From: Lepidodermella squamata
Taxonomy: Eukaryota > Animalia > Gastrotricha
Direction: 5' to 3'
Length of the DNA stretch: 64,000 nt
Assembly: GCA_047495785.1 (NCBI GenBank)
Contig: JBLDXI010000011.1
Span: forward strand, 62,001-126,000
Both the position numbers and the translations under genes were made by a program. The notes below the pieces were generated by a model. It was not told where the DNA came from and ran no database searches. It was given only the letters and a program-made list of their open reading frames with translations. Below, piece by piece: positions 1 through 64,000 of the stretch. Positions within the stretch are counted from its first letter, which is position 1; every line of letters starts with the position of its first letter.

Positions 1-3000
1 GGTAAATCAGCCATATTCTGGCATCATTCGATAGTGGCAGCATGCGCAAACACGTTTGCAGGCGATTGGCGCACATTTCGGATGACCGATATTTCGCTGC
101 CAGCCAAAACGGCTGAAATCGCAGTTTTGGACCCTTGTACGTAGCGCCACGATGCAGAATCGTGCGCCACCGCGGTAAATCAGCCATATTCTGGCATCAT
201 TCGATAGTGGCAGCATGCGCAAACACGTTTGCAGGCGATTGGCGCACATTTCGGATGACCGATATTTCGCTGCCAGCCAAAACGGCTGAAATCGCAGTTT
301 TGGACCCTTGTACGTAGCGCCACGATGCAGAATCGTGCGCCACCGCGGTAAATCAGCCATATTCTGGCATCATTCGATAGTGGCAGCATGCGCAAACACG
401 TTTGCAGGCGATTGGCGCACATTTCGGATGACCGATATTTCGCTGCCAGCCAAAACGGCTGAAATCGCAGTTTTGGACCCTTGTACGTAGCGCCACGATG
501 CAGAATCGTGCGCCACCGCGGTAAATCAGCCATATTCTGGCATCATTCGATAGTGGCAGCATGCGCAAACACGTTTGCAGGCGATTGGCGCACATTTCGG
601 ATGACCGATATTTCGCTGCCAGCCAAAACGGCTGAAATCGCAGTTTTGGACCCTTGTACGTAGCGCCACGATGCAGAATCGTGCGCCACCGCGGTAAATC
701 AGCCATATTCTGGCATCATTCGATAGTGGCAGCATGCGCAAACACGTTTGCAGGCGATTGGCGCACATTTCGGATGACCGATATTTCGCTGCCAGCCAAA
801 ACGGCTGAAATCGCAGTTTTGGACCCTTGTACGTAGCGCCACGATGCAGAATCGTGCGCCACCGCGGTAAATCAGCCATATTCTGGCATCATTCGATAGT
901 GGCAGCATGCGCAAACACGTTTGCAGGCGATTGGCGCACATTTCGGATGACCGATATTTCGCTGCCAGCCAAAACGGCTGAAATCGCAGTTTTGGACCCT
1001 TGTACGTAGCGCCACGATGCAGAATCGTGCGCCACCGCGGTAAATCAGCCATATTCTGGCATCATTCGATAGTGGCAGCATGCGCAAACACGTTTGCAGG
1101 CGATTGGCGCACATTTCGGATGACCGATATTTCGCTGCCAGCCAAAACGGCTGAAATCGCAGTTTTGGACCCTTGTACGTAGCGCCACGATGCAGAATCG
1201 TGCGCCACCGCGGTAAATCAGCCATATTCTGGCATCATTCGATAGTGGCAGCATGCGCAAACACGTTTGCAGGCGATTGGCGCACATTTCGGATGACCGA
1301 TATTTCGCTGCCAGCCAAAACGGCTGAAATCGCAGTTTTGGACCCTTGTACGTAGCGCCACGATGCAGAATCGTGCGCCACCGCGGTAAATCAGCCATAT
1401 TCTGGCATCATTCGATAGTGGCAGCATGCGCAAACACGTTTGCAGGCGATTGGCGCACATTTCGGATGACCGATATTTCGCTGCCAGCCAAAACGGCTGA
1501 AATCGCAGTTTTGGACCCTTGTACGTAGCGCCACGATGCAGAATCGTGCGCCACCGCGGTAAATCAGCCATATTCTGGCATCATTCGATAGTGGCAGCAT
1601 GCGCAAACACGTTTGCAGGCGATTGGCGCACATTTCGGATGACCGATATTTCGCTGCCAGCCAAAACGGCTGAAATCGCAGTTTTGGACCCTTGTACGTA
1701 GCGCCACGATGCAGAATCGTGCGCCACCGCGGTAAATCAGCCATATTCTGGCATCATTCGATAGTGGCAGCATGCGCAAACACGTTTGCAGGCGATTGGC
1801 GCACATTTCGGATGACCGATATTTCGCTGCCAGCCAAAACGGCTGAAATCGCAGTTTTGGACCCTTGTACGTAGCGCCACGATGCAGAATCGTGCGCCAC
1901 CGCGGTAAATCAGCCATATTCTGGCATCATTCGATAGTGGCAGCATGCGCAAACACGTTTGCAGGCGATTGGCGCACATTTCGGATGACCGATATTTCGC
2001 TGCCAGCCAAAACGGCTGAAATCGCAGTTTTGGACCCTTGTACGTAGCGCCACGATGCAGAATCGTGCGCCACCGCGGTAAATCAGCCATATTCTGGCAT
2101 CATTCGATAGTGGCAGCATGCGCAAACACGTTTGCAGGCGATTGGCGCACATTTCGGATGACCGATATTTCGCTGCCAGCCAAAACGGCTGAAATCGCAG
2201 TTTTGGACCCTTGTACGTAGCGCCACGATGCAGAATCGTGCGCCACCGCGGTAAATCAGCCATATTCTGGCATCATTCGATAGTGGCAGCATGCGCAAAC
2301 ACGTTTGCAGGCGATTGGCGCACATTTCGGATGACCGATATTTCGCTGCCAGCCAAAACGGCTGAAATCGCAGTTTTGGACCCTTGTACGTAGCGCCACG
2401 ATGCAGAATCGTGCGCCACCGCGGTAAATCAGCCATATTCTGGCATCATTCGATAGTGGCAGCATGCGCAAACACGTTTGCAGGCGATTGGCGCACATTT
2501 CGGATGACCGATATTTCGCTGCCAGCCAAAACGGCTGAAATCGCAGTTTTGGACCCTTGTACGTAGCGCCACGATGCAGAATCGTGCGCCACCGCGGTAA
2601 ATCAGCCATATTCTGGCATCATTCGATAGTGGCAGCATGCGCAAACACGTTTGCAGGCGATTGGCGCACATTTCGGATGACCGATATTTCGCTGCCAGCC
2701 AAAACGGCTGAAATCGCAGTTTTGGACCCTTGTACGTAGCGCCACGATGCAGAATCGTGCGCCACCGCGGTAAATCAGCCATATTACACATCTCGTGAGG
2801 GAGTTGCAGCATGCGCAAACACGTTTGCAGGCGATGGCGCACATTTCGGATGACCGATATTTCGCTGCCAGCCCAAACGGCTGAAATCGCAGTTTTGGAC
2901 CCTTGTACGTAGCGCCACGATGCAGAATCGTGCGCCAACCGCGGTAAATCAGCCATATTCTGGCATCTTTCGATAGTGCAGCATGCGCAAACACGTTGCA

Positions 3001-6000
3001 GGCGATTGGCGCACATTTCGGATGACCGATATTTCGCTGCCAGCCAAAACGGCTGAAATCGCAGTTTTGGACCCTTGTACGTAGCGCCACGATGCAGAAA
3101 CGTGCGCACCGCGGTAAATCAGCCATATTCTGGCATCATTCGATAGTGGCAGCATGCGCAAACACGTTTGCAGGCGATTGGCGCACATTTCGGATGACCG
3201 ATATTTCGCTGCCAGCCAAAACGGCTGAATCGCAGTTTGGACCCTTGTACGTAGCGCCACGATGCAGAATCGTGGGCCACCGCGATAATCAGCCCATATT
3301 CTGCAGCATCATTCGATAGTGGCAGCATGCGCAAACACGTTTGCAGGCGATTGGCGCACATTTCGGATGACCGATATTTCGCTGCCAGCCAAAACGGCTG
3401 AAATCGCAGTTTGGACCCTTGTACGTAGCGCCACGATTGCAGAATCGTGCGCCACCGCGGTAATCAGCCATATTCTGGCATCATTCGATAGTGGCAGCAT
3501 GCGCAAACAACGTTTGCAGGCGATTGGCGCACATTTCGGATGACCGATATTTCGCTGCCAGCCAAAACGGCTGAAATCGCAGTTTTGGACCCTTGTACGT
3601 AGCGCCACGATGCAGAATCGTGCGCCACCGCGGTAAATCAGCCATATTCTGGCATCATTCGATAGTGGCAGCATGCGGCAAAACACCGTTTGCAGGCGAT
3701 TGGCGCACATTTCGGATGACCGATATTTCGCTGCCAGCCAAACGGCTGAAATCGCAGTTTTGGACCCTTGTACGTAGCGCCACGATGCAGAATCGTGCGC
3801 CACCCGCGGTAAATCAGCCATATTCTGGCATCATTCGATAGTGGCAGCATGCGCAAACACGTTTTGCAGGCGATTGGCGCACATTTCGGATGACGATATT
3901 TCGCTGCCAGCCAAAACGGCTGAAATCGCAGTTTTGGACCCTTTGTACGTAGCGCCACGATGCAGAATCGTGCGCCACCGCGGTAAATCAGCCATATTCT
4001 GGCATCATTCGATAGTGGCAGCATGCGCAAACACGTTGCAGGCGATTGGCGCACATTTCGGATGACCGATATTTCGCTGCCAGCCAAAACGGCTGAAATC
4101 GCAGTTTTGGACCCTTGTACGTAGCGCCACGATGCAGAATCGTGCGCCACCGCGGTAAATCAGCCATATTCTGGCATCATTCGATAGTGGCAGCATGCGC
4201 AAACACGTTTGCAGGCGATTGGCGCACATTTCGGATGACCGATATTTCGCTGCCAGCCAAAACGGCTGAAATCGCAGTTTTGGACCCTTGTACGTAGCGC
4301 CACGATGCAGAATCGTGCGCCACCGCGGTAAATCAGCCATATTCTGGCATCATTCGATAGTGGCAGCATGCGCAAACACGTTTGCAGGCGATTGGCGCAC
4401 ATTTCGGATGACCGATATTTCGCTGCCAGCCAAAACGGCTGAAATCGCAGTTTTTGGACCCTTGTACGTAGCGCCACGATGCAGAATCGTGCGCCACCGC
4501 GGTAATCAGCCATATTCTGGCATCATTCGATAGTGGCAGCATGCGCAAACACGTTTGCAGGCGATTGCGCACATTTCGGATGACCGATATTTCGCTGCCA
4601 GCCAAAACGGCTGAAATCGCAGTTTTGGACCCTTGTACGTAGCGCCACGATGCAGAATCGTGCGCCACCGCGGTAAATCAGCCATATTCTGGCATCATTC
4701 GATAGTGGCAGCATGCGCAAAACACGTTTGCAGGCGATTGGCGCACATTTCGGATGACCGATATTTCGCTGCCAGCCAAACGGCTGAAATCGCAGTTTTG
4801 GACCCTTGTACGTAGCGCCACGATGCAGAATCGTGCGCCACCCGCGGTAAATCAGCCATATTCTGGCATCATTCGATAGTGGCAGCATGCGCAAACACGT
4901 TTGCAGGCGATTGGCGCACATTTCGGATGACCGATATTTCGCTGCCAGCCAAAACGACTGAAATCGCAGTTTTGGACCCTTGTACGTAGCGCCACGATGC
5001 AGAATCGTGCGCCACCGCGGTAAATCAGCCATATTCTGGCATCATTCGATAGTGCAGCATGCGCAAACACGTTTGCAGGCGATTGGCGCACATTTCGGAT
5101 GACCGATATTTCGCTGCCAGCCAAAACGGCTGAAATCGCAGTTTTGGACCCTTGTACGTAGCGCCACGATGCAGAATCGTGCGCCACCGCGGTAAATCAG
5201 CCATATTCTGGCATCATTCGATAGTGGCAGCATGCGCAAACACGTTTGCAGGCGATTGGCGCACATTTCGGATGACCGATATTTCGCTGCCAGCCAAAAC
5301 GGCTGAAATCGCAGTTTTGGACCCTTGTACGTAGCGCCACGATGCAGAATCGTGCGCCACCGCGGTAAATCAGCCATATTCTGGCATCATTCGATAGTGC
5401 AGCATGCGCAAACACGTTTGCAGGCGATTGGCGCACATTTCGGATGACCGATATTTCGCTGCCAGCCAAAACGGCTGAAATCGCAGTTTTGGACCCTTGT
5501 ACGTAGCGCCACGATGCAGAATCGTGCGCCAACCGCGGTAAATCAGCCATATTCTGGCATCATTCGATAGTGGCAGCATGCGCAAACACGTTTGCAGGCG
5601 ATTGGCGCACATTTCGGATGACCGATATTTCGCTGCCAGCCAAAACGGCTGAAATCGCAGTTTTTGGACCCTTGTACGTAGCGCCACGATGCAGAATCGT
5701 GCGCCACCGCGGTAAATCAGCCATATTCTGGCATCATTCGATAGTGGCAGCATGCGCAAACACGTTTGCAGGCGATTGGCGCACATTTCGGATGACCGAT
5801 ATTTCGCTGCCAGCCAAAACGGCTGAAATCGCAGTTTTGGACCCTTGTACGTAGCGCCACGATGCAGAATTCGTGCGCCACCGCGGTAAATCAGCCATAT
5901 TCTGGCATCATTCGATAGTGGCAGCATGCGCAAACACGTTTGCAGGCGATTGGCGCACATTTCGGATGACCGATATTTCGCTGCCAGCCAAAACGGCTGA

Positions 6001-8417
6001 AATCGCAGTTTTGGACCCTTGTACGTAGCTCCACGATGCAGAATCGTGCGCCACCCGCGGTAAATCAGCCATATTCTGGCATCATTCGATAGTGGCAGCA
6101 TGCGCAAACACGTTTGCAGGCGATTGGCGCACATTTCGGATGACCGATATTCGCTGCCAGCCAAAACGGCTGAAATCGCAGTTTGGACCCTTGTACGTAG
6201 CGCCACGATGCAGAATCGTGCGCCACCGCGGTAAATCAGGCCATATTCTGGCATCATTCGATAGTGGCAGCATGCGCAAACACGTTTGCAGGCGATTGGC
6301 GCACATTTCGGATGACCGATATTTCGCTGCCAGCCAAAACGGCTGAATCGCAGTTTTGGACCCTTGTACGTAGCGCCACGATGCAGAATCGTGCGCCACC
6401 GCGGTAAATCAGCCATATTCTGGCATCATTCGATAGTGGCAGCATGCGCAAACACGTTTGCAGGCGATTGGCGCACATTTCGGATGACCGATATTTCGCT
6501 GCCAGCCAACACGGCTGAAATCGCAGTTTTTGGACCCTTGTACGTAGCGCCACGATGCAGAATCGTGCGCCACCGCGGTAAATCAGCATATTCTGGCATC
6601 ATTCGATAGTGGCAGCATGCGCAAACACGTTTTGCAGGCGATTGGCGCACATTTCGGATGACCGATATTTCGCTGCCAGCCAACACGGCTGAAATCGCAG
6701 TTTTGGACCCTTGTACGTAGCGCCACGATGCAGAATCGTGCGCCCACCGCGGTAAATCAGCCATATTCTGGCATCATTCGATAGTGGCAGCATGCGCAAA
6801 CACGTTTGCAGGCGATTGGCGCACATTTCGGATGACCGATATTTCGCTGCCAGCCAACACGGCTGAAATCGCAGTTTTGGACCCTTGTACGTAGCGCCAC
6901 GATGCAGAATCGTGCGCCACCGCGGTAAATCAGCCATATTCTGGCATCATTCGATAGTGGCAGCATGCGCAAACACGTTTGCAGGCGATTGGCGCACATT
7001 TCGATGACCGATATTTCACTGCCAGCCAAAACGGCTGAAATCGCAGTTTTGGACCCTTGTACGTAGCGCCCACGATGCAGAATCGTGCGCCACCCGCGGT
7101 AAATCAGCCATATTCTGGCATCATTCGATAGTCGGCAGCATGCGCAAACACGTTTGCAGGCGATTGGCGCACATTTCGGATGACCGATATTTCGCTGCCA
7201 GCCAAAACGGCTGAAATCGCAGTTTTGGACCCTTGTACGTAGCGCCACGATGCAGAATCGTGCGCCACCGCGGTAAATCAGCCATATTCTGGCATCATTC
7301 GATAGTGGCAGCATGCGCAAACACGTTTGCAGGCGATTGGCGCACATTTCGGCATGACCGATATTTCGCTGCCAGCCAAAACGGCTGAAATCGCAGTTTT
7401 GGACCCCTTGTACGTAGCGCCACGATGCAGAATCGTGCGCCACCGCGGTAAATCAGCCATATTCTGGCATCATTCGATAGTGGCAGCATGCGCAGAACAC
7501 GTTTGCAGGCGATTGGCGCACATTTCGGATGACCGATATTTCGCTGCCAGCCAAAACGGCTGAAATCGCAGTTTTGGACCCTTGTACGTAGCGCCACGAT
7601 GCAGAATCGTGCGCCACCGCGGTAAATCAGCCATATTCTGGCATCATTCGATAGTGGCAGCATGCGCAAACACGTTTGCAGGCGATTGGCGCACATTTCG
7701 GATGACCGATATTTCGCTGCCAGCCAAAACGGCTGAAATCGCAGTTTTGGACCCTTGTACGTAGCGCCACGATGCAGAATCGTGCGCCACCGCGGTAAAT
7801 CAGCCATATTCTGGCATCATTCGATAGTGGCAGCATGCGCAAACACGTTTGCAGGCGATTGGCGCACATTTCGGATGACCGATATTTCGCTGCCAGCCAA
7901 AACGGCTGAAATCGCAGTTTTGGACCCTTGTACGTAGCGCCACGATGCAGAATCGTGCGCCACCGCGGTAAATCAGCCATATTCTGGCATCATTCGATAG
8001 TGGCAGCATGCGCAAACACGTTTGCAGGCGATTGGCGCACATTTCGGATGACCGATATTTCGCTGCCAGCCAAAACGGCTGAAATCGCAGTTTTGGACCC
8101 TTGTACGTAGCGCCACGATGCAGAATCGTGCGCCACCGCGGTAAATCAGCCATATTCTGGCATCATTCGATAGTGGCAGCATGCGCAAACACGTTTGCAG
8201 GCGGTTGGCGCACATTTCGGATGACCGATATTTCGCTGCCAGCCAAAACGGCTGAAATCGCAGTTTTGGACCCTTGTACGTAGCGCCACGATGCAGAATC
8301 GTGCGCCACCGCGGTAAATCAGCCATATTCTGGCATCATTCGATAGTGGCAGCATGCGCAAACACGTTTGCAGGCGATTGGCGCACATTTCGGATGACCG
8401 ATATTTCGCTGCCAGCC
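1..8417. repeat. 173-bp tandem satellite array, left block (about 48.6 monomers; open at the window start)
   Basis: The monomer GGTAAATCAGCCATATTCTGG...CGTGCGCCACCGC recurs every 173 bp, and the ORF track repeats with the same period. I counted 92/173 GC. Copies at 1-2785 are identical; 2786 to about 7500 carries many 1-bp indels. Confidence 0.99.
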
Positions 8418-8454
8418 TGTCAGGACCACGCGACCCTGTAGTATCGGCGGTCGA

Positions 8455-8542
8455 GAAGTTTCCAGAAACTTCCGCGTTCTCGAACCTGCCAGAACCCAGC
8501 AAGTTCTCGAACCTTCCAGAAACTTCCGATTCTAGAACATTC
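8455..8542 (+). promoter_or_regulatory. Cluster of four heat-shock elements (inverted nGAAn arrays) in LTR U3
   Basis: GAAgtTTCcaGAAacTTC (8455-8472), TTCtcGAAccTGCcaGAA (8477-8494), TTCtcGAAccTTCcaGAAacTTC (8504-8526), TTCtaGAAcaTTC (8530-8542). Confidence 0.88.
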
Positions 8543-8550
8543 CATTGTAA

Positions 8551-8558
8551 TATATAAA
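8551..8558 (+). promoter_or_regulatory. LTR TATA box
   Basis: TATATAAA, 8 bp downstream of the last HSE and about 30 bp upstream of the predicted transcription start (about 8583). Confidence 0.8.
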
Positions 8559-8664
8559 CCCTTGTTTCGCTTATGTTATTTTAATTGTAATATTAACTGT
8601 TTCTTTGCTAATAAACGGCAATACTTAGCTTACAGCTTCTGTGTTTTGCTTCCGCTCTTACACG

Positions 8665-8675
8665 ATATTACAATT
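8665..8675 (+). other. Self-priming type primer binding site (non-tRNA)
   Basis: ATATTACAATT, 2 nt after the 5' LTR, is the exact reverse complement of AATTGTAATAT at 8583-8593 in the LTR. No TGG tRNA-type PBS is present. Confidence 0.8.
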
Positions 8676-8728
8676 CACCCGTTACTGGCTAGCTACCTAT
8701 TGCCATCCGATTCCGATTCACGTCTGCA

Positions 8729-11700
8729 ATGGAAGCTACCGAACTCCATGCCCAGTTGGCCGATCTTCAAGGCCAGAACTATGCGATTAACCAGCGACTC
8801 AACGCCTTCACCGACCAAATCGCACAACTCTGCACCGCTGTCAATGCCTTGCGAGCTGTTGCACCCTCGGTTCAACCCGTTGCTTCGGATCCCGTTGCCC
8901 AAGTCCCGGTTACTACGACTCAGCCGAATGCTTTACGGGCGAAGATACCTGGTCGGTATGCCGGCGATCGGTCTAAGTTCCGAGCCTTTGTCACGCAATG
9001 CCAGATCTACCTACGACTGAATGCAGCCTACTACCCCGATGATTCTGCAAAGGTCGCGTTCATCTGCACTCTGCTGGACGACTCTGCCCGAGATTGGATG
9101 ACGCCCTTTGCCGAGACGAACCACGCCATTATGAGCGATTTTGCGGCGTTCCTGGCAAGTTTCAAGGCGGCCTTCGACGATCCTAATCGCACACGAACAG
9201 CCGAGTTAGCGCTTCAACGGCTCAAACAAGGCAACCGCTCAGTTGCAGTTTACGCTGCCGAGTTTCAGCGCCTGGCTGTCGACACCACCTGGAACGACTC
9301 CGCGCTCGCTCACCAGTTCCGGTTCGGTCTATCCGACGAAATCAAAGATGAGCTGGCCCGTGTTGATTACCCGTCCAACCTGCAAGATCTGATCAACCTG
9401 TCGAACAAAATTGACGCCAGGCTCACAGAGCGTAGGTTGGAGAGAAAGCATCAAGCGATTTTTCCAAGGTCCACGGTGGTTCCTCCCACGATCACCGCTC
9501 CTGCCTCATTGCCGCAAGCAGCAGCACAGCCGGAGCCAGAGCCAATGCAGGTCGACGTTGTTCGCAAACCGTTGACGCAAGCGGAACGAGAATACCGACG
9601 CAAGAACGGCCTCTGCATGTACTGCGGTCAACCTGGCCATGTTATTCGTACCTGCCCGACACGACCTACCACAGCTCGTGTTAGGAAAATTAACAATATC
9701 CAACATGATGTACCTATTGCTGATGATGAAATAAATAATGAAGAATCGTACTCGCGCTCCTCTCTTTTTCTGTTGAGGTCTGTTGTCAACGTCCCAAAGG
9801 ATGACCTTGCTGTCATGGCAATAGCTATGGTCGACTGCGGCGCGGACGGCAACTTCATGGACATCCAGTTCGCCAAGGAGCACGACATCCCGCTGATCGA
9901 AAAGAAGAAACCAATCCCTGTTGGTGGAATAGATGGCCGATCGCTCAAATCTGGTCCGATAACTCATCAAACTGCTCCCTTACAGTTCGAAATCTATGGC
10001 CACATCGAGACTATTGTATTCGAGCTCATCGATAGTCCTCACTACCCAGTCATCCTCGGTATTCCCTGGTTGGAGCTTCACGACCCAACGATCCGATGGT
10101 CGGGAAGAACAATCATGTTCAACGCTGCGCATTGCAAGAAGCATTGCAACGCTGAATTCCAGCATCATTTCGTTGCGGCTGTGAGTCAAGCTACAGCTGC
10201 GCCTGTAGACCCGCTCCAAGGTCTACCTTCAAAATACCATGAGTTTGCTGATGTCTTCAGCGAAAAAGAAGCTGACAAACTACCCCCACATCGGCCATAC
10301 GATTGTCCGATCGATCTCGAACCTGGAACAATGCCACCATTCGGCCCGATCTACAGTTTATCAGAAGTTGAGCTGGAAGCATTGAAGAAATACATTTCCG
10401 AGAACCTGGAGAAAGGCTTCATCCGTTCATCAAAGTCCTCTGCGGGATCTCCCATCCTTTTCGTTAAGAAAAAAGACGGCACCCTTCGGCTATGTGTCGA
10501 CTATCGTGGCCTGAACAAAATCACAAAACGAAACCGGTATCCATTGCCTTTGATTCCGGAACTCCTGGACCGTTTGCGACATGCTAAGATCTTTACTAAA
10601 CTGGACCTCCGCGGCGCTTACAATTTACTCCGGATTAAGGAGGGCGATGAGTGGAAAACCGCGTTCCGTACCAGGTATGGCCTTTTCGAGTACCTGGTTA
10701 TGCCTTTTGGGTTGACCAATGCCCCGGCGGCGTTCCAGTACTTCATGAACGACATATTCCGCGACATGCTGGACATTTGCGTGGTTATCTACCTCGATGA
10801 TATCCTCATTTTCAGCGAAGATCCCAGCAAACACGAGGAACATGTCAGAGAAGTGCTTCGACGGCTGAGAGAAAATCGGCTATTCTCCAAACTGTCGAAG
10901 TGCGAGTTCGATGTCAAGAAGGTCGAATTTCTCGGATTTCACATTTCCACGGAAGGCATTGCCATGGACGAGAAGAAAGTGGCCTGTATCCGCGACTGGA
11001 AACGTCCAACATCCGTGAAAGACATCCAATGCTTCATGGGCTTTGCAAACTTCTATCGACGCTTCGTCGCGAATTTTGCCAAAATTGCGCACCCAATCAA
11101 TCGTCTCCTGAAGAAAAATGCACCTTTTCACTGGGATGACAGCGCCGAACAAGCTTTCAAAACCCTGAAAGAGAAGTTCACTTCAGCTCCCGTTCTGATT
11201 CATCCAGACCCCGATTTGCCGTTCATTGTCGAGACCGACTGTTCAAATTTCGCACTTGGATGCATTCTCTCTCAAGTCCACTCCGATGGCCGTTTGCACC
11301 CTTGTGCTTACTACTCGCGAAGTCTGTCCGACGCCGAGCGGAACTACGATATCCACGACAAGGAACTTTTGGCGGTCAAAGTGGCTTTCGAAGAATGGCG
11401 ACATTACCTCGAAGGTGCTCGCCACAAAATAACGGTTTACTGCGACCACAAAAACCTGGAATACTTCATGAGCCAAAGGAAGATTCTCAGTCAAAGGCAA
11501 GCTCGATGGGCGAACTTTTTCTCGCGATTCGATTTCGTTCTTACGTACCGCCCTGGTAGCAAAGGGGGAAAACCGGACGCCTTGTCCAGAAGACCCGAGT
11601 ACCGCGGAACTGACAAAAATGACGATCCCGAAGCCTCGAGCGTGCTAACCCCTGCCCATTTCCAAGTGATGGCACTCAAATCGTTTTCGTGGTCTTGCCA

Positions 11701-13315
11701 ATTTTCGGAAGACATCAAGTCAGCTTTGGCCTCCGATTCCTTTGCAAAGTCCGTTCTTGAATCCTTAAACGGCGAACACTGCGACCCGAAGTATGAACAC
11801 TTTTCCGAGCAAAACGGCTTGCTGTTGTTCAAGAACTTGATCTACGTCCCTGAAAGTCTACGGCTGAAAGTGTTACAGCTCCGTCATGACGCCAAGGTTG
11901 CAGGGCATTTCGGTTTCCGGAAAACTTTGGAGCTTGTCTCTCGCGATTATTGGTGGCCGAAGCAACGCCAGTTTGTCTACGAGTTCGTCAAGACTTGCGA
12001 TACCTGTAAGCGAGCCAAGGCGCCAAGACACCTGCCGTATGGCAATCTCGAACCGTTACCAACCCCGGATCGACCATGGTCCTCCATTTCGATGGATTTC
12101 ATCACCGAGCTTCCTCAATCAAACGGAAATACAGTGATTCTGAATGTAGTCGATCGGCTAACGAAAATGGCCCATTTCATTTCGCTTCCCAAACTACCAT
12201 CAGCAGAAGAAACAGCTTCAGTGTTTCTCAAGGACATTTTCCGATTACACGGCGTACCAGATTCGACCGTGACAGACCGCGGCTCGCAATTCGCCTCAAA
12301 ATTCTGGAAACGATTTTTTGAGCTTCTAGGAACCGATGTCAAACTCTCAACTGCAAATCACCCGGAAACAGACGGCCAGACGGAGCGTGTCAACCAGGTG
12401 CTGGAGCAATACCTTCGTTGTTTCACGAGCTACCAACAAGACGATTGGGCCGATCTGCTCCCCATCGCTGAATTCTGCTACAATAATTCGCTGCACGCTT
12501 CGACGAACTGCACTCCTTTCCTTGCCAACTATGGTTTCCAGCCCAAATTCGACCCGTTGACACCAAATTCCAGTGAAGTTCCTCGCGCCGAAGCTCGCAT
12601 CAAGGACCTTTCGGAACTGAAAAACGCCCTCATGACCGAACTGGAAGCCGCAAAAGAAACGTACAAGAAATACGCCGACCTCAAGCGGCAACCAGGTCCA
12701 ACTTTTTCCGAAGGCGACCTTGTTTGGCTATCAGCCAAGCATGTTTCGACGAACCGACCAAGCAAAAAACTTGATTTCAAGCGTCTTGGGCCGTTCAAAG
12801 TCGTCGAGAAGATCAGTGAGTTGGTTTACCGACTTCAACTGCCTCCAAGTCTGAAAATCCATCCGGTGTTTCACATCTCCATGCTAGAGCCATACGTCGA
12901 AAACACGATTCCCGGTCGAAAACAACCGCCGCCACCACCAGTCGAATCCGAAGAAGGCGACGAATTCGAAGTTGAAGCCATACTCGACTCGAAGGTGGAA
13001 CGTGGCACCTTGAAGTACCTGGTTGATTGGAAGGGTTATGACCCAGAAGAACGAAGTTGGGAGCCGGTTTCAAACCTGAACTGTCCAGACCTGTTGGCCG
13101 AGTTCCACGCCAAGTACCCTGACAAACCGAAAGGCACGAATGCGACGTCTGGAAGCCGTCGGCTACGACGGGGGATGTCAGGACCACGCGACCCTGTAGT
13201 ATCGGCGGTCGAGAAGTTTCCAGAAACTTCCGCGTTCTCGAACCTGCCAGAACCCAGCAAGTTCTCGAACCTTCCAGAAACTTCCGATTCTAGAACATTC
13301 CATTGTAATATATAA
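8729..13315 (+). CDS. Gag-Pol polyprotein, 1528 aa (capsid, CCHC zinc knuckle, aspartic protease, RT, RNase H, integrase, chromodomain)
   Basis: CMYCGQPGHVIRTC knuckle; VDCGADGNF protease; RLCVDYRGLN and YLDD RT; ETDCS..ERNY..DKELL..DHKNL RNase H; HDAKVAGH..CDTC, MDF, TDRG and ETDGQTER integrase; GPF motif; FEVEAILD..YLVDWKGY..SWEP chromodomain. Confidence 0.98.
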   Translation: MEATELHAQLADLQGQNYAINQRLNAFTDQIAQLCTAVNALRAVAPSVQPVASDPVAQVPVTTTQPNALRAKIPGRYAGDRSKFRAFVTQCQIYLRLNAAYYPDDSAKVAFICTLLDDSARDWMTPFAETNHAIMSDFAAFLASFKAAFDDPNRTRTAELALQRLKQGNRSVAVYAAEFQRLAVDTTWNDSALAHQFRFGLSDEIKDELARVDYPSNLQDLINLSNKIDARLTERRLERKHQAIFPRSTVVPPTITAPASLPQAAAQPEPEPMQVDVVRKPLTQAEREYRRKNGLCMYCGQPGHVIRTCPTRPTTARVRKINNIQHDVPIADDEINNEESYSRSSLFLLRSVVNVPKDDLAVMAIAMVDCGADGNFMDIQFAKEHDIPLIEKKKPIPVGGIDGRSLKSGPITHQTAPLQFEIYGHIETIVFELIDSPHYPVILGIPWLELHDPTIRWSGRTIMFNAAHCKKHCNAEFQHHFVAAVSQATAAPVDPLQGLPSKYHEFADVFSEKEADKLPPHRPYDCPIDLEPGTMPPFGPIYSLSEVELEALKKYISENLEKGFIRSSKSSAGSPILFVKKKDGTLRLCVDYRGLNKITKRNRYPLPLIPELLDRLRHAKIFTKLDLRGAYNLLRIKEGDEWKTAFRTRYGLFEYLVMPFGLTNAPAAFQYFMNDIFRDMLDICVVIYLDDILIFSEDPSKHEEHVREVLRRLRENRLFSKLSKCEFDVKKVEFLGFHISTEGIAMDEKKVACIRDWKRPTSVKDIQCFMGFANFYRRFVANFAKIAHPINRLLKKNAPFHWDDSAEQAFKTLKEKFTSAPVLIHPDPDLPFIVETDCSNFALGCILSQVHSDGRLHPCAYYSRSLSDAERNYDIHDKELLAVKVAFEEWRHYLEGARHKITVYCDHKNLEYFMSQRKILSQRQARWANFFSRFDFVLTYRPGSKGGKPDALSRRPEYRGTDKNDDPEASSVLTPAHFQVMALKSFSWSCQFSEDIKSALASDSFAKSVLESLNGEHCDPKYEHFSEQNGLLLFKNLIYVPESLRLKVLQLRHDAKVAGHFGFRKTLELVSRDYWWPKQRQFVYEFVKTCDTCKRAKAPRHLPYGNLEPLPTPDRPWSSISMDFITELPQSNGNTVILNVVDRLTKMAHFISLPKLPSAEETASVFLKDIFRLHGVPDSTVTDRGSQFASKFWKRFFELLGTDVKLSTANHPETDGQTERVNQVLEQYLRCFTSYQQDDWADLLPIAEFCYNNSLHASTNCTPFLANYGFQPKFDPLTPNSSEVPRAEARIKDLSELKNALMTELEAAKETYKKYADLKRQPGPTFSEGDLVWLSAKHVSTNRPSKKLDFKRLGPFKVVEKISELVYRLQLPPSLKIHPVFHISMLEPYVENTIPGRKQPPPPPVESEEGDEFEVEAILDSKVERGTLKYLVDWKGYDPEERSWEPVSNLNCPDLLAEFHAKYPDKPKGTNATSGSRRLRRGMSGPRDPVVSAVEKFPETSAFSNLPEPSKFSNLPETSDSRTFHCNI
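13165..13175 (+). other. Polypurine tract (short, imperfect)
   Basis: ACGACGGGGGA immediately 5' of the 3' LTR. Confidence 0.65.
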
Positions 13316-13420
13316 ACCCTTGTTTCGCTTATGTTATTTTAATTGTAATATTAACTGTTTCTTTGCTAATAAACGGCAATACTTAGCTTACAGCTTCTGT
13401 GTTTTGCTTCCGCTCTTACA
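13176..13420 (+). repeat. 3' LTR (245 bp), with HSE cluster 13213-13300, TATA 13309-13316 and AATAAA 13368-13373
   Basis: Direct repeat of the 5' LTR at offset 4758, followed by TSD CAGCC and in-register resumption of the satellite. Confidence 0.97.
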
Positions 13421-16400
13421 CAGCCAAAACGGCTGAAATCGCAGTTTTGGACCCTTGTACGTAGCGCCACGATGCAGAATCGTGCGCCACCGCGGTAAAT
13501 CAGCCATATTCTGGCATCATTCGATAGTGGCAGCATGCGCAAACACGTTTGCAGGCGATTGGCGCACATTTCGGATGACCGATATTTCGCTGCCAGCCAA
13601 AACGGCTGAAATCGCAGTTTTGGACCCTTGTACGTAGCGCCACGATGCAGAATCGTGCGCCACCGCGGTAAATCAGCCATATTCTGGCATCATTCGATAG
13701 TGGCAGCATGCGCAAACACGTTTGCAGGCGATTGGCGCACATTTCGGATGACCGATATTTCGCTGCCAGCCAAAACGGCTGAAATCGCAGTTTTGGACCC
13801 TTGTACGTAGCGCCTCGATGCAGAATCGTGCGCCACCGCGGTAAATCAGCCATATTCTGGCATCATTCGATAGTGGCAGCATGCGCAAACACGTTTGCAG
13901 GCGATTGGCGCACATTTCGGATGACCGATATTTCGCTGCCAGCCAAAACGGCTGAAATCGCAGTTTTGGACCCTTGTACGTAGCGCCTCGATGCAGAATC
14001 GTGCGCCACCGCGGTAAATCAGCCATATTCTGGCATCATTCGATAGTGGCAGCATGCGCAAACACGTTTGCAGGCGATTGGCGCACATTTCGGATGACCG
14101 ATATTTCGCTGCCAGCCAAAACGGCTGAAATCGCAGTTTTGGACCCTTGTACGTAGCGCCACGATGCAGAATCGTGCGCCACCGCGGTAAATCAGCCATA
14201 TTCTGGCATCATTCGATAGTGGCAGCATGCGCAAACACGTTTGCAGGCGATTGGCGCACATTTCGGATGACCGATATTTCGCTGCCAGCCAAAACGGCTG
14301 AAATCGCAGTTTTGGACCCTTGTACGTAGCGCCTCGATGCAGAATCGTGCGCCACCGCGGTAAATCAGCCATATTCTGGCATCATTCGATAGTGGCAGCA
14401 TGCGCAAACACGTTTGCAGGCGATTGGCGCACATTTCGGATGACCGATATTTCGCTGCCAGCCAAAACGGCTGAAATCGCAGTTTTGGACCCTTGTACGT
14501 AGCGCCACGATGCAGAATCGTGCGCCACCGCGGTAAATCAGCCATATTCTGGCATCATTCGATAGTGGCAGCATGCGCAAACACGTTTGCAGGCGATTGG
14601 CGCACATTTCGGATGACCGATATTTCGCTGCCAGCCAAAACGGCTGAAATCGCAGTTTTGGACCCTTGTACGTAGCGCCACGATGCAGAATCGTGCGCCA
14701 CCGCGGTAAATCAGCCATATTCTGGCATCATTCGATAGTGGCAGCATGCGCAAACACGTTTGCAGGCGATTGGCGCACATTTCGGATGACCGATATTTCG
14801 CTGCCAGCCAAAACGGCTGAAATCGCAGTTTTGGACCCTTGTACGTAGCGCCACGATGCAGAATCGTGCGCCACCGCGATAAATCAGCCATATTCTGGCA
14901 TCATTCGATAGTGGCAGCATGCGCAAACACGTTTGCAGGCGATTGGCGCACATTTCGGATGACCGATATTTCGCTGCCAGCCAAAACGGCTGAAATCGCA
15001 GTTTTGGACCCTTGTACGTAGCGCCACGATGCAGAATCGTGCGCCACCGCGGTAAATCAGCCATATTCTGGCATCATTCGATAGTGGCAGCATGCGCAAA
15101 CACGTTTGCAGGCGATTGGCGCACATTTCGGATGACCGATATTTCGCTGCCAGCCAAAACGGCTGAAATCGCAGTTTTGGACCCTTGTACGTAGCGCCAC
15201 GATGCAGAATCGTGCGCCACCGCGATAAATCAGCCATATTCTGGCATCATTCGATAGTGGCAGCATGCGCAAACACGTTTGCAGGCGATTGGCGCACATT
15301 TCGGATGACCGATATTTCGCTGCCAGCCAAAACGGCTGAAATCGCAGTTTTGGACCCTTGTACGTAGCGCCACGATGCAGAATCGTGCGCCACCGCGGTA
15401 AATCAGCCATATTCTGGCATCATTCGATAGTGGCAGCATGCGCAAACACGTTTGCAGGCGATTGGCGCACATTTCGGATGACCGATATTTCGCTGCCAGC
15501 CAAAACGGCTGAAATCGCAGTTTTGGACCCTTGTACGTAGCGCCACGATGCAGAATCGTGCGCCACCGCGGTAAATCAGCCATATTCTGGCATCATTCGA
15601 TAGTGGCAGCATGCGCAAACACGTTTGCAGGCGATTGGCGCACATTTCGGATGACCGATATTTCGCTGCCAGCCAAAACGGCTGAAATCGCAGTTTTGGA
15701 CCCTTGTACGTAGCGCCACGATGCAGAATCGTGCGCCACCGCGGTAAATCAGCCATATTCTGGCATCATTCGATAGTGGCAGCATGCGCAAACACGTTTG
15801 CAGGCGATTGGCGCACATTTCGGATGACCGATATTTCGCTGCCAGCCAAAACGGCTGAAATCGCAGTTTTGGACCCTTGTACGTAGCGCCACGATGCAGA
15901 ATCGTGCGCCACCGCGGTAAATCAGCCATATTCTGGCATCATTCGATAGTGGCAGCATGCGCAAACACGTTTGCAGGCGATTGGCGCACATTTCGGATGA
16001 CCGATATTTCGCTGCCAGCCAAAACGGCTGAAATCGCAGTTTTGGACCCTTGTACGTAGCGCCACGATGCAGAATCGTGCGCCACCGCGGTAAATCAGCC
16101 ATATTCTGGCATCATTCGATAGTGGCAGCATGCGCAAACACGTTTGCAGGCGATTGGCGCACATTTCGGATGACCGATATTTCGCTGCCAGCCAACACGG
16201 CTGAAATCGCAGTTTTGGACCCTTGTACGTAGCGCCACGATGCAGAATCGTGCGCCACCGCGGTAAATCAGCCATATTCTGGCATCATTCGATAGTGGCA
16301 GCATGCGCAAACACGTTTGCAGGCGATTGGCGCACATTTCGGATGACCGATATTTCGCTGCCAGCCAAAACGGCTGAAATCGCAGTTTTGGACCCTTGTA

Positions 16401-19400
16401 CGTAGCGCCACGATGCAGAATCGTGCGCCACCGCGGTAAATCAGCCATATTCTGGCATCATTCGATAGTGGCAGCATGCGCAAACACGTTTGCAGGCGAT
16501 TGGCGCACATTTCGGATGACCGATATTTCGCTGCCAGCCAAAACGGCTGAAATCGCAGTTTTGGACCCTTGTACGTAGCGCCACGATGCAGAATCGTGCG
16601 CCACCGCGGTAAATCAGCCATATTCTGGCATCATTCGATAGTGGCAGCATGCGCAAACACGTTTGCAGGCGATTGGCGCACATTTCGGATGACCGATATT
16701 TCGCTGCCAGCCAACACGGCTGAAATCGCAGTTTTGGACCCTTGTACGTAGCGCCACGATGCAGAATCGTGCGCCACCGCGGTAAATCAGCCATATTCTG
16801 GCATCATTCGATAGTGGCAGCATGCGCAAACACGTTTGCAGGCGATTGGCGCACATTTCGGATGACCGATATTTCGCTGCCAGCCAAAACGGCTGAAATC
16901 GCAGTTTTGGACCCTTGTACGTAGCGCCACGATGCAGAATCGTGCGCCACCGCGATAAATCAGCCATATTCTGGCATCATTCGATAGTGGCAGCATGCGC
17001 AAACACGTTTGCAGGCGATTGGCGCACATTTCGGATGACCGATATTTCGCTGCCAGCCAAAACGGCTGAAATCGCAGTTTTGGACCCTTGTACGTAGCGC
17101 CACGATGCAGAATCGTGCGCCACCGCGATAAATCAGCCATATTCTGGCATCATTCGATAGTGGCAGCATGCGCAAACACGTTTGCAGGCGATTGGCGCAC
17201 ATTTCGGATGACCGATATTTCGCTGCCAGCCAAAACGGCTGAAATCGCAGTTTTGGACCCTTGTACGTAGCGCCACGATGCAGAATCGTGCGCCACCGCG
17301 GTAAATCAGCCATATTCTGGCATCATTCGATAGTGGCAGCATGCGCAAACACGTTTGCAGGCGATTGGCGCACATTTCGGATGACCGATATTTCGCTGCC
17401 AGCCAAAACGGCTGAAATCGCAGTTTTGGACCCTTGTACGTAGCGCCACGATGCAGAATCGTGCGCCACCGCGGTAAATCAGCCATATTCTGGCATCATT
17501 CGATAGTGGCAGCATGCGCAAACACGTTTGCAGGCGATTGGCGCACATTTCGGATGACCGATATTTCGCTGCCAGCCAAAACGGCTGAAATCGCAGTTTT
17601 GGACCCTTGTACGTAGCGCCACGATGCAGAATCGTGCGCCACCGCGGTAAATCAGCCATATTCTGGCATCATTCGATAGTGGCAGCATGCGCAAACACGT
17701 TTGCAGGCGATTGGCGCACATTTCGGATGACCGATATTTCGCTGCCAGCCAACACGGCTGAAATCGCAGTTTTGGACCCTTGTACGTAGCGCCACGATGC
17801 AGAATCGTGCGCCACCGCGGTAAATCAGCCATATTCTGGCATCATTCGATAGTGGCAGCATGCGCAAACACGTTTGCAGGCGATTGGCGCACATTTCGGA
17901 TGACCGATATTTCGCTGCCAGCCAAAACGGCTGAAATCGCAGTTTTGGACCCTTGTACGTAGCGCCACGATGCAGAATCGTGCGCCACCGCGGTAAATCA
18001 GCCATATTCTGGCATCATTCGATAGTGGCAGCATGCGCAAACACGTTTGCAGGCGATTGGCGCACATTTCGGATGACCGATATTTCGCTGCCAGCCAAAA
18101 CGGCTGAAATCGCAGTTTTGGACCCTTGTACGTAGCGCCACGATGCAGAATCGTGCGCCACCGCGGTAAATCAGCCATATTCTGGCATCATTCGATAGTG
18201 GCAGCATGCGCAAACACGTTTGCAGGCGATTGGCGCACATTTCGGATGACCGATATTTCGCTGCCAGCCAAAACGGCTGAAATCGCAGTTTTGGACCCTT
18301 GTACGTAGCGCCACGATGCAGAATCGTGCGCCACCGCGGTAAATCAGCCATATTCTGGCATCATTCGATAGTGGCAGCATGCGCAAACACGTTTGCAGGC
18401 GATTGGCGCACATTTCGGATGACCGATATTTCGCTGCCAGCCAAAACGGCTGAAATCGCAGTTTTGGACCCTTGTACGTAGCGCCACGATGCAGAATCGT
18501 GCGCCACCGCGATAAATCAGCCATATTCTGGCATCATTCGATAGTGGCAGCATGCGCAAACACGTTTGCAGGCGATTGGCGCACATTTCGGATGACCGAT
18601 ATTTCGCTGCCAGCCAAAACGGCTGAAATCGCAGTTTTGGACCCTTGTACGTAGCGCCACGATGCAGAATCGTGCGCCACCGCGATAAATCAGCCATATT
18701 CTGGCATCATTCGATAGTGGCAGCATGCGCAAACACGTTTGCAGGCGATTGGCGCACATTTCGGATGACCGATATTTCGCTGCCAGCCAAAACGGCTGAA
18801 ATCGCAGTTTTGGACCCTTGTACGTAGCGCCACGATGCAGAATCGTGCGCCACCGCGGTAAATCAGCCATATTCTGGCATCATTCGATAGTGGCAGCATG
18901 CGCAAACACGTTTGCAGGCGATTGGCGCACATTTCGGATGACCGATATTTCGCTGCCAGCCAAAACGGCTGAAATCGCAGTTTTGGACCCTTGTACGTAG
19001 CGCCACGATGCAGAATCGTGCGCCACCGCGGTAAATCAGCCATATTCTGGCATCATTCGATAGTGGCAGCATGCGCAAACACGTTTGCAGGCGATTGGCG
19101 CACATTTCGGATGACCGATATTTCGCTGCCAGCCAAAACGGCTGAAATCGCAGTTTTGGACCCTTGTACGTAGCGCCACGATGCAGAATCGTGCGCCACC
19201 GCGGTAAATCAGCCATATTCTGGCATCATTCGATAGTGGCAGCATGCGCAAACACGTTTGCAGGCGATTGGCGCACATTTCGGATGACCGATATTTCGCT
19301 GCCAGCCAAAACGGCTGAAATCGCAGTTTTGGACCCTTGTACGTAGCGCCACGATGCAGAATCGTGCGCCACCGCGGTAAATCAGCCATATTCTGGCATC

Positions 19401-22400
19401 ATTCGATAGTGGCAGCATGCGCAAACACGTTTGCAGGCGATTGGCGCACATTTCGGATGACCGATATTTCGCTGCCAGCCAAAACGGCTGAAATCGCAGT
19501 TTTGGACCCTTGTACGTAGCGCCACGATGCAGAATCGTGCGCCACCGCGATAAATCAGCCATATTCTGGCATCATTCGATAGTGGCAGCATGCGCAAACA
19601 CGTTTGCAGGCGATTGGCGCACATTTCGGATGACCGATATTTCGCTGCCAGCCAAAACGGCTGAAATCGCAGTTTTGGACCCTTGTACGTAGCGCCACGA
19701 TGCAGAATCGTGCGCCACCGCGATAAATCAGCCATATTCTGGCATCATTCGATAGTGGCAGCATGCGCAAACACGTTTGCAGGCGATTGGCGCACATTTC
19801 GGATGACCGATATTTCGCTGCCAGCCAAAACGGCTGAAATCGCAGTTTTGGACCCTTGTACGTAGCGCCACGATGCAGAATCGTGCGCCACCGCGGTAAA
19901 TCAGCCATATTCTGGCATCATTCGATAGTGGCAGCATGCGCAAACACGTTTGCAGGCGATTGGCGCACATTTCGGATGACCGATATTTCGCTGCCAGCCA
20001 AAACGGCTGAAATCGCAGTTTTGGACCCTTGTACGTAGCGCCACGATGCAGAATCGTGCGCCACCGCGGTAAATCAGCCATATTCTGGCATCATTCGATA
20101 GTGGCAGCATGCGCAAACACGTTTGCAGGCGATTGGCGCACATTTCGGATGACCGATATTTCGCTGCCAGCCAAAACGGCTGAAATCGCAGTTTTGGACC
20201 CTTGTACGTAGCGCCACGATGCAGAATCGTGCGCCACCGCGGTAAATCAGCCATATTCTGGCATCATTCGATAGTGGCAGCATGCGCAAACACGTTTGCA
20301 GGCGATTGGCGCACATTTCGGATGACCGATATTTCGCTGCCAGCCAAAACGGCTGAAATCGCAGTTTTGGACCCTTGTACGTAGCGCCACGATGCAGAAT
20401 CGTGCGCCACCGCGGTAAATCAGCCATATTCTGGCATCATTCGATAGTGGCAGCATGCGCAAACACGTTTGCAGGCGATTGGCGCACATTTCGGATGACC
20501 GATATTTCGCTGCCAGCCAAAACGGCTGAAATCGCAGTTTTGGACCCTTGTACGTAGCGCCACGATGCAGAATCGTGCGCCACCGCGATAAATCAGCCAT
20601 ATTCTGGCATCATTCGATAGTGGCAGCATGCGCAAACACGTTTGCAGGCGATTGGCGCACATTTCGGATGACCGATATTTCGCTGCCAGCCAAAACGGCT
20701 GAAATCGCAGTTTTGGACCCTTGTACGTAGCGCCACGATGCAGAATCGTGCGCCACCGCGGTAAATCAGCCATATTCTGGCATCATTCGATAGTGGCAGC
20801 ATGCGCAAACACGTTTGCAGGCGATTGGCGCACATTTCGGATGACCGATATTTCGCTGCCAGCCAAAACGGCTGAAATCGCAGTTTTGGACCCTTGTACG
20901 TAGCGCCACGATGCAGAATCGTGCGCCACCGCGATAAATCAGCCATATTCTGGCATCATTCGATAGTGGCAGCATGCGCAAACACGTTTGCAGGCGATTG
21001 GCGCACATTTCGGATGACCGATATTTCGCTGCCAGCCAAAACGGCTGAAATCGCAGTTTTGGACCCTTGTACGTAGCGCCACGATGCAGAATCGTGCGCC
21101 ACCGCGATAAATCAGCCATATTCTGGCATCATTCGATAGTGGCAGCATGCGCAAACACGTTTGCAGGCGATTGGCGCACATTTCGGATGACCGATATTTC
21201 GCTGCCAGCCAAAACGGCTGAAATCGCAGTTTTGGACCCTTGTACGTAGCGCCACGATGCAGAATCGTGCGCCACCGCGATAAATCAGCCATATTCTGGC
21301 ATCATTCGATAGTGGCAGCATGCGCAAACACGTTTGCAGGCGATTGGCGCACATTTCGGATGACCGATATTTCGCTGCCAGCCAAAACGGCTGAAATCGC
21401 AGTTTTGGACCCTTGTACGTAGCGCCACGATGCAGAATCGTGCGCCACCGCGGTAAATCAGCCATATTCTGGCATCATTCGATAGTGGCAGCATGCGCAA
21501 ACACGTTTGCAGGCGATTGGCGCACATTTCGGATGACGGATATTTCGCTGCCAGCCAAAACGGCTGAAATCGCAGTTTTGGACCCTTGTACGTAGCGCCA
21601 CGATGCAGAATCGTGCGCCACCGCGGTAAATCAGCCATATTCTGGCATCATTCGATAGTGGCAGCATGCGCAAACACGTTTGCAGGCGATTGGCGCACAT
21701 TTCGGATGACCGATATTTCGCTGCCAGCCAAAACGGCTGAAATCGCAGTTTTGGACCCTTGTACGTAGCGCCACGATGCAGAATCGTGCGCCACCGCGGT
21801 AAATCAGCCATATTCTGGCATCATTCGATAGTGGCAGCATGCGCAAACACGTTTGCAGGCGATTGGCGCACATTTCGGATGACCGATATTTCGCTGCCAG
21901 CCAAAACGGCTGAAATCGCAGTTTTGGACCCTTGTACGTAGCGCCACGATGCAGAATCGTGCGCCACCGCGATAAATCAGCCATATTCTGGCATCATTCG
22001 ATAGTGGCAGCATGCGCAAACACGTTTGCAGGCGATTGGCGCACATTTCGGATGACCGATATTTCGCTGCCAGCCAAAACGGCTGAAATCGCAGTTTTGG
22101 ACCCTTGTACGTAGCGCCACGATGCAGAATCGTGCGCCACCGCGATAAATCAGCCATATTCTGGCATCATTCGATAGTGGCAGCATGCGCAAACACGTTT
22201 GCAGGCGATTGGCGCACATTTCGGATGACCGATATTTCGCTGCCAGCCAAAACGGCTGAAATCGCAGTTTTGGACCCTTGTACGTAGCGCCACGATGCAG
22301 AATCGTGCGCCACCGCGATAAATCAGCCATATTCTGGCATCATTCGATAGTGGCAGCATGCGCAAACACGTTTGCAGGCGATTGGCGCACATTTCGGATG

Positions 22401-25400
22401 ACCGATATTTCGCTGCCAGCCAAAACGGCTGAAATCGCAGTTTTGGACCCTTGTACGTAGCGCCACGATGCAGAATCGTGCGCCACCGCGGTAAATCAGC
22501 CATATTCTGGCATCATTCGATAGTGGCAGCATGCGCAAACACGTTTGCAGGCGATTGGCGCACATTTCGGATGACGGATATTTCGCTGCCAGCCAAAACG
22601 GCTGAAATCGCAGTTTTGGACCCTTGTACGTAGCGCCACGATGCAGAATCGTGCGCCACCGCGGTAAATCAGCCATATTCTGGCATCATTCGATAGTGGC
22701 AGCATGCGCAAACACGTTTGCAGGCGATTGGCGCACATTTCGGATGACCGATATTTCGCTGCCAGCCAAAACGGCTGAAATCGCAGTTTTGGACCCTTGT
22801 ACGTAGCGCCACGATGCAGAATCGTGCGCCACCGCGGTAAATCAGCCATATTCTGGCATCATTCGATAGTGGCAGCATGCGCAAACACGTTTGCAGGCGA
22901 TTGGCGCACATTTCGGATGACCGATATTTCGCTGCCAGCCAAAACGGCTGAAATCGCAGTTTTGGACCCTTGTACGTAGCGCCACGATGCAGAATCGTGC
23001 GCCACCGCGATAAATCAGCCATATTCTGGCATCATTCGATAGTGGCAGCATGCGCAAACACGTTTGCAGGCGATTGGCGCACATTTCGGATGACCGATAT
23101 TTCGCTGCCAGCCAAAACGGCTGAAATCGCAGTTTTGGACCCTTGTACGTAGCGCCACGATGCAGAATCGTGCGCCACCGCGATAAATCAGCCATATTCT
23201 GGCATCATTCGATAGTGGCAGCATGCGCAAACACGTTTGCAGGCGATTGGCGCACATTTCGGATGACGGATATTTCGCTGCCAGCCAAAACGGCTGAAAT
23301 CGCAGTTTTGGACCCTTGTACGTAGCGCCACGATGCAGAATCGTGCGCCACCGCGGTAAATCAGCCATATTCTGGCATCATTCGATAGTGGCAGCATGCG
23401 CAAACACGTTTGCAGGCGATTGGCGCACATTTCGGATGACCGATATTTCGCTGCCAGCCAAAACGGCTGAAATCGCAGTTTTGGACCCTTGTACGTAGCG
23501 CCACGATGCAGAATCGTGCGCCACCGCGGTAAATCAGCCATATTCTGGCATCATTCGATAGTGGCAGCATGCGCAAACACGTTTGCAGGCGATTGGCGCA
23601 CATTTCGGATGACCGATATTTCGCTGCCAGCCAAAACGGCTGAAATCGCAGTTTTGGACCCTTGTACGTAGCGCCACGATGCAGAATCGTGCGCCACCGC
23701 GATAAATCAGCCATATTCTGGCATCATTCGATAGTGGCAGCATGCGCAAACACGTTTGCAGGCGATTGGCGCACATTTCGGATGACCGATATTTCGCTGC
23801 CAGCCAAAACGGCTGAAATCGCAGTTTTGGACCCTTGTACGTAGCGCCACGATGCAGAATCGTGCGCCACCGCGATAAATCAGCCATATTCTGGCATCAT
23901 TCGATAGTGGCAGCATGCGCAAACACGTTTGCAGGCGATTGGCGCACATTTCGGATGACCGATATTTCGCTGCCAGCCAAAACGGCTGAAATCGCAGTTT
24001 TGGACCCTTGTACGTAGCGCCACGATGCAGAATCGTGCGCCACCGCGATAAATCAGCCATATTCTGGCATCATTCGATAGTGGCAGCATGCGCAAACACG
24101 TTTGCAGGCGATTGGCGCACATTTCGGATGACCGATATTTCGCTGCCAGCCAAAACGGCTGAAATCGCAGTTTTGGACCCTTGTACGTAGCGCCACGATG
24201 CAGAATCGTGCGCCACCGCGGTAAATCAGCCATATTCTGGCATCATTCGATAGTGGCAGCATGCGCAAACACGTTTGCAGGCGATTGGCGCACATTTCGG
24301 ATGACCGATATTTCGCTGCCAGCCAAAACGGCTGAAATCGCAGTTTTGGACCCTTGTACGTAGCGCCACGATGCAGAATCGTGCGCCACCGCGGTAAATC
24401 AGCCATATTCTGGCATCATTCGATAGTGGCAGCATGCGCAAACACGTTTGCAGGCGATTGGCGCACATTTCGGATGACCGATATTTCGCTGCCAGCCAAA
24501 ACGGCTGAAATCGCAGTTTTGGACCCTTGTACGTAGCGCCACGATGCAGAATCGTGCGCCACCGCGGTAAATCAGCCATATTCTGGCATCATTCGATAGT
24601 GGCAGCATGCGCAAACACGTTTGCAGGCGATTGGCGCACATTTCGGATGACCGATATTTCGCTGCCAGCCAAAACGGCTGAAATCGCAGTTTTGGACCCT
24701 TGTACGTAGCGCCACGATGCAGAATCGTGCGCCACCGCGATAAATCAGCCATATTCTGGCATCATTCGATAGTGGCAGCATGCGCAAACACGTTTGCAGG
24801 CGATTGGCGCACATTTCGGATGACCGATATTTCGCTGCCAGCCAAAACGGCTGAAATCGCAGTTTTGGACCCTTGTACGTAGCGCCACGATGCAGAATCG
24901 TGCGCCACCGCGATAAATCAGCCATATTCTGGCATCATTCGATAGTGGCAGCATGCGCAAACACGTTTGCAGGCGATTGGCGCACATTTCGGATGACCGA
25001 TATTTCGCTGCCAGCCAAAACGGCTGAAATCGCAGTTTTGGACCCTTGTACGTAGCGCCACGATGCAGAATCGTGCGCCACCGCGATAAATCAGCCATAT
25101 TCTGGCATCATTCGATAGTGGCAGCATGCGCAAACACGTTTGCAGGCGATTGGCGCACATTTCGGATGACCGATATTTCGCTGCCAGCCAAAACGGCTGA
25201 AATCGCAGTTTTGGACCCTTGTACGTAGCGCCACGATGCAGAATCGTGCGCCACCGCGGTAAATCAGCCATATTCTGGCATCATTCGATAGTGGCAGCAT
25301 GCGCAAACACGTTTGCAGGCGATTGGCGCACATTTCGGATGACCGATATTTCGCTGCCAGCCAAAACGGCTGAAATCGCAGTTTTGGACCCTTGTACGTA

Positions 25401-28400
25401 GCGCCACGATGCAGAATCGTGCGCCACCGCGGTAAATCAGCCATATTCTGGCATCATTCGATAGTGGCAGCATGCGCAAACACGTTTGCAGGCGATTGGC
25501 GCACATTTCGGATGACCGATATTTCGCTGCCAGCCAAAACGGCTGAAATCGCAGTTTTGGACCCTTGTACGTAGCGCCACGATGCAGAATCGTGCGCCAC
25601 CGCGGTAAATCAGCCATATTCTGGCATCATTCGATAGTGGCAGCATGCGCAAACACGTTTGCAGGCGATTGGCGCACATTTCGGATGACCGATATTTCGC
25701 TGCCAGCCAAAACGGCTGAAATCGCAGTTTTGGACCCTTGTACGTAGCGCCACGATGCAGAATCGTGCGCCACCGCGGTAAATCAGCCATATTCTGGCAT
25801 CATTCGATAGTGGCAGCATGCGCAAACACGTTTGCAGGCGATTGGCGCACATTTCGGATGACCGATATTTCGCTGCCAGCCAAAACGGCTGAAATCGCAG
25901 TTTTGGACCCTTGTACGTAGCGCCACGATGCAGAATCGTGCGCCACCGCGGTAAATCAGCCATATTCTGGCATCATTCGATAGTGGCAGCATGCGCAAAC
26001 ACGTTTGCAGGCGATTGGCGCACATTTCGGATGACCGATATTTCGCTGCCAGCCAAAACGGCTGAAATCGCAGTTTTGGACCCTTGTACGTAGCGCCACG
26101 ATGCAGAATCGTGCGCCACCGCGGTAAATCAGCCATATTCTGGCATCATTCGATAGTGGCAGCATGCGCAAACACGTTTGCAGGCGATTGGCGCACATTT
26201 CGGATGACCGATATTTCGCTGCCAGCCAACACGGCTGAAATCGCAGTTTTGGACCCTTGTACGTAGCGCCACGATGCAGAATCGTGCGCCACCGCGGTAA
26301 ATCAGCCATATTCTGGCATCATTCGATAGTGGCAGCATGCGCAAACACGTTTGCAGGCGATTGGCGCACATTTCGGATGACCGATATTTCGCTGCCAGCC
26401 AACACGGCTGAAATCGCAGTTTTGGACCCTTGTACGTAGCGCCACGATGCAGAATCGTGCGCCACCGCGGTAAATCAGCCATATTCTGGCATCATTCGAT
26501 AGTGGCAGCATGCGCAAACACGTTTGCAGGCGATTGGCGCACATTTCGGATGACCGATATTTCGCTGCCAGCCAAAACGGCTGAAATCGCAGTTTTGGAC
26601 CCTTGTACGTAGCGCCACGATGCAGAATCGTGCGCCACCGCGGTAAATCAGCCATATTCTGGCATCATTCGATAGTGGCAGCATGCGCAAACACGTTTGC
26701 AGGCGATTGGCGCACATTTCGGATGACCGATATTTCGCTGCCAGCCAACACGGCTGAAATCGCAGTTTTGGACCCTTGTACGTAGCGCCACGATGCAGAA
26801 TCGTGCGCCACCGCGGTAAATCAGCCATATTCTGGCATCATTCGATAGTGGCAGCATGCGCAAACACGTTTGCAGGCGATTGGCGCACATTTCGGATGAC
26901 CGATATTTCGCTGCCAGCCAACACGGCTGAAATCGCAGTTTTGGACCCTTGTACGTAGCGCCACGATGCAGAATCGTGCGCCACCGCGGTAAATCAGCCA
27001 TATTCTGGCATCATTCGATAGTGGCAGCATGCGCAAACACGTTTGCAGGCAATTGGCGCACATTTCGGATGACCGATATTTCGCTGCCAGCCAAAACGGC
27101 TGAAATCGCAGTTTTGGACCCTTGTACGTAGCGCCACGATGCAGAATCGTGCGCCACCGCGATAAATCAGCCATATTCTGGCATCATTCGATAGTGGCAG
27201 CATGCGCAAACACGTTTGCAGGCGATTGGCGCACATTTCGGATGACCGATATTTCGCTGCCAGCCAAAACGGCTGAAATCGCAGTTTTGGACCCTTGTAC
27301 GTAGCGCCACGATGCAGAATCGTGCGCCACCGCGGTAAATCAGCCATATTCTGGCATCATTCGATAGTGGCAGCATGCGCAAACACGTTTGCAGGCGATT
27401 GGCGCACATTTCGGATGACCGATATTTCGCTGCCAGCCAAAACGGCTGAAATCGCAGTTTTGGACCCTTGTACGTAGCGCCACGATGCAGAATCGTGCGC
27501 CACCGCGGTAAATCAGCCATATTCTGGCATCATTCGATAGTGGCAGCATGCGCAAACACGTTTGCAGGCGATTGGCGCACATTTCGGATGACCGATATTT
27601 CGCTGCCAGCCAAAACGGCTGAAATCGCAGTTTTGGACCCTTGTACGTAGCGCCACGATGCAGAATCGTGCGCCACCGCGGTAAATCAGCCATATTCTGG
27701 CATCATTCGATAGTGGCAGCATGCGCAAACACGTTTGCAGGCGATTGGCGCACATTTCGGATGACCGATATTTCGCTGCCAGCCAAAACGGCTGAAATCG
27801 CAGTTTTGGACCCTTGTACGTAGCGCCACGATGCAGAATCGTGCGCCACCGCGGTAAATCAGCCATATTCTGGCATCATTCGATAGTGGCAGCATGCGCA
27901 AACACATTTGCAGGCGATTGGCGCACATTTCGGATGACCGATATTTCGCTGCCAGCCAAAACGGCTGAAATCGCAGTTTTGGACCCTTGTACGTAGCGCC
28001 ACGATGCAGAATCGTGCGCCACCGCGGTAAATCAGCCATATTCTGGCATCATTCGATAGTGGCAGCATGCGCAAACACGTTTGCAGGCGATTGGCGCACA
28101 TTTCGGATGACCGATATTTCGCTGCCAGCCAAAACGGCTGAAATCGCAGTTTTGGACCCTTGTACGTAGCGCCACGATGCAGAATCGTGCGCCACCGCGG
28201 TAAATCAGCCATATTCTGGCATCATTCGATAGTGGCAGCATGCGCAAACACGTTTGCAGGCGATTGACGCACATTTCGGATGACCGATATTTCGCTGCCA
28301 GCCAAAACGGCTGAAATCGCAGTTTTGGACCCTTGTACGTAGCGCCACGATGCAGAATCGTGCGCCACCGCGGTAAATCAGCCATATTCTGGCATCATTC

Positions 28401-29267
28401 GATAGTGGCAGCATGCGCAAACACGTTTGCAGGCGATTGGCGCACATTTCGGATGACCGATATTTCGCTGCCAGCCAAAACGGCTGAAATCGCAGTTTTG
28501 GACCCTTGTACGTAGCGCCACGATGCAGAATCGTGCGCCACCGCGGTAAATCAGCCATATTCTGGCATCATTCGATAGTGGCAGCATGCGCAAACACGTT
28601 TGCAGGCGATTGGCGCACATTTCGGATGACCGATATTTCGCTGCCAGCCAAAACGGCTGAAATCGCAGTTTTGGACCCTTGTACGTAGCGCCACGCTGCA
28701 GAATCGTGCGCCACCGCGGTAAATCAGCCATATTCTGGCATCATTCGATAGTGGCAGCATGCGCAAACACGTTTGCAGGCGATTGGCGCACATTTCGGAT
28801 GACCGATATTTCGCTGCCAGCCAAAACGGCTGAAATCGCAGTTTTGGACCCTTGTACGTAGCGCCACGATGCAGAATCGTGCGCCACCGCGGTAAATCAG
28901 CCATATTCTGGCATCATTCGATAGTGGCAGCATGCGCAAACACGTTTGCAGGCGATTGGCGCACATTTCGGATGACCGATATTTCGCTGCCAGCCAACAC
29001 GGCTGAAATCGCAGTTTTGGACCCTTGTACGTAGCGCCACGATGCAGAATCGTGCGCCACCGCGGTAAATCAGCCATATTCTGGCATCATTCGATAGTGG
29101 CAGCATGCGCAAACACGTTTGCAGGCAATTGGCGCACATTTCGGATGACCGATATTTCGCTGCCAGCCAAAACGGCTGAAATCGCAGTTTTGGACCCTTG
29201 TACGTAGCGCCACGATGCAGAATCGTGCGCCACCGCGGTAAATCAGCCATATTCTGGCATCATTCGA
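13421..29267. repeat. 173-bp tandem satellite array, right block (about 91.6 monomers)
   Basis: Exact 173-bp period with no indels and only a handful of recurring SNPs. Ends mid-monomer at ...GGCATCATTCGA (29267). Confidence 0.99.
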
Positions 29268-29867
29268 AGCTTTATTTTTCTGATGACGCTGGCAAATGGA
29301 AAAGCAAAACCACCCAGGGAAAGACACGCACTACTTTGATCGTATCGAGCGCCGCGTCGTATGAGCATCGCGCAGTTGCCAATCTCTTTATCAATTTTTT
29401 CGTCTCTACCCCGAGTTGGCAATAATTAAACATGTGTGGCTGTGATAACAAACTTTACAGCAGGCAGATTTTTTGGCTTCTTCAACTGTCAATCAGTCAA
29501 GACTCGAGTCTTTCTCTTCAAGTCAACTGATACAAACAAGCAAAAGTAGTTCATATATAAAGTCACAGTCTGAGGTTTGATAAAACAACATGTCCACCAT
29601 GCACTCCAGGAATGCTGATCGCCCAAGCCCATGGGCGATCGATTTTCGCAAAACACATCCATTAATGCGTACTTAACTCGACTTCCAATTGGATGCATGA
29701 ATCTCGCCCACTTAGCTTGATTGAGAGCATCGTTGCAATTGTGTTTCTGTGCGCTGCTTTTCTTCACTCAAAACATCGCGTGGTTTGTTTTGCGCTCCGT
29801 TGCGCAAATACTCGTAGCGCAATTGCTCTGCTCATGTATTCTCCCAATCCAATCTTGAACTGAAACC

Positions 29868-32486
29868 ATGATGACAAAGCTTGCCGTCATCATCCTGTTG
29901 CAGCTGATACGGTGCGCCTTAAGCGCATTAGAGCCTGATGTTTCGGCTGCCATTTTGCCTCTGCCTGCAGCGTACAATTCAACAACCTACGTCAGCGCCA
30001 TGTCGTTTGATAAGCTCAACTCAAGCGTGACTGGCAGCACTTTTACGCTGTTCTACGCAGCAGTTTCGCAGACTAACGGGTATCAGTTAGCGAACATGAA
30101 CACTGTTGACAGCTCGATAGGCGCCATAAGGCCGAATTACGTGAGGATATCTGAATTATATCCTGTACTGAATTTTACACCCAATTTCACCGCCTATGCT
30201 TAGAACTGTTCGGCTAGCTTTGTGAACTGGCGAGTTGAAGCGCGGGTTGCTTCTCGCTACAAGACAGACGGCACTTCGGGCTGGTTCGGCCTTGTACTCT
30301 CGTCGACAGCAATCAATGTTAATGCGGGTGAGTTCAAACGCATGCTCTAAACTAACAGTGGGTAAAAGTAGGTCGGGTCGGCCAGGTGGGCCAGTTATTC
30401 TACACAAAAATGTTAGAGGCTGCTGTTTATGACTCTCCACCTCTGCTTGCTCCTCGATTTCATGGCAGGCGTAGTCAACCACTTCAGCCGACTTTTCATA
30501 ATATTTTCCGATGTCACAGTGCTCTGATTTTTCTGTTAATAGCCGTTCAAGTCTAATTATTAATTAAATTGTCTTGAAAACTCCTTCAAATTTCACGTTA
30601 CCTTATCCGCAGTGACAACAAGCGCACCGACTTACAACAACGTCAACGGCATCGCAATCTGGCAAAAAATCATGCCGAGCGGACCGCTTTACGTCGCGTT
30701 CACCCCGTCTTGGCCAGGGCCTTACACCCGCCCGCCTAGTTCGTACTACCAGCGCAACTCATCGGCTTGCACGGCCATGTTCACCGGAAATTCGCTCGCC
30801 TTCACTTTCATCGCCCAGCTGATAAACGACGAACTGACAGTGGCGATGAATGCGCCGACTTCAGGCTCACCGCTGACGTGTCTATCGAGCGTCAACGTCA
30901 CCGGGCTGACGGCGCTGGTCACTTCCGGCTCGACTATGATGAGGCTGTACGCGTTCAACACGTGGGATGCGGCACTCAACGTCAGCTCGGTGTACACGTT
31001 CCAGGTTTCGCCAACTCCGACCACTACTTCTACATCTTCGACCCCAACGCCAACCTCGACATCGACCTCAGCGTCAACTTCAACTTCCACAGCGACATCA
31101 ACATCCACATCCACATCCACAACGACTACTACTACTAACCCAACAACCGCCCCTGCATCCTCGACCTCGACTTCGACTTCGATCTCCACCACTTCGGCTT
31201 CAACTTCAACCTCGGCATTCACTCCATCTACGACATCGTCATCGACAGTGACCAGCTCTCCAACAACAACAAGTACCTCTAGCACGATTGCTAGCTCCTC
31301 GTCTACGGCAACATCGTCGACTGGCTGCTACTTGGATCCTTCCTCATGTCAGTCAACTTCAACTACGACAACAATAGCACCTGCTGCTACAATTACTACA
31401 AAGAAGACCAGTCCATTCATCATGGTTTTTTCTATTCCGGTTGGTCTCTAGATAGCGTTCAGCTTATTTAGACCTATTTAAATTATTTTTGTAGCACTGT
31501 GGCAATGGGATGTATGAGCCAGCGAAAGGCGAAGAATGCGACGACGCCAACACGCAGGATGGCGACGGGTGCTCGAGCTCTTGTCTTTTAGAAAGTAAGT
31601 TCACAAATCTGAAACCCTCGCGTCACCACATCGTTTTTGTTCAAGTCATTGCTCCAAAGTCGGACGTTTTATTCGTTACTGACTCATCATTCGGCGTCCC
31701 TATTCTTCAATTCGGCAAAATAAAACGCGCTGTCACTATGCTCGCTCGTCATTTATCACTTGCGAATCCAACAAGAGTAAGCGTTTCTTCCTAGCCTAGA
31801 ATAGTATCAATATACTCTCATTTTTCAACGCGACAGATGGGCGTACACGACTACGGCGGTCGGAAGGCTTTCTACGAACTCATGGGTCCGAGTGAAACAT
31901 CTCAGGCGCTGACAGACGTAGCAGCAGCTGTCGAGCCTTTGATGTATTTCGGCAATGCTGCTCTTGTGTCTTCTGGATTTGAAGGCTTTGTCACAAGAAT
32001 AATGTCAGGTATGTTGTCCTTGAATCAGGTTTTACCAGCCCGTTTTAGTTGCCAAGAGTGAACACTTCCGACATATCATTGTTCCTGGACGTGCTAGGTT
32101 GAATCCACTACAGAAGTGGAATAGCTCTCTCAGCCGAGCTACTTAGATGAATGTTTAATGCTTCCATTTGTTGATAGCTGATTTCATATTCTGCATTTTT
32201 AACAGCTCTTGGCAACGCAACGCAAGTTTCGAAACCTGTCGTAGTCGCTTTCATGTCGGCGTCTCCTCGTAACGCGCAGCAGACTGAAAACTGGCTTCGA
32301 GTGCTGAAAAGCTCGAAAAGCGACATATTGATCGTTGCTGCAACTAAGGAGAAGCCGCGAAATCAAAAACGCAGTTTGTTATCCAGAATTGCAGCTTATG
32401 GATTGACTTATATCGAAATCAAACACTGGGATAGTCTCAACAGTAGGCTGTCATCAATCCTTGGTTATCTTGCGAATTTCGTATGA
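29868..32486 (+). CDS. Secreted multidomain protein: signal peptide, N-terminal globular region, Ser/Thr mucin-like stalk, Cys-rich (DUF4215/myxococcal-type) repeat, vWA-like domain
   Basis: Predicted exons 29868-30140, 30204-30327, 30613-31439, 31495-31776, 31837-~32008, ~32205-32486 with phase-compatible GT-AG introns. Motifs: [20 protein letters not shown], a T/S-rich tract, [33 protein letters not shown] and RMGVHDY. Confidence 0.75.
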
Positions 32487-34440
32487 TCCCATTCGTCTGA
32501 AGTTTTTTCGCAAGACGATGGATGAGCTTCCTTGTCACGATTTGTATGTTAACAATTTTAATAAAACGAGCAAGATTCGGACATTTTTGGGCTTTCGGCT
32601 TTTAGCTTTTATCGCCTAATTATTCGTCGATCAATCAAAAGTTTTACATCGGAGCATAGGGATAAAAAAGTTAGTTTGTAGAGTGTAGAGAGTTATTTGC
32701 AGTGAATTGCTGTGAGCGGTGTTTCAATGAAAAATATTTCCGTTTGTGAAATTGCGGTTATTCAAGGTTATATCCACCCTAAAACTGCAGAATGAACGAA
32801 ATCATCATCAGGCGCAGTTTGAAGCCTTGTTCTTAGATTGCTGTTCACTATAGCGATCCTAGAAGCAAGACTCTTCACCAGGTCATCAGTGTCTAGACTC
32901 CCTTAACAAAAAACAAATGCCCCAAATGCACCGAATGTGTCCAGCGAGATGGATGTATTGCAACGTTCAGTGTGGCGTAACAAACCTTTGGCGTCCCTAT
33001 AGCGCTATAGACATACAAAAAATTGCAAATTGCTCCGTACTACCACGCCCCAACGACAAAAGAGTGCTTACGGTGCTCGTTTCGACGGCTTCTGGTAGGT
33101 GATCGGGATGGGTATAGCCTGGCACCGGTCCTCCTCCGACAATCGGTACTCGATAGGCTTGGCGTGAAATAAATTATCATCGCGAGGACAATGATTTTTG
33201 TAATTTTTCTCCTTCTCTATTTTTTCTTCACCTTCGTAAAAATGATCACCAATGTATCTAGCATATAAGCGCCATAACATGACATAATATTTTATTTTTC
33301 GTCAGCACCTAGTTTAGGTCTGCCTCTAGGCCGTTTCCAACCCTCCTGTACGTTCTAATACCGTACTCGGGGAGTTAGCCGATCGTGGTAACGTATAAAG
33401 AAAACTTGAAAAATGAAACCAATGGCGCGCTCTGTTGATTCCTCAACTTTCCAATCAAGGCAAATTACTCGGCTGTTTGATGCAGAACACACAACGCCAG
33501 AGAATTCAACCATTGCGAAAAGCCCCGATTTATAAGGAATGCATCTTCAACCATACACCATCGCGTTGATGGCAAAACAAGTGCTCAACAAAATGGTAAA
33601 TGTGCTGTGATTTATGATTTTTATGAGTGAAATTACGTAGAATCAATACACTGACGGAAACGTCACAGCGTAATTAGCCGGCTATTCACTGATTAGCCAC
33701 CTTGAAAGGCGCTTATCAGACTTCTTGCGTTAGCTTGACGCTCGCTGCGCTGCGTATAGTTTTGTAATGCTAGCGGCTGTGGCGTAGTTAAAACGCGCTG
33801 GCTCGCGCCTGCTGCCCTGCCTCTTGATTGAAATTCAACTAATCAGGAGCGGCGAGCTAAGAAATTCTCTGCGAACCGCATTCACACACACGCGCGCGCA
33901 TTTAGATTTTTTCGATCAACTTCGCATCCTGTTCGCGGTTATTAGTCGCCGGTGCATTTTCTTATACACAGCACAAAAATTCGATTAATAAAAAAGCTAC
34001 ACAGATTTTTTCATACTAAAAGACGTCAACAACAAAAAATCCACCGCAGAAATCGATGGCAATTTCTTTTTACGCATTTTGGTGCTTTATTAAAAAACAA
34101 CGCCACTTTGACAGCTCTCATCTCTGATGATGCCTAATATCCGATAATAAGTTGATTAACTCCCCACGCTCAATTTATATGATATTACTATCCGGATGAA
34201 AATGAGGAGCTGAATAAAATCGAACGACCCTAGCCCTATTTTCAGGCTTCATTTTATCCTCTAATTCGTAAATGGAATGATTCAATTACTATACGCATCC
34301 CTTGCATCCTTCATTTATTTATCGTTCTAGAATTTACAGGAAAATTTAAGAGGAAATCCTTTCGCTTTTAGCATTTTTGGGACAACACATCGCAGGTTGA
34401 AGGGACCGGTCTGACTGCACTCGGCCGGTGAGCCCTCGAA

Positions 34441-36492
34441 ATGGGCTACATGAAATGGTGTTGTTTCTGGAACACAGTAAGTCTAACATCTTTCCATTAC
34501 AAGTTCAACTAACGTGATTTCCCAGGTTTACGACGGAACAATCGCGAGTGGAGTGCACATGCTGGTAAGAATCTTAATGCTGGTAAAATCGAAAATTCTA
34601 AATCTCATTTGCGATTTGCACAGCTATCGACTGTGACTTATATCGGCATGTGCTTCGCGCTGTTCTCGTTCGGCACGTACTACGGCGGCGAGTCGTCGAT
34701 CGCCATGGCGGCGCAGCACCGGCACCACAAACTGCAGCAGCAGCGTTCCTACTACCAAGCGCTGTCGGCAATGACCGGCGAGGTGCACGAGCCAGCGAAC
34801 GGCGGGGCGGCGAGCCTGCACGAGGACGAGTTCCAACGGCCGCTGCTCAGCGAAATCGAGCGTGACCTGTACGTGTACAGCTCTTTGATCATGATCTGCG
34901 TCAATCTGCCCATACTCATTACATCGCTTCTGCTCATCGTCGGGGCAGTCATGGTAATGTATTTTAGAGAGTTTAAATTCGAAGATCTTATGGCATAACC
35001 TTTATGACAGCGTAAGCCTAAGGTGATGTTCCTGTGGGTCGTCTCCATGGTGCCGTATCTAGTCATCGACACTATCTACCACAGCTTTCTATTCTATACT
35101 CTACTGGATTTCACTGATCTCGATGTAGGACAGTTTTTAAACTTTTTGAGCTTTAAAATGACTGGTCTGTATTTCCAGGCTCTTCAAGGATTTCTTTGGT
35201 TCCAGTTGTGGACCGTCATGATAATTATGTTCTGGGTATTCCGATGTGCTTTCGACGTACGTTCGTTATCAAAATTTGCCAGCAATTCCAAATAGATTCT
35301 TCCTATAGGTCTACGCAATTCTGTGTGTCATGTCGTTCCGCAATGAGATTCTGTGCTCTGGCAAGTCGAAAGTCCGCAATCTCTCCGAGTCTTCGGCCAC
35401 CACGCCGTTAGGCCCTAGCCCCTCGAAAGACCCTTCCAGCGGCGGGTCAAAGTACCGCAAAAACACGGATCCGGGCGAGAAAGGCTCGGCACTCAGCGCC
35501 ATTGCTAAATCAGGCCTAGGCCCATCAGCCGGCTTGTTCCCGGCCTCGTTCACAGCGGCCCTCGACGAAGACATGGCGCATAAGCAACACCTGGACGCAT
35601 TGCACAACGCCGCAGCGACTGCCGACATCCAGCACCAGTTGCTGCTCATGTCGGCCGCTCAGCACCTGGCGGCGGCTAGCGGCCTTCTCGCACCCGCTGC
35701 TGTCCCGGATCCAGCGCATCTGAACCAACAGCAAAATCTTATCGACTTACATTCGGCCGTAAAACCAACAGGTAAAGATTGATTCCAATACCAACTTTGA
35801 GGCTCTGGTGAGCTACACTTGAAATCTATGCCGCTTACAAAGAAGGTGGGGTAGATCTCAGGGTTAATGCAGAAATATGCTGTGTAAGGAACAACATGAG
35901 AGATTCAGTGTTGTAATCTCAATTTTAGTTTAACATTGATTCAGAGCCTTGTCTTATCCTGAATTTTGTCTTCATAGGGTCAACATTATCGCAATCGAAC
36001 TCGGTATCAGGTGTTGTTGCAGCAGCAATGACGTCTACTACAAATGCAAGTCCGGCGGTTGGGACACCCGGCACTTCGAGGCGCCCCCTTACCGGCTGGG
36101 GCATGTCTAAGTACCTACTTCGCCAACAGCAGCAGGCCCTCGCAATCGCAACTGGTCTCCACAAAAGCGGCATTCTACCGGCGAATACCCCGTTGATTGC
36201 CGTCGCACAGCAGGCTCTGGCACAGGGGCATTCTTACGGAGGGGCAAGCGCGAATAAACCGATGAATAGCTTACAGGTGCCCGGGCAACCGCCGGCTGCT
36301 GCTGATGGCAGTGGGAAGCCGGGAACAACTGTGACTGCGGCGACGTCGGGGCAGCAAGCGGCCGGCAGTGATCCAAACGCGCCGGTGCCGATTTCGAGCC
36401 AGTCGAAGCGGTACACGAAACAGTGGCTGAAGATGACGCGGCAGGACGGCATCGAAGACTTCAGCTCGCAGTCGCTCATCGACGCTGTTTGA
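34441..36492 (+). CDS. Four-TM membrane protein (LAPTM4/DUF4728-like layout) with a long low-complexity C-terminal tail; multi-exon
   Basis: First exon MGYMKWCCFWNT then GTAAGT. Hydrophobic segments in ORFs 34609-34998 and 35023-35295; tail in 35330-35782 and 36028-36492. Paralog at 56972-58882. Confidence 0.65.
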
Positions 36493-36621
36493 TGCATGCT
36501 ACATACTTATCTCATTGGATGAATGATACCGATGTCTATGATATTATACTGGTGTTATTCTTACTCGATACGTTTTCAGGCATGGCAATAAAAACTCATT
36601 TATTTCCGATTTATTTCTGAA

Positions 36622-38628
36622 TTATATTTTGTAATATCGCCGGCGACCGGATTCTAGACTCCGGTTCGATGCGTTGAACACGCCGTTGAACGGCAGTGTC
36701 TGCGGCTGGATGTTGAACATCTCTCGCAGGAGAGCCGTCAGACCTGCGCCTAACAAGGCAGATAAAACAAGGCCCGGTATAAAAGAAACGCCGGCTCGGG
36801 TCAGCACGCGCCAATCGACGTCGTTGCCGCGACTGCGCCACAGAGCGACAAAGGCGAAGGAGAACAGCTCGCAGTGCAGCGATGAGACGGGCAGGCCGAG
36901 TTGGCCAGCTGCCAGCACCACCAGAGCTGCCCCAGCATGCACGCAGAGCTGCACAGGAGACGGAACCTCATTGATTGGGACAGCCTAAAACAGGATAAAT
37001 CATGAATTTTCCAAGTTAGAGGATGATGCTTCCGCCAGAGTTGGCTCAAATTCTAATCGTGTGAAGTCGGTTTTCAGTAACAAAATCGGAATACAGCTCT
37101 GAAGCTAGAAATATGCATAACCCATTTTTCATTTTTTCATGCGTTTGAAAGTATCGATTACTGGAAGTATAGCCGAAAGTACCTTGCTTGATTCGAGTTG
37201 ATCATCTTGTTGCCGGTTGAGAATCCAGAAGCCAGCACTCATCCCAACAGCGCCGACAACGCCGACCCACCAGCCGAGGTCGGAATCCGGCCGACTGGCC
37301 TGCGCGACCAACAGACCGTAGACGACTCGAACAGGCGCCATGACATTCGCGAGGCCGTTCACGGACTTGGCCAGCAAGGCAACGCAGCCAATGACTATCA
37401 ATGCCCTGCCACAGCCCTGGTCCCGCTTCGGCGCCTTCTCCCGCTTTGCCTGTTCCGCCTTCAGCTTTTCTGCAGCTGCCAGCATATCGCGGTGATGCTG
37501 AGCTCGGGTGTGCGATTCGAACGTAACGTCAAACCTTTCCGGAGGCAGAGCTCGTGGCGATTTTGGCGTTAGCAATCTCGGATAGCTTGAGTAGTAGATC
37601 TCATCGAGGCTGTTTAACAAATTATCAGCTTCCGCAAACTCGGCCGGAACGAGAAGGTACTCCGTGCAGAGGGTGTGCTCGACAAATGGCACCACGGCGC
37701 CGCCCTCCTTCGCCAGCTGAACCCTCGGCGCCGACTTGGACTCGCGTTTCTTCTTCAGAATTGGCTTCGGGACAATTGTGGAGACATGGTGATGTAGGTG
37801 GTGATCGTGAGGTTGCCCCCGCGGTCTCACGAGGATCAGCCAACTGAGGCCTAGGGTTACGATGCCGACTGCGACGCTGGTGACGAGGACGAACCACCAC
37901 GGCGTGTCATCGAGCCCAAGCAGCGACGAGCCGTGATACGCTAGGCAAAAGCAAGTCGCGGTCGCAAAGAAGGCACAAACACCTAACAGAAACAAGAGCC
38001 GATAATTAGGATAGCTTGCTATCTAACAACAAATGTCGTTGAATTACTCACCTGGTAAAGAGCGATGGACCACGAGGTAGATGAGTGTGGCGAGAACTCC
38101 TGACGCGACGGGTGAAGCTAGCCATGCAATGAGCACCCATAGGCAGGTTGTAGTTTCGATTGCCCCGGTTGATTCATGCGTTACCAAGGACACGCCTATC
38201 AAGGCGGGCACAACCAGATGAGCTGGGGACACTGGCATGTGGACAACACTCAGCCCGAGGGTGACAATCAACGGGCCGAGCACGGCGGAGAGGTAGCCGA
38301 CTAGCAGCAAGTCCAACGCTCCAGGCTCCGCGATTAGGTACTGCTTAGGCGGGGCAATCGCTAGACCGGTCGTGGCTACGGTCGTTGCTATGAGCGGGCC
38401 CTGCACGAGGGACCCAACGATGAAGAGAACGGTGGCTAGAATTTGAACGTGCCAAGGTCGCAATCGGCCTCGCGTGATGCTGCGACCGATCGTGGACAAT
38501 CCGCTGAGAAACGCGAGCAGGAAACCCGTCAGAAAAGCGCATGCTGCTATCAACGGCCTTGATTTTATTAACACCAAAATTCTGACAATTCGGCAATTCT
38601 TAGAAAAGCTTTACCTCAGAACCGACAT
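36622..38628 (-). CDS. Divergent SLC20/PiT (PHO4 family) phosphate transporter-like protein; multi-exon
   Basis: Two PiT half repeats: MPVSPAHLVVPALIG..IAWLASPVASGVL and LGLPVSSLHC..VDWRVL. SVNGLANVMAP aligns with GANDVANAIGP. The start codon at 38628 is inferred. Confidence 0.75.
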
Positions 38629-39671
38629 ACTGGTGGCAGCAGCAGCAGCAGCTATTCAAGACATGTGTATGTTGGTGTGTTAGACTCGCAAATTTGCCAC
38701 TGACAATGCCAGTAACAATGGCAGTGATGCAGCTGAAAGAATGGATATGCCAACCAATTAGGCAGTGTTTTATTACGTTTAAACGAGATGAATTAGAAAA
38801 GCCACAGTGTTGTCATGCTCACATAGTGTTGTTGATTCCATGAAGTAGTGTACAACCACCACAGCGGTTTCGTGTCAAGTGGTTTCACTCTCGTCTTTAA
38901 CTGCCTGGCATTATACTGTGTAGAGTGGATTTACAGAATTTCGACTCTTTACATTCCTATTGCACGAAAACGATTTATGGCGAAGTCACTCCGCAATGTT
39001 CAGTCCAGACTCGATAAATAGTGAGAATAAATATACAGAATTCATTTCTTGAAGCCAAATTTAGATCATTTAGATCGCAATTCCTCATTATGCTTACTAA
39101 TAAAATAGATAGCTGGACCCTCGAAGTCTCGAACTAGGACAGAACTCTCTATTGAAGACATTGAAGACAGACTCATCCATGATCAGTTGATATTATCGGC
39201 GATTGGGCATGTTTTTTCAACCATAATTTCGTCGGTACTACGCAAAAGTTGACATCACGAGTAGAAAATTAACTAAGCAATAAAGTGCTAAAAGCGTGGG
39301 CTGCCTCGACATATAAGCAGCCTAGCTTCGGTGATAGGGAAAATGATCCGAGGAAATAGTGAAAAGTTGGTTGTAGCGACGAAATCAACGTCTTCAACAA
39401 TTACCTTGCATTTCTCTAAACCCCAGGGCACTTTTCCTATAATTTTTCGGCTGCTGCTGCGTGGCGTTTCAACAGACGTGTTGCCAAATCCGCGAAGACA
39501 CGTTCGACAATCAGATATCAGATCGAGTTGGCTAATTACATGTGTTGCTGAGCAAATGTTAGTAAAGCATACAAGTAATTGCGTTAGAACCGTCATCTGC
39601 ACCTGCTAAAGGCTTTTCTCAGTCCGAAACTCAAATTCACAGTAAATTGTTTATGTCGAAAGACTCAACAA

Positions 39672-41309
39672 ATGGAACAGGTTAGAAACGCAACACTTAT
39701 GCCTGGGAACAGTTGGCTGCTGGTCGACTTGCCCGAGAATGGCTTCGACGGTCCGCGGCCGTACTTTGCGGCGTGGTTCTACGAAGTGGCGGACTCGCAC
39801 CAGACGATCGACGACCGGCTGCCCTACGCCGTGCTGACCATTCTGTTCGCTGTGCTCGGAATAGCCGCGAGCGTGGGTGACGTGGTCATGTACCACCGGC
39901 GGAAAGTCAATCGTGACCTGCTCATGCTGTGCGCCATCTCAGCCGCTCGCAACGTGGCCTGGGCGGTGAACCTTACGTATGGCATGCTGGTCCCATTGCG
40001 CACCGGTTACTGGTACGCCGGAGAATTCGCGTGCCAACTGTTCTTGTGTGTTAACGCCTGCCTCGGCTGCTACGGCATGTTCATCAACCTGCTCATCAGC
40101 TACGAACGCCGTCTCTGCGTCACAACCACGACGCTACACAAGTCGAACACGGTCAAGGTAAAATGGTTACCTTTACATTATGGGTTTTGGAATGAAAGCT
40201 ACACTTGTTCAACAACAAACAGAGAATAGAAAGCAAGTCGGGGTTAAAGGGCTGGTTGCCGAAATTCAGGATAGGTGATAGTTCCTCATGGAATTTTACG
40301 CGCCTAATTGTCTTCGAATTATAGCAATCGCTTTGTTGATAGGGGTAAATTTCATTTTCTAACTCGGCTTCGAGAATATCCACAACTTGGTCACATCCAG
40401 GCTTCCGATTTTTTTCGCCACACAGGACCTCGCTCAGCAACAGACGCAATTCCTCATTAAAATCGTTGAGTGATAGGGGTATAGTTAATCGGCGTTTGAG
40501 ACCGTGTGAAGAAGGTCAATTTTAGGCATTTTCAGTTTGAAATTCTCTATTTCCGTGCTAATTAATTACAAGTTTAATTTACATACTATTTTATTTAAGG
40601 TCCCAACTCGCTCTAAAGTTAGCTTTTTCAGCTGTCGTCGTTAGCCATAACCCTATTCATCGTATGCGCCGCTCTTTCCGTTATGATCTCCTTCGCCCCT
40701 TTCCAGGTGATGAGCGTTAGGTGGCTGGTGCTCACCAACAACATCGGAACCAACACCACATTTTACGAAGCTGTGCCTATCTGTGGCATCTTCGCAAAGC
40801 ACTTGGTAGGCCCCGCCGACTGCGTGCTGCCAGGCGTTGTGTTCTTCCAGTTCGCGTCGCAAATCGCGTGTGCTGGCCTTGCTCGTAACTACTGGGCGGT
40901 GTTTCGCACCATCCGAACCGTACGCTTGCAGTGGGGCCGCCACGCTGACACATCGCCGATCGAGCAGGAGTGGTACGCAAGGGAGATGTTTGTGGCTAAG
41001 CAGTCACTTGTTGCCTTTCTTGTCTACATGGGCTGCCACTTGCCGCTTGCTGTACACAACGTCCTCGCGCTGTTCTACCGGGAGATCGGACCTGTTTACG
41101 CCACCGCCAACCTTATGCAATTCGGCAAACTGCTCTTCCTCCTTGAAATGACTGCATCCGCCGCTGTCAGATCGCTGAAGCCCGGCTTCTCGAGGCGGCT
41201 GCCCTCGCTATTCAGCAACACGTGCTCCTTTTTATCAAGGAAAAACACAGTGTTGACGCTCGCGTCGACGATAAGGACTGTGGAAGTCAAACCGAAGCCG
41301 TTTGCGTGA
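39672..41309 (+). CDS. Orphan rhodopsin-like (class A) 7TM GPCR; exons 39672-40157 and 40632-41309
   Basis: ECL1 WYAGEFAC, TM3 end ISYERR (DRY-like), TM6 CHLP. The phase-0 intron GTAAAA...TTTTTCAG joins the two ORFs in frame. Confidence 0.8.
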
Positions 41310-42106
41310 ATTTTCTTGGAGAATGAGCAAGTTCAAGCACAACCGACGAGGGCGCTGAATAGAGCTGAAAAATTCCCATGAAGCTGCGTAATTTCAGCCT
41401 CTGTTTGGCGGTTCTATCGATCTCGGCAAACTGGAGCCCTATTTCACATCCGTTTAGTATTTTTCACATTTTCGTTCTGTTTATTTGAATGTTTATTCTG
41501 ATTTCGTCCATCTCGCGTTTGGAGCTACCATCATATGAGTGTTCCTTTTTCCAGCGAAGAGCGAGCTCGAGATTACATAAATATCGAAATAAATTCGTAT
41601 TTTGTTATTGAAGAATGAAGGTTTTGGTATTGGGTATTGTTAAACTACTAATCAGAGTTGGACAGGGTGCAACTTTCAAAGGGATGGGGATGGGGTAACG
41701 TCTCTTCAAAATCTCTTGAATTCGTGTTTGAAATCACCAGTCTTTGTGGCATATTCTGCAAAAGAAATTGGTTTCCAGTTTCTAGTACCAGGTTCCGAAA
41801 TCGCATCCTGAATTCTTCATTTCAGCATCATATCATTTCACAGAATCATGGAAATTGCTGAAAGCAGCGGTACGCGGCAATCGATATCATAATCGAAAAA
41901 TAGAGGCATTTATGTGGCGATTGCTCAATCTTTGATGCGCAAAAATAATGCAATTTTCCAGTAGAGTCCGTGCCTTATATAGAATATGCTTTTATTTGCA
42001 TATTTCTTCTCGAGGAATTTCGACCGTATTTTGTTGATACGAGTTGATACACACGAAACAAGTTTTATTACGAAATAATGGAGTGATAATGAAGTTTGCA
42101 ATGTGG

Positions 42107-45078
42107 CTATACAGGTCCAGTTATGACAATGGTCGGTGGAGCAGGGCGCCGCCTGATTGTAACTGATACCATTTCGCTGTCGATCGAAGCCGAATTTGTC
42201 GTCGAATTGGCCGAGCGATAACGAGCCAGCCGTTCATCGACGAATCGAACGCATTTCGGAGCTTCATAGGCAATCACACTTGTCGACATGGAAAATGCCA
42301 GCAAGGCGATGGCGATAAGGGAAATGCGCGAGAATTCGTCGATCTGCAAGGCCCACAGCGAGAAAGCTGATATTGCAAACAGCACACCGCCATTTAGAGT
42401 TGCATAATTTGTTATTTTTATATCTGGAATTTGTGGCGATCGGCGATTTTTTGATATGGAGAGCACGCCGATAGCGAGGCTGGATCCTAAAGACACGAAT
42501 TGCAAGCCACCGAATGCGATAATCCAGTAGATTTGATCGCGAGATGTGCACTCGATTGAAGTCAGATCATAGTAGTAGTCGCCGGTCGAGTCGAATTCAA
42601 CCGATGAAACGCGGCTTGTCAATCCGATAACGCCGTTGCCTGACAACCAAATACCTGTAACACAGAAAGGAACCGGATCAAAAATATATAACATCGCGAT
42701 CATGACCGTGGAAGTTAAACCAAAGTAGTAGAAAAATCACCTAAGAAGGGTACTAACCAGAGGAGCTGCTAGAGGAACAGTTTTTCGGCATTCCTTGGAC
42801 TGCTAAGGAATGTTTTAATTTGGAATTGTTGCGATGAAGCTGCTGTATTCATCATGTTATGTGATTTCGTATTACCATTTTATCCCGAGTTCGATACTAT
42901 TTTTTTACAAATTAAGTGGAATTTTCTTCCTTGCCTGGTTTCGCTACTTCAAATGAGTTCCTGGGAGAAACCATTTTTTCTCAAATTAATTATTAAAGTT
43001 GATGCTAACAATAACTTATTGTTCTTATTCTTAATCTTACCTAGTGCTACGACGTGCAGTGTGACGAATGCGAGCGGGCATGTGAATCTTGCGATTCGTA
43101 GGCGTTTGCGCCGTATCGCCTGGTACGCTGCATCAACGGGCGTGCTTACCTTGGCGCGCTCAAGTGAGCCAACGCGGGATCGCACGCGACGCACGACGCG
43201 TGACAGGTGGCGCGACACGGGCGCTGACTTGCGCCGGTAGTCGCCGCAGTAGTAGATGCGAACGCGGTCGGCATGCCGGCTGGGCGCTGTCACAGGCTGC
43301 TCACCACTCTCACACACCTTCAGGAAGAGAAAAGACTTTCAAGTTTATGGCAGCTTAATTTCATGGCCAAAAATTTACAAGAAGCGCCATGCGTGTTGCA
43401 AGCCACGAATCTATTAGGCCGAGGCCAATGACCGCTGAAATCATCCGGGTGTAGCATAATGCCTCGTGAGGTGGCTCGAAGACCCATAGAACAGCCGCTG
43501 CATTGACCAGCAGACAACCAGCTGTTAAATCACCGAAATTTGCGCCATTCTTCACTGTTCGAGCAATTTGATAGCCACTGATCAAGAAGGCAGCAATCGA
43601 TATGGAAATCGATAAAGCGATCGGAGGTGATGCTTGCAGGTGTTCTATGTGAGACAAATCTTTAGGCAGTCGTTCGTTGCGTAGAATTTCAGTTCGAAAA
43701 TCGCCAGTTGCCAGGTGACGAACTCGCCAGATGTTTCTGAGACTGCCCCGGCGATACTTGGCTAGCCACATGTCCTCAGCCGCGATTTCGAGGCGGGGCG
43801 GGGCGTAACTGATTCGGCCTATCCTAAGGCCATTGAAGTCTAGAGAAGCCGCGGAGCTATTGATGATTTTCGCGAAATCGATAATCGATAAATCACTACG
43901 CTTCGCAGCCCCCATCGATCGATTCAGGGTTAGAATAGCCGCTAGCATGGTGTCGTGACACAGATGGCGAGATGAATAGTCTGGAGCCCATCGGAATTCC
44001 GCCATTTCGGACTCGAACCAATTCAAGTCGTAGCCGAGTGGGGTAGGTAGGATAGGCCGATTCTGATCTTCGAGGACTGAGTCCGGGGGGTAACCTGCCC
44101 AAATTACAGCTCGATATTGGCCAAAAATGTTACATCCGGGTGGCAGTTGGGCGATTTTATCTTGAAAAATGAAAAAATTTGGAATGCGGAATTCGTGATT
44201 CAACATGCCAAACATACTTGGATCAACAAAGCTATTTCTTGGTACGATGAACAGGTACTGGGGTGCTTTCATACCCAAATCGTAGGTATGGCACAGAATT
44301 TGGAGCATTGTCGAAGATTGGCTGGTAGCCAAGATGAAAATGCGTAGATTCTCATCTCGCAGCTTCACAAGAGCCGATCGGTCGAAACTGGTCCTCGCAT
44401 CGAATCGAACTGATATCGATTCGGGGAGGGCGATCATGAGCTGGCGGGCGATAGCCATTTCGTCGACACTGGTCGGCGTGGTTAGCACGGCGAGATGGCG
44501 CCATTTGCCGATCCGCGTGACAAAATCAACAAGGGCAGGTACGAGATTTTCGGCGGGTGAAACGAGTCGGTACAAATTCGGCGTCATTTTGTAACGGAAC
44601 CGCAGCGAGACGACAGATGGACCGGAACACGCCATTGAGAAGTGCGTCATGTGAAACTGGCGTAGAATTGTTGAAACCTAGCGAAATTCAATAATAAGAA
44701 AGCAAGGTTGAACATCGAGACACTTACAGAGTGGCAATTCGAGTTTGGTCCGACTACGACTGGCGAAATGATTCCTCCATTCCTACCATCCATTGATCGA
44801 AGGAATTCGACTGCTGCCCGGGGCGCAGCTTGGCCCGACCGAGCCTCGTCTCGCACGGCCATTTCGATGCGGTAACCTCGCAGGGTGTCCAGGCGTGTGT
44901 TTGCAACATCGATCACAACTTGCATTGCAGCGAGGCATGCTGTTGCATTCGACGGCTCGCGACCACTCAATGGCACGAGAGTGAGGATCTTCAACGATAC
45001 CGATTGATCGCCGTCAGGCAATGGTATCGAGTTAACGAATATTGCCACGTTATAAATAAAAATCATCAAGAAACGCAT
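42107..45078 (-). CDS. GABA-B-receptor-like class C GPCR (Venus flytrap plus 7TM), copy A; multi-exon
   Basis: Signal peptide MRFLMIFIYNVAIFVNS; ANTRLDTLRGYRI; TPNLYRL..WRHLAVL; YDLGMKAPQYLFI; 7TM ending in TSVIAYEAPK; no cysteine-rich linker, as in GABA-B receptors. Confidence 0.8.
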
Positions 45079-46398
45079 TTCGTTTAGAATTGATGACGCC
45101 TTTTTCGTGTTAATGGAACACTGACGTTTCATCAGCAAAAATCACATCGCTATAATCGTGTTGAAAAATGCACTCAAAAATGGATTTGTGTATTTTAGGC
45201 GGCCGGCTGGTCAGCTAATCGTGCATTGCCTCGATGTATTAGAGAGTAAAGGATGAGGCGAGCCGCATCCGCAGGATTCAAATTTCCGCAACTTCTCGTG
45301 TGTACACATCTTCATCGTCATCAGTACTGTACGACACCCTCTTGCCTGATAAATATCACATGTTTTAGTGCTAAATCGTGGGTCCTGATATGAATTTACG
45401 CCTTCAGAGATGGCAACAAATAAATCGACACGCAGTGAAGCACTGAAAGCCAGACATAGAAGGTAATGAATGGCCATGCAGTAAGCAGGAATATTCTGAA
45501 AACTTGTTCAGAGCTTGAATTTTCATCCCAATCGACAAGTAGATTTAGGCTATAATGAGGCCGGAATGCATGGAGGAGACAGCTGTGAAAAAACTGAAAA
45601 ATTCATTTATCACGTAACAGTTGATTTGTATTCCCCATCAGCTTAATAGCCGCTGCCACGACTCTTTACATCGCCCATGGCCCGGAGACTGGCTTTTTAT
45701 GAAAACTCTGGTAGGGGGCTGTAGCGGTTCTAACGTGCAAATTGACGCAGCTGCGTATAGAAAGTGAAGGAGCAGTCGAACCATCTAGTATCTAGTGTAG
45801 TTCCACCCGGAGCCCCGTCTGTTTTTCGCTCCTGCTTTCTGTAGGGAACCGTTGAATGTGAATATTCGCGGCGATTTCGTCAGTAATTCTAAACTTATGT
45901 CAACACAATCGAGCAAACTCTGGTGTTGCTTAACTTGACGTACATTTTGTGAATTGCGAGTACTACAACGCATACGCATTTGAAAAATTCCATGAGTAAT
46001 CCGCCTTTACGACGTTATAATTCAGCTCGTGGACGTCATGTGCCGTGCGGCAAACACTGAATGATGTTAATTGGCGGTTGCAGGTCGCAATTGAAAGCCG
46101 AGTGCGGCTACAGCTAAAAAACGCAGCCCGCACGTGCCGCTCAGACCTAGAAATTGGACGGTGTGTTTGAGGCGCACACGCCTGCCACCCAGACATCGCA
46201 CCCGCCGATCACATGCTACTGATAAACACCAAATACGCTATTACATCAAAATTCACTGGCGAAATTTATTCGAATTATTATCCTAATATGAAATATCGAT
46301 GCAGGCAATTGGCCCGTTTTAAGTATCAAGTGCTGCAGAGAGTTGAAACTCCTCTCTGTTCACTTCATACTTACGGCGGGTTGTTGGCGCTATACGTA

Positions 46399-48601
46399 TC
46401 ACCGAAAGCAGACAACGCGGTTGTCTCCCAGAATAGCCACCAAAATGTAAATTCCACCATTAGTTCTATTTAAAACAGGCATGACAATACTGCAAGTCAT
46501 CGATGCTTCTATTTCGGCTAGATATCGCCTCGTCGGCTGCTCATCGTCGCCAGATTTACGACTTTCTAACAAATACTTCTGTCCCACGGCTTCGTAGGTC
46601 ACAGCATTGGCTCGGTTTTTCGACTCGACTTCGACTGGGCGGAATATTTGGAAGCGTTTGTTGCCGGAATCTGCGACCAGCAAGTGACCGGCTGCGTCGA
46701 AAGCAAGCCCAAGTGGCCGTTGCACTGCGCCAGGCTGCGAGCCCTCCGTCGCGAGAGTATTTAAAAGCTGGAAGATCAGACCCAACTTTCCTGTATAAAA
46801 CATGTTGGTGAGAAAGATTTTGAAAATATTAATGCGAAACCTGTTTCAGCTGTTCCAATTCCTTTACTAGATACCTCCGATGCTTGAGCAGTAACATGGA
46901 ACAAGTGAATCTGTGAATTAGTGCTATCGCTAACTGCGAGCAGGCGTCTGGCGGTTCGATCATCAACGTCTTTCCCAATGTTCGTACGTAGAGCCAGTCG
47001 ATAAGGCGTGAAACCTCCAGGCATTAGGATCTCGAAAAGTAGCGATCCGACAGATGAATCGCTGGCGAATACAGCTATGTTCCTTTTGACGAAAGCATCA
47101 GCTGAGAAAATCAACTGCAGCTGCGAATCGCAGGCGAGGCCGAAAAATTTGCGTTCTTCCGAGGCTTCAACGTAAAACGGCTCCATCGGCAGAACATCAG
47201 TCGCTATATTATCGACGATTTTTGTGAAGAAAATGCCTTGATCCGAGATTGAAATGTACAGCCGGCATAAGGTATCGTCGAAGCAAGCGTGGTTGATCGG
47301 CTGAGAGACATCCAGCTGCCGTTTCCAGCGAATTTCAGCTGTTGCAGTGTCGACGCCGAGCACTTGGCCCTGCGAGCAGATGACGAGATTCAGGTCGGCT
47401 GCTTCACAGCAACACATCGCGATGACGTCGGATTCAGTTTGTAGCCACGGCGATTCGTCGAGTTTCATGCCGGACCAATATTCACGTTCAAAAGGCGTCC
47501 ACGTTTTGAATTCATATTCGCTGTCTGAATCGGAGTCTGTAAATATTACATTTACTTTAAAATTGATAATAAATGCGTCCAATGTGAAGACTGCACCACC
47601 TAATTTACCCAAAATTCAGCTCGTCGAGTTTGGCTTATTATTAGTGACACCTAAAATGCGTCTACAGATAACCCTAACTGTCATCATTATCGAAGACTTA
47701 ATTTAGACCTCGAGAAAATAAGAGACCTGAAGGGTGATTCCTGTCCCTTTCGTAACATACCGTCGTGTCCTAGCGGATTGCGTAGAAGGGCATCCTGGAC
47801 TGTCTGTTGGCCTTCGGGTACGAGTGTTAGAAGGTCTTCAAGTAACTGCGCCATCTTCTCTTTGTACTGCCCCGGCAGATCGAACGTTCTTTCCACAGCT
47901 ACGATCTCGCTGTACTGCTCTAGCAAGTCAGACGAGTCGGTCGCAAATGGCTTTCGAAGAGTCGCAATCTCGAACAGCAGTACGCCGGCAGCCCACATGC
48001 AGCTTTTCGTTGCGAGATCCTCGGCTGATTCGCCGAATTCAGCGCTGCCATACGTCGCGCTGTTAGGCAGCCCATAGCAAGAACCAGGTACTTCAAAGTT
48101 ATCTTCAAAATCCGATATTTTGACGCATTTGGAGTCAGGGCTCACGAAAACATTTTGAGTATTCAGCCGAGGAGCAATCAAGTTATTTTCAAGCAAATGA
48201 GCTAGACCACCAAAGATTTGTTGAGCGAATTGACGAATCAGTTGTTTTGGCAGTAAGCGCTTCCGCCGATTTTTCAGGAATTTTCGAAGAGTTATCCAGT
48301 CGCAGTATTCGCAGACAAGGTACAAGGTACCGCTCGCATCAGTAAAATGGCCCAAAATTTCGACAAGGTTATCGTTTTTGCTCACCTCGAGCAATTTGTC
48401 CAGTTTGTCCAAGTCAGGTTTATCAATTTTGAACTGTTTTAATACGACCCACGTCTTGTTAACAGCGTCGACTTTTGGATGGGCGAGCTCAGTCGGTCCA
48501 TAGCGTCCCTGTCCGATGGTTTTTATTACTTCAAAGTCGCCGAGGCTCAGCTTTGCATTTCCGACCCTGGAATCGTCGTTTTTTCTGCCACTGCCAGCCA
48601 T
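46399..48601 (-). CDS. Pseudokinase-NHL beta-propeller fusion protein, copy A
   Basis: Kinase-fold exon 48601-47761 (GQGRYG, VVLK, APRLNTQN, DFE, MWAAGVLLFE) joins by a phase-1 GTATGT...TTTACAG intron to a propeller exon starting at 47536. Last exon contains RPLGLAFDAAGHLLVADSGNKR. Confidence 0.82.
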
Positions 48602-49763
48602 TAATGACAGAAGGCTTGTGCTCTGAAATCAATATGTGGCCAATACTGTGGTGCCTTCTGCTGCGCTTCGCTACTCATTACAAATCCGTCGAATGTAATA
48701 CATTTTTTATGAGCAGCGTGTTAACATATCGATGAACTTCACATAAAATCACAAATACGTAAAGATCACCTGAAAAATGTTGATAACAAAATGTATTAGC
48801 ACTGTACAACCTCTCAGAACGCGCTTTACGACCCCATGGTTCACGATTGTCAAGTAGATTCTCAAGTAAATGGATCCGACATTGATCGGATATAGAAATT
48901 TGAACGATAGAGTTGTTGCAATTCCGAATAGAGCGGGACTGGCTTTGAGAAATTGGGAGGATCTAACATTATATGCTGCGTGGCGAAAAATTGGGACAAC
49001 AATAAAGTAAAAAGTATAAGGTATATCAGAACTGTATGTCGTCGTTGTTTCATAATCCAATTTTGCAAACGTGCGACTACGTAGTGTATTTATGCATAAC
49101 TACGTATTGTCAATAGTAGACGCTAATCTCGCGCGCGTCTGCTGACGCTCACACATCAAATATACTGCCACAAATTCGCATATAAAATATATGTGGCCCA
49201 CGCATAAAAACAACTCCTGGCGATAGCGTGCATTGCCTCTTTTCTCACATTTTCTATTAAATAGTAAATCCATTTTTACATGATTCGTAACGTTAAATCA
49301 TTGCCGCATGTAAAATGACGTAACGGAAAAGAAATATTCCTGAAGAACTATTAACAAAATATCCGTACGAGTGATTGAGACTCAGCTCTAGGACCATAAC
49401 ATAGCATAACATTTTCTTTATTCTTCAGCACTTTTGAGATTAAATGACCAGTAAAAAAGAACAGTAGAAAAACACCAAAAAGGCGTGCTGAGAATAAAAA
49501 TCACTCCGGTGTACACACCCTGCCGGACGGTGGTGTCGGAGGAGGACCAATCTAGGGGACCGATCCTAGATCGATCCTAGTCTAGGACCATGAACATTTT
49601 TATTGTGAATGGTCGATAACACCAGAAGCTGAAGATCTAGGTGGATGTCCTTATCCGGAAAACCGGGATCGTCACTTCGGCGTACATCAAGATGAATGAG
49701 GAGTTGAGCGCCAAGTTGACGGGCACGGGATTAATTTCTCTTTATTCACTCACACCACATTAA

Positions 49764-51997
49764 TCACCGAAAGCAAATCACCCGGTTATCGCCTAGAATG
49801 GCCACTAAAATGTAAACATCGCCGTAAACTCTATCTAGAACTGGCAGCAGAACACTGCAAGTCATCGATGCTTCTATTTCGGCTAAATATCGCCGATATT
49901 CACTCTTCGGCTGCTCATCGTCGCTCGAAGATGGACGTTGTTGTAGATATTTCAGGCCGACTGCTTCATAGGTTGAAGCAGTACTCGCGCTGTTCTTTGA
50001 TTCAATTTCGACTGAGCCGAAAACTTGGAGGCGTTTGTTGCCGGAATCTGCGACCAGCAAGTGACCGGCTGCGTCGAAAGCAAGCCCAAGTGGCCGTTGC
50101 ACGGCGCCGGATTGCGAGCCCTCTGTCGCAAAGGTGGTCAGAAACCCAGCCACCAAGCACAATTTACCTGTAGGAATGAAGCGTTTCGAGAAATTTAGAA
50201 AATTCAGAGAATAATAAACCTGTTTTAGCTGAATTTGAAGTTGCTATGGCATAAATGCCCGTTCCTTTATCGGGTTCCTCCAAAACTTGAGCCGTCACAT
50301 AGAACAAGTGAATCTGTGAACTTGTACTATCGCTAACAGCCATCAGTCGTTTAAAACTCGTTGTTCCATTTTTGCCAACCAGCACGTTTCGAGGGGTAAC
50401 CGGCTCGTGAATTTCACTTCCCATGTTCGAATGCAAGGCTAGTCGATATGGCGCGAACGCTAGGTCGTGCCTAACGCTGGGCGCTTCGATTTCGAAAAGC
50501 AGCGAACCAATAGATAGATCACTGTCGTAGCGGCTGGCGAAAACGGCAATGTTCTGTTTGACAAAGGCATCAGCAGAGAAAATCAACTGCAACTGCGAAT
50601 CGCAGGCAAGGCCGAAAAACTTGCGTCGTTTCGCATTCTCGACGTAGAACGGCTCGATCGGCACTCGAGCGGCCAAGTCATTAGCTAGATCAGCGACTGT
50701 TGTGAAGAAAATGCCACGTTCTGATATCGAAATGTACAGCCGACATGCGATATCGTCGAAGCAAGCGTGATTGATCGGCTGAGTGACATTCAACTGCCTT
50801 TTCCAGCGAATTTCAGCTGTTGCAGTGTCGACGCCGAGCACTTGGCCCTGCGAGCAGATGACGAGATTCAGGTCGGCTGCCCCGTAACGGCAAAGTGCGA
50901 TGACGTCAGATTCAGTCCGAAGCCACGGAGAATCGACGACATTCATACCGGACCAATAGTCACCATCGAATGCAGTCGAATCATCAAAGTCTGATTGCTC
51001 GTCAGTTCCGGCTTCTGGAAAATATAATACGTCTAATCAGGGTTCTATGGATTTAGTTTCAACAAAAAGTGCTGGATCCTTAATTTTAGGGTAGGACGTA
51101 AGCCATCAGTTGTTTTAGGGGAGATTTCTGATGTCCCATCCATAACATACCTTCGCTAGTTTCCTGAAAGAAACCGTATTGAAGGGCTTCTTGGGCGGTT
51201 GGTCTTTCTTCCGGTTCGATTGCAAGTAGATCTTCAAGTAGTAGCGACAAATTCTCTTCGTACTGCGTCGGTAATTCAAACGGCCGCTTTGCAGCTAGGA
51301 TCTCGCTGTACAGTAGGAACAAGTCCCCAGAGTGGCTATCGAATGGCAGGCGCATAGTCGCCATTTCGAAAAGCAACACGCCAGCAGCCCAAATGTTGCA
51401 TTTCGCAGAGAAAGCTTCGGCTGATTCGCAAAATTCAGGACTGCAATACGGTGCGTTGTGAGGGAAAGCAAGGCAAAATCCAGGCGTCTCAAAGTCATCT
51501 TCAAAATCGCATATTTTCGCGTATTCGAAATCAGGGCTGACAAAAATGTATCGAGCAGTCAGCCGAGGTGCGATCAAGCTATTTTCATGCAAATGGGCAA
51601 GACCACTAAAAATGTGCAGCAAGCATTGACTAATCGATTTTTCCGGCAGCAAGCGGGTTCGCCGATTTTTCAGGAATTTCCGGAGCGTTACCCATTCGCA
51701 ATACTCACAGACCAAAAACAGAATATCGCTTTCATCGATAAAATGAGCGAAAATCTTGACGAGGTTGTCGTGCTTACTCGTTTTGACCAGATGGTCCAAT
51801 CGCTTCAGGTCAGGCTTTTCGACCTTGAACGGCTTCAACACGACTTGAGTCTTATTTTCGGCTTCGGCTTTTTGATAGGCGAGCTCAATCGGGCCATAGT
51901 GACCTTGCGCAAGGGTTTCGATCACTTCGAAATCGCCGAGGCTCAGCTTTGAAGTTTGAGCTTTGGAGTCGTCAGTTTTACTGCCCTTGCCACCCAT
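49764..51997 (-). CDS. Pseudokinase-NHL beta-propeller fusion protein, copy B (MGGKGS N-myristoylation motif)
   Basis: Tandem paralog of copy A. Exon 51997-51151, phase-1 GTATGT...TTTTCCAG intron, next exon from 51014; same NHL last exon. Confidence 0.82.
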
Positions 51998-52335
51998 CGA
52001 TGACAGCGGAGGCTTGTGTTGTGAAATCAATATGGGGCCTCTGCTGTTGTGCCTTCTGCTACGCCACGTTCGGTTACTCATTAAAAATGTATGTGATCGC
52101 CCACTTTCTGAATGGAAAGAATGATCAGCTCGATATAAGGCCAACCAAACCACTCAATCGAATACATCTTTACTTACATAATTTGAAGAAAAATCATCCA
52201 ATTTTATTCAAAATATGCATTTATCTTTATCAAATCAGGAAACAAAAATATTGATTATTGATAGTATACAGATGACAGATGGATGAAAATTAAGGTATGT
52301 GTGGCTTAATATGGTGGAATGTGTTGAATGCAATT

Positions 52336-55300
52336 TTAGCGCGTTGCCCAAAGGCGGGGTAGGATGATATCGCTTGGGATGTACATGACGTAGACCACGG
52401 GCGTGCGTTCGGCTTTCTGCAGCCGGGCAGACTGTCTGAGCCAGCGCCCACTCAGCACCGGATAGAACAGGACGATGCTGCTCGATAGTGAGTAAACCAG
52501 TAGGCCAGTTGCGATTAACCGCATCGCAATGCCGTAGCCACCCGGCGCAAGGATGGCGACTATGAGCGACAGGGCAATCGCAACTGTCGCCGTGTTAGCT
52601 AAGGCGAGCCGGATCATGCGAAGTTCAGGCCTGAACCGAGGCAGCAGACGATTCTCACGCAGCTGCAAGAGGGTTGACCAAGCTGCTAAGACTAGCAACA
52701 GGCTCGGGCAGGCGAGACCAGCCGCCCATTCTGCAATCCTGCTGCCAGAGCAAAACACCCACGATACCTCGTAGTAAGTGTCACCCGTCACATCGAAATC
52801 CACACTTGAAGTCACCTGCTTCGGCTTAAGCGGATCAACGAGGAACCAAGTGATTAGGCCAACGCCGATCAGAAGCTGAATGGTGAGAACTCCGAATCGA
52901 ACCAGGCGAACTGCTGCGCGTAACGGCGGTTTGAATCGGAGTGGTTTCACAGGCGGACTCTCTGTGACAATGTGCTGCTCGACGACAGGCCTTGCAGGTC
53001 CGAATAGCCAGTCAAAGGCGCCAGGTCGCGAGATTGACGTCACGAAAAGGCGTCTGCGTGTTGTCAACTTATCTTGAACCAATCTTGAAGCAAAAGCGAC
53101 ATTTCGGATTAAATTTCAATTTTTGGAAAAATCTGAATTTTTTCTTCATTGATTTAAATAAATTTGCATGAATACCACTGCACAAATTTGCATAATTGTG
53201 GTAAATATGCATAAAATGTTCGTTGCACATATCACGTTGGATGAATTTTACTTACTTAGGTTGAGCTGGCAGCGGGGCCTTAGGTTGAACAGAGGACCGC
53301 CGTCGCTTGACCAGCATCCTAAGAGCAAGCACTCGCAGGCTGATAGTCGAGTTGAGAAGAGACGAACCAACCGCGACCGCTGCAAGGCCTGCGCCGCAAG
53401 ACACTTCCGAAGGGTGAGCGAGCGCGTGTAGCAGCAACACTGCAGCCACATCGACCACGACGCATCCGGCCAGGGCGAGTAAGCTCAGGGCGACGTCGAA
53501 ATACATGCGCCGCGCGACTCGCCGAGCTTTGGCCAACACGTAAACCCCAAGGCCGAGTTGCAATGCCACGATGATGCCCGCGGCGATTTGCAAGCTGCTG
53601 ATGTGCAGGTAGCTAGTGGTAGCAGCTAGGCGGTGTTCAACCACCGACAGGTCTTTCGGCCGTTTTCCAGTCGGAGTCTGCCATTCAATGCCCTGCACCG
53701 GGATCACCTGAATGTAAGAAAATTGACTTCCTTTTCGACAATAGGAATACGGGTTTTCCTCGCTATAGTCTTTTTCGAGGTCAACGTAATCTACCCTAGG
53801 ACAAAAGCGAATGTTCGGCAAACAGGAAGAGTCCTACAATGTGGCTCAACCCTACGATTAACTCCCACGCGCAATTAACGAGAGAAATGTGAGAAGATTA
53901 GCACACTGTCCCTTGAATGCGAGAGACATACACTCCGTGTAAATCAAGTTCAAGCGTTTTGGTATCGCAACAACTCACCTCGTATTGCGAGATGTTGTAC
54001 GGGTCAGCGGTAGTTGTTGCATTCGGACGCCGCACAACCGTGTAAGCCAGCCGAGAAACAGTGCCGCTCATGCGCTGAACGATCCACGACTGTTCAGAGT
54101 CGACCTCGAGCCGCGACGAGTACGTCACCCGGCCGATGCGAAGCCCGATGAAGTCGAGCCGAGCCGCTGAGGCATTGACAACTCGAGCGACGAGTTGCGG
54201 CCGCGTGGCGAAATCTCGCAGTGAAGCGTTGAAGTCGCGCTTGAGTTGTCGCTCGGCGTTGTCGAGCGTGACGACTGCCGCCATCATGGTGTCGTGGCAA
54301 GCCTGCCGCTGCTCCCAGTTCAGACACCGCGACCCGCTGCTCACGATAGAGAGTTCCTGCAGTGCAGACTCGAAATGCGAGCCGTTGTAGCCGAACGACG
54401 TCAAGCCGAAGTTTTGCGACGCTTCCGGCACGCTGCCGATGTAGAGCACGAGTTTAGACTGCGCGCGGATCACGTCGCGATCGCAGTAGTTCTCCGCATC
54501 CGGGTTGAAGAAGCAGTAGAATGACACCATGAATATGTAATGGGGCGCCCGCATGCCCACTTCGTAGGCCATGCACAGAAATTTGACGCATCTGCAATAC
54601 AGAGCAAATTAGCATACATGTCCAGGATAACATTAACGAAATTCAGCGATAAGGGTTGTACGCCACCCGCAGACAAATTTCACTCCTGAATTCTGAAAAT
54701 AGGAAATAGGCATGTGTTAATTTTGGCCTGAATGGGTTGAAAGCTTTAAAATTAGAGCTCAGGAAACGTTTTCATGTAGGCGAGGCTTGGATTGCAGCTA
54801 TAGCACAAATATCTGAATAATTTTGTCAGAACTGAGCTTTAGACTTGAAAGGAGAGATGAAATAGAAAAATAAATATGATACAAGAGGCAATTGAGCTTT
54901 TCAAAACTGGGAAGTCATAGAGAAATGCATGGGTATCCATACTGTCCAGTTTATCTAGCCACCCGAAATCTCGACCCACCACCGTCCACAATAGCTAAGC
55001 ACTACTAGAAGAATGTTGTGCTGAAATAAAACAGAAAATGCAGTTAAAACGATAACACGAAGCCTGAAATCAGCAAGGCCGGGGGAACTTCAATCGGGAT
55101 GCGAAATGCTAGCTATCTTCAACGCTTGTCAAAGATAATTAACATTGAGGAGAAATTATTCGATCTACTAATGTGAAGTGCCAAAAGTTTTCAAGCTTTT
55201 CAGGTTTTAGTGGTAAAATTTCCGAATTTTCTTTAATTTTGACGCAAAAATGAAGGAATGTTGTCTGTTGTCCATAAGCAGCCAAACAACCCTGAACAGA

Positions 55301-56058
55301 AAAAGTAACTGGATGTTGAAAGCTTCATGATAATAATAAACCGAATGTTGATATGAAGCTTACGATGCCATGATGGACGTGTCCATGATGACAATTCTAG
55401 CATTCGTCGCTTTGACAGCTCGAACAGCTTCGATCGTGTAGTCGTACTCGGCATCCAGATGCACGAATTCGATGCCGTTTCGTGTGAAAACGCGATGCAA
55501 CTCGTACGCGAAAACGACGTCGTTCCAGTTCATAGTGGTCGCAACCATGGCGACCTGCTGCCAGCCGCCTATCTGCAGTACCGTCAGTATCGCCGGCACG
55601 TACAGCGAGTCGGAGGGGCTGCGGATGCGGTAGACGTTGGAGAAGTACGCCCGGCGGTTGATGAACGGCGGCCCGGTGCACCACGAGCTGAACTGAGTCA
55701 GATGGAAGTGTTTCAGCACCGGCGACACGACGTTGCAGTAGCCAGACGGGCCAGTGACCACGGGCGACACCAACCGCCCGCCCTGTCGCTGCATTCGGTC
55801 GAGGTAGTCGATGAACCCGGCTGGGGATTTCGTTGCGACAACGCCCTCGTCCACCGGCGTCATTTCGATGGCGTAGTCGGGCAGAATGTCGGTTCGTGCG
55901 TTGACGTGGTCGACTACGAATTGCTTCGCGAGGCGGCAACATTCGGACACTCCGGCCGGGGCTGGTGGTACGAATGAGAGAAGGGAGAGCACGTACGGCT
56001 TCGTAACATTCGCTGCCCCTGCATTCGGTAGAGCGACCGCGAGGAAAAGCAACAGCAT
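52336..56058 (-). CDS. GABA-B-receptor-like class C GPCR, copy B; multi-exon
   Basis: Signal peptide MLLLFLAVALPNAGA; HVNARTDILPDYAI; YFSNVYRI; AYEVGMRAPHYIF. Shares CHDTM, DF.GLRIGR and SSV.FD.TGD.YY with copy A. Confidence 0.82.
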
Positions 56059-56971
56059 TGCAAAGGCTTCCTTCCAATCAACCAGGTAATTAATAATGTC
56101 TAGCGAAATAAAAAATCAGGTGGACAGCCTCAAGTACTGTATCCACTATATGACATGGCTGATCAGAAATGCTAACACGCAACTTCATGATTGTGCGCTC
56201 ATGTCGTCTTGTCCGAAATCTTGTCGGCGGATAAATTTTGTCCGTTATATCACGCTGAGACACCGGGAAATCAAATCGCTAGTGATAATGGAAATCCTGA
56301 ATACTAAGCGTATGGGGGCGAGATAATAGCTCAATGCAAACTACATTATGTTTTGAAAGAAAAACTTCCTGTTTCTCTGAAATTCAAAGTCCCATTGAAC
56401 TCTGGATCACAGCTTTGCCGGTTGGGAGATGAGCTTGGTCCTGTTTTTTGGGCAGTAACGAAAGTGCACTAAACTACAATTCTGACTAGGCATATCGCGA
56501 TGAACAGCGGCTTCTTAGCTATCCCCGATCGTGTTAGGCCCCCGGGTCGTGACAACAAGTAGCGTCACTTTTCCGAAACTAGACAAATGTGCATCTTTCC
56601 AACCGTAGCTGGTGCGCAGATATCGAATTCTCAATCCCGTTGTTGTTTTCCCAGCGAAATAACGCTGATCAAAATGAGCGGTAGTTTTCCCCCGAAAATG
56701 TTCACGGCTGTAATTAGCGCTGATTTGTAGATTAGAGATGAGTCAATCCTGAATCATTGAAAAGCTACTCTCAAATGAACGATATCACGGAAATTTATCG
56801 AAGAGTTTTTGGAAATGTGAACTTTCTCCGTTACGCTTTTTATTATCTTCATTTACTCAATACTCGAGTATATGAGTATACTCGAATCAGATGCGTCCGA
56901 GTTTCAAGTCTATGGCGTGTGGACGTAAATAATAATAACGATGTGTATGGCAGCTTTTAAAGCGTGAGATT

Positions 56972-58882
56972 TCACGCGGCTTTGACGCGAACATCAGGCA
57001 GTGACGTCTGCTGGATCTGACGCTGCTGCTGACCCTGCTGCTGAGTAGAAGCGCCTCCACTGCTCGCGAACGTCACATCGGTCGCCGGTGTCATTGGCGT
57101 TGCGGCGGCAGAATTGCTGATGGCCAACTGCGGTTCTGAGCTCGCATTTTTGCCGAAGAACGAATTCTGGTGCTGCAGTGGACGGGCTCGTTCAGCAGCT
57201 CGCCGCCTCTCCAAGTCTGCATTCAGCTTATGCAACCTTAAGAAAAAAATAAATTAACAACATTTCTATCCATCGATTACGACTAGGAAAGAAATTCGAT
57301 GAGAAATCAATCACCGAATTCGATTTTTTTCTCAATTCAAAGTGTCGTGATAAAAACCGATCGCCTTCGATTTGAAGTATCGATTTGGGATTTCAGGAAA
57401 ATTCAAAAATTTCAGACTAGCCCGCATTAAAAAATTTGAGGTGACCAAGATCAATTATTTTCGATCAAATAGATCACACTCATTTAATCGGCTTATTATT
57501 CAATGGATTTTTGATCCACCAATCAATCAGTTCGATGAAAACATTCGATTTGATTGATTTTACTTGCTTCTCACTTGAATCGTTGTCGATTCCATTTTCC
57601 TTACCTGGCAATTGCAGCTCCGAGGCCGCTTTGGGCGATGGCCTTGTGCTCATCCGCGGCCACATCTGCCTCCAGCATGTGCAGGATACGATTCGACGTA
57701 CTGCGCCGTACGCCGGCCTGCTTCGAGTCGTCGTCATCATCGCTGCGTGCCTCCTGCTGTTTGACGAGGAGGACGCCGCGGCGAGTGAGTGCCGCTGACA
57801 GGTCGGCGATGCCGAGCAGGTCCCTCATGAACAGGAACGAGTACGCGAGCAGGGCCGAGCGCACGAACACCGCCATCAGGTACAAGGCGCTTATCGCGTG
57901 GAACCACGTCGTCCATATCACCATCTGTTTGAAACTTAGTATCAGATTCATTTTCAACAGGTAAAGTTGAACGTGGGGGTCTGCATTTTTCGAAACAATT
58001 AAAAATATATTTTTTTAGTAATTTGTGATAAATTATGAGAAATTTGAAAAATTCGGAATAAATTCGAATAAAATTGAGAAAAATTTCAAAATTTAAAATT
58101 TCATAAGCGAATTTCACAGACAACAAATCTTTAACAAGCCTGAGCCTTTTAGATGTTGGCAACTTACGTCGAGACGTTCGAAATTGAGCAGTGTGTACAT
58201 GAGAAGCGCGTGGAAGACAATGTCGAAGGCCATGTAGATGACATCGCAAGCCAGCCATGTCATTTGAAGCCACCATAGTGACTGAAAAATCAAATCGATA
58301 ATCGATAAATCAACAATTTTTATTGAGTTTCATCCTAAGCATCCTAACTTTTTCTCGGAGGAGTACGACTAGGAGTGAGACGATGAAGAGGAGGCCGTTG
58401 ACGGGCATCATAGCGATGGCCGATGTGACGTAGATGTCGCGTTCGTACCGCGACAGCACCTTCGGCCGCCGCACGAACATGAGCGAGTCGCGCTCGGTCG
58501 GGTCGTCGAGCGGTGCGCCCTCGTAGTTCCAGTCCGTCGAGATGATGCGCCGGTACAGCCGTTCCGCCTCGTCCGACAGGTGCGGGCCCGGCACGAGGCG
58601 CGGCGAGCCGTCCTCGTTCGCGTTCCTCACCGCCATCTCGCGCGCCGTTTTCGCATCGGCCGGCGGCGGGCGGTAGTTGACGTCAGCGTAAATCACGCCA
58701 AAGTAGTAAATCGATACCAGCTCGCCAATCACGAAAATCGATGCAAACTGAGCACAGAAAATTAATTGACAAAATTTCCCCTTGAAATGCTGGTGACTTA
58801 CGACTCCGTGCAAACCGACGGCGAGAACGTTGGAATGTGTCGTGTCCCAAAAGCAGCACCATCTATCCTTGGATTCTTCCAT
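56972..58882 (-). CDS. Four-TM membrane protein, paralog of 34441-36492; multi-exon
   Basis: RWCCFWDT and LSRYERDIYVTSAIAMMPVNGLLFIVSLLVV. Exons lie within ORFs 58310-58882, 57601-57957 and 56972-57235. The start is uncertain. Confidence 0.65.
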
Positions 58883-60820
58883 AGCTTACCTTCTACTGGC
58901 TATTTTGGCATAAATGCGAGAAAACTAGCCAAGTGTATGGCCTTCAAAAAACGTGCGCTGCATGTAAATGCGTCGATTTTTAGCGGTCTCATTGCGCTAG
59001 GTCACGCAATTTCAGCAATTATAATAACGGCAAAACACTGTCACATTTCATTTCCAAATAATTTTGTTGTTAATATTAATGCCAACAACAGCCTGTGCCG
59101 CGATTCAAATGACCGAAAACGATTTCTGTTCACTGAAATGAACGAAATAAAAACCGAAGAATAACGTTATTCTTTGTAACGGTATAATATCGAGAAGTGA
59201 ACAAAACCACACCACATACAACACGGAAACCAAGAGCTGCGAATTTAATTCACGTCAGGCAGGTTGGCTACGTTCGCAGGTTGGGCAACGGTAACAGACA
59301 AACTCGTTAACACGGTAATCCTGTTTAAAGCAAGCATGTAAAACCGCGGCACTTCTAATCACGGCAGATTTGGTATAAGTATAATGTAAGCTACATAAAA
59401 GCACGGCCTAAACACGGTAAAAAACGGCAGTGACAGTCGAGTTCTGGGTTCGCCTATAATTTACAGAAAGAGCAACGGTTAGACCGGAAAGAAAGAGATT
59501 ACGGAGACCACTTCTAAATATATAATTCGTCAAATGAACACGTCTTTCGCTCACTTCCTTGGTCGACTTTGTAATATTGTCGGTCGCTTCACTCAGGCGG
59601 CTCAATATTTGGAGCAAAAAAAAGATGCTCAGCCACTGCAAGATACTGAAGACCCTGAATGCCGTGTTCTCTTACTTCTTTTCAAGAAATAATATGCTGC
59701 AAATGCTGAGGACCTAATCACGTGCTTCAACAGCCACTAAGTTTTAGTATCAGTAGCTTCATTTAGTGATATTTGGACAGAGAAATTCTGTTCTCTATGG
59801 GCGCAAGGTGCTTGTTTTTTTCCTTAGATGCAACATCGTGTATTTGCACGCTAATTTTGCCGAGAGCATTAGCTTGGATATCTCTTAACCGTATCTAAGT
59901 TACAAGAAATAGTTTTACACTCTTGGCTGTAGCTAAGTCATCGTCCCGTGAACTCAAGGCCCAAGTCCACGCGTAGCCGAAGTCATATTTCAACACGGTG
60001 TTGCCTAAGTCTTAGGCAAACCTGTTATAGCCATTTTTTCTAATTAAATTAAATCAACTTTTTTCAAATAATCTGTTGAATTGTCAACAGAAGGTTTCCA
60101 AATTTAAAAATGATTGCGCATCTTACACCGTAAATAGAGCAGGGGCAACAGCGATTCTACAAAATTAGGAAACTTCCGTAGGCAAGCCAATACGTGAACC
60201 ATCGGATCAAATGACGAGAATTGTCACAAATAAATTTGTTCTAAGAAGAAGACAACAATTTTTATGAAGTGTGTCAAGCCTGAGATGGAAGTTTAAACAG
60301 AGACAATGCAATGAAAGTTGAGTACGATGATGAAATAGCTGCTTGATGCGGGAAATGAAGACTGATCGCGAGCTGATCGGCAAATGGCAATAGGCAGTTT
60401 GGCAGTTTGAGTTGCATCGCCAGCAAAGCCTTGTAATTTGGCGCTAAATGACGCAGGTTTTTTTTTATTTCATTCAACAACGTGTAGGCCGAGCAATAGC
60501 TTGGATATCTGGTTACCGTATCTAAATTTAATTAAATTCAAATAATAAAATTGATGCAGTAGCTTTTGGTTGACGCCGCTGCGTGCGCAGTTGATGATCA
60601 TTATGCCGTCATTAAGCCCAAGTCTTTCTTCCCGCAAATTTTAATCGACACATGCCAACCACCCGGCCTCAGAATGCAACCAGGGTTTCGACATTGCTTC
60701 GACCATACGCCCCGACAACACGTCAGGACTGAACGCAGAAAAGGCAAAAAACTGACAGTATTTAAGAGGTGAAGCGGCGGCTGGTTTCGCCATTTCTTCA
60801 GAATTATTTAAACTTTTATC

Positions 60821-61887
60821 ATGGAAACTTTAGTCTTCGCCCTGCTCCTGGCAGCAGCTATTTTCGCCACTGCCTCTGCTTGCCCTGCTACAACAACATC
60901 GTGCCCGAATTCAGCCTCAGCGACGGATTCCTCTAAAACTTGCCCGAATGGCCAGGCGTGTTACACGACGACCAACCCCTGCAATTCTGGCTCGTCCTGC
61001 ACTGCAGCAGCTAACGTATGCGACTCCACCACGAACACATGCGTCGCTAAAAGCAGCGGGTCATCGAGTGGTTCGTCTTCGTCGTGTCCGAGCGACCAAA
61101 CGTGCACGCCCTCGGCCAATATCTGCGACTCAACGTCGAAAAACTGCATCGCGAAGGCAGCAACTCAGTGCCCGGATGGACAAACTTGCGGCAGCTCTGC
61201 GAGCTCTGTAAGTTTACCCAGTTTCATTTCGGAATCCATTTCTGAATTTTTGCATTACACACGTGTATCAGGCCACCTACAATTTGTGCGTAATAACCAA
61301 GACGCGGGGCGGTTCCGGAGTCTCTAAATCGAATGTCCCGTTCTGTACCGCAAACGCTGGCGCCTGCAACTCGGTTCTCAAAACAGGAACAACCGTAAGA
61401 AATGCGAGATGTAAACTGCGATTCAGCTGTATTCATCATTTATTCAGCCATCGTCTGCTGCGCAAATCACCTTCAGCTCTTTCCAGGAGTGCTGCACTGC
61501 TGCGAACGCAGGTAACTTCGGCCTGCTCTACGAGATTGTTCCTGGCTCGCCGCCTGTACTGGCTTGTATTGGCAAAGTCGACAACGGTCTGGCGTACAAA
61601 GTATCCGGAAAGGCTGATGGAACCGGATATGCGTCTTGCTTCCACTTCCCTTACACCTCAATCGACCCTGATGCGGTTGCTGTAGCTACCGGCCTGGTAT
61701 ATACCTTTAAGACTGAAACGTTTGCATTGTAGTGTCTTTTCGCTTTCAGACCACGAAACCTCCAAGTACGTACGAATCAGGAAGCTTCGCCGAATGCTGC
61801 GCGCTTCTGTCGCCGAATTCTGTCACTTATGCTGCTTACACCGCGGTTTATGGTGCTTTCTATTTTGGGCATTGCGAGAAATCGTGA
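60821..61887 (+). CDS. Secreted cysteine-rich protein with internal repeats; about 4 exons
   Basis: Signal peptide METLVFALLLAAAIFATASA; CP.[GD]Q.C three times; CT..AN.CDST...C.AK twice; later exons carry SFQECC and SFAECC; stop TGA 61885-61887. Confidence 0.7.
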
Positions 61888-62224
61888 GACGGCAACGTAT
61901 AATACCATGAGAGAACCGTTCTTCATGATTAATAACATTATCAGACCGTGCTAAAATACCTTATTCTTTTTACCTCTGTGTTGTTACAGGCTATTTTGGA
62001 TCCAGCCAACCGTGGCTGTGATAGCCACAGTGGCTGAATCAGCTCGTGACCGAGGCAATTAAGAATAAAACCTTATTCGAACTGAAACTTGAACGAAACT
62101 TGAACAGCACATAAAACGGACTAATTCTCAATTCTCAAAATTAGCAGTGAATTCCTCGGGTGGAAATTTTACAAACTTAGAAGCTAATTGCTGATTTTAT
62201 GTTCGAAAAGCACTTCGAAAATGC

Positions 62225-62500
62225 TGCAAAACCATTAGGACTGTATGCATAAAAGTGTTTGATGACGACAAAGCAACAAGCAACAAGAAGAGCAAACTTT
62301 CTGTCATTGGAGTCACATTTAGCATATAGCTGATTCCGGCCTCCGGATAGGCTTGGAAGGCCTTCACAATTCATTGCCTTCAGGAAGGAGTCCTAAGGCC
62401 GGAATCAGCTATATGTGACTCCAATGACAGAACTTTGCCTTTTCCGGTTGGTTAGGCGTCTTCAAAAGTTTCAGTGCTGTCCTAATAATGGTTTGTTGGC
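62225..62500. mobile_element. MITE-like foldback element (long inverted repeat)
   Basis: Core arms 62292-62342 and 62396-62438 are near-perfect reverse complements apart from a 7-nt insertion. Degenerate outer arms AAACCATTAGGAC / GTCCTAATAATGGTTT. Boundaries are approximate. Confidence 0.6.
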
Positions 62501-63015
62501 AAAGATCAACCGTGAAAAGTGGAATGGCGACTCTTTAATTGTTCAATTTTCGCAGAAAAAGGATCCATTGGAAATTGACTCGTTCTGGTTACGATCAAAA
62601 GTTATCATTTTGAAAATGGTATTTTTTTGTGAAATAACAACATAGTAACCCCGAGCTGGCCGACGGCGCGAGAACGCTCGAATGGGTCTGAACGGTAGCA
62701 CCACCTGCATTTTAGTTGCATACCTAATGCTTCTTCGACATGGGCAAGTAATGTGCTAAACAGAAGCATTTCATATTTCCGAAGATTCCTTTACTATGAT
62801 TTATAGCAACAACAGCCTGAAAAGTGCGATTTTAACAACCAAAAATGGTTTCTTTCCAATAAATAAAACAATGGGAAAATTTCTTTCAAGAAAAGAAGTG
62901 ACATTATTTAACAAATATAATTGTTGAGAGTTGAGTCGATGCGTAAAATTGCCATTATTCATTGTTCATTAGTGTTGTGTATAATTTCGAGCATTATATC
63001 ATTTATCCAACGATC

Positions 63016-63726
63016 TCATTTGCTCTTGGCCGAAGCACTGCCGCTGCTCCCGCTGTTCAGCAGTTTCGCGACGCCGGCATGGCCGTTGTCGCTGGCGAGT
63101 TGCCCGGCGGTGAGGCCGTGTTTGTCGCGCACGGCTGGGTTGAGGCCGCGGGCGAGCAGCAGGCGCACGATCTCCTCGTTGCCGTTCTCCGCCGCCGGGA
63201 ACAACGCCGAGCATCCGTCGCTGTCCACGTGCGTCGCATCCACGCGACACTCGTCCAGCAAAAACCTGAAAAATCAAAGCGATAACATTATTTGGAAAAA
63301 ATGCTCGATTTTCAAAATAGAAGAAAAATAGAAAAAACTACATAAATTGAGAAAATTAAATATTAACAAATATATTTTCTAAAATTTGAAAAAAATTAAT
63401 TTTAATTTATTTATAAAATTGAAAATTATCCAAACTTTAACATTTTTGCTTTCAATAATTTGATATTTAGATTTTCTTCTTGAAATGATTCTGGAATGAA
63501 ATTTTTCTTTTACTTGACGACATCGACGTGGCAGCCGTTGGCGGCCGGGAACAGCGGGGTGACGCCGAATTTGTCGCTCGCACTCGCGTCGAGGCCGACC
63601 TTTTCGACGAGGTACTTGACGAGGTCGAGGTGGCCGCCCTGGCACGCGTAGAACAGCGTACTGCGGCCGTTTTCACGCTTCAGTGTCCGCAGATCGGCGC
63701 CACTCGCTGCTAACAGTTCGACAACC
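63016..63726 (-). CDS. Ankyrin-repeat protein, 3' exons only (5' part upstream, probably outside the window)
   Basis: GRSTLFYACQGGHLDLVKYLV, GVTPLFPAANGCHVDVVK, GCSALFPAAENGNEEIVRLLL and GLTAGQLASDNGHAGVAKLL, separated by AT-rich GT-AG introns. Confidence 0.9.
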
Positions 63727-64000
63727 TGGAAAACAGAAATTATTAAAATAGACAGTATTTTCTTGGTAGTGCCGCCTTTTCTCAACCGTACTTTTCTCAA
63801 CGTGCATTTTTCTCAACGTATTGTTTACACAACAGGTGTTCATCTCAACTACACGCGCGTGTACGAGAGGGCGAATGTGATCGGCGCGCGCGTCGTGGTT
63901 ATCACGAGTGTTTGTAATCGGATTAACAGGTGATACCCACTGCCGTATTCCACACTTCCTGAGACGTTAACAGCTCATTTAGCCAAGTATCAATATAATA

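Follow-up and report, generated by a model that had tools for sequence, protein, structure and literature searches.

The window, by which we mean the whole stretch of 64,000 nucleotides analysed here, contains a structurally complete Ty3/gypsy chromovirus of 5,003 bp (8418-13420) embedded in a 173-bp satellite (Table 1). The satellite has a G+C content of ~53%, occupies at least 24 kb and extends past the window's left end. The phase of its monomers is unbroken across the insertion, since the start-to-start spacing of 5181 equals the element, the target duplication and one monomer (5003 + 5 + 173). Between the satellite and the genes that follow it (29268-36000), G+C falls and the GC skew is strongly negative; a 279-aa ORF in this transition zone (30612-31451) has no Pfam match. 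Further to the right, a PHO4-type phosphate transporter gene lies on the minus strand (36620-38580) with at least three exons and short canonical GTGAGT...TAG introns, and this gene most clearly marks the window as nuclear DNA of a eukaryote whose genes are compact. Tandemly duplicated host genes occupy 42100-56100, also on the minus strand, where the segments at 46.4-48.1 kb and 49.8-51.5 kb are similar at 70-83%. The ORFs of these genes match ANF_receptor, 7tm_3 (class-C 7TM), protein kinase and NHL, which suggests that they may encode large receptor-kinase fusions. These neighbouring host genes were searched ORF by ORF in exon-sized pieces. Word-indexed searches returned no homologue at E <= 1e-3 for the PHO4-like exon or the ANF-receptor-like ORF, and an exhaustive search of 1.84 billion representative proteins returned nothing above ~34% identity (most matches 22-31%) for the kinase ORF, the names of the top clusters being taxonomically scattered. 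No Rfam families or tRNAs were found in the window.

Table 1. Features of the chromovirus, its promoter region and the surrounding satellite (HSE, heat-shock element; positions are those of the window)
Feature	Coordinates	Strand	Details
173-bp satellite, left	1..8417		TRF: period 173, 48.6 copies, 98% match
Target-site duplication CAGCC, left	8413..8417	+	same 5 nt at 13421-13425
5' LTR	8418..8662	+	245 bp, TG...CA termini, 100% identical to 3' LTR (repeat finding, blastn)
U3	8418..8582	+	inferred from predicted start 8583
HSE array 1	8450..8472		5 units: first with one mismatch, 4 perfect from 8455
27-bp tandem module	8462..8538	+	TRF: 2.9 copies, 72% match
HSE array 2	8477..8494		4 units, one mismatch (TGC)
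HSE array 3	8499..8526		6 units: first with one mismatch, 5 perfect from 8504
HSE array 4	8530..8542		3 perfect units
TATA box TATATAAA	8551..8558	+	-32 to -25 from predicted start
Predicted transcript 5' end and self-primer	8583..8593	+	11 nt, perfect complement of primer-binding site
R	8583 to ~8630-8640		estimate from usual distance to polyadenylation signal
AATAAA polyadenylation signal	8610..8615	+	in R, followed by GT-rich stretch
U5	from R end (~8630-8640) to 8662		
Primer-binding site, self-priming (Tf1) type	8665..8675	+	2 nt past LTR
gag-pol ORF	8729..13315	+	single, 1,528 aa, without stops or frameshifts
Gag capsid-like region	8945..9409	+	Retrotrans_gag, Ty3_capsid, DUF4939 (Pfam)
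Aspartic-protease-like region	9818..10126	+	Pfam scores below threshold
Reverse transcriptase	10463..10945	+	RVT_1
RNase H	11132..11530	+	RT_RNaseH, RT_RNaseH_2
Integrase	11846..12898	+	H2C2 zinc domain, rve core, Tf2-1-like SH3
Chromodomain	12965..13111	+	PF00385, residues 1413-1461, E 2.6e-14 / 8.2e-16
Short polypurine tract	13167..13175	+	abuts 3' LTR
3' LTR	13176..13420	+	same HSE arrays and TATA box (13309-13316)
Target-site duplication CAGCC, right	13421..13425	+	
173-bp satellite, right	13421..29267		TRF: 91.6 copies, 99% match

The element combines TG...CA LTRs and a target-site duplication with the gypsy domain order, a C-terminal chromodomain and best matches to chromoviruses. The order, as assigned by Pfam, is gag, protease, reverse transcriptase (RT), RNase H, integrase and chromodomain, and all of these domains score above the Pfam cut-offs except the protease, which falls below threshold. 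The original prediction that the element is a gypsy-type chromovirus is thus borne out by the Chromo match at the C-terminus (E 2.6e-14). The LTR repeat continues to a 246th matching base, which is the first base of the target duplication. As the two LTRs are identical, the insertion is very recent. The exact polyprotein has no match in the protein collection. Among the matches listed, the best are 45-60% identical and come from environmental 5-kb contigs and from fungal, amphibian and fish chromoviruses; most of them carry PF00385, and those with names include Absidia, Cunninghamella, Batrachochytrium, Microbotryum, amphibians and fish. Chromodomain elements are known to target repeat chromatin, and the insertion of an element with a chromodomain integrase into a satellite fits this targeting. 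The satellite around this copy is probably heterochromatic, and the copy may therefore be silenced whatever the capacity of its promoter.

The 5' end of the transcript can be predicted because the element appears to prime its own reverse transcription in the manner of Tf1. Self-priming from the mRNA 5' end was demonstrated in Tf1, and it has been inferred in Tj1 and in relatives that range from fungi to vertebrates (PMC4600332). In the window element, 8583-8593 is complementary to 8665-8675 at 11 of 11 nucleotides, and we estimate the chance that an 11-mer at a fixed place has such a partner within 245 nt at ~1e-4. When the RNA of 8583-8680 is folded, the 5' 12 nt pair with the primer-binding site in both the minimum-energy and the centroid structures (z = -3.1). 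Transcription is accordingly predicted to start at 8583; counted from the first base of the TATA box, this is 32 nt downstream. Two of the related loci that are described below show a similar arrangement. In L056, a TATA-like box lies at 5268 and an 11-nt self-primer at 5300-5310, again 32 nt downstream, pairs with 5481-5491 just beyond the LTR; in L001, a near-perfect self-primer follows 34 nt downstream of TATAAAA at 5237. A second complement of the primer-binding site, of 10 nt, is present in the window element at 8544-8553; it shares positions with the TATA box and precedes the copy at 8583-8593 by 39 nt.

Upstream of this start, GAA and TTC triplets alternate in a 5-nt phase over the 88 bp from 8455 to 8542, as seen both by direct reading and with a script. 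Perfect runs begin at 8455 (four units), 8504 (five units) and 8530 (three units), and a run of four units with one mismatch (TGC for TTC) begins at 8477. The LTR therefore holds three perfect arrays of at least three alternating nGAAn units and one mismatched array. The last TTC ends at 8542, leaving a gap of 8 bp before the TATA box at 8551-8558. When flanking units with one mismatch are allowed, the arrays grow to five, four, six and three units, of which 15 of 18 are perfect, and a regular expression for canonical HSEs (from PMC12801592) finds six overlapping matches in the LTR. The 3' LTR holds an identical array displaced by 4758 (13213-13300, or 13208-13300 with the mismatched unit) and followed by its own TATA box at 13309-13316. 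The four arrays, their 88-bp span and the 8-bp gap had all been read from the letters in the original prediction, and each of them is confirmed. Counted from the predicted start, the HSE arrays span -133 to -41 and the TATA box follows at -32 to -25, so that the HSEs are upstream of both the TATA box and the start as placed by the self-primer. This layout of arrays and TATA box is that of a heat-shock (hsp70-like) gene promoter. The placement of the array in U3 and the pairing of HSEs with a TATA box, both of which had been proposed, hold within the 245-bp LTR, and the self-primer 32 nt downstream of that box supports the start independently.

The original prediction had also proposed a comparison with shuffled LTR sequence, which we carried out as a scan for triplet arrays after shuffling the 246-nt repeat 20,000 times with its dinucleotides preserved. 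One or more arrays of at least three perfect units appeared in 95 of the 20,000 shuffles, two arrays appeared in a single shuffle and three in none. When the 96-nt core was shuffled alone, two arrays never appeared. In the remaining ~63.5 kb of the window, with both LTR copies excluded, there are two lone arrays of three units, at 48273 (within a kinase ORF) and at 57392, a number that we estimate to be about the chance level for 64 kb. The GAA/TTC arrays are thus exact, non-random and far beyond chance. Part of this statistical excess arises because a recent 27-bp tandem triplication, considered below, multiplies one site whether or not that site was selected.

The triplets could be read differently if the relevant sites were TTCC tetramers bound by ETS-type factors, TTCC being the complement of the GGAA core that these factors bind, or if some other factor recognised GAA/TTC half-sites. 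There are indeed five TTCC and no GGAA in 8450-8545, giving the tetramers a single orientation. This reading nonetheless leaves unexplained both the 15 perfect triplets in strict 5-nt alternation and the GAA units, which lack the fourth base. The absence of TTC-N3-GAA from the LTR further disfavours a half-site reader, and STAT-type spacing was rejected on the same ground. To our knowledge, ETS factors are restricted to animals. We regard this explanation as very improbable.

The polyprotein ORF extends into the 3' LTR for 140 nt, and its stop codon falls within the TATA box there. The HSE array is therefore also read as protein, forming the final ~46 residues of the polyprotein. It might then be supposed that the pattern reflects constraint on a C-terminal tail encoded by the 3' LTR array. 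We find this extremely improbable, given that the 10-nt period of the DNA is not a multiple of three and cannot come from a peptide repeat, that the tail lies beyond the last recognised domain (the chromodomain ends at residue 1461) and that, by our estimate, 46 stop-free codons occur in about one in nine random sequences. Furthermore, L056 has no tail encoded in U3, its polyprotein gene as called ending ~6 nt into the LTR, and in L001 the stop is at or just before the LTR start. Judged by the comparison with L056, the U3-encoded tail looks incidental.

The repeat structure within the array shows how it was evidently built: a 27-bp module, consisting of a five-unit HSE and 2 further nt, was triplicated in tandem. 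A length of 27 is no multiple of 10, and every duplication therefore interrupts the phase, which has left four separate arrays and no single long run. The module copies have diverged at about a quarter of their positions (28%), and 15 of the 18 triplets are still perfect. A plain 10-bp microsatellite was rejected as a description of the region, since the spacers vary and the triplets are constant. The amplification of enhancer modules within U3 is a familiar route by which LTR promoters evolve.

For comparison with relatives, we used 55 loci from a metagenome scan, in which no relative exceeded 66% best-segment identity, and ten contigs (L056-L065) obtained by exact protein look-up; only the outer bounds of tblastn comparisons were kept. 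Further copies of the family were found neither in the window, beyond the two identical LTRs of this element, nor in IMG/VR when queried with a 30-nt stretch. The first 57 loci were scanned for HSE-like runs, defined as at least three perfect units or four units with no more than one mismatch. Three such sites occur in 11.8 kb downstream of pol, compared with one in 127 kb of coding interior. The downstream sites, together with that of L052, all belong to one clade (L001, L002, L016 and L052) whose LTRs align, and a four-unit HSE lies ~20 nt before the TATA box in all four members. Pairwise identity within this clade is 85% across all eight triplet positions and 92% in the four central ones, whereas the spacers stand at 58% and the remainder of U3 at 62%. 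The difference is seen even though the polyproteins of L001 and L002 are only 74% identical and their LTRs ~57%. Such conservation of triplets is what apparent purifying selection for an HSF site would produce, as judged from four sequences only. We also noted a (CT)n run in the U5 part of the L001-group LTRs (L001 1-211 and 5275-5499; L052 1180-1300). The L001 contig starts 4 nt inside the predicted start of R, and the polyproteins of L001 and L002 occupy more than one open frame.

Among the full-length relatives fetched, the ten that stand closest to the window element (L056-L065, 52-62% identical over shared alignment columns) contain no HSE-like run outside coding sequence, where several of these contigs hold only part of the LTR or little flank and L061 has ~150 nt of non-coding sequence in total. 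A neighbour-joining tree of 16 taxa and 993 shared columns, without support values and computed from unmodified longest open frames, places the window element with L057 and then with L056, L058 and L061; L001 and L002 fall in a separate clade beside L004. The complete 325-bp LTR of L004 has no HSE. The most economical reading of this distribution would be two independent gains of HSEs, one in the window element and one in the L001 clade. The original prediction had named conservation of pentamer spacing in related elements as bearing on its validity; such conservation is present in the clade of L001, L002, L016 and L052 and is not seen in the ten closest relatives fetched.

These results bear on the possibility that the array is a neutral by-product, in which an HSE-like 27-bp segment of U3, present by chance or by ancestry, was triplicated by replication or template-switch slippage. 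The 27-bp period found by TRF (2.9 copies, 72% match, 8462-8538), the spacer dinucleotides that are partly common to the module copies and the lack of HSEs in the closest relatives fetched are all consistent with this scenario, as is the single copy by which the family is represented. On the other hand, a single module already includes a five-unit HSE, where even three units anywhere in the LTR were seen in only 95 of 20,000 shuffles, and the 27-bp repeat begins only at 8462, whereas array 1, with its five units, starts further upstream at 8450. A neutral origin would also leave aside that 15 of 18 triplets are perfect despite 28% divergence between copies, that the array ends 8 bp from the TATA box and that, in an independent clade, an HSE is retained at the corresponding position with its triplets conserved over its spacers. 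We therefore consider a neutral origin quite unlikely.

The closest functional parallels come from systems in which LTR promoters respond to heat. In Macrostomum lignano, four Ty3 families with one to four canonical HSEs rise more than 250-fold on heat, and mutation of the HSE abolishes the response; ONSEN behaves likewise in plants (PMC12801592). The Macrostomum Ty3/Mdg4 elements (Mlig-id115|Mag, Mlig-id55|CsRN1 and Mlig-id38|Gmr1; PMC12801592) belong to the same superfamily as the window element and, like it, carry their motifs (one to four copies of nGAAnnTTCnnGAAn) in the LTR upstream of both the start and the TATA box. Their HSEs were gained independently in separate clades, and they serve as the model for the mechanism that we propose here. 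Unlike the window element, they fall in Mag, in CsRN1 and in Gmr1/Osvaldo, clades which are not chromoviruses and have neither a chromodomain nor self-priming, and their heat induction and HSE dependence are experimental results, those of the window element predictions. The six overlapping regular-expression matches of the window array may be set against the one to four HSEs of the Macrostomum families, with the proviso that the counting may differ. ONSEN (ATCOPIA78) of the Brassicaceae is a Ty1/copia element of a plant host and is tRNA-primed, in all of which it differs from the window element, and no sequence relationship between the two is expected. Descent from ONSEN or other Ty1/copia elements was ruled out, as the integrase of the window element follows RT and RNase H and that of copia precedes RT.

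By descent, the window element is a self-priming chromovirus of the Tf1/sushi kind. We know of no description of HSE arrays as a feature of Tf1, Tf2, Tj1 or sushi LTRs. Tf1 and Tf2 of Schizosaccharomyces pombe, Tj1 of S. japonicus and the Tf1/sushi group share with it the chromodomain, the Ty3/gypsy organisation and a single gag-pol ORF, and Pfam names the SH3 domain found in its integrase after Tf2-1. In these elements the primer-binding site matches, as a complement, the 5' end of the element's own transcript (PMC4600332), as is predicted for the window element. By function, the window element would belong with ONSEN and the Macrostomum families, being a member of neither lineage.

Other transposable elements that have been linked to heat have less extensive motifs or different machinery. 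TCN12 and TCN3 of Cryptococcus move mainly at 37 degrees C and carry putative HSEs in their LTRs, to which the authors propose that Hsf1 binds (PMC9942834, PMC12810828). These are single imperfect step-type HSEs or two putative HSEs, compared with three to four contiguous canonical arrays here, and HSF binding is putative for TCN12 and TCN3 and for the window element alike. Helitron1_CE of Caenorhabditis and DIRS-1 of Dictyostelium carry HSEs or give heat-shock-induced transcripts (PMC6927752; PMC3950715, references 19 and 20); the former is a rolling-circle DNA transposon and the latter a tyrosine-recombinase retroelement, and their machinery is unrelated to that of the window element.

Taken with the layout of the LTR, these parallels make it probable, in our judgement, that the chromovirus LTR is an HSF-responsive RNA polymerase II promoter, with three perfect HSEs and one near-perfect HSE (18 nGAAn units, 93 bp) at -133 to -41. 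Under heat or proteotoxic stress, the host heat-shock factor would trimerise and occupy the array, and its presence there would drive transcription of the full-length RNA from near 8583. This RNA would be the mRNA for gag-pol and also the template on which self-primed reverse transcription proceeds. In this scheme, we infer HSF binding, heat induction and effects on copy number, and we assume the presence and specificity of the host HSF. The idea that host HSF1 drives activation and mobilisation under stress is drawn from the analogy with ONSEN and Macrostomum (PMC12801592); mobilisation would be one step past transcription and has no support in this analysis. Furthermore, an HSE near the start site is not sufficient for induction, because two HSE-bearing copia families of Macrostomum are unresponsive (PMC12801592). 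We count against the HSF-responsive promoter the lack of HSEs in the closest relatives fetched, the tandem triplication and the probably heterochromatic satellite. None of the rival explanations accounts as well for the strict 5-nt alternation beside the TATA box. The interpretation first offered for this locus is partly supported: it stands in all its structural statements, and the support that it receives from relatives is mixed.

The array might also bind an HSF-type factor and yet act as a constitutive, developmental or oxidative-stress enhancer with no heat switch. There are fungal HSF-type factors that are bound without heat, and Skn7-type relatives that respond to oxidative stress. Such an enhancer draws on the same sequence evidence as the heat-responsive promoter, and sequence alone cannot distinguish which HSF-type member binds, or when. 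MAGGY of Magnaporthe, a fungal chromovirus, would be a possible precedent. Heat shock, copper and oxidative stress are all reported to activate it (Ikeda et al. 2001, cited in PMC3978060), and the citing article mentions no HSE for it. Against an enhancer of this type, canonical contiguous HSEs gave heat induction in both LTR cases that have been studied experimentally (PMC12801592). The position of the array points the same way. Three to four contiguous multi-unit HSEs beside a TATA box form the layout of strongly heat-induced genes. We thus hold an enhancer without a heat switch to be unlikely, and favor the hypothesis of a heat-responsive promoter.

HSEs in LTR promoters have been validated in two settings only, ONSEN of crucifers and three Ty3 clades of one flatworm, and the authors of the flatworm study predicted that further examples would turn up throughout the tree of life (PMC12801592). 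In fungi, according to a 2026 paper, activation of this kind 'remains undescribed' (PMC12810828). The window element is a very clean candidate in another clade, that of the self-priming chromoviruses, and what sets it apart is the density of the array, its visible growth by module triplication and the existence of a second HSE-bearing clade in environmental sequences. These features lend weight to the idea that LTR elements capture the heat-shock response repeatedly, as a convergent strategy. The window element is of a kind already known from ONSEN and the Macrostomum Ty3 families and opens no new category; it does provide a defined promoter whose expression can be examined.

A broader proposition joins four parts, namely repeated gain of HSEs in self-priming chromoviruses, chromodomain-guided insertion into satellites, an otherwise silent promoter opened by HSF and a satellite that becomes heat-inducible. 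We think it rather unlikely that all four hold together. HSF1-driven transcription of satellites is known in human cells. If the proposition is true, an element residing in silent repeat chromatin would rely on HSF to open its promoter under stress, and its 3' LTR would turn the 173-bp satellite downstream into a transcription unit inducible by heat, so that a transposon would have created a counterpart to the human case.

Follow-up and report, generated by a model that had tools for sequence, protein, structure and literature searches.

An HSE-bearing, self-priming chromovirus inserted in a 173-bp satellite array of the gastrotrich Lepidodermella squamata

A 5,003-bp LTR retrotransposon (8418–13420) is embedded in a 173-bp satellite in the 64,000-nucleotide stretch of Lepidodermella squamata contig C11 analyzed here (referred to as the window). 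We consider it probable that an intact, self-priming chromovirus of the Tf1/sushi type with a heat-shock U3 inserted here very recently, and that any read-out into the satellite is incidental, with no evolved lncRNA system behind it. An initial annotation had instead regarded the heat-shock promoter in the 3′ LTR, which points into the satellite, as part of a possible stress-induced satellite lncRNA system.

Structure of the element and the surrounding satellite

The element and the flanking satellite comprise the following features (window coordinates).

1–8417, + strand: 173-bp satellite, upstream part; 48.6 units (TRF), extending to contig position 1
8413–8417, no strand: left copy of the target-site duplication CAGCC (5 bp), flanking the 5′ LTR
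8418–8662, + strand: 5′ LTR, 245 bp, TG...CA; 100% identical to 13176–13420
8729–13315, + strand: gag-pol ORF, single and open, 1,528 aa, with Pfam domains
12965–13111, + strand: HP1-like chromodomain, residues 1413–1461 (Pfam and alignment to CBX5/CBX1/HP1 structures)
13176–13420, + strand: 3′ LTR, 245 bp, TG...CA; no difference from the 5′ LTR
13421–13425, no strand: right copy of the target-site duplication CAGCC (5 bp), flanking the 3′ LTR
13421–29267, + strand: 173-bp satellite downstream of the 3′ LTR; 91.6 units, 99% matches (TRF)

The element is a Ty3/gypsy chromovirus: TG...CA LTRs, a short target duplication and a C-terminal integrase chromodomain are all present. According to Pfam, the ORF codes for gag, a zinc knuckle, RT, RNase H, integrase, a Tf2-type SH3 domain and the chromodomain, in this order. 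Its final ~46 codons extend into the 3′ LTR, where the stop codon lies inside the TATA box. Pfam gave no match to a protease in gag-pol, although residues 366–453 are conserved in alignment. The element is intact and probably active. The chromodomain aligns with the CBX5/CBX1/HP1 structures (E 1e-19) and has aromatic residues (F/W/Y) at all three aromatic-cage positions, which makes it plausible that the element is drawn to H3K9-methylated chromatin.

Repeat comparison of the window revealed that the monomer phase of the satellite is kept across the insertion. The array occupies C11:1–91267, at least 91 kb, with the element deep inside; ordinary gene-like sequence first appears ~600 bp beyond the end of its downstream part. 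As assembled, the array flips its orientation at C11:41287. A 30-mer pattern count puts the satellite at ~0.12% of the assembly, including ~60 kb elsewhere in the genome. We also considered the monomer as a ribozyme or structured RNA, a reading that was rejected because an Rfam search of 7900–14300 gave no match and the fold of the would-be LTR–satellite RNA was unremarkable (z = −1.6).

A probable heat-shock promoter in the LTR

Each LTR contains a cluster of HSEs, positioned as follows.

8455–8542, no strand: HSE cluster of the 5′ LTR (U3), with three-unit HSE matches
13213–13300, no strand: HSE cluster of the 3′ LTR, made up of phased runs with 4, 2, 5 and 3 GAA/TTC units (14 in all)
13309–13316, + strand: TATATAAA box of the 3′ LTR; the last HSE run ends 8 nt upstream

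The cluster and the TATA box of the 3′ LTR had been reported in the initial annotation; both were confirmed and match those of the 5′ LTR. Canonical HSEs, each with at least three alternating nGAAn units, are thus located in U3, ahead of both the TATA box and the start site. The three-unit HSE (GAAnnTTCnnGAA) occurs 14 times in the window against 0.74 expected, a number reached by none of 100 shuffles, and 12 of these matches fall in the two LTRs (six overlapping ones in each). No three-unit HSE was found anywhere in the window's satellite sequence, the sole HSEs within the array being those of the inserted LTRs; HSF sites in or along the satellite, as in a SATIII-type system, are therefore absent from that sequence.

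Comparison with the host genome argues for a functional promoter. Five-unit HSEs are rare, numbering 29 genome-wide versus 2 for a control pattern. The strongest non-transposon sites lie 130–200 bp upstream of three intronless host hsp70 genes, whose promoters and the LTR share one HSE-to-TATA layout, and another strong site adjoins an ORF with a DnaJ domain. The exact hsp70 sequence is absent from the protein collection searched; a word search gave matches of 73–83% scattered across molluscs, arthropods, tardigrades and vertebrates, in keeping with an animal host. The host also encodes an HSF DNA-binding domain gene (on C13). A solo LTR with 89% identity differs at 1 of 42 HSE core nucleotides versus 9 of 46 spacer nucleotides, and this bias toward the spacers suggests that the cores have been under selection. 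A sister family on C46 (75% identical) has its own HSE modules ahead of a TATATAAA box. The LTR cluster very likely acts as a genuine heat-shock promoter. An ancestral origin of the HSEs within the clade was also considered and rejected: no HSE cluster lies beside the coding region at any of 80 related metagenomic loci, although some contigs there may be too short to include complete LTRs, and the LTRs of four more distant families within this genome are likewise free of HSEs.

Given that phased nGAAn arrays precede the TATA box at a short distance, host heat-shock factor should turn on transcription of the element under heat stress. The promoter would serve the element's own replication, as in ONSEN and the Macrostomum elements described below. 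Heat induction, HSF binding and any read-out are predictions from the DNA sequence; HSEs are not sufficient for a response, since two HSE-bearing families of Macrostomum showed none to heat (PMC12801592).

Start site, self-priming and polyadenylation site

The predicted start of transcription was located by means of the following features.

8583–8593, + strand: predicted 5′ end of the element RNA and self-primer, AATTGTAATAT; 32 nt past the TATA box (8551), exact complement of 8665–8675
8665–8675, + strand: self-priming primer-binding site, ATATTACAATT; 2 nt beyond the 5′ LTR
13341, + strand: predicted transcription start of the 3′ LTR (start of R), equivalent of 8583
13368–13373, + strand: AATAAA of the 3′ LTR, 27 nt past the start; CA at 13391–13392, GT-rich stretch at 13397–13406

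The putative RNA 5′ end is complementary to the primer-binding site over 11 nt, which would replace the tRNA primer site as in Tf1/sushi self-priming. This complementarity covaries in related families, in which the sequences differ and the pairing is kept: it measures 12 nt in the sister family and, among four more distant copies, 9 nt in the one on C20 and 13 nt in each of those on C16, C32 and C54. The covariation independently supports the start at 13341, and the start near this position that the initial annotation had proposed is backed accordingly.

That annotation had also cautioned that an AATAAA about 30 nt after the start could terminate satellite transcripts. The hexamer is present, and the usual arrangement of hexamer, CA and GU-rich stretch indicates that cleavage likely occurs at the CA, giving an R of ~50 nt. 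Further downstream, no AATAAA occurs on the + strand between 13374 and 31718. The ~92 AATAAA-free monomers said to face the 3′ LTR were therefore recovered (91.6 monomers, ~16 kb), but because a single repeated 173-bp unit lacks the hexamer, they count as one observation, which is expected by chance. Among 13 other poly(A) hexamers checked in the satellite, GATAAA alone was found, in 24 monomers.

Distribution of the family in the genome

A census listing every LTR copy of the family across the 121-Mb genome yielded seven LTR matches, which represent five independent insertions: two are full elements and three are solo LTRs, two of the latter being older. The second full copy, on C3, also has an open ORF and is 16 substitutions and one 3-bp indel apart from the first. 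Only the copy at 8418–13420 lies inside satellite (1/5); the other four insertions are in unique or gene-like DNA, and the sister family and all checked fragments lie outside satellite. The census found no family LTR in the remaining ~60 kb of satellite. We also looked for a second satellite array with a related retrotransposon fragment at its border, an idea that was rejected, as none of 11 further related loci had satellite. The concentration of copies in arrays that characterizes a satellite-targeted (centromeric-type) retrotransposon was thus not observed.

These data bear on the possibility of an evolved stress–satellite coupling, in which the chromodomain would direct the element to heterochromatic arrays and the heat-shock promoter would drive long, functional + strand satellite lncRNAs, acting for example in siRNA production, in stress bodies or in the repair of heterochromatin. 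With the satellite at ~0.12% of the assembly, one hit among five insertions has a chance of ~0.6%, nominally unlikely, and therefore some targeting of the element to satellite chromatin may exist, for which the HP1-like chromodomain with its aromatic cage would be suited. The enrichment is nevertheless post hoc, and it is confounded by the escape of satellite insertions from purifying selection. The chromodomain-guided insertion proposed in the initial annotation accordingly retains a plausible attraction to heterochromatin, but not a family-wide pattern of landing in satellite. The coupling would further fit a 3′ LTR promoter that faces 16 kb of satellite without AATAAA, read-out from LTRs into satellites in Arabidopsis (PMC1317654) and HSF1-driven satellite RNA in human cells (PMC9032817). 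However, the satellite copy is single, the monomer has no HSE, and a well-formed poly(A) site follows 27–50 nt past the start. Moreover, the 100% identity of the LTRs indicates a very young insertion, too recent for co-option. We therefore regard an evolved coupling as very improbable; a heat-shock-type promoter facing AATAAA-free satellite is supported, whereas the "system" built on it is not.

Equally far-fetched, in our estimation, is a heat-shock response in which landing in H3K9-methylated arrays, guided by the chromodomain, and an hsp70-grade LTR promoter would together yield long + strand satellite RNA that matters to the host. If true, the host might benefit, e.g., from a small-RNA supply or from heterochromatin maintenance at the array, and the locus would amount to a small-invertebrate counterpart of human SATIII induction, delivered by a transposon.

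Possible transcription into the satellite

Under the explanation that we favor, a recent insertion with incidental read-out, satellite RNA could arise by two routes. The 3′ LTR could in principle also start transcripts at 13341, because both LTRs are identical; alternatively, transcripts from the 5′ LTR could run past the 3′ poly(A) site into the satellite. Either route could bring + strand satellite RNA under heat control at one locus, where it would be a by-product of one young insertion and not the output of an evolved satellite-lncRNA system. What speaks against this explanation is that silent heterochromatin, if the array consists of it, may keep this copy switched off.

The copy might also be a mere bystander that gives rise to no satellite RNA, with or without heat, owing to repressed chromatin, to occlusion of the 3′ LTR by transcription from the 5′ LTR, or to cleavage at the LTR poly(A) site after ~50 nt. 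Promoter occlusion of the 3′ LTR is established retrovirus biology, AATAAA, CA and the GT-rich stretch come directly past the start, and the element is buried in satellite, with the array spanning at least 91 kb. However, 5′-LTR transcripts must bypass the same poly(A) site to yield full-length RNA, and the two LTRs do not differ anywhere between the start and the U5 end. Termination is also generally weakened by heat stress. In human cells, HSF is able to reach satellite heterochromatin (PMC9032817). A silent bystander is unlikely, though it deserves more weight than an evolved coupling.

Comparison with known elements

HSE-bearing, heat-type LTR retrotransposons are already known, as is LTR read-out into satellites, and the present element adds to the former. 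The HSE-containing Ty3/Mdg4 LTR retrotransposons of Macrostomum lignano, which belong to the Mag, CsRN1 and Gmr1/Osvaldo families, are likewise animal Ty3/gypsy elements with canonical nGAAnnTTCnnGAAn motifs ahead of the TATA box and start in the LTR (PMC12801592). Heat induction in this flatworm was HSE-dependent and reached >250-fold; copy numbers are low, and the HSE motifs were gained independently (PMC12801592). The element described here belongs to another clade (chromodomain, self-priming, single-ORF Tf1/sushi type) in another host, and its cluster is denser, with six overlapping three-unit motifs per LTR versus one to four in Macrostomum, where heat induction is proven and not, as here, read from sequence. 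ONSEN (ATCOPIA78) of Arabidopsis, whose LTR HSEs similarly ride the host heat-shock response, is proven to be heat-inducible (PMC3907296); unlike our element, it is a plant Ty1/copia element, tRNA-primed and without a chromodomain.

With regard to the satellite, the Arabidopsis elements Athila2 and 106B are also lodged among satellite repeats, and their LTR-started transcripts enter the cen180 satellite on one strand (PMC1317654). In Arabidopsis, however, the insertions are many and randomly oriented, versus one here, and the transcripts follow the loss of silencing (met1, hda6, ddm1) and not heat, whereas our case is built on DNA sequence. Human Satellite III is transcribed in an HSF-dependent manner into lncRNA of HSF1 nuclear stress bodies (PMC9032817); there the SATIII repeats contain the putative HSEs, in large pericentromeric blocks, in contrast to the one inserted LTR pair here. 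In structure, the element resembles Tf1 of fission yeast and the sushi group of chromoviruses, with which it shares a single gag-pol ORF, the Tf2-type SH3 domain and chromodomain at the integrase C-terminus, and the self-priming complementarity; from this group it is set apart by nearest protein relatives that are just 38–56% identical and by the HSE cluster.

With this element, the host heat-shock promoter design has been copied by an LTR retrotransposon in one further, independent instance. We found no report in the literature of an HSE-LTR element in self-priming chromoviruses or in this host; further examples had been anticipated by the authors who described the Macrostomum elements (PMC12801592). 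The satellite setting adds little, and would at most provide a natural single-locus reporter of LTR firing inside an array. Because the element is intact, occurs in two nearly identical copies and has a start that can be predicted precisely, it would make an easy test case for heat-driven transposition in this host.

Structure of the element and the satellite array

The window spans G000:C11:62001-126000. The retrotransposon studied here is a chromovirus inserted in a satellite, and its features are as follows (window coordinates; HSE, heat-shock element).

1-8417 and 13421-29267: 173-bp satellite, unit identity 98-99%
8418-13420: LTR retrotransposon, 5,003 bp, interrupting the satellite
8418-8662 and 13176-13420: LTRs, 245 bp each, 100% identical to each other
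8729-13315: single ORF of 1,528 aa, with gag, zinc knuckle, reverse transcriptase, RNase H, integrase, Tf2-type SH3 and chromodomain
13213-13300: HSE cluster of the 3' LTR; 14 GAA/TTC units per LTR, in phased runs of 4, 2, 5 and 3
13309-13316: TATA box TATATAAA; the final HSE run stops 8 nt upstream
13368: AATAAA, +27 from the predicted start

Each LTR has TG at its 5' end and CA at its 3' end, the 5-bp target duplication CAGCC is present on both sides, and the satellite phase is exactly unbroken across the insertion. The chromodomain aligns best with HP1/CBX5/CBX1 structures (E 1e-19), and its cage is aromatic at three of three positions (F, W and Y versus Y, W and F in CBX5). The gag-pol ORF extends ~46 codons into the 3' LTR (13176-13315), passing through the HSE cluster and stopping within the TATA box; thus, the U3 promoter is also the coding sequence for the tail following the chromodomain.

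A satellite 30-mer occurs 845 times in the assembly, which corresponds to ~146 kb (0.12%). The array on contig C11 accounts for ~86 kb of satellite and runs from the first base of the contig to C11:91267, window positions 1-29267 being its right end (G000:C11:1-91267), while the remaining ~60 kb elsewhere in the assembly carries no LTR of the window-copy family. This array is arranged head-to-head, with ~41 kb in minus and ~50 kb in plus orientation meeting at a spacerless junction at C11:41287 (5286/5287 of the fetched locus L110); it represents a genuine giant palindrome or else a fold-back artefact of the assembly.

The LTR as a probable heat-shock promoter

The HSE cluster and TATA box that the initial annotation placed in the 3' LTR are both present. 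The window contains 14 three-unit HSE matches, compared with an expectation of 0.74; none of the shuffles reached this count, and 12 of the matches fall within the two LTRs. Genome-wide, the five-unit pattern has 29 occurrences (~20 sites) versus 2 for the reversed control. Among the strongest sites outside transposons, three precede intronless hsp70 genes by 130-200 bp and one more adjoins an ORF with a DnaJ domain. The three hsp70 genes are near-identical and of the inducible type (L017, C2:1.538 Mb; L018, C2:1.628 Mb; L019, C12:1.311 Mb), carry promoters with HSE arrays of 5 to 8 units and a TATA box, and would be useful positive controls for heat-shock work in this animal. The LTR shares its design with these promoters, in which an extended HSE array lies distally and a shorter module ends ~10-15 nt before the TATA box. 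A gene for the DNA-binding domain of heat-shock factor was found on C13. Between the window LTR and a solo LTR of 89% identity on C42, the HSE region differs by 1 substitution in 42 core nt and 9 in 46 spacer nt (P ~0.015, our own binomial estimate). These four lines, rarity and host usage, shared layout, host factor and conservation, argue that the cluster is meaningful in the host, and the LTR very probably does contain a heat-shock promoter.

The sister element on C46 is 75% identical overall, its LTR being mostly unalignable in U3, and has its own GAA/TTC modules before TATATAAA, in part as ~15-bp tandem repeats. Its two LTRs (L013 2305-2512 vs 7019-7242) differ by one extra ~15-bp HSE-containing repeat, CTCTGGAACCTTCCATG-like, so that the module number is changing by tandem duplication. 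HSEs were found neither in the LTRs of more distant families of the same genome nor in 80 related metagenomic elements (38-53% protein identity); this promoter type was therefore gained within this small lineage.

Predicted transcription start and possible read-out into the satellite

Positions 8583-8593 (11 nt) are exactly complementary to 8665-8675, 2 nt beyond the LTR, an arrangement that corresponds at sequence level to the self-priming of Tf1/sushi elements. The complementarity places the predicted start at 8583 and 13341, and the earlier proposal of a start near 13341 is borne out at the level of prediction. The sister family has a 12-nt pairing of other sequence, 31 nt past its TATA box, and four more distant copies have still other pairings of 9 nt (C20) and 13 nt (C16, C32 and C54). 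Base pairing of the RNA 5' end with the PBS covaries in three chromovirus lineages of the genome, AATTGTAATAT, AGTTTGTATTAT and ATTCTGGTTATTT (the window pair; L013 2432-2443 with post-LTR sequence; L103-L106), which supports tRNA-independent priming.

Downstream of the AATAAA, a CA at 13391 is followed by a GT-rich stretch (13397-13406), a layout from which we infer an R region of ~50 nt and a poly(A) site 27-50 nt past the predicted start. The element can make its genomic RNA only if this site is bypassed in the 5' LTR, and the two LTRs do not differ between the predicted start and the end of U5; bypass at the 3' LTR site is therefore also plausible, unless it requires leader sequences lying past the 5' LTR. 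As initially noted, the downstream monomers lack AATAAA; the + strand is free of it from 13374 to 31718, and GATAAA is the sole hexamer present out of 13 others examined. This absence is a weak argument for read-out, because it is a property of one 173-bp unit. The GATAAA-creating variant is present on the + strand in 24 of the 92 monomers of 13421-29267, marking a sub-family of units within the array.

Nothing in the sequence forbids read-out from the 3' LTR into the satellite. Transcripts started in the 5' LTR that do not terminate in the 3' LTR would provide a second route to satellite RNA, and heat stress favours termination failure. The would-be LTR-satellite RNA showed no Rfam match and no unusual fold.

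Genomic copies and the relation to satellite

Seven LTR matches in the 121-Mb assembly represent five independent insertions.

C11: window copy, full-length, two LTRs
C3: second full-length copy, two LTRs, target duplication GAGCG, open ORF; 16 substitutions and one 3-bp indel separate it from the window copy
C31: solo LTR, target duplication AAGGC
C42: two older solo or truncated LTRs, 89-91% identical

The stress-induced satellite lncRNA system suggested as possible in the initial annotation is not supported: satellite flanks only the window copy, the other four insertions lying in unique or gene-like DNA; the satellite unit contains no HSE; and the identical LTR pair indicates an insertion too recent for co-option. 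No satellite was found beside the sister element or eleven further related loci in the fetched regions. One insertion of five within 0.12% of the genome has a nominal chance of ~0.6%, a post hoc figure with n=1 that is confounded because selection does not remove satellite insertions; considered alongside the HP1-like chromodomain, it makes some attraction to heterochromatin conceivable.

Like ONSEN of Arabidopsis (PMC3907296) and four Ty3/Mdg4 families of the flatworm Macrostomum lignano, established since 2025 as heat-activated, with induction abolished by HSE mutation (PMC12801592), the window copy is an element with HSE-bearing LTRs, but it belongs to a different clade and its heat induction is predicted from sequence. 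The authors of the Macrostomum study anticipated further cases (PMC12801592). Its position resembles that of Athila2 in Arabidopsis, where LTR-started transcripts continue into cen180 satellite repeats (PMC1317654), whereas it lacks every defining feature of human HSF1-driven satellite RNA, in which putative HSEs lie inside the repeats (PMC9032817).

Two solo or truncated LTRs have unusual neighbors. The C31 solo LTR (5001-5245 of L009, G000:C31:923492-933491) is located exactly between two long ORFs on the same strand, of 683 and 932 codons, and apparently interrupts a single very long ORF, whose only family match is a weak one to Lipase_3. An old 5'-truncated C42 LTR (L011, G000:C42:2454689-2464688) lies between giant minus-strand ORFs (871-3309 and 6020-9922) with bacterial-type SecA domains (SecA_DEAD, SecA_PP_bind, SecA P-loop and Helicase_C); this SecA-like gene, unusual for an animal genome, may be a transferred gene.
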